This document shows, one piece after another, positions 1-39,191 of a stretch of 39,191 bases of DNA. The DNA comes from Gemmatimonadales bacterium. GTDB taxonomy: Bacteria > Gemmatimonadota > Gemmatimonadetes > Gemmatimonadales > GWC2-71-9. The stretch covers positions 1 through 39,191 of the forward strand of contig DATMZX010000331.1 in the NCBI GenBank assembly GCA_035573235.1, read 5' to 3'. The notes under the pieces were generated by a model that was not told where the DNA came from, did no database searches, and was given only the letters and a program-made list of their open reading frames with translations. How positions within the stretch are numbered: position 1 is the stretch's first letter; every line of letters begins with the position of its first letter. A program made the translations under genes and the position numbers.

Positions 1-569
1 TCGCCGATGACCTGTCGGCAGGCTTTCATCTATTACGCGCGCCCACCGTGGCGTATGGCGTCAATACCGCGATCAAGCGACCCTACCCCGGCAATGCCAC
101 GGTTCGCCGCAAAACCCTGCACCGCTGGATGAACGACCTGCTCGGCTCCTGGGAGCAGTGCGGCGTGGACACTTTCATTATTCTTACCGCACACGGCCAC
201 GATCCCCATCAAGAGGCGCTCTCCACGCTGCGCACGCGACGGGCTCGTGTATTCACGGTCGACATCTTTGCGCTCGACTTCACCGGCTATCTCGAGGACC
301 CCACGGGTCCCGTGCACGGCGGCGAGCTCGACACTTCCTTGATGCTCCATCTGGCCCCGGAGCTCGTCCGGATGGAGCTGGCCCAGGATTACCCGCTCAC
401 CCAGCGGCAGGTGGCTCGCTACCACCGCAGGGCCGCAGCCTCCGTCCCTGCTCTTTCCCCGGGTTCCGTGGGGCGCCCCACCATTGCCTCAGCCGAAAAG
501 GGCGCGCGCCTGTATAAGATGATTCATGACCGTATCGCGACGCGAGTTTTGGGAGCCGTAGCCGCATGA
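1..569 (+). CDS. creatininase-family amidohydrolase, 5'-truncated by the window edge
   Basis: The reading frame is open from nt 3 with no stop before the listed ORF at 48..569. Motifs match the creatininase fold from memory (FIILTAHGHDPH and VHGGELDTSLMLHLAPELV, resembling H-x-GE-x-ETS). The stop overlaps the next start as ATGA at 566-569. Confidence 0.75.
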   Translation, partial: ADDLSAGFHLLRAPTVAYGVNTAIKRPYPGNATVRRKTLHRWMNDLLGSWEQCGVDTFIILTAHGHDPHQEALSTLRTRRARVFTVDIFALDFTGYLEDPTGPVHGGELDTSLMLHLAPELVRMELAQDYPLTQRQVARYHRRAAASVPALSPGSVGRPTIASAEKGARLYKMIHDRIATRVLGAVAA

Positions 570-1249
570 TTACATGCCTGCTCACGCTGGCGCTGGTTCA
601 AGGGGTCCCCCGTGGCGCCTCGGGGACCGCCATCGACGAAGGGGTGCTGGTCGTGCGCATCGACACCGCCGAGGTGGCGCGCGAGTCGTTCCGCCTGAGC
701 CAGGGTCGCCTGTCGCGCGGCGGCGAGGGCTGGGTACTCGCCACGACGATTCGCTACGATCGCGCGCGGCCGGTCATCGTGCTCTCGCCGATTCTCGAAG
801 TGAACAGCGATACGCTGCCCGCCACCCTGCAGTACGACGTGGCCGACCCGCGCCAGCCCGCGCGTGTGCTCGGCGAGCTGGGCCGAGGCCGGTTCACCGT
901 GCGCTACGTCGCCCGCGCCACCGAGCGGGCCCGGGAATTCCCTACAGGACAGCGCGCGGTCGTGCTCGACGATTCGGTCTTTGCCACCTACCTGTTCGCG
1001 GCATGGCTGGCTCGCAGCGAACCGTCCACGATCACGGCGATTTATCCGCGCTCGCTGCGGCATGAGACTGTCCAGGTCCAGGACCTGGGCGTGGAAGCGG
1101 CACCGCGGAATCCCGAGGTGAAGCTGCGTCACTTCAGCGTCACCGGAGGGGCCGAAGTTGTTCATCTGTGGCTCGATGCGGATGGCCGTCTGATGAGGGT
1201 GCACATTCCTTCCCGTCGCCTCACCGCCGAGCGCCTCGCAGGAAGCTGA
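566..1249 (+). CDS. hypothetical protein, probably exported
   Basis: A 227-aa ORF that is translationally coupled to the upstream gene (ATGA overlap). It has a hydrophobic N-terminus (MITCLLTLALVQG). I recognise no family. Confidence 0.6.
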   Translation: MITCLLTLALVQGVPRGASGTAIDEGVLVVRIDTAEVARESFRLSQGRLSRGGEGWVLATTIRYDRARPVIVLSPILEVNSDTLPATLQYDVADPRQPARVLGELGRGRFTVRYVARATERAREFPTGQRAVVLDDSVFATYLFAAWLARSEPSTITAIYPRSLRHETVQVQDLGVEAAPRNPEVKLRHFSVTGGAEVVHLWLDADGRLMRVHIPSRRLTAERLAGS

Positions 1250-1366
1250 CCTTGAAGTAGGCCCCCCCCGGGCTAGGTTCTCTGTCGCAGGCCGAAACCG
1301 CCTCGTCTACCTCAGCGTAAGGGGGGGCGCTTCCGACCTTACGACATATCTCTAATAAGGAAGACC

Positions 1367-2896
1367 ATGAAACACGTGTTGATCGTGGCAGGTCTGGTCA
1401 TGGGACCATCCCTGTCCACCATCGCTGCAGCCCAGCAACCCTCACAACCGACACAACCGACGCAACCGACGCAACCGACGACACAGCAGGTCGCGGGACT
1501 TTCGCTCGCCGACGCGATCGCCCTCGCCCGGGAAAAAAATCCGGCGTTCCGCCAGGTCCAAAACAACCGCGGCCCGGCGTCCTGGGGCGTCCGCAACGCC
1601 TACTCGTCGCTGTTGTTGCCGACGTTCACCGTGGGCGGCGGGATGACCTACACGGGGCCGGGCTCGCAGACATTCCTCACATCGAGCTTCACGCAGACCA
1701 CGTCGACGGTGTCGTCGTTCTACGATCTGAATCTCTCCTGGCAGTTGTCGGGAACCACGCTCTCGCAGCCCGGCCTCGCCAAGGCGCAGCAGCGCGCGGT
1801 GGACGCCGACATCTCCGGCGCCGAGAACTTTCTCATCACGCAGGTGAAGCAACAGTACCTGACGATCCTGCAGGCGGACGCGCAAGCGGAAGTCGCGCGG
1901 CAGACCCTGCAGCGCAATGAGGAGTTCCTCAAGCTCGCAGAGGCGCGTCAGGGCGTCGGGCAGGCCACGTTGATCGACGTGCGCTCGGCGCAGGTCGCGC
2001 GCGGTCAGGCCGAGGTCGCGCTGTTGCGCGCGCGCACGCTGGTCAGCGTCGAGAAGTTGCGCCTGTTCGAGCAGATGGGGGTCGCGTCGCCGGTCGACGT
2101 CGCGAACGTGCGGCTGACCGACACGTTCACCGTGCAGGAGCCGACGTGGCAGCTGAGCGAGCTGCTGACGATGGCGGAGCAGCAGAACCCGGCGCTCAAG
2201 GCGTTGCGCGCGCGCGAAGGCGCCGCGGCGTGGAACAAGCGCGCGGTCGCGTCCGCCTACGGGCCGTCGCTCTCGGTGTCCGCCGGCTGGTCGGGGTTCA
2301 CGCAGCAGTTCACCGACGTCGATCCGATCATCTTCAACGGCCAGCAGGCGTCGGCGGCCCAGCTGCAGGAATGTCAGGACAACAACGTCATCCGCCAGAA
2401 TTCTGGCTTGCCGCCCAACAGCTGCGCCGGATTCGTCTGGGGTGCTGGCGACGAGCAGCGGATCCGCGATGCGAATTCCGTCTTCCCGTTCGAGTTCACG
2501 CAGCAGCCGTTCCAGGCGCGGCTCACCGTGTCGCTGCCGGTGTTCACGAACTTCGGCCAGCAGCTGCGGGTCTCGGAGGCGCGGGCGCAGCTCAGCGATG
2601 CCGAGGAGCAGGTGCGCGCGCGCGGCCTCGCGGTGCAGACCGACGTGAGCCAGGCGTACCTCACGCTCCAGACGTCGTTTCGCGCCGTCGGACTGCAGGA
2701 CACGAACCGCACCGCCGGCCGCGAGCAGCTCCAGCTGGCGACGGAGCGCTATCGCGTCGGGTCGGGGACGTTCTTCGACCTGCTCGACGCCCAGATCCAA
2801 GCGCTGCGCGCCGAGAGCGACTACGTGAATGCGACCTACGATTATCACAAGGCCGTGGCCGCGCTCGAAGCGGCGGTCGGCCGTAGCCTGCGTTAA
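1367..2896 (+). CDS. TolC-family outer-membrane efflux protein
   Basis: 509 aa with a signal peptide ending in AAAQQ. It shows the typical TolC N-terminus (LSLADAIALAREKNP) and a duplicated coiled-coil architecture (...AEVALLRAR..., ...YRVGSGTFFDLLDAQ...). An AAGGAAG RBS lies 7 nt upstream of the ATG. Confidence 0.9.
   Translation: MKHVLIVAGLVMGPSLSTIAAAQQPSQPTQPTQPTQPTTQQVAGLSLADAIALAREKNPAFRQVQNNRGPASWGVRNAYSSLLLPTFTVGGGMTYTGPGSQTFLTSSFTQTTSTVSSFYDLNLSWQLSGTTLSQPGLAKAQQRAVDADISGAENFLITQVKQQYLTILQADAQAEVARQTLQRNEEFLKLAEARQGVGQATLIDVRSAQVARGQAEVALLRARTLVSVEKLRLFEQMGVASPVDVANVRLTDTFTVQEPTWQLSELLTMAEQQNPALKALRAREGAAAWNKRAVASAYGPSLSVSAGWSGFTQQFTDVDPIIFNGQQASAAQLQECQDNNVIRQNSGLPPNSCAGFVWGAGDEQRIRDANSVFPFEFTQQPFQARLTVSLPVFTNFGQQLRVSEARAQLSDAEEQVRARGLAVQTDVSQAYLTLQTSFRAVGLQDTNRTAGREQLQLATERYRVGSGTFFDLLDAQIQALRAESDYVNATYDYHKAVAALEAAVGRSLR
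1444..1479 (+). repeat. 9-bp tandem repeat (A/G)CAACCGAC x4 inside tolC, encoding (PTQ)n
   Basis: Read directly as acaaccgac acaaccgac gcaaccgac gcaaccgac. A degenerate fifth copy, gcaaccctc, sits at 1435-1443. The repeat translates to QPSQPTQPTQPTQPT immediately after the signal peptide. Confidence 0.9.
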
Positions 2897-2916
2897 CCGA
2901 GAGGAATCGAGTCGAC

Positions 2917-4241
2917 ATGTCCAAGCGAAACAAGGTGCTGCTGGGTGGTGGAGGCGTGGTGCTGCTCATCGTGCTGGTGATGGTCAGCACCAGCGCCAAG
3001 CGGGACAAAGGGACCGAGGTGCGGTTCGAGCAGGTCGGCCGCCGCGATCTCGTCGCCGCCGTCACCGCGAGCGGGAAAATCCAGCCCAAGAAGAAGGTCG
3101 ACATCAGCGCCGACATCACCGGCCGGATCACCCGGATCGCGGTGCGCGAGGGCGACCTCGTGCAGAAAGGGCAATTCCTGCTCCAGATCGATCCCACGAT
3201 CTACCAGGCCAACAAACAGCGCGCGACCGCCATGATGTCGTCGGCGGAGGCGAGCGCGGTGCAGGCGCGCGCCAACCGTGATCAGTCGCAGCGCAGCCTG
3301 CAGCGGACCAAGGAGCTGCGCGAGCAGAACCCCAACCTGGTATCGCAGGAGCAGCTCGAGCAGGCCCAGACCGCGTTCGAGATCGCCGACGCGAACTTCA
3401 CCGCGGCGAGTCACGGGGTGGAGCAGGCGCGCGCCGGCTTGCAGGAGGCCAACGACCAGCTGTCGAAGACGCATCTCGTCGCGCCGATGGCCGGACGCGT
3501 GACGCGTCTCGCCGTCGAAGAGGGCGAAGTCGCCGTCCCTGGCACGTTCTCGCGCGAGACCGGCCTGCTGCTCACGATCTCGGACCTCTCGGTGATTCAG
3601 ACGACCGTGAACGTGGACGAGACCGACGTCGTGCGCGTCAACATCGGCGATTCGGTGGAAGTCACGATCGACGCGTTCCCCGACACCACGTTCGTGGGCC
3701 GGGTGACGAAAGTCTCCAACAGCGCGATCCTGACCGCGGCGTCGCAGGTGGGCGGCCAGAACGACCGCGCCGTCGACTACGAGGTCGAGATCACGCTGTC
3801 CAATCCGCCCACCGAAGTTCGCCCCGATTTGTCGGCGACGGCGCGGATCGTCACGGATACCCGCAAGCAGGCGCTCGCGATACCGATCATCGCGCTCACC
3901 GTGCGCGAAAACACTCCGGTCTCGACGGAGCAGAAACCGGCCCGTGGCAACGCGGCGAACGCCGCCCCCGCCCCCGCCCCTCCGCCGGCAGCCGGTGACA
4001 CGAGCAAGCACGGCGCCGGGCCGAAGAAAGAGACCGAGGGCGTGTTCCTGGTGCGCAACGGCGTCGCGACGTTCCATCCGGTGAAGGTGGGGATCGCGGG
4101 TGAGGAGCACTTCGAGGTCGTCGAGGGCGTGCAGCTGGGCGACACGATCGTCGCCGGCCCCTACCAGGCCATTCGCGACCTGAAGGAAGGCGCGCACGTC
4201 CGGCCGAGCCGCGAGTCCAGCGACACGACGCGGCGCCGCTC

Positions 4242-4245
<4 letters not shown>
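2917..4245 (+). CDS. periplasmic adaptor (membrane fusion protein), MacA/HlyD family
   Basis: 442 aa with an N-terminal TM anchor ([10 protein letters not shown]). It has a lipoyl/hairpin signature ([26 protein letters not shown] ... [19 protein letters not shown]), a coiled-coil hairpin and a C-terminal beta-barrel. A GAGAGGA RBS is present. Confidence 0.9.
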
Positions 4246-4972
<727 letters not shown>

Positions 4973-4973
<1 letters not shown>

Positions 4974-6211
4974 TGCCGTTTTACGAGGCGATGCGGCTCG
5001 CGCTGCAGACGATCCGCTCGCAGAAGCTGAAGAGCGGGTTCTCGCTGCTCGGGGTCTTCATTGGCGTGGCGTCGCTGATCGGCGCGTGGTCGATCGTGAA
5101 CGGCGTCAACCGCTACATGACCGAGCGGTTCGCCCAGACACTCTACGGCGTGAACACGTTCCAGCTGCGGCGCCGCCCCATGTTTACACCCAACGTGCCC
5201 GACTCGGTCTGGCGCGCCTGGGCGCGGCGTCCCCGCATTCGGTTCAGCGACGCCGAGGCGATCCAGGCGTCACTCACCGTCCCCGTCGTCACGGCGTGGC
5301 AATCGAGCGACAACGTCAGCGTGGGCTACGGCAACAAGGAAGCGCGCGACATCGAGCTCAACACGGCGAGCGAGCGCTACTTCGACATCAAGAATCTCAA
5401 GATCTCCTTGGGCCGGCCGTTCACCGGCGAAGAAAACCGCTCCGGGACGCCGGTCGTGGTGCTCGGGTACGCGGTGGCGCAGCGCCTGTTCTCCGATCGC
5501 ACGCCGCTCGGCAAGTCGGTCAAGATCGGCGGGATTCCGTATCGCGTCATCGGCGTCGTGGACAAGCAGGGCAGCATTCTCGGCTTCCCGCTCGACCGCT
5601 TCGTCGTCGTGCCGGCGTTATCCCCCGCGCAGAACCTCGTGAACCCGCCGGGCATCCTCGACGCCTTTCTGATCAAGGCGCACTCCGACATCGAGATGCG
5701 TGAAGCGATGTCGCAAGCCGAGGGCATCATGCGCAGTCGCCGGCACCTGCGGCCGCAGCAGGACAACAACTTCGTGCTCGAGACCTCCGAGGGCGTGCAG
5801 CGCTTCTGGGCCGGCATCAGCCGGATTCTGATGATCGTGTTGCCAGGGGTCGTCGTGGTGTCGCTCGTCATCGGCGGCATCGTGATCATGAACATCATGC
5901 TGATGGCCGTGGCCGAGCGGACCCGCGAGATCGGGCTGCGGAAATCCCTGGGCGCGCGTCGCCGCGACGTGCTGCGCCAGTTCCTCGCGGAGTCGACCTG
6001 CATCGCCGCCGTCGGCGCGACCTTCGGCATCGCCGCGGGCATCGTGTTGACGCTCGGGATCGACAAGCTCTCCCCGCTCCCGGCCAGCGTGTCGCCCATG
6101 TCGATCATCCTCGGCGTGGTCATGGGCGCGGGCGTCGGCGTCGTCGCCGGGGTGTATCCCGCCAGCCGGGCCGCGAAGCTCGACCCGATCACCGCGCTGC
6201 GACAGGAGTAG
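4973..6211 (+). CDS. MacB/FtsX-type ABC permease, class A, copy 1
   Basis: 412 aa. It has TM1 (LKSGFSLLGVFIGVASLI), a periplasmic domain of roughly 220 aa, and a C-terminal FtsX three-TM bundle with the MacB coupling motif AERTREIGLRKSLGA. The C-terminus is LDPITALRQE. The GTG start overlaps the previous TAG by 1 nt. Confidence 0.9.
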
Positions 6212-6214
6212 CGT

Positions 6215-7444
6215 ATGACCCAGCTGTTCGAAGGCGTCGGGATTGCGCTCACCTCGCTGCGCGCGCACAAGATGCGCGCGGCGCTCACGATTCTCGGTGT
6301 GGCGATCGGCGTGACGGTGGTGATGGTGATCGGCGCCATGATCAGCGGGTTCAACAAAGGCATCTCGGACATGCTCGCGTCGCTCGGGCCCAAGACGTTC
6401 TGGGTCGGCCGCTACTGGGGCGGGCAGAACGACGAGGACCCGGAAGATCCCAATCCGTGGCGGCGCCGCCCGCCGATCACCGTCGCCGAGGCGGACCAGC
6501 TGGCGCGGCTTCCCTCGATCGCGTTCGTCGTCATCGATGAGTGGACCAACGCCGACATCGAGTTCGAGGGCCGGCGCCTCGCGGCGACGTCGGTCCGCGG
6601 GCGCAATGCCGATTGGCCGAGCATCGAAGGCGGGCGGATCAACGCCGGCCGCTCGTTCACGCATCTCGAGGACGCGGCCAACGCGCACGTCGTCGTGGTC
6701 AACACCAAGCTGGCCGAAAACCTGTTCGGCAACCGGGACCCGATGAACCGGCGCATCAAGATCAGCGGGCTTCCCTACGACGTCGTCGGGATTTACGAGC
6801 CCCCGCCCCGCCTGTTCGGGGACGGCGATCAGCCGATGGTGATGATGCCGCACGGCACCTTCCAGAAGGACCTGCAGTACTGGCCGGGGTGGATGGACAT
6901 GTTCGTCGTCCCGGAGGACTCGGTGTCGCTCGAGCGCGCGATGGACGACGTGGTGATGTCGATGCGGTCGATGCGCGGGCTGCGGCCCGGTCAGAAGAAC
7001 AACTTCGACGCGGTCAGCCAGGACGTCTACGTCCAGGCGATCAACAGCTTCACCCTGGTCGCGCGCGTGCTGATGTTCGCGTTGTCGACGGTCGGCTTGA
7101 TGGTCGGCGGCATCGGCGTGGTCGCCATCATGATGATCTCGGTCACCGAGCGCACGCGCGAGATCGGGGTCCGCAAGGCACTGGGGGCGACGAAGCGCGA
7201 AGTGATGTGGCAGTTCCTGGTCGAGGCCGCGACGCTGACGCTCGTGGGCGGCGTCGTCGGGATGATCGTCGGCTGGGGCATCGCGATCCTGATGCACAAC
7301 TTCACGCCGGTCCCCGCCTACGTCCCGCTGGGATCGATCATCCTGGCGCTGAGCGCGGCGGCGGTCACGGGTCTGTTGTTCGGGATCTACCCCGCCAGCA
7401 AGGCGGCACGCCTGGATCCAGTCGAAGCGCTGCGGTACGAATGA
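6215..7444 (+). CDS. MacB/FtsX-type ABC permease, class B, copy 1
   Basis: 409 aa with the same architecture. The class-B N-terminus is FEGVGIALTSLRAHKMRAALTILGVAIGV, the coupling motif is TERTREIGVRKALGA and the C-terminus is LDPVEALRYE. Confidence 0.9.
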   Translation: MTQLFEGVGIALTSLRAHKMRAALTILGVAIGVTVVMVIGAMISGFNKGISDMLASLGPKTFWVGRYWGGQNDEDPEDPNPWRRRPPITVAEADQLARLPSIAFVVIDEWTNADIEFEGRRLAATSVRGRNADWPSIEGGRINAGRSFTHLEDAANAHVVVVNTKLAENLFGNRDPMNRRIKISGLPYDVVGIYEPPPRLFGDGDQPMVMMPHGTFQKDLQYWPGWMDMFVVPEDSVSLERAMDDVVMSMRSMRGLRPGQKNNFDAVSQDVYVQAINSFTLVARVLMFALSTVGLMVGGIGVVAIMMISVTERTREIGVRKALGATKREVMWQFLVEAATLTLVGGVVGMIVGWGIAILMHNFTPVPAYVPLGSIILALSAAAVTGLLFGIYPASKAARLDPVEALRYE

Positions 7445-8685
7445 AGTTCACCGAGGCGGTTCGCCTCGCGCTGCAAACCATTCGTTCCCAGAAGCTCAAA
7501 AGCGCCTTTTCGATCGTCGGCGTCTTTATCGGCGTCATGTTCCTGATCGCCGTCGTGTCGGTCGTGCAGGGCATGAATCGCTACATGACCGACAAATTCG
7601 CGGGCACGCTGCTGGGTGTGAACACCTTCCGGTTGCGGCAATTCCCCGACGTGCAGCTCGGCAACGTGACCGATTCGATGTGGCGCTCCTGGATGCGGCG
7701 GCCGCGGATTACGTATGACGACGCGCAGGCGGTGAGCCGTGGGATGAGCGTCCCCGTGGTGACGGCGTGGGAATCGAACACCCGCGGCAAGCTGACCGCC
7801 GGCCGCCGGGAAGCCAAGGACGTGCAGATCACCGCCGCCACCGAGCTCTACTTCGAGATCCGCTCGTTCAACCTCTCGCGCGGCCGGGTGTTCACGACGC
7901 AGGAAGTCCAGGCGGGCGCCCCGGTGCTGGTGCTCGGCTACGAGCTCGCCGAGAAGCTGTTCGAGGGCCAGGACCCGATCGGCCGCGAGGTCAAGGTCTT
8001 CGACCTGCCGTATCGCGTGATCGGCGTGGTCGAGAAGCAGGGAAATCTGTTCGGGCTGTCGCTCGACAAGTTCGTGGTGGCGCCGGCGAACGCGCCGGTC
8101 AAGCGGTTCGTCAATCCGCCGCGCGTCGTCGACGCGCTCGCGGTCAAGGCCGCCACGCCGGAAGACATGCGACTCGCGATTTCGGAAGCGGAGGCCGTGA
8201 TGCGCAGCCGCCGCCATCTGCGCCCGCGCGAGGCCGACGACTTCGCGATGGAAACGGCGGACGAAGTGCTGGACTTCTGGGGCAAGATCAGCCGCGTGCT
8301 GTTCATGGCGCTGCCCGGCCTCGTCGCGATCTCGCTGGTGGTGGGCGGGATCGTGATCATGAACATCATGCTGATGGCGGTCGCCGAGCGCACGCGCGAG
8401 ATCGGCATTCGCAAGGCGCTGGGAGCCCGGCGGCGCGACATCCTGCGCCAATTCCTCGTGGAGTCCGTGACGCTGGCGACGGTCGGCGCGGCCGCGGGAG
8501 TCGGACTCGGCATCGGACTCGCCGCGCTGGTCGCGGCCTTCTCTCCCCTCCCCGCCGCGGTGGCGACCTGGTCGATCGTCGTCGGCGTACTGCTCGGCGC
8601 CGGGGTCGGCATTGCCGCGGGCGTCTATCCCGCCGCGCGCGCCGCCCGGCTCGATCCCATCGCGGCGCTGCGGCACGAGACATGA
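7441..8685 (+). CDS. MacB/FtsX-type ABC permease, class A, copy 2
   Basis: The internal start MKFTEAVRLALQTIRSQKLKS lies within listed ORF 6541..8685 and forms an ATGA overlap with the previous stop. It is collinear with copy A1, with motif AERTREIGIRKALGA and C-terminus LDPIAALRHET. Confidence 0.9.
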   Translation: MKFTEAVRLALQTIRSQKLKSAFSIVGVFIGVMFLIAVVSVVQGMNRYMTDKFAGTLLGVNTFRLRQFPDVQLGNVTDSMWRSWMRRPRITYDDAQAVSRGMSVPVVTAWESNTRGKLTAGRREAKDVQITAATELYFEIRSFNLSRGRVFTTQEVQAGAPVLVLGYELAEKLFEGQDPIGREVKVFDLPYRVIGVVEKQGNLFGLSLDKFVVAPANAPVKRFVNPPRVVDALAVKAATPEDMRLAISEAEAVMRSRRHLRPREADDFAMETADEVLDFWGKISRVLFMALPGLVAISLVVGGIVIMNIMLMAVAERTREIGIRKALGARRRDILRQFLVESVTLATVGAAAGVGLGIGLAALVAAFSPLPAAVATWSIVVGVLLGAGVGIAAGVYPAARAARLDPIAALRHET

Positions 8686-9917
8686 CCGGCGCCTTCGAGG
8701 GCGTGAGCATCGCGCTCGAGTCGCTGCGCAGCAACAAAGCGCGCGCGGCGCTCACCATTCTCGGCGTCGCGATCGGCGTCGTCGTGGTGATGGTGATCGC
8801 GGCGATGATCAGCGGCATCAATCGCAGCGTCTCCAACATCTTCGAGTCGATCGCGCCGCGCACCTTTCTCGTGTGGCGCTGGTTCCAGGCCGGTGTCAAC
8901 GTCTCCGATGGCTCGGACGAGTCGAGCCCGTGGCGGCGCAATCCCGCCATCAGCGACGCCGAGGCCGACCGCGTCGCGACGCTGCCGTCCGTGCGGTTCG
9001 TGACCCGGCGCGAAGAAACCCAGGCCACGGTGGAGTTCGGCGATGTGCGGCTCGAGTCGGTGAACGTGGCGGGACTCTCGGCGCAGTGGGTGGAGGTGAA
9101 CGGCGGCGACGTGTATCCGGGGCGGACCTTCTCGCGACTCGAGGACATGGCGAACAGCCCGGTGGCCGTGATCAACCGCAAGCTCGAGGACCAGCTGTTC
9201 CGCGGACGCGACCCGATCGGGCAGACGATCCACATCGCGGGATCTCCGTTCACCGTGATCGGCGTGTACACGCCGCCGCCCAGCCTGTTTTCGGGAAGCG
9301 CCCCGCCGTTCGTCGGCCTGCCGCACGGCGTGTTCGTCAAGCACATCCCCTACATGAAGGGCTGGATGCGCCTCGCGATCGCGCCCGCCACCGGATACAC
9401 GCAGCAGGAGTCGATGGACGAGGTCGTGGCGACGCTGCGCTCGATGCGCGGACTCAAACCCGGCCAGGAGAACAGCTTCTCCATCGTGACGCAGGACAAG
9501 CTGCTCGACTCGTGGAATCAGGTCACCGGCATGTTCTTCCTCGTCATGCTCGTGCTGTCGTCGATCGGCCTGATGGTGGGCGGCGTCGGCGTCGTCGCGA
9601 TCATGATGATTTCCGTCACCGAGCGCACGCGCGAGATCGGGGTCCGCAAGGCGCTCGGCGCGACCCGCCGCGCGATCCTGTGGCAATTCCTGGTGGAAGC
9701 GTCGACCCTCACGCTGGTGGGCGGCGCGGTCGGGATGCTCGTCGGCGGCTTGCTCGCGTTCGCGATCTCGCGGCTGACGCCGATTCCCGCGAACGTGCCG
9801 CTGTGGTCGATCGTGGCGGCGCTGGGAGCGTCGGCCCTCACGGGCGTGGGCTTCGGCCTGTATCCGGCAAGCCGGGCCGCGCGGCTCGACCCTGTAGAGG
9901 CTCTCAGATACGAATAG
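8682..9917 (+). CDS. MacB/FtsX-type ABC permease, class B, copy 2
   Basis: The internal start MTGAFEGVSIALESLRSNKARAALTILGVAIGV lies within listed ORF 7767..9917 and forms an ATGA overlap. It is collinear with B1, with motif TERTREIGVRKALGA and C-terminus LDPVEALRYE. Confidence 0.9.
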   Translation: MTGAFEGVSIALESLRSNKARAALTILGVAIGVVVVMVIAAMISGINRSVSNIFESIAPRTFLVWRWFQAGVNVSDGSDESSPWRRNPAISDAEADRVATLPSVRFVTRREETQATVEFGDVRLESVNVAGLSAQWVEVNGGDVYPGRTFSRLEDMANSPVAVINRKLEDQLFRGRDPIGQTIHIAGSPFTVIGVYTPPPSLFSGSAPPFVGLPHGVFVKHIPYMKGWMRLAIAPATGYTQQESMDEVVATLRSMRGLKPGQENSFSIVTQDKLLDSWNQVTGMFFLVMLVLSSIGLMVGGVGVVAIMMISVTERTREIGVRKALGATRRAILWQFLVEASTLTLVGGAVGMLVGGLLAFAISRLTPIPANVPLWSIVAALGASALTGVGFGLYPASRAARLDPVEALRYE

Positions 9918-9926
9918 CTTTCCGTA

Positions 9927-11171
9927 GTGCACCCCTTCGAAGCGGTCCGCCTCGCGCTCCAGACCGTCTGGAGCCATAAGCTCCGCTCCTTCTTCACCCT
10001 GCTGGGCATCATCGTCTCCGTCGCCTTCCTCGTGGCGGTCGTCGCGGTCATTCAAGGGATGAACGCGTACGTGCGCGAGCGGCTCGCCGGCGCCATCGTC
10101 GGGATCAACGCGTTCCAGATTCGCCGCGACCCGATCCAGGTCGGCTTCATCGACGACGAGCAGTGGAAGGAAATCCAGCGCCGCCCGATCATCGCCCCGG
10201 AAGACGTCGATTTCATCGAGCGGGCGGTGCCCAACGCGGAGGCCGTCGCGCTGCAATCGGGATGGCCGACGCCGATGGCCGACGTGCAGTGGCGCAATCG
10301 CACCACGGGGGACGTGTTCATCTTCGGCGTGACCGCACCGTTCGTCGTGGTGCAGGACTACAAGTTCGCCGCCGGCGAGCCGCTCACCGACGTCGATTTG
10401 CAGCAGCGCCGTTACGTCGCGGTGCTGGGCTTCGACGTCGCGGAGAAGCTGTTCGGCAACGCCGCGGCCGCGGTCAACCGGATGATCCGGGTGCGCGGGA
10501 TGCAGCTGCTCGTGAAAGGCGTGATCGCCCGGAAGGGCACCGTGCTGGGGCAGTCCTGGGACGGGTTCGTGATGCTGCCGCTGAGCACGTTCGAGTCGAT
10601 GTACGGCCGGCGCCAGACGATGGTGATCTCGGTGAAGATGCCGACCGCGGAGGCCGTCGCGCCCGCGATGCTGCGCGTCGAGGAGGCGATGCGCATCGCG
10701 CACCGGCTGCGGCCCGGGACGGACAACGATTTCACGATCGACACGGGGGAAGGCCTGATCGCATTCTGGGGCAAGCTCACGAAGGTGATCTTCACCGTCG
10801 TGCCCGCCGTGGTGGTGATCGGCATCGTGGTCGGCGGGATCGTGATCATGAACATCATGCTGATGAGCGTCACCGAGCGTACGCGCGAGATCGGCATCCG
10901 CAAGGCGCTCGGCGCCTCGCGCCGCGACATCCGGCGCCAGTTCTTTGCCGAGGCGCTGACGCTGTCGGTGCTCGGCGGCATCGCGGGCCTGCTCGTGGGG
11001 TTCGCGCTGTCGGTGCTGGTGCAGGCCATTTCCCCGCTGCCGGCGCGCGTGACGACGTGGTCCATCGGCACCGCGCTCATGCTCGGCATCATCGTGGGAA
11101 TCACGTTCGGCGTCTTCCCCGCCGTGCGCGCCTCGCGGCTCGATCCGATCGAAGCGCTGCGCCAGGAATAG
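9927..11171 (+). CDS. MacB/FtsX-type ABC permease, class A, copy 3 (most diverged)
   Basis: 414 aa with a GTG start. The N-terminus is FEAVRLALQTVWSHKLRSFFTLLGI, the motif is TERTREIGIRKALGA and the C-terminus is LDPIEALRQE. The periplasmic domain is clearly more diverged than those of A1 and A2. Confidence 0.9.
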   Translation: MHPFEAVRLALQTVWSHKLRSFFTLLGIIVSVAFLVAVVAVIQGMNAYVRERLAGAIVGINAFQIRRDPIQVGFIDDEQWKEIQRRPIIAPEDVDFIERAVPNAEAVALQSGWPTPMADVQWRNRTTGDVFIFGVTAPFVVVQDYKFAAGEPLTDVDLQQRRYVAVLGFDVAEKLFGNAAAAVNRMIRVRGMQLLVKGVIARKGTVLGQSWDGFVMLPLSTFESMYGRRQTMVISVKMPTAEAVAPAMLRVEEAMRIAHRLRPGTDNDFTIDTGEGLIAFWGKLTKVIFTVVPAVVVIGIVVGGIVIMNIMLMSVTERTREIGIRKALGASRRDIRRQFFAEALTLSVLGGIAGLLVGFALSVLVQAISPLPARVTTWSIGTALMLGIIVGITFGVFPAVRASRLDPIEALRQE

Positions 11172-12416
11172 ATGAAGCTCCACTCGGTCCGCGAGGGCTG
11201 GCGCATCGCCCTCGAGCAGCTGCGCGCCAACAAGCTGCGCTCGGCGCTCACGGTGCTGGGTGTGGTGATCGGGATTGCCACGGTGATGGCGATGGCCTCG
11301 ATCGTCGCCGGATTCCGCGAGCAGATCGTCAACACGCTCGAAGTCGTGGGCCCCACGACGTTCCGCGTGCTCCGCTATTTCTCGACGACCGGGGTGAATC
11401 CGGACGCCGTGCCGCGCGAAGTGCGGATGCGTCCGAAGCTGATCCCGCAGGACGCCGAGGCGATCGCGCGCCTGCCGGAGATCCATTACGCGGCGATCTG
11501 GACCCAGGTGTTTCAGCGCTTCGAGTATTCCGGCAATCGCACCCGCGTGCTGGGCGTGTTCGGCGCCGACGACCGGTTCATGGAGATCCTGGGCGGCGGC
11601 ATCGCCAGCGGCCGATCGTTCACGACGTCCGAGCTGCGCGGCGGTGATCCGGTCGTCATCGTCGAGCAGCGCACGGTCGACCGGTTGTTCGGCGCGATCA
11701 ATCCACTCGGGCACATCGTCCGCATCGGCGGCCACCCGTTCAAGATTCTGGGCGTGTGGCAGCGCCCCACCAACATCTTCGAGGTCCCGGGCACGCCGGA
11801 GATCGCCGCCATCATGCCGTTCGAGAGCGCGCGGCGCGCGTTCTTCATCGACGAATGGAACGGTCTGATCATTCTCGTGAAGCCCAAGCCGGAGTACACC
11901 GTGAGCCGGGCCATGGACGCCGCGACGCTGACGCTGCGCCGCACCCGCGGCTTGCGCGCCGGCGATCCGAACGACTTCGACCTGCTCACCTCGGATCAGG
12001 TGCTGGGCATCTTCGACAGCCTGACGTTCGCGTTCTTCTTTGTGATGCTGGTGCTGTCGAGCATCGCGTTGATGGTGGGCGGCATCGGGGTCATGGCGAT
12101 CATGATGGTCTCGGTGACGAGCCGCACGCGCGAGATCGGGTTGCGCAAGGCGCTCGGCGCGACGCGCCGCGCGATCCTGTGGCAATTCCTCATCGAGGCC
12201 GCCACGCTGACGCTGCTTGGCGGCCTGATCGGGATCGTGATCGGGGTGGGCGTGGGCGAGGCCCTCAAGCGGCTGCTCGCCTTCAGCACCACGATTCCCG
12301 TCGTGCCGGCCGCGATCGCGACCGTTGCCTCGATTCTGGTCGGCCTCGTCTTCGGCATCGCGCCGGCGGCGCGCGCCGCCAAGCTCGATCCGATCGAAGC
12401 GTTGCGGTACGAGTAG
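11172..12416 (+). CDS. MacB/FtsX-type ABC permease, class B, copy 3 (most diverged)
   Basis: 414 aa. The ATG immediately follows the previous TAG. The N-terminus is ALEQLRANKLRSALTVLGVVIGI, the motif is TSRTREIGLRKALGA and the C-terminus is LDPIEALRYE. Confidence 0.9.
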   Translation: MKLHSVREGWRIALEQLRANKLRSALTVLGVVIGIATVMAMASIVAGFREQIVNTLEVVGPTTFRVLRYFSTTGVNPDAVPREVRMRPKLIPQDAEAIARLPEIHYAAIWTQVFQRFEYSGNRTRVLGVFGADDRFMEILGGGIASGRSFTTSELRGGDPVVIVEQRTVDRLFGAINPLGHIVRIGGHPFKILGVWQRPTNIFEVPGTPEIAAIMPFESARRAFFIDEWNGLIILVKPKPEYTVSRAMDAATLTLRRTRGLRAGDPNDFDLLTSDQVLGIFDSLTFAFFFVMLVLSSIALMVGGIGVMAIMMVSVTSRTREIGLRKALGATRRAILWQFLIEAATLTLLGGLIGIVIGVGVGEALKRLLAFSTTIPVVPAAIATVASILVGLVFGIAPAARAAKLDPIEALRYE

Positions 12417-12469
12417 CGCTACCCCAAGGGTCAATGGTCGCCCAGGACGGCAGCCCGTAGCCTAGGCGC

Positions 12470-13813
12470 ATGCTCGCACTCGCTGCTGTGGCCATTCTCG
12501 CGCAGGCCGTCGCCGTCCCGCCGAATCTGATTCTTCCCAACTACGACCGCTTGCCGATCGGTCAACGCGAGGGCATCGAGGCCGGCGCCTTCCTGGCGCG
12601 CACCAACGATGCCGGGGCCAACTGGTACAATCCCGCGGGACTCGCCAAGAGCCAGAAAACGGCGCTGAACGCCAGCGCGACCGCCTACGAGTGGACCAGC
12701 ATGTCGCTCGAAGGCTTCGGCGCCAGCGAAGGGCGATCGCGCATCAACACGATCGGGACCCTGCTCAGCGTCGCGATCGGCGAAGGGACGATCAAATCCG
12801 ATCGCTGGCGGCTGGGATTCTCGATCACGAATCCGATCGTGTGGCGGCCGAGCAGCATCGACTTCGCGTTCTCGCCGGCCGCGAACGAGACGTTCGCGTA
12901 CGCCTCGCTCGTCGACTTCAACACGATGATTCCCGGGATCGCGATCGCCTATGCGCCCGGCGGGGTGAGCGCGGGACGATTCCGGGTCGGCGCCGGTCTG
13001 GGGATGGCGATCACCTCGCTCACGCAGTCGCAGAGCGTCTCGATCCGCTCCACGACGGGGACGAGCGCGAGCGTGACGGAGCGGAGCTTCTCCGCCGAAG
13101 GCTCGACGTGGCAGCTGCAGCCCACGGGCGGGTTCCAGTGGGATGCCTCGCCGCGCGTCATCGTCGGGGCGCGCGTGGTCGCGCCCGGCCTCCGCATTCT
13201 CGGCTCGAGCCGTATGACGCTCGAGACGTCACAGTTCCAGTCTCCCACCTCGACCGACCTCGTGTTTCGCGACGAGGGAGCCACGTTCGATTACAAGCGT
13301 CCGCTCGAAGCGGCGACCGGCGTGGCGTATCACGCGACGGCCTTCGAGGTGGAAGTCGACGTGCATTACTACGGCACCATCGACACCTACTCCCTCTACA
13401 AGAGCGAGCTCCCCGGCATCTTGACCGTGGTGGACAGCAGCGGCACGCCCACGGTCACCAACCCCGCGTTCGTGCCCACCGCCAACAGCGCGCGCGCGGT
13501 CACGAACGTTGCCGCGGGCGGGAGTTACCGGCTGACCAACGCGCTCCGCGTCCACGCCGGGTTCGCCAGCGACTTCTCCCCGGTGGATGACCAGGCACTG
13601 TCGGTATTCCGGAAGGTGGACTTGTCGCGCTTCACGACCGGGCTTTCACTCACCGGGCAGCGGCTCTCGGGCTCGCTCGGGCTGGGGTATTCATCCGGAA
13701 GCGGCACGCGGGAAACGCTCGGAAATTCCGGGGGCGGTCAGCCGACCGCGACGCAGTTCAAAGTGCGCACGTTCAACCTGCTGTTCGCCTTCTCGTACGG
13801 CTTCGGCTCCTAG
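12470..13813 (+). CDS. outer-membrane beta-barrel protein, tentatively FadL/TodX-like
   Basis: 447 aa with a short signal peptide (MLALAAVAILAQAVA). It carries an NPAGL motif (WYNPAGLAK), which I associate with the hatch region of FadL/TodX channels. Amphipathic beta-strands alternate to the C-terminus (FAFSYGFGS). It lies 53 nt downstream of the last permease. Confidence 0.7.
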   Translation: MLALAAVAILAQAVAVPPNLILPNYDRLPIGQREGIEAGAFLARTNDAGANWYNPAGLAKSQKTALNASATAYEWTSMSLEGFGASEGRSRINTIGTLLSVAIGEGTIKSDRWRLGFSITNPIVWRPSSIDFAFSPAANETFAYASLVDFNTMIPGIAIAYAPGGVSAGRFRVGAGLGMAITSLTQSQSVSIRSTTGTSASVTERSFSAEGSTWQLQPTGGFQWDASPRVIVGARVVAPGLRILGSSRMTLETSQFQSPTSTDLVFRDEGATFDYKRPLEAATGVAYHATAFEVEVDVHYYGTIDTYSLYKSELPGILTVVDSSGTPTVTNPAFVPTANSARAVTNVAAGGSYRLTNALRVHAGFASDFSPVDDQALSVFRKVDLSRFTTGLSLTGQRLSGSLGLGYSSGSGTRETLGNSGGGQPTATQFKVRTFNLLFAFSYGFGS

Positions 13814-13816
13814 CCC

Positions 13817-14791
13817 TCAGAACGTCCAGCCCACCATCAACGTCACACCGAAGTCGTTCTTCGCCAGGCTGTCGGAAGGCGGCCGGCTGTCGAAGTTGTC
13901 GAACAAGACCAGCCCGGTATTGAAGTTCTTGATGAGCTCGCGGCTCAGGCTGACGCTCAGCTCGCTGCGGACTCGGCCGAAGTCGGTCAGACTGGGATAG
14001 AGGCTGAGCAGGCACTGGATATCGGTCTTGGGCGTATCGAGCTGGAAGTAATTGGCCTCCCCGCTCAGCAGCGCCTCGAGACCGAACGTCGCGCTGCTTC
14101 CAGTAAACCGCTCGTTGCTGAACGCGAGACCGCTCGCGATCAGGATTTCCGCACGGTTGGTCTGCCGCAGGAACCGGCCGCCGCCGGCCGTGACCAAACC
14201 ACGCCGCGCCAGATCGAGCTCTTCGTTCTGTTGGATTTCTCCCGAGGCCAGCAACAGCCACCGATTCCCCAGGAACCGGACCTGACTCAGGGACGCTGAA
14301 TTGCGGCTTGTGCCGTCGGCATCTTCCTGGTTCTGGAAGTAGAGGTTCGCGCGCAGCCGCGTCAGCCGGACGCGCGTGCGGTACTCCGCCTCGAAATCGG
14401 TGTTGAGACTGCGCAGACGGTTGGCGCGCTGGAACGTCAGGTTCAGGTTGAGGTGCCCATCGACGCGCGTGAGAAAGCTCTGTCCCAGCGGGTACATGCG
14501 GACGACGTTGGCGATGTCGAGCGTATCGACGAACGACGTCACCTCGACCACCATGCGGCCGGGGTCTCGCGCGGGCCGCAGCGTCCCGTAGTAGCGCCGT
14601 CCGGTATTGTCCTCGACCTCGAAATACCGGGGGCTCACGATCCGCGCGATCTTGTCCCACTTGATCGCCAGGGTGCCGACGTCGTCGGTCTTGTAGGTCA
14701 GGGCGCCGCGATCGAGTGTCTTGATCTCGCCGATGATGCGGTCGCCGTTCCGCATCAGCACCGTATCGACTTTTTGGGCGCAAAGGGGCAT
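13817..14791 (-). CDS. DUF481-family outer-membrane barrel protein; the true N-terminus probably lies upstream of the first canonical start
   Basis: It has a YdiY/DUF481-like N-terminal module (DTVLMRNGDRIIGEIKTLDRGALTYKTDDVGTLAIKWDKI) and a C-terminal barrel ending in VGWTF. In-frame sequence upstream of the ATG reads LVLRLLVVAAGLAAVAA-MPLCAQ, a signal peptide with no ATG, GTG or TTG. Confidence 0.75.
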   Translation of the reverse strand: MPLCAQKVDTVLMRNGDRIIGEIKTLDRGALTYKTDDVGTLAIKWDKIARIVSPRYFEVEDNTGRRYYGTLRPARDPGRMVVEVTSFVDTLDIANVVRMYPLGQSFLTRVDGHLNLNLTFQRANRLRSLNTDFEAEYRTRVRLTRLRANLYFQNQEDADGTSRNSASLSQVRFLGNRWLLLASGEIQQNEELDLARRGLVTAGGGRFLRQTNRAEILIASGLAFSNERFTGSSATFGLEALLSGEANYFQLDTPKTDIQCLLSLYPSLTDFGRVRSELSVSLSRELIKNFNTGLVLFDNFDSRPPSDSLAKNDFGVTLMVGWTF

Positions 14792-14823
14792 CGCCGCAAC
14801 GGCGGCGAGCCCCGCGGCGACGA

Positions 14824-16284
14824 CTAGTAGTCGGAGGACCAGCGCGGAATGGCCGTCGAGATGAAGAGGCGGGCCTGCGGAACCGTCAGATGGGTTGCGG
14901 GACCAGGCGCCGTCGCGGGATCAGACGGTGTGCTGTTGCGATGGATGTAGTCGTAGCGCGCGCCGAATCCCCAGCGCTTGAACGGGTACCAGCGCGCATC
15001 GAGCACGCCCTGGGCCAGATAGTGATCGTAGTCCGTGCCGTTCAGCGTGTGGATCCACGTGCCGTTGTATCCGGCGGTGAACAGGAACTTGCCGAGCCGG
15101 CCGACGGTCGCTTGCGCGCCCGCGCCCGCGCCCGGCCCGAAGTCGTAGTTGCGCCCCTCGCCGCTGATTTCGTAGTAGTCGGAACGCACGCCCGCGATCG
15201 CGACGCCGCGCAGGTAGACGTCGCTCACCAGCTGCCAGCGTTTGCCGAGCTGGAAGTTCGAGCTGACGCCGCCCGTGAAGCTCTGCGCGCCGTACTCATG
15301 CACGACCGAGTTGAAAGCGGTGTCCGTGGTCGGGAAGAAGTAATACTCGTAGTTCATCCGCACATTGGCGACGTGGGTCGCCGAGCCGCCGCCCGATCCC
15401 AGTCGCTTGCCCCAGATGTTTCCCTTCGCGGTGAGGATCTGCAGCTTCTGGCGGTCCTGCCCCAGCCCGAGCTCCGCGGTCACCTGAAACGTCGAGAACG
15501 GTTTCCCGATGAGGTCCTGCACCGGCCGTCCATAGAGCAGACGCCACGTGACGGTGAGATCGCGCTGCGGATCGCTCAGCACGTCGAACGAATTGCCCTT
15601 CGTGCCGATCACTCGCGTGCCGACATCGAGCGATGCCTGCGCCCACGCGGGCCGCCAGTCGGGCGGGTTTTGCGTGACGTCGTTGACCTTCCCGTCGAGC
15701 AAGCGGTTGAATTCGTTCCACGGGCTCGAGAAGAAGGCGCCGATTTCCCGCCACGTGCGCTCGGAGCCCGTCGCGCGATTGTCGAGCGTCAGGTTGGAGA
15801 GGCGCCACAGCATTTCGCCCAGCGCGATGCCGCCGAGCGAGGTGTTGATCATGTCGTTGGGCGCCTTGGGGTGCGTTTCCCCACAACATTCCCAGATGTA
15901 GGAGCCGGCGACCGCGCCGATCGACGACGCCCAGAAGTTGTAGCCGTTGGACCGATACGAGTTGAAGTAGTAGTTGCCGTGCATCGGGTGCGCGAACTGG
16001 TTCGTCTGGAAGTTGTTGTCGTCCCAGACCCACTTGCCGGTGATGTTGTCCCACCAGGACTCGGGAGTCACCTTCGCGAAGTCGGCGTCGCGGATGTAAT
16101 AGTTCACGGCCCACGGGATCCACCAGTTCACGTACAGCTCGGCCGTGCCACGCCAGAACTTTTTCGGGCGCGGCTCGCAGTCGGGGCAGGACGGCGACTT
16201 CGGAGGTTCGAGGCGCTGCGCGGCCGCCCCGGAAGCAAGGCACAGGGCGGCGCAGACGGAGATGGTGATCGAGAGCCGTCGCAT
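14824..16284 (-). CDS. DUF3943-like secreted or outer-membrane protein
   Basis: 486 aa with signal peptide MRRLSITISVCAALCLASGAAAQ. The core resembles DUF3943 from memory (WDDNNFQTNQFAHPMHGNYYFNSYRSNGYNFWASS...WECCGE...PNDMINTSLGGIALGE). The C-terminal half is rich in beta-strands. Confidence 0.75.
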   Translation of the reverse strand: MRRLSITISVCAALCLASGAAAQRLEPPKSPSCPDCEPRPKKFWRGTAELYVNWWIPWAVNYYIRDADFAKVTPESWWDNITGKWVWDDNNFQTNQFAHPMHGNYYFNSYRSNGYNFWASSIGAVAGSYIWECCGETHPKAPNDMINTSLGGIALGEMLWRLSNLTLDNRATGSERTWREIGAFFSSPWNEFNRLLDGKVNDVTQNPPDWRPAWAQASLDVGTRVIGTKGNSFDVLSDPQRDLTVTWRLLYGRPVQDLIGKPFSTFQVTAELGLGQDRQKLQILTAKGNIWGKRLGSGGGSATHVANVRMNYEYYFFPTTDTAFNSVVHEYGAQSFTGGVSSNFQLGKRWQLVSDVYLRGVAIAGVRSDYYEISGEGRNYDFGPGAGAGAQATVGRLGKFLFTAGYNGTWIHTLNGTDYDHYLAQGVLDARWYPFKRWGFGARYDYIHRNSTPSDPATAPGPATHLTVPQARLFISTAIPRWSSDY

Positions 16285-16348
16285 GGGCAGTAGGATGCCC
16301 CCTCCCGAGACTCCCGGATATGTGACTTTCGTCTAACTTTTAGCCGCC

Positions 16349-17074
16349 ATGCCCCCACTGGATCTCCTGGCCATCGCGGCCCATCGCGACGACGTCGAGC
16401 TGACCTGCGGCGGCACGCTCGCCATGGCCGCCAAGGCCGGCCACCGGGTCGGCATCATCGACATGACGCAGGGTGAAATGGGGACGCGCGGCGATGCCCA
16501 GACGCGGGCGGCCGAGGCGGAGCGCGCGGCGCAGACGCTGGGCGTGAGCGTCCGGCTCAACGCCGGGCTGCGCGACGCGCATATCGAAAACGATGAGGCG
16601 TCGCGCAAAAGAATCGTCGAGCTGATTCGGCAGACGAGACCGCGGGTCGTGATCCTTCCCTTTCCGGTGGGGCGCCATCCCGACCACCGCATCGCGTCGG
16701 AGCTGGGACGCGACGCCTGCTATCTCGCGGGACTCGCCAAATACGAGCCCGGAACGGGCGGTGCAGCGCACCGGCCGTTCAAGCTGCTGTATGCGCTCGC
16801 CTATCGTGAAGATCCCATCAAGCCGACGTTCGTCGTCGACATTTCGGACGTGTTCGAGACGAAGATGCAGGCAATCCGGTGTTACGCGTCACAATTCGAC
16901 GGGGCCAAGGCCGCGGGCGAGATCCATCCCACCGGTCAGGATCTGTATGAGCTCATTCGGGTGCAGTCGGCGCATTACGGCTCGCTGATCCGGAAGCGCT
17001 ACGGGGAGCCGTTCTACACGCCGGAGACGCAGGAAGTGGCTGATGTGATGCAGCTTGGCGTGCAGTCAATCTAG
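16349..17074 (+). CDS. bshB1: PIG-L/LmbE-family deacetylase, BshB1-like (bacillithiol biosynthesis)
   Basis: 241 aa. The N-terminal metal motif is LAIAAHRDDVELTCGGT, followed by DMTQGEMGTRG and a central HPDHR. It is collinear with BshB1 as I recall it. Confidence 0.75.
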   Translation: MPPLDLLAIAAHRDDVELTCGGTLAMAAKAGHRVGIIDMTQGEMGTRGDAQTRAAEAERAAQTLGVSVRLNAGLRDAHIENDEASRKRIVELIRQTRPRVVILPFPVGRHPDHRIASELGRDACYLAGLAKYEPGTGGAAHRPFKLLYALAYREDPIKPTFVVDISDVFETKMQAIRCYASQFDGAKAAGEIHPTGQDLYELIRVQSAHYGSLIRKRYGEPFYTPETQEVADVMQLGVQSI

Positions 17075-17091
17075 ATTAAATTCCGCACCTC

Positions 17092-18267
17092 ATGACGAAG
17101 CGCGTCACCTACCTCGATAACGCGGCGACCACGCCGGTCCGGCCGGAAGTGCTGGAGGCCATGCTTCCCTATTTGGGGAAGGAAGCCTTCGGCAATCCGT
17201 CGTCCGCGCACCGGTTCGGCCGCGCCGCGCGCGCCGGCGTCGAGGAGGCCAAGCGCGCGGTCGCCGAGGCGGTGGGAGCCGAGCCGAATCAAGTCATCTT
17301 CACCTCCGGCGGCACCGAAGCCGACAATCTCGCGGTCATCGGCGCCGCGCTCGCCTCGCGCGATCGCGGTGGCCCGTTCCGGGTCGCGGTCTCGGCGACG
17401 GAGCACAAGGCCGGTCTCGCCGCCGCGCACGCCGTGAAGCATCTGGGCGGCGAGGAAGTGATCCTGCCCGTCTCCGCCTCCGGGCTCGTCGACGACGCGG
17501 CGCTCGCGCGCGCCCTCCAGGGTGGGCTCGCCGTCGTCAGCGTGATGTGGGTGAACAACGAAGTCGGAACGGTGCAGCAGGTGCGCGCCCTCGCCGATCG
17601 ATGTTGCGACGCGGGCGTCTCGTTCCACTCGGACGCCGTTCAGGCGTTCGGCAAGGTTCCGGTCTCGCTCCGCGACGTCAACTGCACGCTCCTCACCATC
17701 TCCGGTCACAAGATCGGCGCCCCAAAGGGAATCGGCGCCTTGATCGTGCGCGATCGCAAGGCGATCGAGGCGATCATCCACGGCGGCGGCCAGCAGTTCG
17801 GCATCCGTCCCGGCACCGAGAACGTGCCCGGGATCGTCGCGCTCGGCACGGCGGCCCGGCTCGCCGCGCAGGAGCAGGCCGCGCTCGCCGCGCGGCTGCG
17901 CGAGCTGCGCGACGACCTCGAGCGGCGGCTGCTCGCGGTCATTCCGGACGCCGTCATCAACGGCTGGCAGGGGGAGCGCGCGCCGCAGATTTCGAACGTC
18001 TCGATTCCGGGCACCGACAGCGAAGCGATGCTGATGCACCTCGACCTGGCCGGCATCGCCTGTTCGTCGGGATCCGCGTGCAGCACGGGCACCGTCGAGC
18101 CGTCGCACGTGCTGAGCGCGATGGGCGTCCCCCACGAGCTCGGCGTCGCCGCACTGCGGTTCTCGTTCGGCAAGGATAGCACGACGGAGGACGTCCAGGC
18201 GGTCGAAACGGTGATCGCGAAGATCGTGGAAAAGGTGCGGTCGCTGTCGGCCGTCCTCCACCGATGA
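17092..18267 (+). CDS. cysteine desulfurase, NifS/IscS class
   Basis: 391 aa. The PLP-lysine motif is [14 protein letters not shown] and the catalytic Cys loop is [10 protein letters not shown]. The N-terminus is typical ([10 protein letters not shown]). Confidence 0.9.
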
Positions 18268-19316
18268 AGGTCCTTGTCGCGATGTCGGGCGGTGTCGATT
18301 CGTCCGTGGCAGCCGCGCTGTTGGTCGAGCAAGGCTACGACGTGATCGGCGCGACGATGAAGCTGTTCTGCTACGGCGATACCGTGCCCGATCGTCCCTG
18401 CTGCTCGCTCGACTCGATCACCGACGCGAAGCTCGTGGCGCACAAGCTCGGCATCCCGCACTACGTCTTGAATCTCGAGGACCGGTTCGGGCACGACGTC
18501 ATCGACAACTTCGTCGCCGAGTACGCGCGCGGCCGCACGCCGATCCCGTGCGTGCGCTGCAACTCGTTCACCAAGTTCCGTGATTTCCTGTATCACGCGG
18601 ACGCGCTCGACTGCGACGCGATTGCGACCGGTCACTACGCGATTGCGAGGGACGGCGCGCTCTACCGCGGCGCCGACCGGCAGAAGGACCAGTCCTATTT
18701 CCTGTGGGGCATCGATCGCACCGTGGTACGGCGGATGCTCACGCCGGTGGGAGCGCTGACGAAAGCCGAGACGCGCACCGCGGCCCGGAGCCTCGGGCTC
18801 GTCACCGCCGACAAGCAGGAGTCGGTCGAGATCTGCTTCGTGCCGAATGACGATTACGTGTCGGTGCTCGCGCAGCATCTCCCCGCCGACGCGCCCGCGC
18901 TGACGCCCGGGCCGCTCGTCACGACCGGCGGCGAGGTAATCGGCGAGCATGAAGGGTTCGCGCGCTACACGATCGGCCAGCGCCGCGGACTGCCCGGCGG
19001 ATTCGCCGAGCCCCTCTATGTGGTCGCGATCCGGCCCGAGCGGCGCGAGGTGGTCGTGGGCCGAGGCGAAGAGTTGTTCGGACACGAGGTGTCCCTCGCA
19101 GAGGTCAATTGGCTCATCGATCCGCCGTCCCAGGGCGACGTCGTGTGGGTGCAGTGCCGCTATCGCGCGCGCGCCGTGCCCGGCACGATTGCTGCTCAGG
19201 GCGAAGGCCGCGTGGAGCTGCGGCTGGCCGAGCCGGTCCGGGCGATCGCGCCGGGACAGTCCGGCGTGCTGTATGATGCCGGGGAACGCCTACTGGGCGG
19301 CGGCGTCATAGCCTAG
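18264..19316 (+). CDS. mnmA: tRNA 2-thiouridine(34) synthase
   Basis: 350 aa with PP-loop [13 protein letters not shown] and catalytic cysteines in the expected context (IPCVRCN, ICF). Its ATGA overlaps the desulfurase stop. Confidence 0.9.
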
Positions 19317-19404
19317 CCTGCTCAGGGGTGTGCCGGGTCACAGCGACTCGGGCCAGGGGCACGCAGACTTGGATTCTCTTCTCAAACTTTCAGCAGGAGG
19401 CAGT

Positions 19405-20529
19405 ATGCGGTTGTTCTTCCGTGCCGGATTCGTGGCCCTTTTGACCGCGGGCCTGGCGGCGTGCAACAAGGATTCCGCGAGCCCGGTCGACTTTGAGAAT
19501 CCGGCGGCGGTGTCGGCGAATCTCTCATCCGTCGATTCCACATTCGACAGCGACGTGTTCCGCGCCTTCTCCGTGACGACGTTCATGCTCGACGCGGCGA
19601 CGTCCCCCGCGATTCGCCCCGCGGCGACGCTACTCCAGGCGTTGCATCCGAAGCTCGCGCGCTCCGGGGCTCAGGCGTTCCTGCCCGGCCTGGTCTCGGG
19701 TCGCAAGCTCCAGATGTTGACGCCGCAGCTCAGCCTCTCCGCCGCACAGGGCGCGATCATTCCCGACTCGCTGTACGGACGCGTCTATGTGTGGAATGAC
19801 ACGACCGATACGTACGTGTTTCGGGACTCGACGGTCGCCAACCTCAACGGCGTGCGCTTCGTCTTGTACGCTGTTGGACTCGACAACCAGGTCTTCGAGC
19901 CCGTCACGGCGATCGGCACGCTCGACGTCATCGATGCGAGCACGCCGAACGCGCTGCAGCTGCACGTATTGGTCAAGAACAACGCAGGCACGACGACGTA
20001 CGTCGACTACACGGTGGAGCTGACCGGCAATTCCTCGACCGCGCAGGCAACCGCCACGGGTTCGATTCAGAACGGCCTCGCGCAGCCGAACCATAAGCAG
20101 CTGGAGTTCAACGAGACGCTCACCGTAACCGCGAGCAGCATCCGGGTCGCGGCGACGTTTGGGCTCAACAATCCCGCGACCACGCTGATGCTGAACGAGT
20201 CGCTCAGCTTCAACGATCCGGACCTCGTCATCAATGCCGATTTCCGGATCATCCAGAACCAGCAGACGATCCGGACCGTGGGGCGCATCACGATCAACAA
20301 TCTGAGCCAGGATCTGAACGTCAGCATCACGGTCTATGTCGATGGTCACCCGGTGGCCTCGATCACCGGAGATCCGACGCTGCCGGGAACGCAGTGGGTC
20401 GACGCCGGCGGGGAGCCGCTCACCGCGGCCGACCTCGCGGCGCTGGACGATCTGTTCGACGCACTCGAGCAGTTCGATGCGGCCATATCGGGCTTGTTCT
20501 CACCGATCGGCACGTTCGCCGGTCTCTAG
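19405..20529 (+). CDS. hypothetical lipoprotein (N/T/Q-rich)
   Basis: An internal ATG follows an AGGAGG RBS at 19395-19400. The signal peptide MRLFFRAGFVALLTAGLAAC carries a lipobox (LAAC). No family was recognised. Confidence 0.7.
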   Translation: MRLFFRAGFVALLTAGLAACNKDSASPVDFENPAAVSANLSSVDSTFDSDVFRAFSVTTFMLDAATSPAIRPAATLLQALHPKLARSGAQAFLPGLVSGRKLQMLTPQLSLSAAQGAIIPDSLYGRVYVWNDTTDTYVFRDSTVANLNGVRFVLYAVGLDNQVFEPVTAIGTLDVIDASTPNALQLHVLVKNNAGTTTYVDYTVELTGNSSTAQATATGSIQNGLAQPNHKQLEFNETLTVTASSIRVAATFGLNNPATTLMLNESLSFNDPDLVINADFRIIQNQQTIRTVGRITINNLSQDLNVSITVYVDGHPVASITGDPTLPGTQWVDAGGEPLTAADLAALDDLFDALEQFDAAISGLFSPIGTFAGL

Positions 20530-20543
20530 TCCCTGCAGCACCG

Positions 20544-20584
20544 AACTCCCCGCTCGGCTCTGGCCGGGCGGGGAGTTTTGCTTT
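20544..20584 (+). terminator. rho-independent terminator
   Basis: A 10-bp stem (aactccccgc at 20544-20553 paired with gcggggagtt at 20568-20577) encloses a 14-nt loop and is followed by ttttgcttt. Confidence 0.7.
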
Positions 20585-20606
20585 ATTACCTAGCAGGGAG
20601 GCTCTC

Positions 20607-21902
20607 ATGCCGACACGCCGTCATTTTCTCGGATCGCTGTTCGCCACCACCGCCGCGCTGCCCGCGCTGAAGAGCGACGCGCTCGCGCGCATTCTACCGG
20701 CCGTCCGCACCATCGACGGCCGCGACCCCGCCCAGGTCGCGCAGGACGAAGACTTCTGGCGCGAGATCCAGCAGGCGTTCGACATCGACCGCGGGATGAT
20801 CAATCTGAACAACGGTGGCGTCGCGCCGAGTCCGCGCGTCGTCAATGCCGCCTTCCAGCGCTATCTCGCCGTTTCGAACCAGGCGCCCGCGATCACGATG
20901 TGGGCCTGGATCGAGCCCGCGATCGAAGCGGTGCGCCGCCGTCTCGCCGCGAGCTTCGCGTGCGACCCCGACGAGATGGCGATCACCCGCAACGCGAGTG
21001 AGGCGCTCGAGATCGTGCAGCTGGGGCTGCCGCTGCAGCGCGGCGACGAGGTGCTGACGACGACGCAGGACTATCCGCGCATGATCACGACCTGGAAACA
21101 GCGCGAGCGGCGCGACGGGATCGTGCTCAAACAGATCACGTTCCCGGTTCCCCCACCGTCTCAGGACGATCTCGCGCGGCGCATCGAGGAAGCGGTCACG
21201 CCGCGGACCAAGGTCATCCATATCTGCCATATCACGAACCTCACCGGACAGATCTTCCCGGTGAAGCGGATCGCGCAGTTCGGCCGCGCGCGCGGGATCG
21301 AAGTCATCGTGGACGGCGCACACGCGTACGCGCACTTCCCGTTCACGCGCGACGAGCTCGACTGCGACTACTACGGCACGAGCCTGCACAAGTGGCTGAC
21401 CGCGCCGATCGGCACCGGATTCCTGTACGTGCGCAAGTCGAAGATCGCCAAGGTCTGGCCGATGATGGCGGCGCCGCCGGAGATGAACGACAACATCCGG
21501 AAGTTCGAGGAGATCGGCACGCATCCGGCCGCGAACCACAACGCGATCGTGGAAGCGCTGGATTTCCTGGATGGGATCGGCCCCGAACGGAAAGCCGCGC
21601 GACTCCGCTTCCTGCGGGACCGCTGGGCGCGCCGGCTCGAGAAGGTGCCGGGCGTCAAGATTCTCACCCCGTTCGATGCGGCGCAGTCGTGCGGGCTCGC
21701 GTCATTCACGCCGGGAACGCTCGACGTCGGCAAAGTCACGGCCTATCTGTTCGACCGCCATCGGATCATCGCCACGCCGATCGCGCATCCGGAGTTCAAC
21801 TGCGTCCGGATCACGCCCAACGTCTACACGACGCTCGCCGAGGTGGACCGGTTCGGCGACGTCATGGAAGATCTGCTGCGGAAGGGCCTGCCGACGTCCT
21901 AG
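20607..21902 (+). CDS. class-V aminotransferase-fold PLP enzyme with a twin-arginine signal
   Basis: An internal ATG follows a GGGAGG RBS. The Tat motif is MPTRRHFLGSLFATTAALPAL. The body resembles isopenicillin-N-epimerase or cysteine-desulfurase-like enzymes (ICHITNLTGQ, VDGAHA, GTSLHKWL with the presumed PLP lysine). Confidence 0.8.
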   Translation: MPTRRHFLGSLFATTAALPALKSDALARILPAVRTIDGRDPAQVAQDEDFWREIQQAFDIDRGMINLNNGGVAPSPRVVNAAFQRYLAVSNQAPAITMWAWIEPAIEAVRRRLAASFACDPDEMAITRNASEALEIVQLGLPLQRGDEVLTTTQDYPRMITTWKQRERRDGIVLKQITFPVPPPSQDDLARRIEEAVTPRTKVIHICHITNLTGQIFPVKRIAQFGRARGIEVIVDGAHAYAHFPFTRDELDCDYYGTSLHKWLTAPIGTGFLYVRKSKIAKVWPMMAAPPEMNDNIRKFEEIGTHPAANHNAIVEALDFLDGIGPERKAARLRFLRDRWARRLEKVPGVKILTPFDAAQSCGLASFTPGTLDVGKVTAYLFDRHRIIATPIAHPEFNCVRITPNVYTTLAEVDRFGDVMEDLLRKGLPTS

Positions 21903-22687
21903 GGCAGCAGCGCCACGATCCGGAGCGGCCCGCCCGAGCCCCCGCCGATCTTCATCGGCAGCGCGATCACGTACGCGCCCGTCACGGGGACCTTGTCGAG
22001 ATTGGCGACGTTCTCGAATGCCGGGATGTTCGACGCAAACAGCCGGCGATGCACCACGTACGTGGCCGACTGGCCGTAATCGATGCTCGGCGTATCGATG
22101 CCCACGGCTTTGACGCGCCGCCGCACCAGCGCTCGCGCCGCGTCGAGATCGAGCCCCGGGAAATGGAGCTCGGCGACGCCGGCGGCTCCCTTTTTCGTGG
22201 TGCCGAGATAGCGCGCGGCGTCCGGCCAGAGGCTTCCCCACCCCGTGCGGATCAGCACGATCGACCCTTCCGGGATCTCGCCGTGCGCCGTTTCCCAGTC
22301 GCTGATATCGGACTGATGCACCCGAAAGTCGGCGCTCGAATTCGCTTTCTGGCTGACGTCGATGATGACCGCGGGTCCCATCAGCTGATTGAGCGGAATC
22401 TGGTCGGTGCTGCGCTTCTTCTCGACGAAGTGCACCGGCGCGTCGAGATGCGTGCCCCCGTGCTCGGCGGCGGAGAAATTGTTCGCGGAGTAGTAATAGC
22501 CGGCCGGAACGCGCCGCGCGGAAACGACGGTCAGATGAAACGGCTCGGCGGTGGGCCAGTAGAGCGTGGTCGAGTCGAACGTGTAGGTCAGATCGATCCA
22601 ATTGCCGGCCGCGAGGCGCGCGGCGAGGGACGGCTCGCGGCACGCCACGAACGGCAAGAGCGACACGGCGATCAGCAAACGGCGCAT
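21899..22687 (-). CDS. putative cyclase / arylformamidase-family protein, secreted
   Basis: An internal ATG at 22687 follows a GGGGAGA RBS. The signal or lipoprotein-like N-terminus is MRRLLIAVSLLPFVAC. Cyclase-family motifs are present (EHGGTHLDAPVHF, IDVS, LIRTGW). Its stop overlaps the convergent aminotransferase stop by 4 nt. Confidence 0.8.
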   Translation of the reverse strand: MRRLLIAVSLLPFVACREPSLAARLAAGNWIDLTYTFDSTTLYWPTAEPFHLTVVSARRVPAGYYYSANNFSAAEHGGTHLDAPVHFVEKKRSTDQIPLNQLMGPAVIIDVSQKANSSADFRVHQSDISDWETAHGEIPEGSIVLIRTGWGSLWPDAARYLGTTKKGAAGVAELHFPGLDLDAARALVRRRVKAVGIDTPSIDYGQSATYVVHRRLFASNIPAFENVANLDKVPVTGAYVIALPMKIGGGSGGPLRIVALLP

Positions 22688-22751
22688 GGTCTCTCCCCTT
22701 TGGGGCGCTGTTGAGTTGCGGGCGCGAGCCACATTGTTAAAGTTGCGGGGC

Positions 22752-22985
22752 ATGAAATCAATCCTGCTGGTCGTATCTATCGGTTTGATGCTCGGTTGCG
22801 GGTCCGACAAGTCCAGCCAAACGGTCAATCGCGATACCCTCACCGAGCGCCAAAAAGACAGCATTCTGGCGAACTCGAAGATTCCGGGCGCGCGCGGGGT
22901 GGGCAGCGCGCTGCGGGCTTCCGATTCGGTCGGCGCCCACGTGCAGCGCGCCGATTCGGTCGCGAGCGACACCACGGATCACTGA
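22752..22985 (+). CDS. small lipoprotein (77 aa)
   Basis: The signal peptide MKSILLVVSIGLMLGC carries a lipobox. The stop overlaps the next ATG by 1 nt (TGATG; TGA 22983-22985, ATG 22985-22987). Confidence 0.55.
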   Translation: MKSILLVVSIGLMLGCGSDKSSQTVNRDTLTERQKDSILANSKIPGARGVGSALRASDSVGAHVQRADSVASDTTDH

Positions 22986-23497
22986 TGCGGCTCGCCGGCC
23001 TGGCGCCCTTCGGCATCGCCGCCCTGGCGGTCGCCGCATGTGGTCCTCGCACACCCTGCTCCGGTCACCAATTCGACCGCCTGAGCCGCTACTCGCTGCC
23101 GTATGCCGGGCATTGGATCGTCGCGCGCGGCGACACGCTCACGTTCCCCGACGCGCCGGCGATGAGCGACCGGTTTCGCCTGACCGACATCGTCCTCGAT
23201 ACGGCCACGGTGCTGGCGGATCGCGAATGCATCTTCCGCGGACAAGTCGTGTTTCGCGCGCCTCGCGCTGAAACGCTGGCGGTGAGCTGGTTCGGTCAGC
23301 CCGAGCACGCGATCGTCAGCGGCTGGCCCGCCGAGCTCGGGCCGTTCGCGGGGCTGTCGCTCACCTGGTCGGGGAAGGATTCGGTGTCCGGAGCGATCCT
23401 CATGGATTCGAAGCTCGGAGTCCAGGCAAAGCCCGGAATGACGGCGCAATTCGTGGCGGGCCGAGCGGGCCGGCAAAGGTTATCTTCTCCGCCATGA
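22985..23497 (+). CDS. lipoprotein (170 aa), hypothetical
   Basis: The signal peptide MRLAGLAPFGIAALAVAAC carries a lipobox. It is translationally coupled on both sides. Confidence 0.6.
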   Translation: MRLAGLAPFGIAALAVAACGPRTPCSGHQFDRLSRYSLPYAGHWIVARGDTLTFPDAPAMSDRFRLTDIVLDTATVLADRECIFRGQVVFRAPRAETLAVSWFGQPEHAIVSGWPAELGPFAGLSLTWSGKDSVSGAILMDSKLGVQAKPGMTAQFVAGRAGRQRLSSPP

Positions 23498-23889
23498 GAG
23501 GCTTCGTCGTTCGACTGCTGATCACGGCGCTGGGGTTGTGGGTCGCCGACCAGCTGCTGGGCGGGATTACCATCACCGGCACCGGCGCGCTCATCATCTC
23601 GGCGCTGCTGCTCGGCGTCGTGAACGCGATCATTCGACCCATCATCCTCGTTCTCACGCTGCCGCTCACGGTTCTGACCCTGGGTTTCTTCATCCTCATC
23701 GTGAACGGGATCTCGCTCGCCATCGCCGCATGGCTCGTGCCCGGATTCCAAATCGCCGGCCTGTGGTCCGCGACGCTCGGCGCGATCATCGTCGGACTCA
23801 CGGGATGGGCCGCGTCGGCGTTCATCGGGGGATCGGGAAAAATCGAGCGGATGCAACGGATCGAGACCACCGGCCGACGCCTCGACTAG
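23494..23889 (+). CDS. four-TM membrane protein, phage-holin superfamily IV / YvlD-like
   Basis: 131 aa. The sequence LLITALGLWVADQLL...VNAIIRPIILVLTLPLTVLTLGFFILIVNG...AAWLVPGF matches the PF04020-type family as I recall it. The start forms an ATGA overlap. Confidence 0.75.
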   Translation: MRGFVVRLLITALGLWVADQLLGGITITGTGALIISALLLGVVNAIIRPIILVLTLPLTVLTLGFFILIVNGISLAIAAWLVPGFQIAGLWSATLGAIIVGLTGWAASAFIGGSGKIERMQRIETTGRRLD

Positions 23890-23922
23890 TCGTTCCAACC
23901 GTACGCAAAGAGAGCTTTCCTC

Positions 23923-25284
23923 ATGCTGTTGAACCTCGTGTTCGCGTCGCTGCTCGTCGTGCAGGGCACCACCGGCACTCCTTCCCTGACAGTCACCGCC
24001 AACCGGCCCCTGGGCACGCTCCGGGAACAGGCCGTACTCCAGCAGCAGTGGCTGCAGTACCGCCTCGACTCGGTGCTGCCGCGCCTGATGCGCCAGCATG
24101 GCATCGAGATGTGGATCGTCGCGATGCGGGAATACAACGAGGATCCCGTGTTCTGGTCGCTCGTCTCGCCAACCACGATGTTCGCGCGGCGCCGTACGAT
24201 CTACGTCTTCACCGACCGGGGACCGGAGCGCGGCATCGAGCGGCTCGCCCTGGGCGGCGGCTCACAGGGCGGCGCGTACGAAGCCTACACCGCGCGCGAC
24301 ACGGTCGACCCATCGATTGGTCGCCGTCCCGAGCTGGTCGGCCAGGGCCAGTGGGACCTGCTGACGCGCGTGGTGCGCGAGCGCGATCCCAAGACCATTG
24401 CCGTCGATATCTCGCAAACGCACGCGTTCTCCGACGGCCTGTCGGCCGGAGAATGGGAGCAGCTGTCGCACGCGCTGCCGGAGGGGTACGCCTCGCGCGT
24501 GACGCACGCCGAGCGGCTGGCGCTCGACTATCAGTCGATCCGCGCGCCGGGCATGATGCCCGCGTACAAGCGGATGATGGAAGTGGTCTGGGCGATCATC
24601 GATACCGCATTTTCGAACAAAGTGATCACCCCTGGAAAGACCACGACGACTGACGTGGTGTGGTGGATGCGGCAGCGCGTCAACGACCTCGGCCTCGGCA
24701 CCTGGTTCCACACCGATGTGGACGTGCAGCGGCGCGGTCAGGATCTCAGCGGCCTCGATACGGTCGTGATTCAGCGTGGCGACGTGCTGCATTGCGATTT
24801 CGGGATCACGGCGCTCGGGTTGAACACCGACACGCAGCACATGGGATACGTGCTCCGCGACGGCGAGCGCGATGCGCCGGCCGGGCTGAAACGCGCGCTG
24901 CAGAACTCCAATCGCCTGCAGGACCTGCTACTCGCGGAAATGCGGCCGGGCCGCTCCGGAAACGACGTGCTCGCCGCCACGCTCACGGCGATGCGGGCCG
25001 CCGGGGTCAACGGCACCGTCTACACGCATCCGATCGGTGACCGCGGCCATGGGGCCGGGCCGCTGATTGGGCTCTGGGACCATCAGGAAGGCGTCCCCGG
25101 CCGCGGCGACACTCCCCTGCTTCCCGGTACCTGGTTCTCGATCGAGCTGCAAGCCACGACGCCGGTCCAGGAATGGGGCGGTCAGCCCGTACGGTCGGCG
25201 CAGGAAGAAGACGCGGAGCTGGGCACCGACGGCGCGATGCGGTGGATCCTGCGCCGCCAGACCGCCTTTCACATCGTTCGGTAG
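23923..25284 (+). CDS. M24-family metallopeptidase (Xaa-Pro aminopeptidase-like), secreted
   Basis: 453 aa with a signal-like N-terminus. Pita-bread fold metal-ligand contexts are present (GDVLHCDFGI, YTHPIGDRGHGAGP, FSIELQ). Confidence 0.8.
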   Translation: MLLNLVFASLLVVQGTTGTPSLTVTANRPLGTLREQAVLQQQWLQYRLDSVLPRLMRQHGIEMWIVAMREYNEDPVFWSLVSPTTMFARRRTIYVFTDRGPERGIERLALGGGSQGGAYEAYTARDTVDPSIGRRPELVGQGQWDLLTRVVRERDPKTIAVDISQTHAFSDGLSAGEWEQLSHALPEGYASRVTHAERLALDYQSIRAPGMMPAYKRMMEVVWAIIDTAFSNKVITPGKTTTTDVVWWMRQRVNDLGLGTWFHTDVDVQRRGQDLSGLDTVVIQRGDVLHCDFGITALGLNTDTQHMGYVLRDGERDAPAGLKRALQNSNRLQDLLLAEMRPGRSGNDVLAATLTAMRAAGVNGTVYTHPIGDRGHGAGPLIGLWDHQEGVPGRGDTPLLPGTWFSIELQATTPVQEWGGQPVRSAQEEDAELGTDGAMRWILRRQTAFHIVR

Positions 25285-25290
25285 CGGTGG

Positions 25291-26070
25291 ATGGTCTGTA
25301 AGCTATGCGGCTCGACCGATCTGAAGCTCTTCTACACCCAGGGCGATCAACGGCAATTCAAATTCTATCGGTGCAAAAACTGCACACTCGTCCTGTATGA
25401 CACGACCACCGGTGTAAACCAGGAGAAATACATCCTCACGCGCGTGGATCCGCGCGCGAATACCCGCCAGAACCGCGGCCATCGCCAGACCTACGCCTTC
25501 ATCAAGCGCCATACAACACGTTCGGGCCGCATGCTCGATCTCGGCTGCGGCGACGGGACGGTCCTCTGGCTGGCGCGCGAAGACGGATGGCAGGTCCACG
25601 GCGTGGAGCTCTTCCCGGAGCACGCCACGCTCGTCCATGAATCGCTGGGGTTCGAGGTCGACGTTTCGGATATCACGGCGTATCAAGGCGTGAAAGAAGC
25701 GTGGGACTGCGTGGTGTTGACCCACGTGCTGGAGCACCTGCCCGACCCGGTTGGCGCGCTCATCAAGATTCGCGGGCTGCTCAAGCCGGGCGGTGTCGGC
25801 GTGCTCGAATTCCCGAATATCGACGCGCTCGATGCGCGCCTGCGGCGAGCGCTCGACCGGCTCCGCCTCCACCGGCGGCAATACGCGCACACATATGTGC
25901 CGGGACACGTCCAGGAGTTCTGTCGCGCCTCATTCGAGTTTGCCGCCCGTCAGGCGGGACTCGTGCTTGAAGTCTGGGAAACGTACTCCATCAACCCCGT
26001 GCAGTACGCGCTGTTTCGGAATCTGCCCATCGGCAACAAAGCCCGAGTATTAGTCCGGAGACCTGCATGA
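25291..26070 (+). CDS. class I SAM-dependent methyltransferase with an N-terminal Zn-ribbon
   Basis: The pairs CKLCGS...CKNC form the Zn-ribbon. The SAM motif I is MLDLGCGDGT, followed by the post-I acidic residue and VLEHLPDP. Confidence 0.8.
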   Translation: MVCKLCGSTDLKLFYTQGDQRQFKFYRCKNCTLVLYDTTTGVNQEKYILTRVDPRANTRQNRGHRQTYAFIKRHTTRSGRMLDLGCGDGTVLWLAREDGWQVHGVELFPEHATLVHESLGFEVDVSDITAYQGVKEAWDCVVLTHVLEHLPDPVGALIKIRGLLKPGGVGVLEFPNIDALDARLRRALDRLRLHRRQYAHTYVPGHVQEFCRASFEFAARQAGLVLEVWETYSINPVQYALFRNLPIGNKARVLVRRPA

Positions 26071-27155
26071 TCGACATCGAAACCCCCGCGCTGCTGCTCC
26101 ATCAGGACGTGATGGAGCGCAACCTCCAGCATATGGCCGGCCGCGCCAAACGACTCGGCGTGGCGCTGCGGCCGCACATCAAGACGCACAAGTGTCTCGA
26201 GCTGGGACGCCGGCAGGTGGCGCACGGCGCGAAGGGCGTGACCGTCTCGACGCTGTTCGAGGCCGAGGCATTTGCCAACGGGGGATTCACCGACCTCACC
26301 TGGGCATTTCCATTGGATCGGACCCACGTGCCGCACGTGCAGCGCATCGTCGAGCGCGGCGTGACGCTGCGTGTCGTGTTGGACGATCTCGAAACGGCGC
26401 GCGCGGTCGCGGGGTCTGGTTTGCATGTGTGGCTCAAGGTGGACTGCGGCTACCATCGCGCCGGCGTCGATCCATCGTCGCGATACGGCCTGGAGGTCGC
26501 GCGCGAGCTGGGCGCGGAGCGCGGCATCACCTTCGATGGCATCCTCAGCCACTCGGGCCACGCCTATCGCACGCGCAACACGGAGGAAGCCGCGCAGATC
26601 GCCGAGCAGGAGCGTCAGGTGATGGCCTGGTTCGCCGAGCTGCTGCGCAAGGATGGGCTGCCGGTGCGCGGCGTCAGCGTCGGCTCGACGCCCGCGATGG
26701 TGGCCGTAAAAGACTTGACGGGCGTCACAGAAGCACGGCCCGGGAACTACATCTTCTACGATCGAACGATGGTGCTGATCGGCTGTTGTGAGCCCAGGGA
26801 TGTTGCGGTGACGGTCCTCGCCACAGTGGTGTCACACCAACCCGGCGCGTCGCATTTCGTGGTCGATGCGGGCGCGCTGTCGCTGTCCAAGGATCTGGGG
26901 CCGTCCCACCTCGGCCTGGAGACAGCGTACGGCGAAGTCAAAGGACATCCGGAGCTGAGCGTCGCGTCGGTGTCGCAGGAACATGGGCTCATTCGCGCCG
27001 CGAACCCGGCCGCCATCGAGGGCAAGTTCAAAGTCGGTCAGCAAATCGAAATCGTTCCCAATCATTCGTGTCTGACGGAAGCACATTTCGACGAATACGT
27101 GGTCGTGCAAGGAGATCGAATCATGGATCGCTGGCATATCGAGCGTGGCCGATGA
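26067..27155 (+). CDS. DSD1-family PLP enzyme (D-serine dehydratase / D-threonine aldolase-like, alanine-racemase N-terminal fold)
   Basis: The N-terminus is ETPALLLHQDVMERNL. The PLP-lysine motif is LRPHIKTHK and the C-terminal motif is VPNHSCLT. The start forms an ATGA overlap. Confidence 0.8.
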   Translation: MIDIETPALLLHQDVMERNLQHMAGRAKRLGVALRPHIKTHKCLELGRRQVAHGAKGVTVSTLFEAEAFANGGFTDLTWAFPLDRTHVPHVQRIVERGVTLRVVLDDLETARAVAGSGLHVWLKVDCGYHRAGVDPSSRYGLEVARELGAERGITFDGILSHSGHAYRTRNTEEAAQIAEQERQVMAWFAELLRKDGLPVRGVSVGSTPAMVAVKDLTGVTEARPGNYIFYDRTMVLIGCCEPRDVAVTVLATVVSHQPGASHFVVDAGALSLSKDLGPSHLGLETAYGEVKGHPELSVASVSQEHGLIRAANPAAIEGKFKVGQQIEIVPNHSCLTEAHFDEYVVVQGDRIMDRWHIERGR

Positions 27156-27436
27156 GGATCTATCTCCGGCATTTCTTCATCGCGCTGTTACCGCTGATCA
27201 TTGGACTGGCCGCGAGCTGGGGCTTCGCGTTCTCGCAGAACACGTGCGGCCGGCTCGTCGGTCCGATCTTCGCGCCCAAGTGTCACTGGATTCAGCTCGA
27301 GTACCAGCTCGGCTTTCAGATGGCCGGGACGGCGCTCGGGTGTCTCATCGCCGTCGTTGTCGGTGCGTCGCTGGAGCGCCGCAGCCGGCGCAAGAGAGAA
27401 GACGTCGAACCCATCACTGAAGGAGTGTCCGCATGA
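27152..27436 (+). CDS. small two-TM membrane protein (94 aa)
   Basis: An internal ATG is coupled to the upstream stop (ATGA). There are two hydrophobic spans (FFIALLPLIIGLAASWGFAF and GTALGCLIAVVVGA) and a basic tail. Confidence 0.5.
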   Translation: MRIYLRHFFIALLPLIIGLAASWGFAFSQNTCGRLVGPIFAPKCHWIQLEYQLGFQMAGTALGCLIAVVVGASLERRSRRKREDVEPITEGVSA

Positions 27437-27867
27437 AAGCGCTCCGCATACTGGTTGTGCTGCTTGGATTGGCGGGACCACTCATCGCCCAGGATTCGAC
27501 CCCGGCGCGGCCGGCCGCCCCCGCCCCCGCCCCCGCGGCGGCCCCGAGCAATGTGAGTGTCGAGGCGGTCCTGGCGCGCACGTTGGTCGATCGCGCTCCG
27601 CAGGATACGGGAACCGCGTTCCCCGACAGTGTCGGAACGATCGTGTTGTGGATGCGCGCGAGCGGCGCGAGCGGGCAGACGCTGCACCATGTGTGGTTTT
27701 ACGGCGACACGGAAGTCGGCAATGTGCCGCTGACGATCTCGGGATCGCCCTGGAGGACGTGGAGCCGGAAGACGGTGCCGGCGGAGGCGAAGGGGGCGTG
27801 GCATGTGGAGATTCGGGATGACGCCGGGACCGTTCTGAAAAGAATCGACTTCACGGTTGGGCAATAA
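27433..27867 (+). CDS. DUF2914-like secreted protein
   Basis: 144 aa with signal peptide MKALRILVVLLGLAGPLIAQ, a P/A-rich linker and a C-terminal module (LHHVWFYGDTEV...WRTWSRK...GAWHVEIRD) resembling DUF2914. Confidence 0.65.
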   Translation: MKALRILVVLLGLAGPLIAQDSTPARPAAPAPAPAAAPSNVSVEAVLARTLVDRAPQDTGTAFPDSVGTIVLWMRASGASGQTLHHVWFYGDTEVGNVPLTISGSPWRTWSRKTVPAEAKGAWHVEIRDDAGTVLKRIDFTVGQ

Positions 27868-27880
27868 CCAGGAAAGGCCA

Positions 27881-27979
27881 AGACTAGACGTCTAGACGTC
27901 CGGCGGCTGCAGGTTGTAGGGTGCAGGACTTCCTGCACACTCGGCCCTAGTCACCGCGAGACGTCTAGACGTCTAGTTT
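27881..27979. repeat. hyphenated palindrome of about 100 bp: perfect 18-bp inverted repeats made of tandem AGACGTCT octamers, flanking an inner 8-bp-stem hairpin
   Basis: The left arm actagacgtctagacgtc (27883-27900) is the exact reverse complement of the right arm gacgtctagacgtctagt (27960-27977). The inner palindrome is gtgcagga-ct-tcctgcac (27921-27938). The right arm is followed by TTTTT. There are six CTAG tetramers within 27884-27993. Confidence 0.9.
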
Positions 27980-28008
27980 TTGCATCTCCTAGTGTTTCCA
28001 TTTATTGT
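27980..28008 (+). promoter_or_regulatory. candidate sigma70-like promoter (TTGCAT-17 nt-TATTGT) for the DUF2780 gene
   Basis: TTGCAT at 27980-27985 and TATTGT at 28003-28008 lie in a locally AT-rich stretch. The ATG at 28018 is only 9 nt past the -10 element and has no SD sequence, so the mRNA would be leaderless or nearly so. Confidence 0.3.
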
Positions 28009-28017
28009 AGGCCCGCA

Positions 28018-28380
28018 ATGGACCTCGTCGACCAGATCGTCGCCAACTTGTCCGTCGAGCCCGGTCAGGCCGAAAAGGGTATCGGCGCGATCCTGATTTC
28101 AATGCGCATGTCCGTCGACAAGGCAACATTCGAAAAGGTCCGCGCGGCCGTCCCGGCTCATGAGAGCTACATGGGTCGCGCCTTGATGAGCGGCGCGCGC
28201 ACCGGTGAGATGATCGGCGTCGCGGGGCCCGCCGCGCTGTCGGCCGGACTCTCCGCGGCCGGCTTTCGCAAAGAGGATCTGCCGCGGCTCGGCAGCATCG
28301 TCATGGAGCATCTGCGGCCCAGTCTCGGCAACGATGTGATCGAGCGCTTCCTCGCGGGAGCCCCCGTCCTCAGAGCTTGA
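28018..28380 (+). CDS. DUF2780-like hypothetical protein
   Basis: 120 aa. The N-terminus (DLVDQIVANLSVEPGQAEKGIGAIL) and overall length and pattern resemble DUF2780 as I recall it. The 3' end overlaps the convergent kinase gene by 11 nt. Confidence 0.6.
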   Translation: MDLVDQIVANLSVEPGQAEKGIGAILISMRMSVDKATFEKVRAAVPAHESYMGRALMSGARTGEMIGVAGPAALSAGLSAAGFRKEDLPRLGSIVMEHLRPSLGNDVIERFLAGAPVLRA

Positions 28381-30622
28381 GCTTCGCCAGCAGCGCCTGG
28401 AAGCGCGGTGACTCCCGCAGCGGATCGAGCATCGGATTCACCTTGAAGTAAACCAGCCAACCCCGCCGGTCCTCGTACGCCTGCTCGGCCAGGTCGAGCG
28501 CGCGGTCGTTGTTTCCGAATCCGATGTGGAGGATCGCCAGGGCCGCCGGCGAGACATAGCCCGCGCGCCCCAGCGCTTCGAGCTCGCCGAGAATGACCTC
28601 GGCTGCGGCGCGCTTGCCCGCACGCGCCAGGACCCAGCCCAGCGTCGCCTTCGTGTAGGCATCCGCGCCGGGGAGATCGACGGCGTCGCGCAGCACGCGC
28701 TCCGCGTCGCTCGCCTTCCCGGCCAGCTCGAGCACACTGCCGAGAATGCGGTAGCTCTCGACGGCCATGGGGTTCATCTCGATCGCGCGCGCCAGATGAT
28801 CGAGCGCCTGATCGTAGCGGCGCGCGTAGAAGCACATCCAGCCCACGCTGCGCCGTCCTGAGACCGAAGCGGGGTCGAGCTCGAGGGCCGTGTGACCCTC
28901 GAGCAGCGCCGCGTCGTGCTGGCCGCGCGAGCTCAACAGGAAGCCGTACCACTGGTGCGCGCTGCCGTAGCGCGGATTCAGCTCGATCGCGCGGCGGAAC
29001 TCGCGCTCCGCCTCGGCCCAGTCCCAATCGTAGATGAACAGCGACCAGGCCAGCGACGCGTGCGCCGACGGGACGGACTCGTCCAGGGCCAGCGCCTTGC
29101 GCGCGTATTCCTTCGCCAGCGCGTAGGCCTCCGCCACCGGAATCGACCGATAGTCCACATCCAGCGCGTACGAATCGGCGAGACCCGCGTACGCGGGCGC
29201 GTAGCTCGGATCCTCGGCGATGGCCTGCTCGAAAAAGCCGATCGCTTCGGCCACCCCCTCGTGCGTGCGCTTGTTCCAGGCATAGCGGCCTTTGAGGTAC
29301 AGGCCGTAGGCGTTGATGTTCTCGGTGTAGCGGCGCGGTACGTGCTCGGACAGCTCGGTGAACATCGTCGCGCGCAGCGTGTTCACGATGGTGCCGGCGA
29401 TCTCGTCCTGGATCGCGAACACGTCGACGAGCTGGCGATCGAAGCGCTGCGACCACAGCAGCCGTCCGTCCTCCGTGGAGGTGAGCTGGGCGGTGATGCG
29501 CAGCCGATCGCCCGCCTTGCGCACGGTCCCTTCCAGGACGACGGACGCGCCCAGCAGCGCTCCCAGGGCGCGCACGTCGAGCGGCTTTCCTTTCAGCGCG
29601 AACACCGACGTGCGTGACGAGACGCGCAACCCGGAAATCTTGGCCAGCGCGTCGATCAACTCGTCCGTGATCCCGTCGCTCAGATACTCGTTCTCAGCAT
29701 CGGGACTCGCGTTGACGAACGGCAGCACGGCGATGGACCGCGTGACCAACGGCCGGAGCGCGGCCGAGCGCTCCGCCTGGACCAGCGCCGCGATGAAATC
29801 GGCGGTGCTCTCGAAGCGCTGTTCAGGATCCTTTTCGAGCGCCTGGGCGAGCGCCTGTTCCACGGCGACGGGAATTTCGGGTCGCATGCCGCGCGCCGGT
29901 GGGACGCGCTCGGTGACGTGCTTCGCCATGACCGCGCGAGGGCTCGGTGCCGTGAACGGCGGCTCCCCGGTGAGCATCTCGTAGACGACGCACGCCAGAC
30001 TGTACATGTCGCTCGCGGTCCCGAGATCCACCTCGCCGCTGGCCTGTTCGGGACTCATGTACTCGGGCGTGCCGACGGCGAAGCCGACCTCGGTCACGAA
30101 GTCGCGCCGCGGCGTTTCGTCCTCGCCCTCGCAGCAGGCGCGGGCCACGCCGAAATCGGCCAGCACCGCGTGCCCGTCGGCGAACAGGATGTTCTCGGGC
30201 TTCACATCGCGATGCACGAAGCCTTTGCGGTGCGCGAAGTCCAGTCCCGCGCCGATTTCCTGCGCGATCCGGAGGGCGTCCTTGATCGGCAGGCGGCGCT
30301 CGGCGTCGAGCCGCTCGCGCAGCGAACCGCCCGGCACGTGCGGCTGCACGTAATAGAGGAGCCCGGCGGCCTCGCCGGAGTCGATCAGCGGAACGATGTG
30401 CGGATGCGACAGGCGCGCGGCGATCCCGATCTCACGCAGAAAGCGCTCGGTCCCCAGGGCCGCGGTGATTTCGGGCCGCAGGACTTTGATCGCGACTTTG
30501 CGGCCGTGCTTCTTCTCTTCGGCCAGATAAACCGTCGCCATGCCGCCCCGGCCGAGCTCGCGCTCGACGGTGTAGCGATCGGCGAGGGCCGATGCGATGG
30601 GAAGCGGCTCCGTGGTGGGCAC
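28370..30622 (-). CDS. Hanks-type Ser/Thr protein kinase with a central alpha/beta domain and C-terminal TPR repeats
   Basis: The GTG start at 30622 gives MPTTEPLPIASALADRYTVERELGRGGMATVYLA. Kinase motifs are the G-loop GRGGMATVY, the lysine in VAIKVL, HRDVKPENIL, DFG and GTPEYMSPEQ. A module SIAVLPFVNASPDAENEYLSDGITDELI follows, then TPR repeats. I saw no TM segment. Confidence 0.85.
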   Translation of the reverse strand: MPTTEPLPIASALADRYTVERELGRGGMATVYLAEEKKHGRKVAIKVLRPEITAALGTERFLREIGIAARLSHPHIVPLIDSGEAAGLLYYVQPHVPGGSLRERLDAERRLPIKDALRIAQEIGAGLDFAHRKGFVHRDVKPENILFADGHAVLADFGVARACCEGEDETPRRDFVTEVGFAVGTPEYMSPEQASGEVDLGTASDMYSLACVVYEMLTGEPPFTAPSPRAVMAKHVTERVPPARGMRPEIPVAVEQALAQALEKDPEQRFESTADFIAALVQAERSAALRPLVTRSIAVLPFVNASPDAENEYLSDGITDELIDALAKISGLRVSSRTSVFALKGKPLDVRALGALLGASVVLEGTVRKAGDRLRITAQLTSTEDGRLLWSQRFDRQLVDVFAIQDEIAGTIVNTLRATMFTELSEHVPRRYTENINAYGLYLKGRYAWNKRTHEGVAEAIGFFEQAIAEDPSYAPAYAGLADSYALDVDYRSIPVAEAYALAKEYARKALALDESVPSAHASLAWSLFIYDWDWAEAEREFRRAIELNPRYGSAHQWYGFLLSSRGQHDAALLEGHTALELDPASVSGRRSVGWMCFYARRYDQALDHLARAIEMNPMAVESYRILGSVLELAGKASDAERVLRDAVDLPGADAYTKATLGWVLARAGKRAAAEVILGELEALGRAGYVSPAALAILHIGFGNNDRALDLAEQAYEDRRGWLVYFKVNPMLDPLRESPRFQALLAKLKL

Positions 30623-30633
30623 GGAGCCAAAAG

Positions 30634-31125
30634 CTACCCGGTGGCGCGGGCGGCACCACCCCAGCGGCCGAGCGCCAGCATCAGCAGGATCGCGCCGATC
30701 GTGATCCCCATGTCGGCAACGTTGAAGGTCCAGAATCGGACGTTCGACACACCCACATCGATGAAGTCCACCACGCCGGCGGAGGAGCGCACGCGATCGA
30801 TGAGATTGCCCAGCGCGCCGCCCGCGACGAGCGCGACGCCGATCACGCGCAAACGGTCGGCGGGACGCGTCCGGTGATAGAGCACGCCGAGCACGATGAG
30901 CGCCGCGACGGTCATGACGGAGAGCACGAGCCGGCGCTTGTCCCCACCCACCTGAAAGCCCATCGCCGCGTTCGTGTTGTAGGACAGGGTGAAGCGCACG
31001 GTCTCGCCCACGACGGGCTGGGGCACGCCCAGCTCGAGGCGGCTCTCCACCACGCGCTTGGTCGCGCAGTCGGCGACGAGCAGCACGATGGCGAGCGGCC
31101 AGAACCATCTCGCCTTGCTCGTCAC
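30634..31125 (-). CDS. lspA: lipoprotein signal peptidase (signal peptidase II)
   Basis: The GTG start at 31125 overlaps the DUF4112 stop (GTGA) and gives 163 aa. Motifs are LSYNTNAAMGF, GGALGNLIDR and FNVADMGITIG. Confidence 0.85.
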   Translation of the reverse strand: MTSKARWFWPLAIVLLVADCATKRVVESRLELGVPQPVVGETVRFTLSYNTNAAMGFQVGGDKRRLVLSVMTVAALIVLGVLYHRTRPADRLRVIGVALVAGGALGNLIDRVRSSAGVVDFIDVGVSNVRFWTFNVADMGITIGAILLMLALGRWGGAARATG

Positions 31126-31622
31126 GCGCCGGCCAATGCGCGGAAGACCCAGCGCGTCAGCAGGATCCCCAGCGCGAGCAGTCCGAGGACCATAGCAGAG
31201 ACGCCACAAAGCACCAGCGCGTTGAACGAGCGATCCGCGCGTTGCGCCCGATCCGGCACCGCCAGGTGACGCTCCAGCAGCGCCACGTTCCGAAGGTTGG
31301 CTTTCCATGCGAAGTCGAAAATATCTCCGATAACCGGAACGGCGCCCACGGCTGCGTCGAGCGCCACATTGCCGACGATCCGTAAAAGCGTGGCGCGGGA
31401 GGCGCCCAATCGAATCGCTTCGACCACGATCCACCCAGCAAGAACGGCGCCAGCAGCATCGCCGCCACCGGGAATCAAGCCAAGGAGGGGATCGAGACCG
31501 AATCGCAGGTTGGTGCCGGGAACGCGAATCCCGGCATCCATCCAATACGCGAATTTCGAAACGGCCGTGAGGCTAGATGACGACGTCTCCCGCGCGCCGC
31601 CCGACGAAGCGCCGGTGCTCAC
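31122..31622 (-). CDS. DUF4112 membrane protein
   Basis: 166 aa with a GTG start. The DUF4112 signature is IRVPGTNLRFGLDPLLGLIPGGGD ... VPVIGDIFDFAWKANLRN. Confidence 0.75.
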   Translation of the reverse strand: MSTGASSGGARETSSSSLTAVSKFAYWMDAGIRVPGTNLRFGLDPLLGLIPGGGDAAGAVLAGWIVVEAIRLGASRATLLRIVGNVALDAAVGAVPVIGDIFDFAWKANLRNVALLERHLAVPDRAQRADRSFNALVLCGVSAMVLGLLALGILLTRWVFRALAGA

Positions 31623-31866
31623 TCGCCGGCGAAACGTCGATGATGAGCGCGATGATCAATCCCACGATCGTCCATGGTGACCAGACTCCTCCGAACCAGT
31701 GCAACACCACCGTATACCACAGCAGGGTCGTTGGCAAGAAGACGAAGCCCAGCACCGGCCACAGCGACGACGTGAACAGCCCGTCGAACCATGTCGAGAG
31801 CACCCACAGCAGCGCGATGGCTATGCGCGGAGCGAACAGCGCCATCAGCACGAGGAGCAGGGGCAT
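31573..31866 (-). CDS. small multi-TM membrane protein (97 aa), hypothetical
   Basis: Three hydrophobic spans. An AAGGGA RBS lies upstream of the ATG. It starts 13 nt after the ompA-like stop and overlaps the DUF4112 start by 50 nt. Confidence 0.5.
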   Translation of the reverse strand: MPLLLVLMALFAPRIAIALLWVLSTWFDGLFTSSLWPVLGFVFLPTTLLWYTVVLHWFGGVWSPWTIVGLIIALIIDVSPASEHRRFVGRRAGDVVI

Positions 31867-31879
31867 GGTCGTCCCTTAC

Positions 31880-32524
31880 TTAGTTGGTCGATCCAAACCG
31901 TGTGGCTTCGTCGGCATACACGGCGATCTCAATGCGACGATTCCACTGACGGCCCGCATCGGTATCGTTCGTCGCGATCGGCTCGGCATCGCCGCGACCG
32001 ATCGTCGTCATGCGTCCGCGATTCACGCCGACCTGTTCCAGGAAGCCCGCCAGCGACTGCGCGCGCCGCTCCGACAGACTCTGGTTGTGCTCCGTCCCGC
32101 CCTGGGAATCGGTATGCCCCACGATCATGATGCGCGTGTTGGGATACTTCTCGAAGCTGCTGGCCAACCGCCGCAGGTTGTCCCGACTCGACGTCGCCAG
32201 CTCATCGGATTCCTGTGCAAACAGCATACCCTCGGGCAGAATCAGGACGATGCCGCCGCCCAGGCGCTCCACGACCGCGCCCGGCAGCTCGTAGGCGAGC
32301 TCCTGCGCTTGTTTATCCATCTGGTGGGCGACCGTTTGCGCTGCCGGGCCGCTGGTCTGCGCGCCCATGATGGCGTTGCGAACCGTCGCGCCGGTTTCCT
32401 TGCCCAAAGGCTGTGCGTTGACCGCGACCGTGCGGTTCTCGTTCTGTACCGTCCGTTTGGCACACCCCACGACGAGCGGCACGATGGCCGCGCACGCGAG
32501 TGTACAGGCTGTGATGCGTCGCAT
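31880..32524 (-). CDS. OmpA-family peptidoglycan-binding lipoprotein
   Basis: The lipobox is in MRRITACTLACAAIVPLVVGC. The OmpA C-terminal domain reads IVGHTDSQGGTEHNQSLSERRAQSLAGFL ... NRRIEIAVY. A GGGGAGGGG RBS is present. Confidence 0.85.
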   Translation of the reverse strand: MRRITACTLACAAIVPLVVGCAKRTVQNENRTVAVNAQPLGKETGATVRNAIMGAQTSGPAAQTVAHQMDKQAQELAYELPGAVVERLGGGIVLILPEGMLFAQESDELATSSRDNLRRLASSFEKYPNTRIMIVGHTDSQGGTEHNQSLSERRAQSLAGFLEQVGVNRGRMTTIGRGDAEPIATNDTDAGRQWNRRIEIAVYADEATRFGSTN

Positions 32525-32630
32525 GATCCCCTCCCCTTGTTGTCGGGCATGAATTTGGATTGTTGAGAAGGATCAGCAGGAACTGCCAGTCGGCGGTATC
32601 GGTCTGAATCGCGGAGGGATTAGTACTTCA

Positions 32631-32703
32631 CTGGGGCGGGAGGACTCGAACCTCCAACTTCCCGGTTAACAGCCGGGCGGTCTGCCAATTGACCTACACC
32701 CCA
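32631..32703 (-). tRNA. tRNA-Asn (anticodon GTT)
   Basis: The cloverleaf was folded by hand on the minus strand. The acceptor stem is TGGGGTG/CGCCCCA, the D arm is GGTC-AATTGGCA-GACC and the anticodon arm is CCCGG-CTGTTAA-CCGGG. The variable loop is AAGTT, the T arm is GGAGG-TTCGAGT-CCTCC and the discriminator is G. CCA is not encoded. Confidence 0.9.
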
Positions 32704-32761
32704 CTGAGGACAGTTGCGAAGTTGCGCAGACGGCAAAGTTGCAAGAACGCGCCGCGACTCG

Positions 32762-33859
32762 CTAGTACTTCATTCCCGTCTTGTCCGCAAAACTCTTGAC
32801 TGCCTCCTGCTCTTCCGGGCTCAACTTCTCGGGGAGCGTCACGTGCGCTTCCACATACATGTCGCCGCGACGGCCGTTTTTCTCGATCCCATGGCCCGGG
32901 ACGCGGAATTTCTGCCCGTGCTGTGTGCCGGCGGGAATCCGCAGGACGACGCGCTTGTCATCGAGGGTTTTCACCTTGATCCGAGAGCCCAGCAACGCCT
33001 GCGCGAGGTTGATCGGAACGACCCCGATGAGATCGAGTCCCTCGCGCCGGAAGAACCGGTCGGGCGCGATCTGGATCTGCACCATCAAATCGCCGCGGCC
33101 CTTGGGGCCCTGATTCTTGAGGCGCAACCGCGCGCCGTCTTCGACGCCGGCCGGAATCTCGACGTTTACCCGCTTCTCGATGCGCACCTCGCCGGCACCC
33201 TTGCACGTCGGGCATGGCTGCGAGGGCACCGTTCCCTTCCCTCGACACACCGGACAGGGACGATTGACGGCAAAACCGCCCTGCCCGAACGATACCGTCC
33301 CGCGTCCTTTGCACTCGGGACAGGTGTTGACGGTCGCGCCCTTCGCGGCACCGTTGCCCCCGCACGTCGGACAGACCTCCGGCATCGTCAGGGTAATCGG
33401 AATCGCTCCGCCCAATGCCGCGACGCGGAATGGAATCGTGACGCTGGTCTCGATCTCTTCGGGCTCGGCGTCGCGGCCGCCGGCGCCGCGCCGGCCGAAA
33501 ATCGACGAGAAGATGTCGCCCAGGCCGCCGAGATCGGAAATGTCGAAATCGCCGCTCTCGTCGGGAGCGGTACGCCCGCGCCGCGCGCTACCGCCGGATC
33601 GCGGATGGAAACCGCCGCCGCTCGGGCCCGCGAACGCTCCGTAGCGCCGCAGCTGGTCGTATTTCTTCCGTTTGTCGACGTCGCTGAGTACGTCGTGCGC
33701 CTCGTTGATTTCCTTGAAGCGCTCGGCTGCCTGCGGGTTGTTGGGATTGCGGTCCGGATGGTGCAGCTTGGCCAACCGCCTGAAGGCTTTCTTGATTTCG
33801 TCCGTCGTGGCGGTTTCGGCGACTCCCAACACCTGATAGTAGTCGCGCTGTGCCGCCAT
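32762..33859 (-). CDS. dnaJ: molecular chaperone DnaJ (type I)
   Basis: The internal ATG at 33859 gives MAAQRDYYQVLGV...HHPDRN (J domain). A G/F-rich region follows, then four CxxCxGxG zinc motifs (CPTCGGNG, CPECKGRG, CPVCRGKG, CPTCKGAG). The start overlaps the grpE stop (TAATG). Confidence 0.9.
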   Translation of the reverse strand: MAAQRDYYQVLGVAETATTDEIKKAFRRLAKLHHPDRNPNNPQAAERFKEINEAHDVLSDVDKRKKYDQLRRYGAFAGPSGGGFHPRSGGSARRGRTAPDESGDFDISDLGGLGDIFSSIFGRRGAGGRDAEPEEIETSVTIPFRVAALGGAIPITLTMPEVCPTCGGNGAAKGATVNTCPECKGRGTVSFGQGGFAVNRPCPVCRGKGTVPSQPCPTCKGAGEVRIEKRVNVEIPAGVEDGARLRLKNQGPKGRGDLMVQIQIAPDRFFRREGLDLIGVVPINLAQALLGSRIKVKTLDDKRVVLRIPAGTQHGQKFRVPGHGIEKNGRRGDMYVEAHVTLPEKLSPEEQEAVKSFADKTGMKY

Positions 33860-34446
33860 TACGTATCCTGCCAGGTCAACACAATGACCCGGGCCGGGCG
33901 CAGCAGCGTGTCCCGCATCTTGTAGCCTGGTTGCACGACCTGGCCTACGATATGGTCCTGCTCCGGTTTCGACGCTTTCTGCGTGGTGACCGCTTCGTGC
34001 ACGTTCGGGTCGAACGGCACGCCGGCCTGATCGATTCGCGTCACGCCGGCGGCCTCGAGCTCTTTCCACACCTTCCGCTCCACGAGATCGACTCCCTCGT
34101 GCAGGGTCTTGGAATCGATTTCGGCCGGATCGATGTGGGCGAACCTGGCCAGATCATCGAGCGCATCGGCGAGCCGGGTCACAAGCTCCGCCTGCGCGCG
34201 ATTCCATGTCTCGGAGCGCTCCTTCATCGTCCGCTTGCGGAAATTGTCGTACTCGGCGGCGAGACGCAGGTGACGATCCTTCCAAACGTCGGCCTCGGAC
34301 AACTCCGAGCTGGATTGAGACGCAGCAGGCGCCGCAGACGCAGCAGCTCCCCCATCTTCACCCGTCTTCGGGGCTTGGACAGGTTGGTGTGTGTCCGGGT
34401 CGAGGGACGGCGCCGGCGGATTGTGTGGGTGACGCTTATTGGTCAT
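33859..34446 (-). CDS. grpE: nucleotide exchange factor GrpE
   Basis: The GrpE core is RLAAEYDNFRKRTMKE ... VVQPGYKMRDTLLRPARV. I prefer the ATG at 34446 to the TTG at 34470, which lies inside a strong hairpin. Confidence 0.85.
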   Translation of the reverse strand: MTNKRHPHNPPAPSLDPDTHQPVQAPKTGEDGGAAASAAPAASQSSSELSEADVWKDRHLRLAAEYDNFRKRTMKERSETWNRAQAELVTRLADALDDLARFAHIDPAEIDSKTLHEGVDLVERKVWKELEAAGVTRIDQAGVPFDPNVHEAVTTQKASKPEQDHIVGQVVQPGYKMRDTLLRPARVIVLTWQDT

Positions 34447-34462
34447 TGGGAACTTTCGGTCT

Positions 34463-34527
34463 GGCAACAAGATACCCCGGGGCAGATTGTTCGGAAAGCG
34501 CCCCGGGGTATTCAGGAAGCTGTTGCC
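34463..34527 (-). terminator. long imperfect hairpin between the OMP gene and grpE (terminator or attenuator-like)
   Basis: The inner perfect 12-bp stem pairs ataccccggggc (34472-34483) with gccccggggtat (34500-34511) around a 16-nt loop. The outer 7-bp stem pairs ggcaaca (34463-34469) with tgttgcc (34521-34527). On the transcribed strand there is only a weak U-tract (CUUGUUG). Confidence 0.45.
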
Positions 34528-34534
34528 GGCGATC

Positions 34535-35080
34535 TCAGTAGCCGAACAACAGGCCGATCGTGACGGGGACGAACGAAGTCGATGCTCCGTCGGTCTTCAC
34601 GCTGATGTAGCGGGCTTCGGCAAACGCGTTGAGGCCGCCGATGCTGAACGTGACGCCGCCGCCCAGACCCAGACCGATTTTCGTCTGGGAATCGGAGCCG
34701 CCATCGACGTTATAAATGCCGAGTCCACCGAGCGCGTACGGACGCGCCTGCGCGTTGGGCGCGCTGAAGTGATACAACACACTCGCGTTGCCTCCCAAAA
34801 TCGAGGTGCTCCCCGTGGCGCCGGTGCCTTCATGCGCCGTCGACGAATAAATACCGTCGATGCGCAAATAAAGCGGGCTGCTCGCAAAGGGGGTCTCGAA
34901 GATGCCGAGCAGGTTGATGCCCATCTTATCGAAATCGCCGTAGTCGCCCAGCGGCTGGGTCGCGCCTACGCCGAGGCCGAATCGGAAGCCTTCCGAGGCC
35001 GGTATGACCTGCGCCCGCAGGGGCATCGCGGCGCAGAGCGCGGCCGCGACTGCAAGCGCGCTCAAAGATATCCGTTTCAT
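34535..35080 (-). CDS. small outer-membrane beta-barrel protein (OmpW/OMP_b-brl-like)
   Basis: 181 aa with signal peptide MKRISLSALAVAAALCAAMPLRAQ. It has glycine-rich amphipathic strands and a C-terminal LLFGY. An AAGGAG RBS is present. Confidence 0.8.
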   Translation of the reverse strand: MKRISLSALAVAAALCAAMPLRAQVIPASEGFRFGLGVGATQPLGDYGDFDKMGINLLGIFETPFASSPLYLRIDGIYSSTAHEGTGATGSTSILGGNASVLYHFSAPNAQARPYALGGLGIYNVDGGSDSQTKIGLGLGGGVTFSIGGLNAFAEARYISVKTDGASTSFVPVTIGLLFGY

Positions 35081-35166
35081 TGAGGCTCCTTGTTCTTGTT
35101 GTGTTAGAGGTCTAGCGGACTATAAACGAGGAGCCGAGGGAATCGCAGAATCGTTGGAATTGATTC

Positions 35167-35880
35167 CTAAGATTGATATTGGGAGACGAAGGAGATCAGG
35201 TCCGCATGCCATTGCACCTGCGCCAGGTTCCCGAGGCTTTCCGCAAAGGATTTCGCTGCCCCCGAATCACTGACGGCATCCTCCGCATCCAGCACGAATA
35301 GCAGGGGGCGCTCGATGCGCCGGCGGTCCGCGAGCACCGCGCGCTGCGCCCAGAGCAGCTCCGCGCGCGCACCGGCCGTCATATAGCCCCGGCCGCGTCC
35401 CGTCGGCATCGTGGGCCAGAGGTCGGCGAGTTTGGCCGCAAATAGCTTCCAGGCGGGGGCAGGCACGCGCGGCGCGAGCCAGGGATTCGAGATCACCGCC
35501 GCGACCGGCGGCTCCCCAGGCTGCGTCTCGAGATACCGCAACACGACCAGTCCACCGAACCCCTGTCCGACGAGCACCTGAGGAACGTCCAAACGGCGGC
35601 GGACCGCGCGCCGGAACGCCTGGAGGTCGCCGAGCAGCTGGCTGAACCGCGACAGATGCCCACGCTGGCCGCCGGACCGCCCGTGGCCGCGTTGATCGAG
35701 AACGTAGGCGGCGAACCCGGCGTCCTTCAGCCTGGCCCCGCCCTCCGCCCACGGCTCCCGGCCCGAGGACCGTTGCGGCTGCCAATCGCTCAACACGAGC
35801 ACGGCCAGGCGGCCGGCGGACGCTGGCTCGTAGGCGTCGTAGACCAGTGGGGTCCCGTCGGGCGCGTTGACGCGATTCAT
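35167..35880 (-). CDS. alpha/beta-hydrolase-fold protein (lysophospholipase-like) lacking the canonical nucleophile serine
   Basis: 237 aa. The oxyanion region is DQRGHGRSGG. The nucleophile elbow reads VLVGQGFGG instead of G-H-S-x-G-G. The start overlaps the cinA stop (ATGA). Confidence 0.7.
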   Translation of the reverse strand: MNRVNAPDGTPLVYDAYEPASAGRLAVLVLSDWQPQRSSGREPWAEGGARLKDAGFAAYVLDQRGHGRSGGQRGHLSRFSQLLGDLQAFRRAVRRRLDVPQVLVGQGFGGLVVLRYLETQPGEPPVAAVISNPWLAPRVPAPAWKLFAAKLADLWPTMPTGRGRGYMTAGARAELLWAQRAVLADRRRIERPLLFVLDAEDAVSDSGAAKSFAESLGNLAQVQWHADLISFVSQYQS

Positions 35881-37124
35881 CGTTCGGTGTGGGCGATCAG
35901 GCGACGCAGCAAGTCGAGCGCTCCCTGCGCCGCGCGCGCCCGAATCTCACCGCGATCGCCCGGAAAGATTCGCTGCAGCGCGCGCCCTGCGGTGCCCAGT
36001 CGCGCCGCCATCCAGACGGTGCCGACCGGCTTTTCCACTGTTCCCCCGCCCGGCCCCGCGATCCCGGTGATGGCGAGCGCCGCCTCTCCGGCAAACTGCC
36101 GCTGTACGCCCAGCGCCATCGCGCTGACGACTTCCTCCGAAACCGCGCCCTCGCGCGCGAGCAGCTCCGGCGCGACGTCGAGCATGCCGCTCTTCACGGC
36201 GTTGTCATAGGCCACGACGCCGCCGATAAAGACATCCGATGCGCCCGGCACGGCCGTGATGCGGCTGCCGAGCAGGCCGCCCGTGCAGGACTCGGCAATC
36301 ACCAATCGAGCCCGGCGCGCCCGCAAGTGGTCGATCACGACCGACGCGAGATCGGCGCCATCGCCGCCGTACACGTGATCGCCCGCGCGCTCACGCAGCG
36401 TCGCGGCCGCGCCCGTCAGCCGTCGTTCAGCCTCGTCTTCACGCAGTCCCCACGCCGTGACACGCAGATCCACGCCCTCCGTGCTCGGCAGGTACGCCAG
36501 CGTCAGCGGTGCGATGTCTTCCTCGATCGCGCCGACGCGCTCGGCAAGCGCCGACTCGGCGATCCCGGTCGTCCGCACGGTGCGCGAGCGCACGACCTGT
36601 CCGCCGCTGCGCTGCGCGATGCGCGGCAACACCTCCTCCGCCAGGAGGCCGCGCATTTCGGAAGGGACACCCGGGAGCATCACGACGACGCGGCCATGTG
36701 CATCTTCTACCCAGAGACCGGGCGCCGTGCCCCGAGGATTGGGAAGGACCGTGGCCCCCTCGGGAACCTCGGCCTGCGTGCGATTGACCGCGGGCATGGG
36801 GCGGCCCAGGCGCCGGAACCGCGCCTCGAGCGAGCGCAGCACGCCCTCGTCCAGCCTGAGTGGCTTTCCGAAGATGGCCGCGACCTCGAGCTTGGTCATG
36901 TCGTCGCGCGTCGGCCCCAAGCCGCCCGTCGTGATGACGAATCCGGTGCGCTGCAGTGATTCACTGACCGCCGCGCGAATGGCCTCGGGGCGATCGGCCA
37001 CCGAGAGATGACGCACGACCTCGGCGCCGGCGCCCGCGAGCGCGCGGCCCAGCTCGGCGGCGTTCGTATCGACGATCTGTCCCAGCAGCAGCTCGCTGCC
37101 GATCGTGATGACTTCGAGCTTCAC
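35877..37124 (-). CDS. cinA: CinA-family competence/damage-inducible protein (MoCF-binding domain plus PncC-type NMN amidohydrolase domain)
   Basis: The GTG at 37124 overlaps the pgsA stop (GTGA) and gives 415 aa. The N-terminus is KLEVITIGSELLLGQIVDTNAAELG followed by TGGLGPTRDD. The C-terminal CinA domain reads IAESCTGGLL ... AITGIAGPGGG. Confidence 0.85.
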   Translation of the reverse strand: MKLEVITIGSELLLGQIVDTNAAELGRALAGAGAEVVRHLSVADRPEAIRAAVSESLQRTGFVITTGGLGPTRDDMTKLEVAAIFGKPLRLDEGVLRSLEARFRRLGRPMPAVNRTQAEVPEGATVLPNPRGTAPGLWVEDAHGRVVVMLPGVPSEMRGLLAEEVLPRIAQRSGGQVVRSRTVRTTGIAESALAERVGAIEEDIAPLTLAYLPSTEGVDLRVTAWGLREDEAERRLTGAAATLRERAGDHVYGGDGADLASVVIDHLRARRARLVIAESCTGGLLGSRITAVPGASDVFIGGVVAYDNAVKSGMLDVAPELLAREGAVSEEVVSAMALGVQRQFAGEAALAITGIAGPGGGTVEKPVGTVWMAARLGTAGRALQRIFPGDRGEIRARAAQGALDLLRRLIAHTER

Positions 37125-37774
37125 CTGCTGACTTTGAGAATCGCCCGGTAGCGGTAGAGGTACACGAGCAGCGAGTACACGGTGAGGACGATCGCGCCGG
37201 CGAGGGTGACGGCGACGAACCACCCATGGAACTGATCCCAGAAGTTGCGGAACGTGCCGGCGAGCCGCAGCTCCGCGATGGCGTCCTTCCAGGCGAACCA
37301 GGCGATCGTCGCGCCGATGAAAATGTTCTGCACGACCGCCTTGAGTTTGCCCGCGCCCGCGGCGGGGATCACGATGCCGCGCTTCTTCGCGAAGAACCGG
37401 AAGATCGTGATGAGGACCTCCCGGCCCACGAGCAGGATGCCCACCCAGAGCGGGAAGCTGCCCCACCACGGGATCGCGTAGTCGACTTTGTCGGCCGCCA
37501 GAATCACCGGATGGCGCGTCATCCAGAAGATCGGGATCAGCGTGGCGAACAGCAGCAGCTTGTCGGCGATCGGATCGAGCAGAATGCCCAGCTCGCTCGT
37601 GGTGTTGTAGCGCCGCGCCAGATAGCCGTCGAGCAGATCGGAGAAGGCGGCGATCAGGAAAACGACGAAGGCGATGACCTTGGGCCAGTATCCGGAAATG
37701 AACGGCAGCAGCGCGATGACCGGCGTGAGGCAGATGCGCGCGAGCGTGATGATGTTCGGCATGGTCCAGCGCAT
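37121..37774 (-). CDS. pgsA: CDP-alcohol phosphatidyltransferase (PgsA-like)
   Basis: The signature D-x2-DG-x2-AR-x8-G-x3-D-x3-D is present in full (DLLDGYLARRYNTTSELGILLDPIADK). The protein has multiple TM spans and a PNIITLARI N-terminus. Confidence 0.85.
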   Translation of the reverse strand: MRWTMPNIITLARICLTPVIALLPFISGYWPKVIAFVVFLIAAFSDLLDGYLARRYNTTSELGILLDPIADKLLLFATLIPIFWMTRHPVILAADKVDYAIPWWGSFPLWVGILLVGREVLITIFRFFAKKRGIVIPAAGAGKLKAVVQNIFIGATIAWFAWKDAIAELRLAGTFRNFWDQFHGWFVAVTLAGAIVLTVYSLLVYLYRYRAILKVSR

Positions 37775-37785
37775 CGACCAGGCCT

Positions 37786-38460
37786 TCAGCTCAGCGTTTT
37801 GAGGACGAGCTTGCTCACCGCTTTCAGGGTGTCGAATACGCCGTCTCCGCGAACCGCGACCGCTTCATGGTATGGGGCGCGACCGACCCACTCCCCGCCG
37901 ACCTGCTCGATCAGATTCTCGCCCGGATGGGCGGGATCGGGTGTGACTTTCTGCCGCGCGGCATCCTCGATCGGCCATCCGGGGTTGAGCGAGGCCTGCA
38001 GATCCTTGATCGGCGCCGCGTTCGGCAGGTCCCGCTTGTTGTACTGAATCGTGAACGGAATCTTCGTCAGATCGTACCCGTACTCGGCCATGTTGTCGTA
38101 CAGATTCTGCATCGATTCCACGTTCGCTTCCATCCGCTCGATCTGACTGTCGGCGACGAACACGATCCCGTCCACGCCCTTCAAGATCAGCTTGCGGCTG
38201 GCATTGTAGTATACCTGACCGGGGACGGTGTAGAGGTGGAAACGCGTCTTGAAGCCGCGAATCGTGCCGAGGTCCACGGGGAGGAAGTCGAAGAAGAGCG
38301 TGCGCTCGGTCTCGGTCGCGAGCGAAATCATCTTGCCGCGGGTGTTGGGCGAGACCTTCCCGTACACGTGTTCCAGGTTGGTCGTTTTTCCGCCCAGGCC
38401 CGGCCCGTAATACACGAGCTTGCAGTTGATTTCGCGGGACGCGTAGTTGATCATCGACAT
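37786..38460 (-). CDS. mglA: Ras-like GTPase MglA, with an insertion of about 30 aa before G5
   Basis: Near-identical blocks to Myxococcus MglA as I recall it: [90 protein letters not shown] and GVFDTLKAV. Confidence 0.9.
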
Positions 38461-38472
38461 GGGCGCGTCCCC

Positions 38473-38964
38473 TTAACCGAAGAGTTTGTCAATTTCGTCC
38501 TCTGCCCCTTCGAGCAGGCCCTTCTGCGGACCGCCGGCCTGGCCCGTTCCCACGCGATTGAACATCTCCTCGAAGACTTTGTTGAGCTCGGCGACGACAT
38601 TCTTGGCCTTGAGCTTGACGAGCCCCAGCGTGGCGCGCTGGTCGAACAGCACGACGAGAATCACGCGCTTCGCCACGTCGGCCAGATACATCGATTCGCG
38701 CTCGCCCTGATGGACCAGCGAGGCGAACTCGGCCTCGCCGATCATTTTCGCGAGCTGATCGTTGGCGCTGAAATCGGCCGCGGTGAGGGACGCGAACGCG
38801 GTGGGATCGAACTGCGGCGGCTCTCCGACCGTCGCTACCAGCTGGCCGTTACGATCGACGAGCAGCGCGCAGCGGGCGTTCGAGTCGCGCAGGAACGCCT
38901 GCAGATACGTCTGGATTTGCTTGAAGTCGTTCTCGTTGAAGGACCAGCTCGCGGCACCGGCCAA
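38473..38964 (-). CDS. mglB: Roadblock/LC7-domain protein MglB (MglA GAP)
   Basis: 163 aa, 12 nt upstream of mglA. The Roadblock pattern is present (ARCALLVDRNGQLVATVGE ... ILVVLFD) with an acidic C-terminal tail. Confidence 0.8.
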   Translation of the reverse strand: MAGAASWSFNENDFKQIQTYLQAFLRDSNARCALLVDRNGQLVATVGEPPQFDPTAFASLTAADFSANDQLAKMIGEAEFASLVHQGERESMYLADVAKRVILVVLFDQRATLGLVKLKAKNVVAELNKVFEEMFNRVGTGQAGGPQKGLLEGAEDEIDKLFG

Positions 38965-38981
38965 ATGCGCTCCCCTCGTCT

Positions 38982-39191
38982 TTAGTCGGTCTCGGACATC
39001 TCGCGCCGTGCCGCTAGCGCTTGGGCGATCGTCACTGCGTCGGCGTACTCCAGATCGCCGCCTACCGGCAATCCCCGCGCGATCCGCGTGATCCGGACAC
39101 CGCTCGGCCTGAGTACCTGCTGCAGATACGTGGCCGTGGCCTCACCCTCCATCGACGGATTCGTCGCCACGATCACTTCGCGAACTTCGGA
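38982..39191 (-). CDS. recR: recombination protein RecR, C-terminal part (5' end beyond the window)
   Basis: The frame is open to the window edge. The Toprim/C-terminal motif reads [19 protein letters not shown]...[16 protein letters not shown]. Confidence 0.8.

Follow-up and report, generated by a model that had tools for sequence, protein, structure and literature searches.

Organization of the operon

The window, by which we mean the whole 39,191-nt stretch of Gemmatimonadales DNA that was analysed, carries between positions 1367 and 12416 of its forward strand genes for six permeases, preceded by those for a duct of the TolC family, an adaptor resembling MacA and a single stand-alone ABC ATPase, as seen from the open reading frames and their translations. 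The duct gene (OMF; 1367..2896, +, 509 aa) encodes a Sec-type signal peptide and, after it, a Q/P/T-rich linker; its product matches Pfam OEP (PF02321) in two stretches (E=8e-50) and the NCBIfam TolC and NodT subfamily models, both under cut-off. After a spacing of 20 nt comes the periplasmic adaptor of the MacA/YknX type (MFP; 2917..4245, +, 442 aa), with a TM anchor at the N-terminus, a Pro/Ala-rich insert near the C-terminus and the Pfam domains HlyD_D23, HlyD_3 and Biotin_lipoyl_2. The adaptor scores 152 bits with TIGR01730 (cut-off 95) and matches the MacA equivalog at E=4e-37, under cut-off, while Beta-barrel_YknX and YknX_C are precomputed for an identical protein on metagenome contigs.

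The ATPase gene (NBD; 4242..4973, +, 243 aa) encodes Walker A (GPSGSGKST), Q-loop, signature (LSGGQRQR), Walker B (ILLADEPT) and H-loop (VTHE) motifs. It matches Pfam ABC_tran at E=1e-36, and among NCBIfam models it fits the MacB NBD (E=3e-80) and LolD (E=1e-70) best. ABC_tran was found in none of the other scanned ORFs of the 39-kb window, making this the sole ABC ATPase among those scanned; further ATPases may exist elsewhere in the source genome.

The six permeases, all on the forward strand and each with MacB_PCD and FtsX domains, form three pairs of one class A and one class B gene: pair Ia with P1 (class A; 4973..6211, 412 aa) and P2 (class B; 6215..7444, 409 aa), pair Ib with P3 (class A; 7441..8685, 414 aa) and P4 (class B; 8682..9917, 411 aa), and pair II with P5 (class A; 9927..11171, 414 aa) and P6 (class B; 11172..12416, 414 aa). 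The sequence-only reading had described this same-strand layout of one duct, adaptor and ATPase with permeases in A-B-A-B-A-B order, and the ORFs, Pfam and NCBIfam matches and identity matrix all agree with it. Its junctions from the adaptor gene onwards are exact as well (GTGA overlap, TAGTG 1-nt overlap, 3 nt, ATGA, ATGA, 9 nt, 0 nt). The locus is a MacB-type export pump operon of a soil Gemmatimonadales bacterium, with one duct, adaptor and ATPase and three tandem permease pairs; close orthologues of P5 number in the thousands in soil metagenomes.

Two classes of MacB-type permease

Pairwise comparison of P1-P6 gave identities of 57.5, 37.7 and 42.8 % within class A (P1, P3, P5), 56.0, 39.4 and 40.6 % within class B (P2, P4, P6) and 30–36 % between the classes, so that the two classes proposed earlier are borne out by this matrix, as they are by a neighbour-joining tree of 298 orthologues. 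The terminal consensus strings given for each class are present too, except at the C-terminus of P3 (LDPIAALRHET) and the diverged N-terminus of P6 (VREGWRIALEQLRANKLRSALTVLGVVIGI). The coupling-helix motif (E/S)RTREIG(L/V/I)RK(A/S)LGA occurs in all six permeases, with P6 beginning SRTREIG rather than ERTREIG, and the match reported for E. coli MacB holds, PDB 5nik_J reading ERTREIGIRMAVGA at the aligned position. Twelve of the 18 coupling-helix positions are invariant over both classes, and this common helix supports a fit of A and B to one type of NBD.

Searches against known structures matched P1 to MacB (5lil, E=2e-48, full length) and P2 to both MacB (5gko, E=8e-49) and Spr0695 (5xu1, E=2e-48). 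MacB is the best match for both classes, full length and with E of about 1e-42 to 1e-49, as compared with far weaker matches to LolC/LolF (about 1e-4 to 1e-8); judged by these matches, classes A and B are true members of the MacB subfamily. Within classes, divergence is greatest in the periplasmic domains, which the sequence-only reading had already called diverged, at 22–50 % identity versus 53–70 % for the TM core, and in pair II these domains retain almost no class signal. Comparison with five orthologous loci gave dN/dS of 0.05–0.27 over all nine genes (0.16–0.27 for the OMF, 0.05–0.18 for the six permeases). All nine genes evolve under purifying selection and none is a pseudogene, in keeping with the earlier remark on the six permeases.

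Conservation and duplication history in Gemmatimonadales

A related locus was found in 79 species-level Gemmatimonadales genomes, 48 of them with complete arrays, and has the layout T-M-N-(AB)n. Two pairs are commonest (28 complete arrays), and the remainder have one (5), three (14) or four (1), so the three-pair layout that was to be surveyed does recur. Conserved syntenic flanks (a creatininase gene and a 227-aa ORF upstream; PIG-L, IscS and MnmA downstream) mark the locus as an orthologous core-chromosome site in Gemmatimonadales, and, with one to four pairs at this same site, the architecture is not unique. Once frameshift fragments were merged, no AA or BB adjacency was seen in the 79 loci, so that chance does not account for the alternation; A and B genes are equal in number in 48/48 complete arrays, neither class being lost alone. 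Junctions from A to B (n=142) span 4 nt at the median and those from B to A (n=79) 59 nt, and each of the three inserted foreign genes follows a B gene and precedes the next A gene.

In the neighbour-joining tree, the 155 A and 143 B sequences form reciprocally monophyletic groups that split alike, into pair-I (102 A / 93 B) and pair-II (53 A / 50 B) clades; as the two trees mirror each other, they show two duplications in which the A-B pair was copied as a whole. An old tandem duplication at the site produced pair I and pair II, and a younger split of pair I gave P1P2 and P3P4. P1 and P2 fall in the pair-I clades of their classes; P3 is a younger duplicate of P1 (57.5 % identity) and P4 of P2 (56 %), while P5 stems from an older duplication (38–43 % identity to P1/P3) and P6 shares 39–41 % with P2/P4. 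The pair-I/pair-II split is older than the radiation sampled, and most genomes keep both lineages; pair II is the one missing from one-pair loci. In the three-pair locus, a paired-permease pump that is conserved throughout Gemmatimonadales has expanded in copy number. That the A+B pair is an evolutionary unit and probably a functional one is supported by the mirrored phylogenies, the equal A and B numbers, the short A-to-B junctions and the placement of insertions between pairs alone.

About nine of the related loci have the operon without an ATPase gene, and for eight of these nine no ATPase gene was seen in the flanking sequence examined either, so that such permeases can evidently use an NBD encoded elsewhere and the relationship between ATPase and permeases is not exclusive. 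The puzzle of one ATPase gene for six permease genes is thereby softened, as far as relatives and not the source genome can speak to it. Likewise, ATPases elsewhere that serve such permeases, which the sequence-only reading had named as counting against it, are indicated in relatives and not in the source genome.

Class-separating residues lie in the helices of the MacB dimer core

We defined class-separating positions as those with conservation of 90 % or more in each class but a difference between the classes. All eight fall within N-helix/TM1 (three) and TM2 (five), whereas of the 57 positions that both classes conserve only 18 fall there (hypergeometric p about 3e-5). In MacB, TM1 and TM2 of both protomers make up the central four-helix bundle (PMC5985334). 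TM2 of homodimeric MacBs reads GGIGVMNIMLVS, a mosaic of B-type (G, V) and A-type (N, L) states, so that each class has diverged at different, complementary positions. The separating changes are mostly conservative (V/G, I/V, N/A, L/M), and the eight class-defining residues are identical across all three pairs. At the same time, pair-I and pair-II orthologues have their own fixed TM1/TM2 substitutions, in both classes and in part at the same alignment columns in A and B (column 42, V/I in pair I vs I/V in pair II; column 297, S/G vs G/A). These changes, which are conservative, give a weak hint of pair-specific co-adaptation.

A proposed pump with alternative permease pairs

We put the probability at roughly 60% that the operon encodes a MacB-type (type VII ABC) tripartite efflux system with three alternative permease modules, each a LolCE-style A/B heterodimer, sharing one ATPase, adaptor and duct. 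From these sequence comparisons we infer that heterodimers form, that partners are shared among the pairs and that substrates differ. The inner-membrane part would be one class A and one class B permease rather than a MacB homodimer, powered by the single stand-alone ATPase acting as a dimer and joined by the MacA-like adaptor to the TolC-like duct, with expulsion by the MacB 'bellows' mechanism. Two tandem duplications of the pair would then let the cell build three alternative pumps, differing chiefly in the periplasmic domains that would form the substrate cavity. If so, the divergence of these domains may widen the range of compounds expelled from the periplasm or outer leaflet. Counting against the proposal, the single adaptor would need to dock on three periplasmic-domain pairs only 22–50 % identical, the class-separating changes are mostly conservative, the solved close relatives are homodimers, the ATPase of relatives is not always in the operon, and a three-permease operon exists in the wider family.

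The permeases could instead form six alternative MacB-like homodimers with a common ATPase, the alternation merely recording the duplication of a two-gene block. MacB and Spr0695, the close relatives with solved structures, are all homodimers, every permease keeps its coupling helix and TM architecture in full, and two co-regulated, separately acting homodimers also predict mirrored trees and adjacency. However, independent homodimers are not expected to keep equal A and B numbers in 48 complete arrays with neither class lost alone, tightly coupled A-to-B junctions, and fixed A/B differences confined to TM1 and TM2 of the bundle, complementary with respect to homodimeric MacB, and we consider this arrangement improbable. 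If heterodimers do form, any A might combine with any B, giving a combinatorial library of up to nine rather than fixed cassettes; the class-defining TM1/TM2 residues common to all three pairs and the 53–70 % identity of the TM core within each class present no obvious bar to cross-pairing. Still, the pairs remain adjacent and translationally coupled, and the pair-specific TM1/TM2 substitutions, some at shared columns 42 and 297, point weakly the same way, so that free mixing seems rather unlikely.

Some pairs, for instance pair II with its greater age and divergence, might stand outside the tripartite pump as Lol-, YbbAP- or FtsEX-like mechanotransmitters or extractors that only borrow the operon ATPase. 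The MacB superfamily has tripartite-independent members (PMC5985334), and pair II has nearly lost the class signal of its periplasmic domains and is absent from one-pair loci. Yet every pair is part of a single, tightly packed operon that opens with OMF, MFP and NBD, and every pair is far nearer MacB than LolC/E, DevC or FtsX; the conserved locus contains no LolA-like or hydrolase partner gene, and such a role seems improbable. Finally, the pairs could be functionally alike, kept for dosage or decaying, as copy numbers of 1 to 4 between species and frameshifted B genes in some relatives (L054, L065) might suggest. Against this, dN/dS is 0.05–0.18 in all six permeases, the pair-I/pair-II split predates the sampled radiation with both lineages in most genomes, and periplasmic domains diverged to 22–29 % identity are nevertheless conserved among orthologues; we regard simple redundancy as very improbable indeed.

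Comparison with known systems

The proposed A/B pump shares with MacAB-TolC (E. coli, A. actinomycetemcomitans, A. baumannii; PDB 5nik, 5lil, 5gko) the four-TM permease with MacB_PCD and coupling-helix motif, the MacA-like adaptor and the TolC-family duct. MacB, however, is a homodimer with an N-terminally fused NBD and one permease gene, whereas the locus has a separate NBD gene, two permease classes and three tandem pairs. LolCDE resembles it in having two paralogous type VII permease genes and one stand-alone ATPase gene, and its asymmetric heterodimer (LolC/LolE with LolD2) is our working model for each A-B pair; but Lol has a single pair, no adaptor or OMF, and passes lipoproteins to LolA. 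Membership of the lolCE family itself was rejected (TIGR02212, 40–60 bits vs a cut-off of 362). S. pneumoniae Spr0693-0695 and Bacillus YknXYZ likewise have separate NBD and permease genes and a MacA-like adaptor, but are Gram-positive systems with a single, homodimeric permease and no OMF.

ADOP permeases (acidobacterial duplicated orphan permease, TIGR03434), of which ten paralogues lie on Psychroflexus torquis GI-43, are similarly MacB_PCD+FtsX proteins amplified in large paralogue arrays with few or no adjoining ATPases (PMC3914696), but have two permease halves fused in one chain of some 800 aa. For each of the six permeases ADOP ranks second among the NCBIfam matches, with 112–164 bits, far under the cut-off of 622 bits, and membership was rejected. 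A clean match of class A to the ADOP N-half and class B to the C-half was looked for and not found.

Porphyromonas gingivalis and the Gemmatimonadales belong to phyla of the same FCB-group neighbourhood. Multi-permease MacB-type operons have already been annotated or modelled in P. gingivalis and Treponema pallidum, contrary to the novelty first presumed. The P. gingivalis operons PG0679-PG0685, PG1662-PG1667 and PG0280-PG0283 are annotated (PMC12094164) with a protein of the TolC family, an adaptor, a single ABC ATPase and two or three, not six, genes labelled 'ABC transporter permease' whose products resemble MacB; as PG0682-0684 are three permease genes, the rule of strict pairs does not extend to the whole wider family. 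T. pallidum tp0959-tp0972 includes permeases TP0962/TP0963, NBD TP0964, adaptor TP0965 and OMFs TP0966-0969, a modelled system whose permeases its authors term a heterodimeric TM component (PMC8407342). As described, it too is MacB-type with two adjacent permease genes, a separate NBD and one adaptor, but in T. pallidum the duct is multiplied (four OMFs) and not the permease pair. The three tandem A-B pairs behind one ATPase, adaptor and duct are an arrangement less novel than first thought.

A nine-gene operon encodes a tripartite pump with six permeases

The ORF listing and its translation showed nine plus-strand genes between positions 1367 and 12416 of the window (66-68 % G+C), with junctions that overlap or are near zero. 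Pfam and NCBIfam searches identified the first three products as a TolC-family duct (OMF, 1367-2896), a MacA/YknX-type adaptor (MFP, 2917-4245) and a complete stand-alone ABC ATPase of 243 aa (NBD, 4242-4973). These are followed by six separate permease genes of 409-414 aa each, all with MacB_PCD and FtsX domains: P1 (4973-6211), P3 (7441-8685) and P5 (9927-11171) belong to one class (A), and P2 (6215-7444), P4 (8682-9917) and P6 (11172-12416) to another (B). An identity matrix of the six permeases gave 57.5, 37.7 and 42.8 % within class A and 56.0, 39.4 and 40.6 % within class B, against 30-36 % between A and B. The ORFs, the domain searches and the matrix thus bear out the gene content and strict A/B alternation described in the sequence-only reading, which also had the junctions right. 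Comparison with five orthologous loci gave dN/dS values of 0.05-0.27 across the nine operon genes, all of which are under purifying selection. A promoter and terminator scan of positions 1-14500 found no signal above shuffled expectation, and so neither supports nor opposes internal transcription signals.

The rest of the window carries housekeeping genes (IscS, MnmA, DnaJ, CinA and a CDP-alcohol phosphatidyltransferase), confirming a chromosomal context rather than a mobile or biosynthetic-cluster one. A minus-strand gene at 28370-31108 encodes a Ser/Thr protein kinase of 912 aa whose C-terminal part carries TPR repeats. Three genes after P6 (12470-16284) encode a 447-aa protein and, on the minus strand, a DUF481 and a DUF3943 protein; the 447-aa protein matched no family significantly (FadL/TodX, at E=0.0014, is below the cut-off) and had no PDB sequence match. 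The three are found only in the window's species, that is, in the window and in near-identical metagenome contigs, and at the remaining Gemmatimonadales loci PIG-L, IscS and MnmA come straight after the pump. The three were considered as part of the pump system and ruled out, since no other species has them at the orthologous site; they look like genes for putative outer-membrane proteins that were recently inserted beside the pump.

The components are of MacB type

All six permeases have four TM helices, a periplasmic Porter/Sabre domain (MacB_PCD, E 1e-30 to 1e-37) between TM1 and TM2, and an FtsX-type C-terminal TM domain (E 1e-20 to 1e-24), and both classes align over their full length with MacB structures (E 1e-42 to 1e-49). 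All six carry the coupling helix on which the NBD docks, between TM2 and TM3, as (E/S)RTREIGxRKxLGA. Its counterpart in E. coli MacB is ERTREIGIRMAVGA; this match and the other motif strings had been reported correctly from the sequence. The ATPase has intact Walker A, Q-loop, signature, Walker B and H-loop motifs. In NCBIfam it scores best against the MacB NBD (E=3e-80) and LolD (E=1e-70), and it is predicted to be an NBD of the MacB/LolD/FtsE type with full catalytic competence. The genes for the MacA-type adaptor and the TolC-family duct immediately precede it in the operon. At the level of genes, two adjacent permease genes with a separate NBD, adaptor and OMF correspond to the paired-permease MacB-type tripartite architecture.

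Several better-defined families were considered and rejected. In MacB proper the NBD is fused to the N-terminus of the permease in a homodimeric polypeptide of 648 aa; here the 243-aa NBD has its own gene, and scores against the E. coli MacB equivalog NF007826 (161-270 bits) are far from the cut-off of 966. Membership of the lolCE/LolC/LolE family was ruled out by TIGR02212 scores of 40-60 bits, where the cut-off is 362 (exception models for LolC and LolE gave partial matches at E 1e-4 to 1e-8), and the LolCDE architecture, which has neither adaptor nor OMF, by the presence of both in the operon. The permeases also fall short of ADOP (TIGR03434, 112-164 bits against 622; unfused genes, with an ATPase in the operon) and of DevBCA-HgdD (devC, TIGR01185, E 1e-4 to 1e-6, about 20-27 bits against 290), the adaptor falls short of DevB (TIGR02971, 73 bits against 129), and the FtsX system was ruled out on model scores. 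Both classes are far nearer to MacB than to LolC, LolF, DevC or FtsX, which makes the locus a MacB-subfamily tripartite pump and not a Lol system.

The layout recurs in place across Gemmatimonadales

A scan using one genome per species yielded 79 related loci (denoted by L and a number), all from Gemmatimonadales or Gemmatimonadota MAGs, whose ORFs we classified with HMMs built from the window proteins. The order OMF, MFP, NBD and then n class A-class B pairs holds throughout, except that nine loci have no NBD gene. After merging of frameshift fragments, the 48 arrays complete at both ends contained one pair in five genomes, two in 28, three in 14 and four in one. The three-pair layout is therefore less singular than it had seemed from the window, since 14 of the 48 complete arrays share it and 28 have two pairs. 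The largest array among the loci seen, in L021 (250-15301), reads ABAB, an inserted gene, and ABAB again behind its OMF, MFP and NBD genes, giving four pairs. Some ORFs are split into two overlapping fragments, namely class-B genes in L054 (11263-12497 and 13806-15036) and L065 (9767-11160), the NBD gene in L044 (9259-9994) and the OMF gene in L026 (4089-5496); they reflect either frameshifts from the assembly of the MAGs or incipient pseudogenes.

In about 50 genomes the pump has a creatininase gene and a 227-aa ORF upstream and genes for a PIG-L-family deacetylase, IscS and MnmA downstream, and by this conserved chromosomal position the loci are orthologous, with a number of pairs that changed in place. 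In the window the 227-aa ORF is at 566-1249 (plus strand); it has no family assignment beyond a sub-threshold match to DUF6134, and 55 related loci carry it immediately 5' of the OMF gene at 27-100 % identity. Soil metagenome contigs carry identical or near-identical copies of the locus. The 120 matches listed by a homologue search with P5 were all close Gemmatimonadales orthologues (84-96 % identity), and among the candidates scored about 8000 database proteins reached E<=1e-20; these come mostly from soil metagenomes, with no label beyond 'putative ABC transport system permease'. A tblastn search of PLSDB plasmids with P6 returned only ordinary single-permease MacB-like genes at 30-34 % identity (Bacillus, Azospirillum and others).

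The A-B pair is the unit of duplication

In a neighbour-joining tree of 298 orthologues (155 class-A and 143 class-B proteins), A and B are reciprocally monophyletic. In both classes alike, a deep branching separates a pair-I clade (102 A, 93 B) holding P1 and P3 or P2 and P4 from a pair-II clade (53 A, 50 B) holding P5 or P6. The common two-pair form is pair I followed by pair II, best-hit orthology is consistent with the tree, and the three-pair form of the window stems from a younger duplication of pair I. A-to-B junctions are tight (median 4 nt, interquartile range 1-18, n=142), while B-to-A junctions are looser (median 59 nt, n=79). In all three cases where foreign genes interrupt an array, they follow a B gene and precede an A gene. 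The insertions are a CDP-alcohol-transferase-like membrane protein (L020, 2481-3844), a polytopic membrane protein (L021, 8674-10001) and a minus-strand ORF (L037, 7759-8612).

Differences between the classes map to the predicted dimer interface

We defined class-separating positions as those at least 90 % conserved within each class but differing between classes over the 298 orthologues. There are eight, three in the N-terminal helix/TM1 and five in TM2, with none in the periplasmic domain, coupling helix, TM3/TM4 or C-terminal helix. Positions that are conserved in A as well as in B number 57, of which 18 fall in the N-terminal helix/TM1 and TM2, and eight out of eight there corresponds to a hypergeometric p of about 3e-5, computed from the alignment counts. 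In MacB, TM1 and TM2 of both protomers form a central four-helix bundle with TM3 and TM4 outside it (PMC5985334), and the class-separating side chains may face the partner protomer. TM2 of homodimeric MacBs reads GGIGVMNIMLVS; compared with it, class B keeps G and V and changes N to A and L to M, while class A keeps N and L and changes G to V and V to I. The resulting complementary changes (among them V304/G301 and N307/A304 in A/B) are as expected if a two-fold interface had become an asymmetric A-B one.

At the same time, the coupling helix is nearly identical in A and B (12 of its 18 positions are invariant over all 298 orthologues), which fits docking of one homodimeric NBD on both. In the periplasmic domain, 12 A-specific and 10 B-specific conserved positions are common to all pair types; they may be sites of contacts peculiar to one class, such as those with the adaptor.

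The ATPase gene is missing from some operons

No other ABC ATPase was found among the window ORFs scanned against Pfam. In nine related loci (L041, L048, L049, L050, L058, L061, L062, L081 and L085) the adaptor gene runs straight up to the first class-A gene, leaving no space for an NBD gene, and in eight of the nine the flanking sequence covered contains no ABC-ATPase-like ORF. These loci form two separate tree groups and so record at least two losses of the NBD gene from the operon. This implies that in such species the permeases use an NBD encoded elsewhere in the genome, and hence that the relation of NBD to pair is flexible. The earlier question of how one ATPase gene serves six permeases need not find its answer within the operon.

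A proposed mechanism and its alternatives

Following the bellows model of MacB (PMC5985334), an A-B pair would assemble as a heterodimer and draw its energy from an NBD dimer, with a MacA-like hexamer and a TolC-like trimer completing the pump. ATP would zip the TM1/TM2 bundle and close the cavity between two unlike periplasmic domains, pushing substrate into the adaptor channel, and the three pairs, whose cavities would differ, would serve as alternative modules in the inner membrane. The genes are plain to see, while assembly, partner sharing and specificity are what we infer, and we put the probability of this mechanism at about 0.6. It follows the sequence-only proposal of three heterodimeric pairs sharing ATPase, adaptor and duct: the pairs have strong comparative evidence behind them (trees, junctions and TM1/TM2 residues), with their assembly and sharing still predicted.

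Less probably, the permeases form homodimers, as MacB proper does, with a full coupling helix in every one of them; the TM1/TM2 residues, the trees, the gene adjacency (zero AA or BB neighbours in the related loci after fragment merging) and the junctions nevertheless point to an A-B heterodimer. Heterodimers might also mix promiscuously, any A with any B. The class-separating residues are shared by all pairs, in line with such mixing; on the other hand, pair I and pair II differ by fixed changes in TM1/TM2 (10 of 25 positions in A, 7 of 13 in B), and columns 42 (V/I to I/V) and 297 (S/G to G/A) change in both classes, a weak hint of pair-specific co-adaptation. Plain redundancy of the pairs has a low probability. 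TM cores are 53-70 % identical within a class; the periplasmic domains, at 22-50 %, have diverged much further, which agrees with the earlier suggestion that they set specificity, itself a prediction. Finally, and also with low probability, some pairs might act independently of the pump; all pairs lie in one operon behind the duct, adaptor and ATPase genes.

A broader picture can be offered tentatively, at somewhat less than even odds. The system may be a modular 'cassette' pump in which one to four co-evolving heterodimeric pairs per genome, tandem-duplicated in place and each with its own substrate cavity, compete for one ATPase dimer, adaptor hexamer and duct; the loss of the ATPase gene from some operons would then imply a shared energising module encoded at another place in the genome, as in group II ECF transporters. 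This would be the first tripartite efflux system with a substrate range set by swapping the inner-membrane heterodimer, and a test bed for heterodimer pairing in type VII ABC proteins, for example through the complementary TM2 changes.

The locus and its 79 relatives place a transporter that is probably an obligate A/B heterodimer in a large, abundant soil lineage, where pump capacity was seemingly widened by duplicating the heterodimer and not the whole pump. This raises the questions of how pairing is enforced, how one adaptor serves several periplasmic domains and how a single ATPase gene, or an ATPase from another locus, can serve several pairs. Specialists will find no surprise in principle, but an unusually clean natural system for type VII ABC pairing rules and module sharing. 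Soil metagenome resistome studies score 'macB' matches as macrolide-resistance genes; thousands of these are likely to be Gemmatimonadales permease paralogues.

Comparison with known systems

Knowledge of MacB-type pumps rests almost wholly on homodimeric enterobacterial examples with a fused NBD. Family reviews give LolCE as the heterodimeric example (PMC5985334; PMC8277102), and the likeness of our locus to LolCDE is limited to paired paralogous permeases with a single ATPase; the locus may work like LolCE in subunit asymmetry, by analogy and without family membership. Our literature search found no paper on tandem alternating permease pairs or on Gemmatimonadota MacB, and no characterised array; it returned resistome surveys, reviews with LolCE as the only heterodimer, and annotations from T. 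pallidum, P. gingivalis and P. torquis.

Multi-permease MacB-type operons are nevertheless on record, and the novelty first claimed for the locus was overstated. T. pallidum has two permeases (TP0962/TP0963) with an NBD (TP0964), an adaptor (TP0965) and four OMFs, and its authors explicitly call the TM component heterodimeric (PMC8407342), and P. gingivalis has three permeases in PG0679-0685 and two each in PG1662-1667 and PG0280-0283 (PMC12094164). At gene level, TP0962-0965 and PG1662-1667 match our locus in architecture. In the fused ADOP family, too, MacB-family permease paralogues occur in large arrays that contain few ATPases (PMC3914696), but there two permease modules are fused into about 800 aa with no adjacent ATPase, whereas the window permeases are separate and have an ATPase in the operon. 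In a test of ADOP as a possible A-B fusion, class B matched the C-terminal ADOP half in eight of eight comparisons, and class A matched each half in four. None of these three examples is biochemically characterised. What is new, in comparison with them, is a MacB-type tripartite pump expanded in permease-pair copy number, conserved in Gemmatimonadales and probably heterodimeric.

What the first reader, a model, noticed from the sequence alone, without database searches (positions are those of the whole stretch)
27881..27979. 100-bp hyphenated palindrome whose arms are tandem AGACGTCT octamers, the exact MetJ met-box consensus, in a non-gammaproteobacterial context
Seen in the sequence: in the 150-bp gap between the DUF2914 and DUF2780 genes, an 18-bp left arm (27883-27900, actagacgtctagacgtc) is the perfect reverse complement of the right arm (27960-27977).

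The right arm contains two perfect tandem AGACGTCT boxes (27959-27966 and 27967-27974). The left arm contains one perfect box (27886-27893) and one 7/8 box (27894-27901).

The 59-bp spacer carries its own perfect palindrome, gtgcagga-ct-tcctgcac (27921-27938). It also has partly complementary flanks (cggcgg/ccgcg). Six CTAG tetramers fall within about 110 bp, and CTAG is generally avoided in bacterial genomes.

Established knowledge: AGACGTCT is the 8-bp met-box consensus. It is bound as tandem arrays of 2-5 copies by the ribbon-helix-helix repressor MetJ, a regulator I know only from Gammaproteobacteria. AGACGTCTAGACGTCT is the idealised two-box operator.

Inference: there are three explanations, which are not exclusive. 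First, the arms could be paired operators for a cooperative RHH-type (MetJ/Arc/CopG-like) regulator. The right site abuts a putative -35 element and the left site lies 73 bp upstream (8/8 box starts at 27886 and 27959), a geometry that would allow looping. Second, the palindrome could be an unusually long intrinsic terminator for the upstream operon, since the right arm is followed by TTTTT. Third, it could be a MITE- or REP-like palindromic element. No RHH gene is visible in this window.
Basis: partly seen in the sequence, partly recalled or inferred. Interest (0 to 1): 0.7.

Follow-up and report, generated by a model that had tools for sequence, protein, structure and literature searches.

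The report
Nested palindromic terminator repeat, not MetJ operator
The "met-box" palindrome is one copy of a repeat family scattered between genes in Gemmatimonadales soil bacteria; here it folds into a long hairpin that most likely ends transcription of the upstream operon, and its match to the E. coli MetJ binding site is a coincidence.

Summary
The 17/18-nt arms, three exact AGACGTCT boxes, inner palindrome, T5 run and six CTAGs all sit at the stated coordinates.

The MetJ-operator reading is not supported.
- The window comes from a Gemmatimonadales genome.
- Tandem CTAGACGT octamers (AGACGTCT in another register) are a dispersed motif of that order. There are several to at least 12 exact 17-mers per MAG, and none of 83 sites lies inside a gene.
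- The arrays mostly sit directly after stop codons, in convergent gaps, or against tRNA genes.

At the orthologous DUF2914–DUF2780 gap in 88 related contigs, the element ranges from absent (13 nt between the genes) to a plain 15-bp terminator hairpin to 170-nt nested palindromes.
- The arm octamers differ between lineages (CTAGACGT, ACAGACGC, CGAGACGC, GGTTAGCC).
- The two arms always stay complementary.
- A T-run and a conserved −10 box follow the hairpin.

Full array–core–array composites also occur at 15 or more unrelated loci.

Best reading: a REP/REPIN-like nested palindrome acting as an intrinsic terminator and insulator. Its outer right arm supplies the −35 of a probably leaderless DUF2780 promoter. 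This is a new variant of a known kind, of modest interest. The tight association of arrays with tRNA genes remains unexplained.

The parts
27433..27867 (+). DUF2914 gene, last gene of the upstream co-directional gene string; stop codon TAA at 27865-27867
   Evidence: Pfam PF11141, E = 2.7e-19. Synteny with DUF2780 is kept in all relatives examined.
27867..27993 (.). Whole nested palindromic element: outer arms, octamer arrays and core
   Evidence: 40-nt arms at 83% complementarity. Fold of -79 kcal/mol, z = -9.9, on both strands. Same architecture as the elements at the orthologous site and at other loci.
27868..27883 (.). Outer left arm (CCAGGAAAGGCCAAGA), a degenerate version of the family's GCGGGGACATGCAAAAG
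   Evidence: Comparison with the orthologous variants. The same outer-arm sequence occurs at other loci: L063, L090, L094.
27884..27900 (.). Left octamer array CTAGACGTCTAGACGTC (about 2.1 units of CTAGACGT; contains the 8/8 box at 27886 and the 7/8 box at 27894)
   Evidence: The exact 17-mer was found in at least 73 Gemmatimonad loci.
27901..27959 (.). 59-nt core ('B-type'). Stem CGGCGG/CCGCG (27901-27906 with 27954-27958), then central palindrome GTGCAGGA-CT-TCCTGCAC (27921-27938)
   Evidence: Aligns with the B cores of L151, L175, L177, L178, L198 and of the non-orthologous L112, L032, L027. The core is dispensable: it is shortened or absent in the strain variants L002 and L005.
27960..27976 (.). 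Right octamer array GACGTCTAGACGTCTAG (the two exact AGACGTCT boxes start at 27959 and 27967). It is also a local 6-bp hairpin in its own right.
   Evidence: The terminator-like scan hit covers 27959-27974 plus the tail AGTTTTTGCA.
27977..27981 (+). T5 run directly after the hairpin (the U-tract of the proposed intrinsic terminator)
   Evidence: A T-run at this position is conserved: 37 of 49 orthologous variants have TTTT at the hairpin's 3' end.
27977..27993 (.). Outer right arm TTTTTGCATCTCCTAGT (family consensus CTTTTGCATGTCCCCGC)
   Evidence: BLAST hits of this arm at L063 and L094.
27980..27985 (+). -35-like hexamer TTGCAT, lying inside the outer right arm
   Evidence: Read from the sequence: 17-nt spacer to TATTGT. 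Conserved in the orthologous variants. Its function as a promoter element is an inference.
28003..28008 (+). -10-like hexamer TATTGT, 9 nt before the ATG, implying a leaderless or near-leaderless DUF2780 mRNA
   Evidence: A TTAT.. motif lies within 25 nt of the ATG in 47 of 49 element-bearing variants and is absent from the element-less clade. Inference only; the simple promoter scan did not list this site.
28018..28380 (+). DUF2780 gene downstream of the element
   Evidence: Pfam PF11075. 215 homologues, those carrying a source name being Gemmatimonadales/Gemmatimonadetes.

Best explanation
The element (27867-27993) is a copy of a nested palindromic repeat family of Gemmatimonadales. It has three layers.
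- An outer stem, flanked by an A-run on the left and a T-run on the right.
- Arms made of tandem octamers of the NNAGACGY / CTAGACGT type.
- An optional hairpin core at the apex.

Once transcribed from the upstream DUF2914 operon, it folds into a very stable hairpin. This is either the full ~100-nt structure or the local hairpin formed by the right arm alone. A U-run follows immediately, so the element most likely acts as a Rho-independent terminator and insulator.

The outer right arm carries TTGCAT. Together with TATTGT 17 nt downstream, this forms a promoter that restarts transcription 0-3 nt before the DUF2780 ATG, giving a leaderless mRNA.

The identity of the arm units with the E. coli met-box consensus is coincidental. 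AGACGTCT is simply the fully self-complementary form of the family's octamer.

Shown: the anatomy, the dispersal of the family, conservation of the structure with compensatory changes, and the conserved T-run and -10 box. Inferred: that termination and promoter activity actually occur, and how the family spreads.
For: Family membership and dispersal:
Of these, 73 are in Gemmatimonadales/Gemmatimonadota MAGs, with 4 to 12 loci per MAG.
- In 505 kb of those loci there are 104 arrays at 83 sites and none in shuffles. None lies in a called CDS although 90% of the DNA is coding.
- 65 of 104 arrays have a gene 3' end within 25 nt. 19 sites lie in convergent gaps, out of only 35 convergent gaps in all the loci.
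- A profile of the whole composite finds full-length array-core-array copies at 15 or more non-orthologous loci. The six composites folded (five of them among these loci) give -62 to -107 kcal/mol over the stretches folded.

Structure is conserved, not sequence:
- The DUF2914-DUF2780 gap gives 56 distinct sequences from 88 contigs. Seven variants have no element, with a 13-14 nt gap. The other 49 have a hairpin of 15-59 bp.
- Arm units differ by lineage (CTAGACGT, CTAGACGC/ACAGACGC, ACCGACGC, CGAGACGC, GGTTAGCC), and each left arm pairs with its own right arm.
- In the alignment of 10 B-core composites, 96.9% of cells are paired, against 30-42% when the partner is slid. Eleven cells show changes on both sides (0 of 500 shuffles reach this), and three arm pairs switch U-A to C-G or G-C.

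Terminator signature at this locus:
- 31 of 49 variants have at least 4 T in the 8 nt after the hairpin (background 5%), and 37 of 49 have TTTT at the 3' end.
- The simplest variants (L133, L134, L180, L199) are textbook terminators.
- The window's right arm plus T5 is picked up by the terminator scan.

Promoter:
- TTGCAT-17 nt-TATTGT, with the -10 box conserved in 47 of 49 element-bearing variants and missing in the element-less clade.
Against: - No transcript data exist, so termination and initiation are inferred from sequence only.
- Genome-wide, arrays next to CDS 3' ends rarely carry a U-tract: only 10% have at least 4 T in the next 8 nt. At groEL the array is followed by a separate canonical terminator. 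Arrays also fill the spacers inside tRNA operons. The array itself is therefore not a general terminator. The terminator reading rests on the outer stem and T-run at this locus.
- Complementarity of long palindrome arms can also be kept by template-switch repair or by copying of a mobile palindrome, without any selection on RNA folding.
- A ~100-nt hairpin with a 59-nt interior is atypical for an intrinsic terminator.
- The simple sigma-70 scan did not report the proposed promoter.
- No transposase (RAYT or other) was found, so the means of dispersal is unknown.
Confidence: 0.65

Rival explanations
1. Paired operators for a cooperative ribbon-helix-helix (MetJ/Arc/CopG-like) repressor. Dimers would bind the tandem 8-bp boxes at both arms and loop the 73 bp between them to control the DUF2780 promoter.
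For: - The arms are the exact two-box met-box consensus (consensus from PMC4239095).
- The right arm abuts a -35-like hexamer.
- Across the family, the period-8 CTAG phase is the best-conserved feature (C .93, T .88, A .90, G .95).
- Some arrays are direct, non-palindromic repeats that cannot form a hairpin (L121 14130-14161). This would suit tandem protein binding.
Against: - At the orthologous promoter the boxes are replaced by unrelated octamers, reduced to a plain hairpin, or absent altogether, while DUF2780 is retained.
- Arrays lie mainly after stop codons, in convergent gaps and against tRNA ends, not at a fixed promoter position.
- Neighbouring genes are unrelated housekeeping genes: groEL, topA, aroK, kinases and tRNAs. 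None is a methionine gene.
- No MetJ homologue in 1.33 Mb of held DNA, and no RHH domain in ten window ORFs scanned, six of them small.
- MetJ orthologues are reported only from some orders of Gammaproteobacteria (PMC4239095).
Confidence: 0.04
2. A selfish or neutral REPIN/MITE-like mobile palindrome that merely sits in a permissive intergenic site. Any terminator or promoter effect would be incidental or absent.
For: - Dispersed family with presence/absence polymorphism at the orthologous site.
- Nested insertions at hairpin apices, with two unrelated core types, A and B, at the same site.
- Frequent internal deletions between close strains: L002 and L005 against the window; L194 and L186.
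- The anatomy resembles a REP doublet (REPIN): two inverted repeats around a spacer (PMC3337134 abstract).
Against: - A hairpin plus T-run persists at this site across lineages of 78-99% protein identity, despite complete turnover of the arm sequence. This is easier to explain if it is selected.
- No associated transposase was found.
- No target-site duplication is visible at the element's ends.
Confidence: 0.18
3. An RNA 3'-end or intercistronic hairpin that works after transcription, as E. coli REPs do. It would protect upstream mRNA from 3'-5' exonucleases, stall ribosomes at nearby stop codons, or serve as a double-stranded RNase III-type processing site, rather than terminating transcription.
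For: - Arrays begin within -20 to +5 nt of the stop codon in 52 cases, and the TAG stop is often the array's own CTAG.
- Most arrays lack U-tracts.
- At groEL the array lies in the 3' UTR, ahead of the real terminator.
- Arrays sit 0-6 nt from mature tRNA 5' and 3' ends and fill tRNA-tRNA spacers, so they must be transcribed and then removed.
Against: - At the window locus the hairpin is followed by a conserved T-run and a downstream promoter, which is the signature of a terminator.
- There is no RNA evidence either way.
Confidence: 0.1

Closest known systems
REP elements and REPINs (repetitive extragenic palindromes and REP doublets forming hairpins; E. coli, Pseudomonas)
   Same: Short palindromic repeats that are strictly extragenic and present in many copies per genome. 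They often lie between a stop codon and a terminator or in convergent gaps. They are organised as inverted pairs around a spacer that fold into long hairpins of about 100 nt, and they show presence/absence and decay between relatives.
   Different: - The arms here are tandem self-complementary octamers of variable copy number (2-7 units) rather than a single 20-40-nt imperfect palindrome.
- There is no unpaired GTAG or CGTC tag as defined for the two REP superfamilies (PMC3733652).
- No RAYT was found.
- The elements are nested in up to three layers.
- They associate strongly with tRNA gene ends.
- The host phylum is not among those listed for tagged REPs in that paper (0 occurrences of 'Gemmatimon').
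Rho-independent (intrinsic) terminators, including bidirectional ones and those built from genome-specific repeated words (for example DNA uptake sequence pairs in Neisseria; recalled from memory)
   Same: A G+C-rich hairpin directly followed by a T-run, just downstream of the last gene of an operon. An A-run on the left and a T-run on the right give symmetry. The stem is built from a word that is over-represented across the genome.
   Different: The hairpin is far longer than usual (up to 59 bp over about 160 nt, and 100 nt in the window) and carries an internal core. Most family members elsewhere lack a U-tract.
MetJ operators (tandem met boxes, Gammaproteobacteria)
   Same: Identical 8-bp consensus AGACGTCT in tandem arrays of 2-5 copies with 8-bp phasing.
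   Different: - Different phylum, and no MetJ gene was found.
- Not located at promoters of methionine genes.
- Sequence not conserved at orthologous sites.
- Arrays occur as inverted pairs forming hairpins, at gene 3' ends and beside tRNA genes.
MITEs and other nested small palindromic elements such as Correia or ERIC/BIME-type clusters (recalled from memory)
   Same: Elements of 100-170 bp with terminal inverted repeats, dispersed, non-coding, sometimes supplying promoter or terminator signals to neighbouring genes.
   Different: No target-site duplication and no cognate IS identified. The 'terminal repeats' are octamer arrays that also occur alone.

Membership tests
MetJ operator / met-box regulon | Two or more tandem 8-bp boxes matching AGACGTCT | tested here: met
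   27959-27974 holds two exact boxes. 27886-27901 holds one exact box and one 7/8 box.
MetJ operator / met-box regulon | A MetJ (RHH, SAM-binding) repressor encoded in the genome | tested here: inconclusive
   tblastn with E. coli MetJ (sequence recalled from memory) against 1.33 Mb of held DNA, window included, gave only chance hits (E >= 0.5). Pfam scan of ten window ORFs, six of them small (94-170 aa), gave no RHH domain. The complete genome was not available. MetJ orthologues are reported from six groups of Gammaproteobacteria (PMC4239095).
MetJ operator / met-box regulon | Sites located in promoters of methionine biosynthesis or transport genes | tested here: not met
   The window site lies between DUF2914 and DUF2780. 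Family members lie after stop codons, in convergent gaps, and next to tRNA genes, groEL, topA and aroK.
MetJ operator / met-box regulon | Box sequence conserved at orthologous promoters | tested here: not met
   At the orthologous site the arms are CTAGACGC/ACAGACGC, ACCGACGC, CGAGACGC, GGTTAGCC, a plain hairpin, or nothing.
Intrinsic (Rho-independent) terminator | Stable G+C-rich hairpin immediately followed by a T-run, downstream of a gene's 3' end and on its strand | tested here: met
   The hairpin starts within 16 nt of the DUF2914 stop codon, and T5 lies at 27977-27981. The feature is conserved in 31-37 of 49 orthologous variants.
Intrinsic (Rho-independent) terminator | Transcripts actually end at the T-run | not testable with these tools
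   No RNA data available. Term-seq or a reporter assay is needed.
REP / REPIN | Short palindromic repeat, extragenic, many copies per genome | tested here: met
   0 of 83 sites lie inside a CDS. There are 4-12 exact 17-mer loci per MAG in a truncated scan. Roughly one site per 20-40 kb in the window and in unseeded flanks. A full per-genome census was not possible.
REP / REPIN | Inverted doublets around a spacer that fold into one long hairpin | tested here: met
   The window element and 15 or more other loci. Covariation support.
REP / REPIN | Cognate RAYT (IS200-like tyrosine transposase) gene flanked by the repeats | tested here: inconclusive
   Genes flanked by arrays on both sides are ParA-like, four-helix-bundle and RNA-helicase-like proteins by my reading of the translations, not transposases. 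No recurrent transposase cluster among 507 neighbouring proteins. Only about 0.5 Mb was sampled.
REP / REPIN | Unpaired GTAG or CGTC tag at one end of the palindrome (the two REP superfamilies of PMC3733652) | tested here: not met
   The units are CTAGACGT. CGTC and GACG occur inside the paired stem, not as an unpaired tag. Stem and loop dimensions differ from the CGTC families (8-9 bp stems, 4-5 nt loops, CCA tail).
MITE | Terminal inverted repeats plus a target-site duplication and a related autonomous IS | tested here: not met
   Inverted repeats are present, but no direct duplication flanks 27867-27993 and no IS was identified.

The most novel reading that the evidence does not exclude
The period-8 arrays (CTAG-NCGN / NNAGACGY) could be recognition sites for an undescribed Gemmatimonadales factor. 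That factor could be a protein binding DNA in tandem, as MetJ or TrpR do. It could instead be an RNA-processing or termination factor that marks the boundaries of transcription units.

This reading would explain four observations:
- arrays abut mature tRNA 5' and 3' ends within 0-6 nt;
- arrays fill tRNA-operon spacers;
- arrays overlap stop codons;
- arrays sometimes occur as direct, non-hairpin repeats in which AGACGC is conserved and the other two bases vary.
Probability: 0.12. Interest if true: 0.7.

Novelty: new variant of a known kind. Interest (0 to 1): 0.35.

Why it matters
For this finding, the result removes an attractive but wrong lead. There is no MetJ-type regulon outside the Gammaproteobacteria here, only a chance identity of an 8-mer.

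More generally, it documents an apparently undescribed repeat family in a poorly studied, mostly uncultured soil order.
- Octamer-array palindromes nest inside one another and turn over quickly, while a hairpin plus T-run is kept at a given site.
- The orthologous series runs from absent, through a simple hairpin, to a 170-nt nested palindrome. This is an unusually clear natural record of how terminator hairpins grow, shrink and swap sequence.
- It also shows how such an element can split an operon by bringing a terminator and half a promoter with it.

Practical consequence: these palindromes break short-read assemblies. L003 and L004 both end inside the element. Motif-based regulon prediction in Gemmatimonadota should mask them.

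Tried and rejected
- Rfam: no family at the gathering threshold except a tRNA elsewhere in the window. At E <= 1 the only hit is a meaningless miRNA match of 19 bits.
- MetJ tblastn against all held DNA gave chance-level hits only. Pfam on ten window ORFs (six of them 94-170 aa) gave no RHH domain.
- Search for a RAYT or other transposase near arrays. I clustered 507 neighbouring proteins and inspected the genes flanked by arrays on both sides. Nothing transposase-like turned up.
- The idea that the array is itself a canonical terminator is rejected for the family. Only 10% of arrays at CDS 3' ends have a U-tract, and groEL has a separate terminator after its array.
- The idea that the array is a -35/-10 promoter element was not pursued. 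TTGAC-like words often follow arrays, but in some cases they lie 5-11 nt from the start codon, too close to act as a -35.
- The idea that non-palindromic arrays pair across a tRNA (leader with trailer) failed in the one case examined. tRNA-Asn in L121 has no partner array on its 3' side.
- BLAST with the cores alone found few copies. A profile of the whole composite was needed to find the others.
- Literature: searches for the motif string, for Gemmatimonadetes with REP or palindromic repeat, and for RAYT/REPIN with Gemmatimonas found nothing describing this family.
Full report
**1. The observation**

- Arms: 27883-27900 (ACTAGACGTCTAGACGTC) is the exact reverse complement of 27960-27977.
- Boxes: AGACGTCT occurs exactly three times in the 39-kb window, all of them here (27886, 27959, 27967), against 0.71 expected.
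- Core: the 59-nt spacer carries GTGCAGGA-CT-TCCTGCAC at 27921-27938, and TTTTT follows the right arm.
- CTAG: six of the window's 21 CTAGs lie within 27884-27992, while the window overall is CTAG-poor (21 observed, 37 expected).
- Fold: the region folds at -79 kcal/mol (z = -9.9) on either strand.

One thing was missed. The imperfect palindrome continues outwards to 27867-27993 (40-nt arms, 83% complementary). It therefore starts at the DUF2914 stop codon and includes the putative -35 hexamer.

The flanking genes are DUF2914 (27433-27867) and DUF2780 (28018-28380).

**2. Whose genome, and is the motif unique?**

- 73 are from Gemmatimonadales/Gemmatimonadota MAGs, with many hits per MAG. Examples are 12 loci in SMAG_U11246 and 7 each in MFD10007.bin.1.48, AG12 and SMAG_U5772.
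- The other 42 are scattered, mostly single hits in unrelated taxa. By my arithmetic a random 17-mer should occur about 69 times in 596 Gb on both strands, so these are consistent with chance. A few may be real gammaproteobacterial MetJ operators, such as L072 with four perfect boxes.
- Those DUF2780 homologues that carry a source name are Gemmatimonadales/Gemmatimonadetes.

So the window is from a Gemmatimonadales genome, and tandem CTAGACGT (AGACGTCT in another register) is a dispersed motif of that order.

**3. Where the arrays sit**

I analysed 505 kb of Gemmatimonad loci, using my own codon-model gene calls (90% coding) and ARAGORN for tRNAs.
- There are 104 arrays at 83 sites, none in shuffled sequence, and none inside a called CDS.
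- Arrays usually have 3-5 units. The CTAG phase is the best-conserved part.
- 65 of 104 arrays have a gene 3' end within 25 nt. 52 start within -20 to +5 nt of the stop codon, and the TAG stop is often the array's own CTAG.
- 19 sites lie in convergent gaps, although the loci hold only 35 such gaps.
- 24 arrays touch a tRNA gene, and 25 of the 40 tRNA genes in these loci have an array within 10 nt. Arrays make up the entire tRNA-Met/tRNA-Val and tRNA-Pro/tRNA-Arg spacers.
- Downstream of groEL, the array follows the stop codon and is itself followed by a separate canonical terminator.
- Only 10% of arrays at CDS 3' ends are followed by at least 4 T in 8 nt.
- The neighbouring genes are unrelated housekeeping genes.

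This distribution is what one expects of REP-like extragenic palindromes, not of operators of a regulon.

**4. The orthologous site in relatives**

The gene order DUF2914 then DUF2780 is conserved. I collected the gap between the two genes from 88 related contigs at 78-99% protein identity, which gave 56 distinct sequences.
- Seven variants, representing many contigs, have no element at all. The stop codon is followed by 13-14 nt and then the ATG.
- The simplest element-bearing forms are textbook terminators. One example is L133: GCGAGGACATG...CATGTCCTCGC followed by TTTT.
- Most forms have an outer stem GCGGGGACATGCAAAAG / CTTTTGCATGTCCCCGC followed by T-runs, with octamer arrays at its apex.
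- Many also have a hairpin core of one of two unrelated types, A or B, at the apex of the arrays. This gives nested palindromes of up to 159 nt and 59 bp.

The array units differ between lineages:

| Unit | Found in |
|---|---|
| CTAGACGT | window, L130, L198 |
| CTAGACGC / ACAGACGC | L121, L127, L135 |
| ACCGACGC | L123, L131, L168 |
| CGAGACGC | L136, L162, L179, L181 |
| GGTTAGCC | L125 |

In every case the left arm pairs with its own right arm.

I aligned ten B-core composites, seven orthologous and three from other loci.
- 96.9% of cells pair, against 30-42% when the partner column is slid.
- Eleven cells show changes on both sides, a count that 0 of 500 shuffles reach.
- Three arm pairs switch U-A to C-G or G-C.

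The hairpin is followed by at least 4 T in 8 nt in 31 of 49 variants (background 5%), and by TTTT at its 3' end in 37 of 49. A -10-like TTATTGT/TTATTCT sits at a fixed short distance from the ATG in 47 of 49 element-bearing variants. It is missing from the element-less clade.

What is conserved at this site is therefore a hairpin, a T-run and a promoter, not the met-box sequence.

**5. The composite is itself a dispersed element**

A profile built from the ten composites finds full-length array-core-array copies at 15 or more non-orthologous loci: L112, L032, L027, L061, L106, L090, L099, L114 (twice), L115, L107, L014, L108, L036, L030 and L094.
- Several lie next to tRNA genes. The six composites folded (five of them among these loci) give -62 to -107 kcal/mol over the stretches folded.
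- The B core of L112 is 95% identical over 41 nt to that of the orthologous-site element L151.
- The outer-arm sequence also recurs elsewhere: L063, L090, L094.

Close strains that encode the identical DUF2780 protein differ by internal deletions. L002 loses most of the core. L005 is reduced to CTAGACGTCTAGACGTC-cggc-GACGTCTAGACGTCTAG-TTTTT. Contigs L003 and L004 end inside the palindrome. This fits the known instability of long palindromes, although assembly artefacts cannot be excluded.

**6. How it most likely works**

*Shown:* the anatomy, the dispersal, the structure-preserving turnover, and the conserved T-run and -10 box.

*Inferred:*
- RNA polymerase coming from the DUF2914 operon transcribes the element.
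- Either the full hairpin or the local hairpin of the right arm (AGACGT-CTAG-ACGTCT, flagged) forms just before U5 and releases the transcript.
- The outer right arm provides TTGCAT (27980-27985). With TATTGT (28003-28008) 17 nt downstream, this makes a promoter that starts about 0-3 nt before the ATG. No Shine-Dalgarno sequence is visible, so the DUF2780 mRNA is probably leaderless.
- In the clade without the element the two genes are 13 nt apart and are presumably co-transcribed. The element thus behaves as a terminator-plus-promoter insulator that splits the operon.

For the family as a whole, a general terminator role is not supported. Roles like those of E. coli REPs remain possible, such as 3'-end protection, intercistronic hairpins or processing sites. 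So does purely selfish persistence.

**7. Comparison with what is known**

*MetJ operators.* The 8-mer and the 8-bp phasing are shared (consensus and MetJ's distribution from PMC4239095). Three defining features fail or are unsupported:
- no MetJ or RHH gene was found (limited sampling);
- there is no methionine-gene context;
- the box is not conserved at orthologous sites.

*REP/REPIN elements.* These are the closest known kind. They are extragenic, multi-copy, palindromic and organised as inverted doublets around a spacer. This family differs in several ways:
- it lacks the unpaired GTAG or CGTC tag of the two described REP superfamilies;
- its arms are tandem self-complementary octamers;
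- it nests in layers;
- it clings to tRNA genes;
- no RAYT was found.

Gemmatimonadetes are not mentioned in the survey paper, and my literature searches found no description of the motif.

I therefore rate it a new variant of a known kind.

**8. What remains odd**

- Arrays abut the mature ends of tRNAs within 0-6 nt.
- The dnaJ/tRNA-Asn spacer carries a direct, non-palindromic array (NNAGACGC)x4 in L121 and L178, with no partner array on the other side of the tRNA. In the window the same spacer holds a decayed period-8 relic.
- Period-8 conservation of CTAG or AGACG without any hairpin potential hints at sequence-specific recognition by some factor.

I give that reading about 0.12.

**9. Verdict**

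- The MetJ/RHH interpretation is not supported.
- The terminator and REP/MITE-like alternatives are supported.
- Interest is modest (0.35). The finding is ordinary in kind, but it belongs to an apparently undescribed family with an instructive evolutionary series and an unexplained link to tRNA genes.

Noticed in passing
L024 5131-5162, L030 2602-2633, L038 356-393, L058 5103-5309, L065 3203-3413, L051 5147-5300, L016 2389-2422: Octamer arrays abut mature tRNA 5' and 3' ends within 0-6 nt and make up the entire spacers of tRNA operons (Met-Val, Pro-Arg, Arg-Pro-Arg). 24 of 104 arrays touch a tRNA gene, and 25 of the 40 tRNAs in the sampled loci have an array within 10 nt. The loci hold about 8 times more tRNA genes than expected for 505 kb (my estimate). 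The function is unknown; one possibility is a processing signal.
   Followed up: partly
L121 14130-14161 and L178 3388-3403; window 32704-32761: The spacer between dnaJ and tRNA-Asn carries a direct, non-palindromic array CTAGACGC-ACAGACGC-GCAGACGC-CCAGACGC, with no complementary partner on the other side of the tRNA. In the window the same spacer shows only a decayed period-8 pattern (GCAACTNN-like). A hairpin cannot explain this copy.
   Followed up: partly
L079 7845-7900, L100 1568-1607, L034 308-343, L048 7285-7316, L049 1930-1965: In five species an array of variable copy number (2-6 units) starts at the groEL stop codon and is followed 20-40 nt later by a separate canonical hairpin-plus-T-run terminator. 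The array therefore sits in the 3' UTR and is not the terminator.
   Followed up: partly
L138, L144, L145, L146, L148, L160, L171, L172, L183, L188, L191, L195, L196, L200 (gap upstream of the DUF2780 start): A clade of relatives has no element at all. The DUF2914 stop codon (TGA) is followed by 13-14 nt and then the DUF2780 ATG, with no -10 box. The terminator-plus-promoter module is thus gained or lost as a unit.
   Followed up: yes
L002 1195-1245, L005 117-160, L194, L186 (orthologous gap); contig ends of L003 and L004: Strains with identical or near-identical DUF2780 proteins carry internal or one-sided deletions of the palindrome, and two contigs break inside it. This could be real palindrome instability or an assembly artefact; the two were not distinguished.
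   Followed up: partly
window 27980-28020: TTGCAT-17 nt-TATTGT, then 9 nt to the ATG with no Shine-Dalgarno sequence, suggests a leaderless DUF2780 mRNA. The -35 box lies inside the repeat's outer arm.
   Followed up: partly
window 28370-28380: The DUF2780 gene (+) and the convergent Ser/Thr-kinase-TPR gene (-, 28370-30622 or longer) overlap by 11 nt at their 3' ends, with no hairpin between them. The same arrangement is seen in L001 and L121.
   Followed up: no
window 20545-20580: An ordinary intrinsic terminator (CCCCGCTCGGCTCTGGCCGGGCGGGG followed by AGTTTT) after the gene ending at 20529. It shows that this genome also uses conventional, non-repeat terminators.
   Followed up: no
L072 4558-4590 (uncultured gammaproteobacterial MAG CAWFCC01): Four perfect tandem AGACGTCT boxes sit about 12 nt upstream of an ATG. 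This is probably a genuine MetJ operator and would make a useful positive contrast, but the downstream gene was not identified.
   Followed up: no
L120 6053-6570; L052 363-1177: Two small genes are flanked on both sides by arrays. One looks like a four-helix-bundle (23S rRNA intervening-sequence-like) protein of 123 aa, the other like a ParA-type ATPase of 210 aa, both by my reading of the translations. Neither is a transposase.
   Followed up: partly
L030 1283-1390: A composite palindrome whose arms are built from a different octamer, CAAGACGC / GCGTCTTG, in 3-4 units. The NNAGACGC theme therefore extends beyond CTAG-containing units.
   Followed up: no
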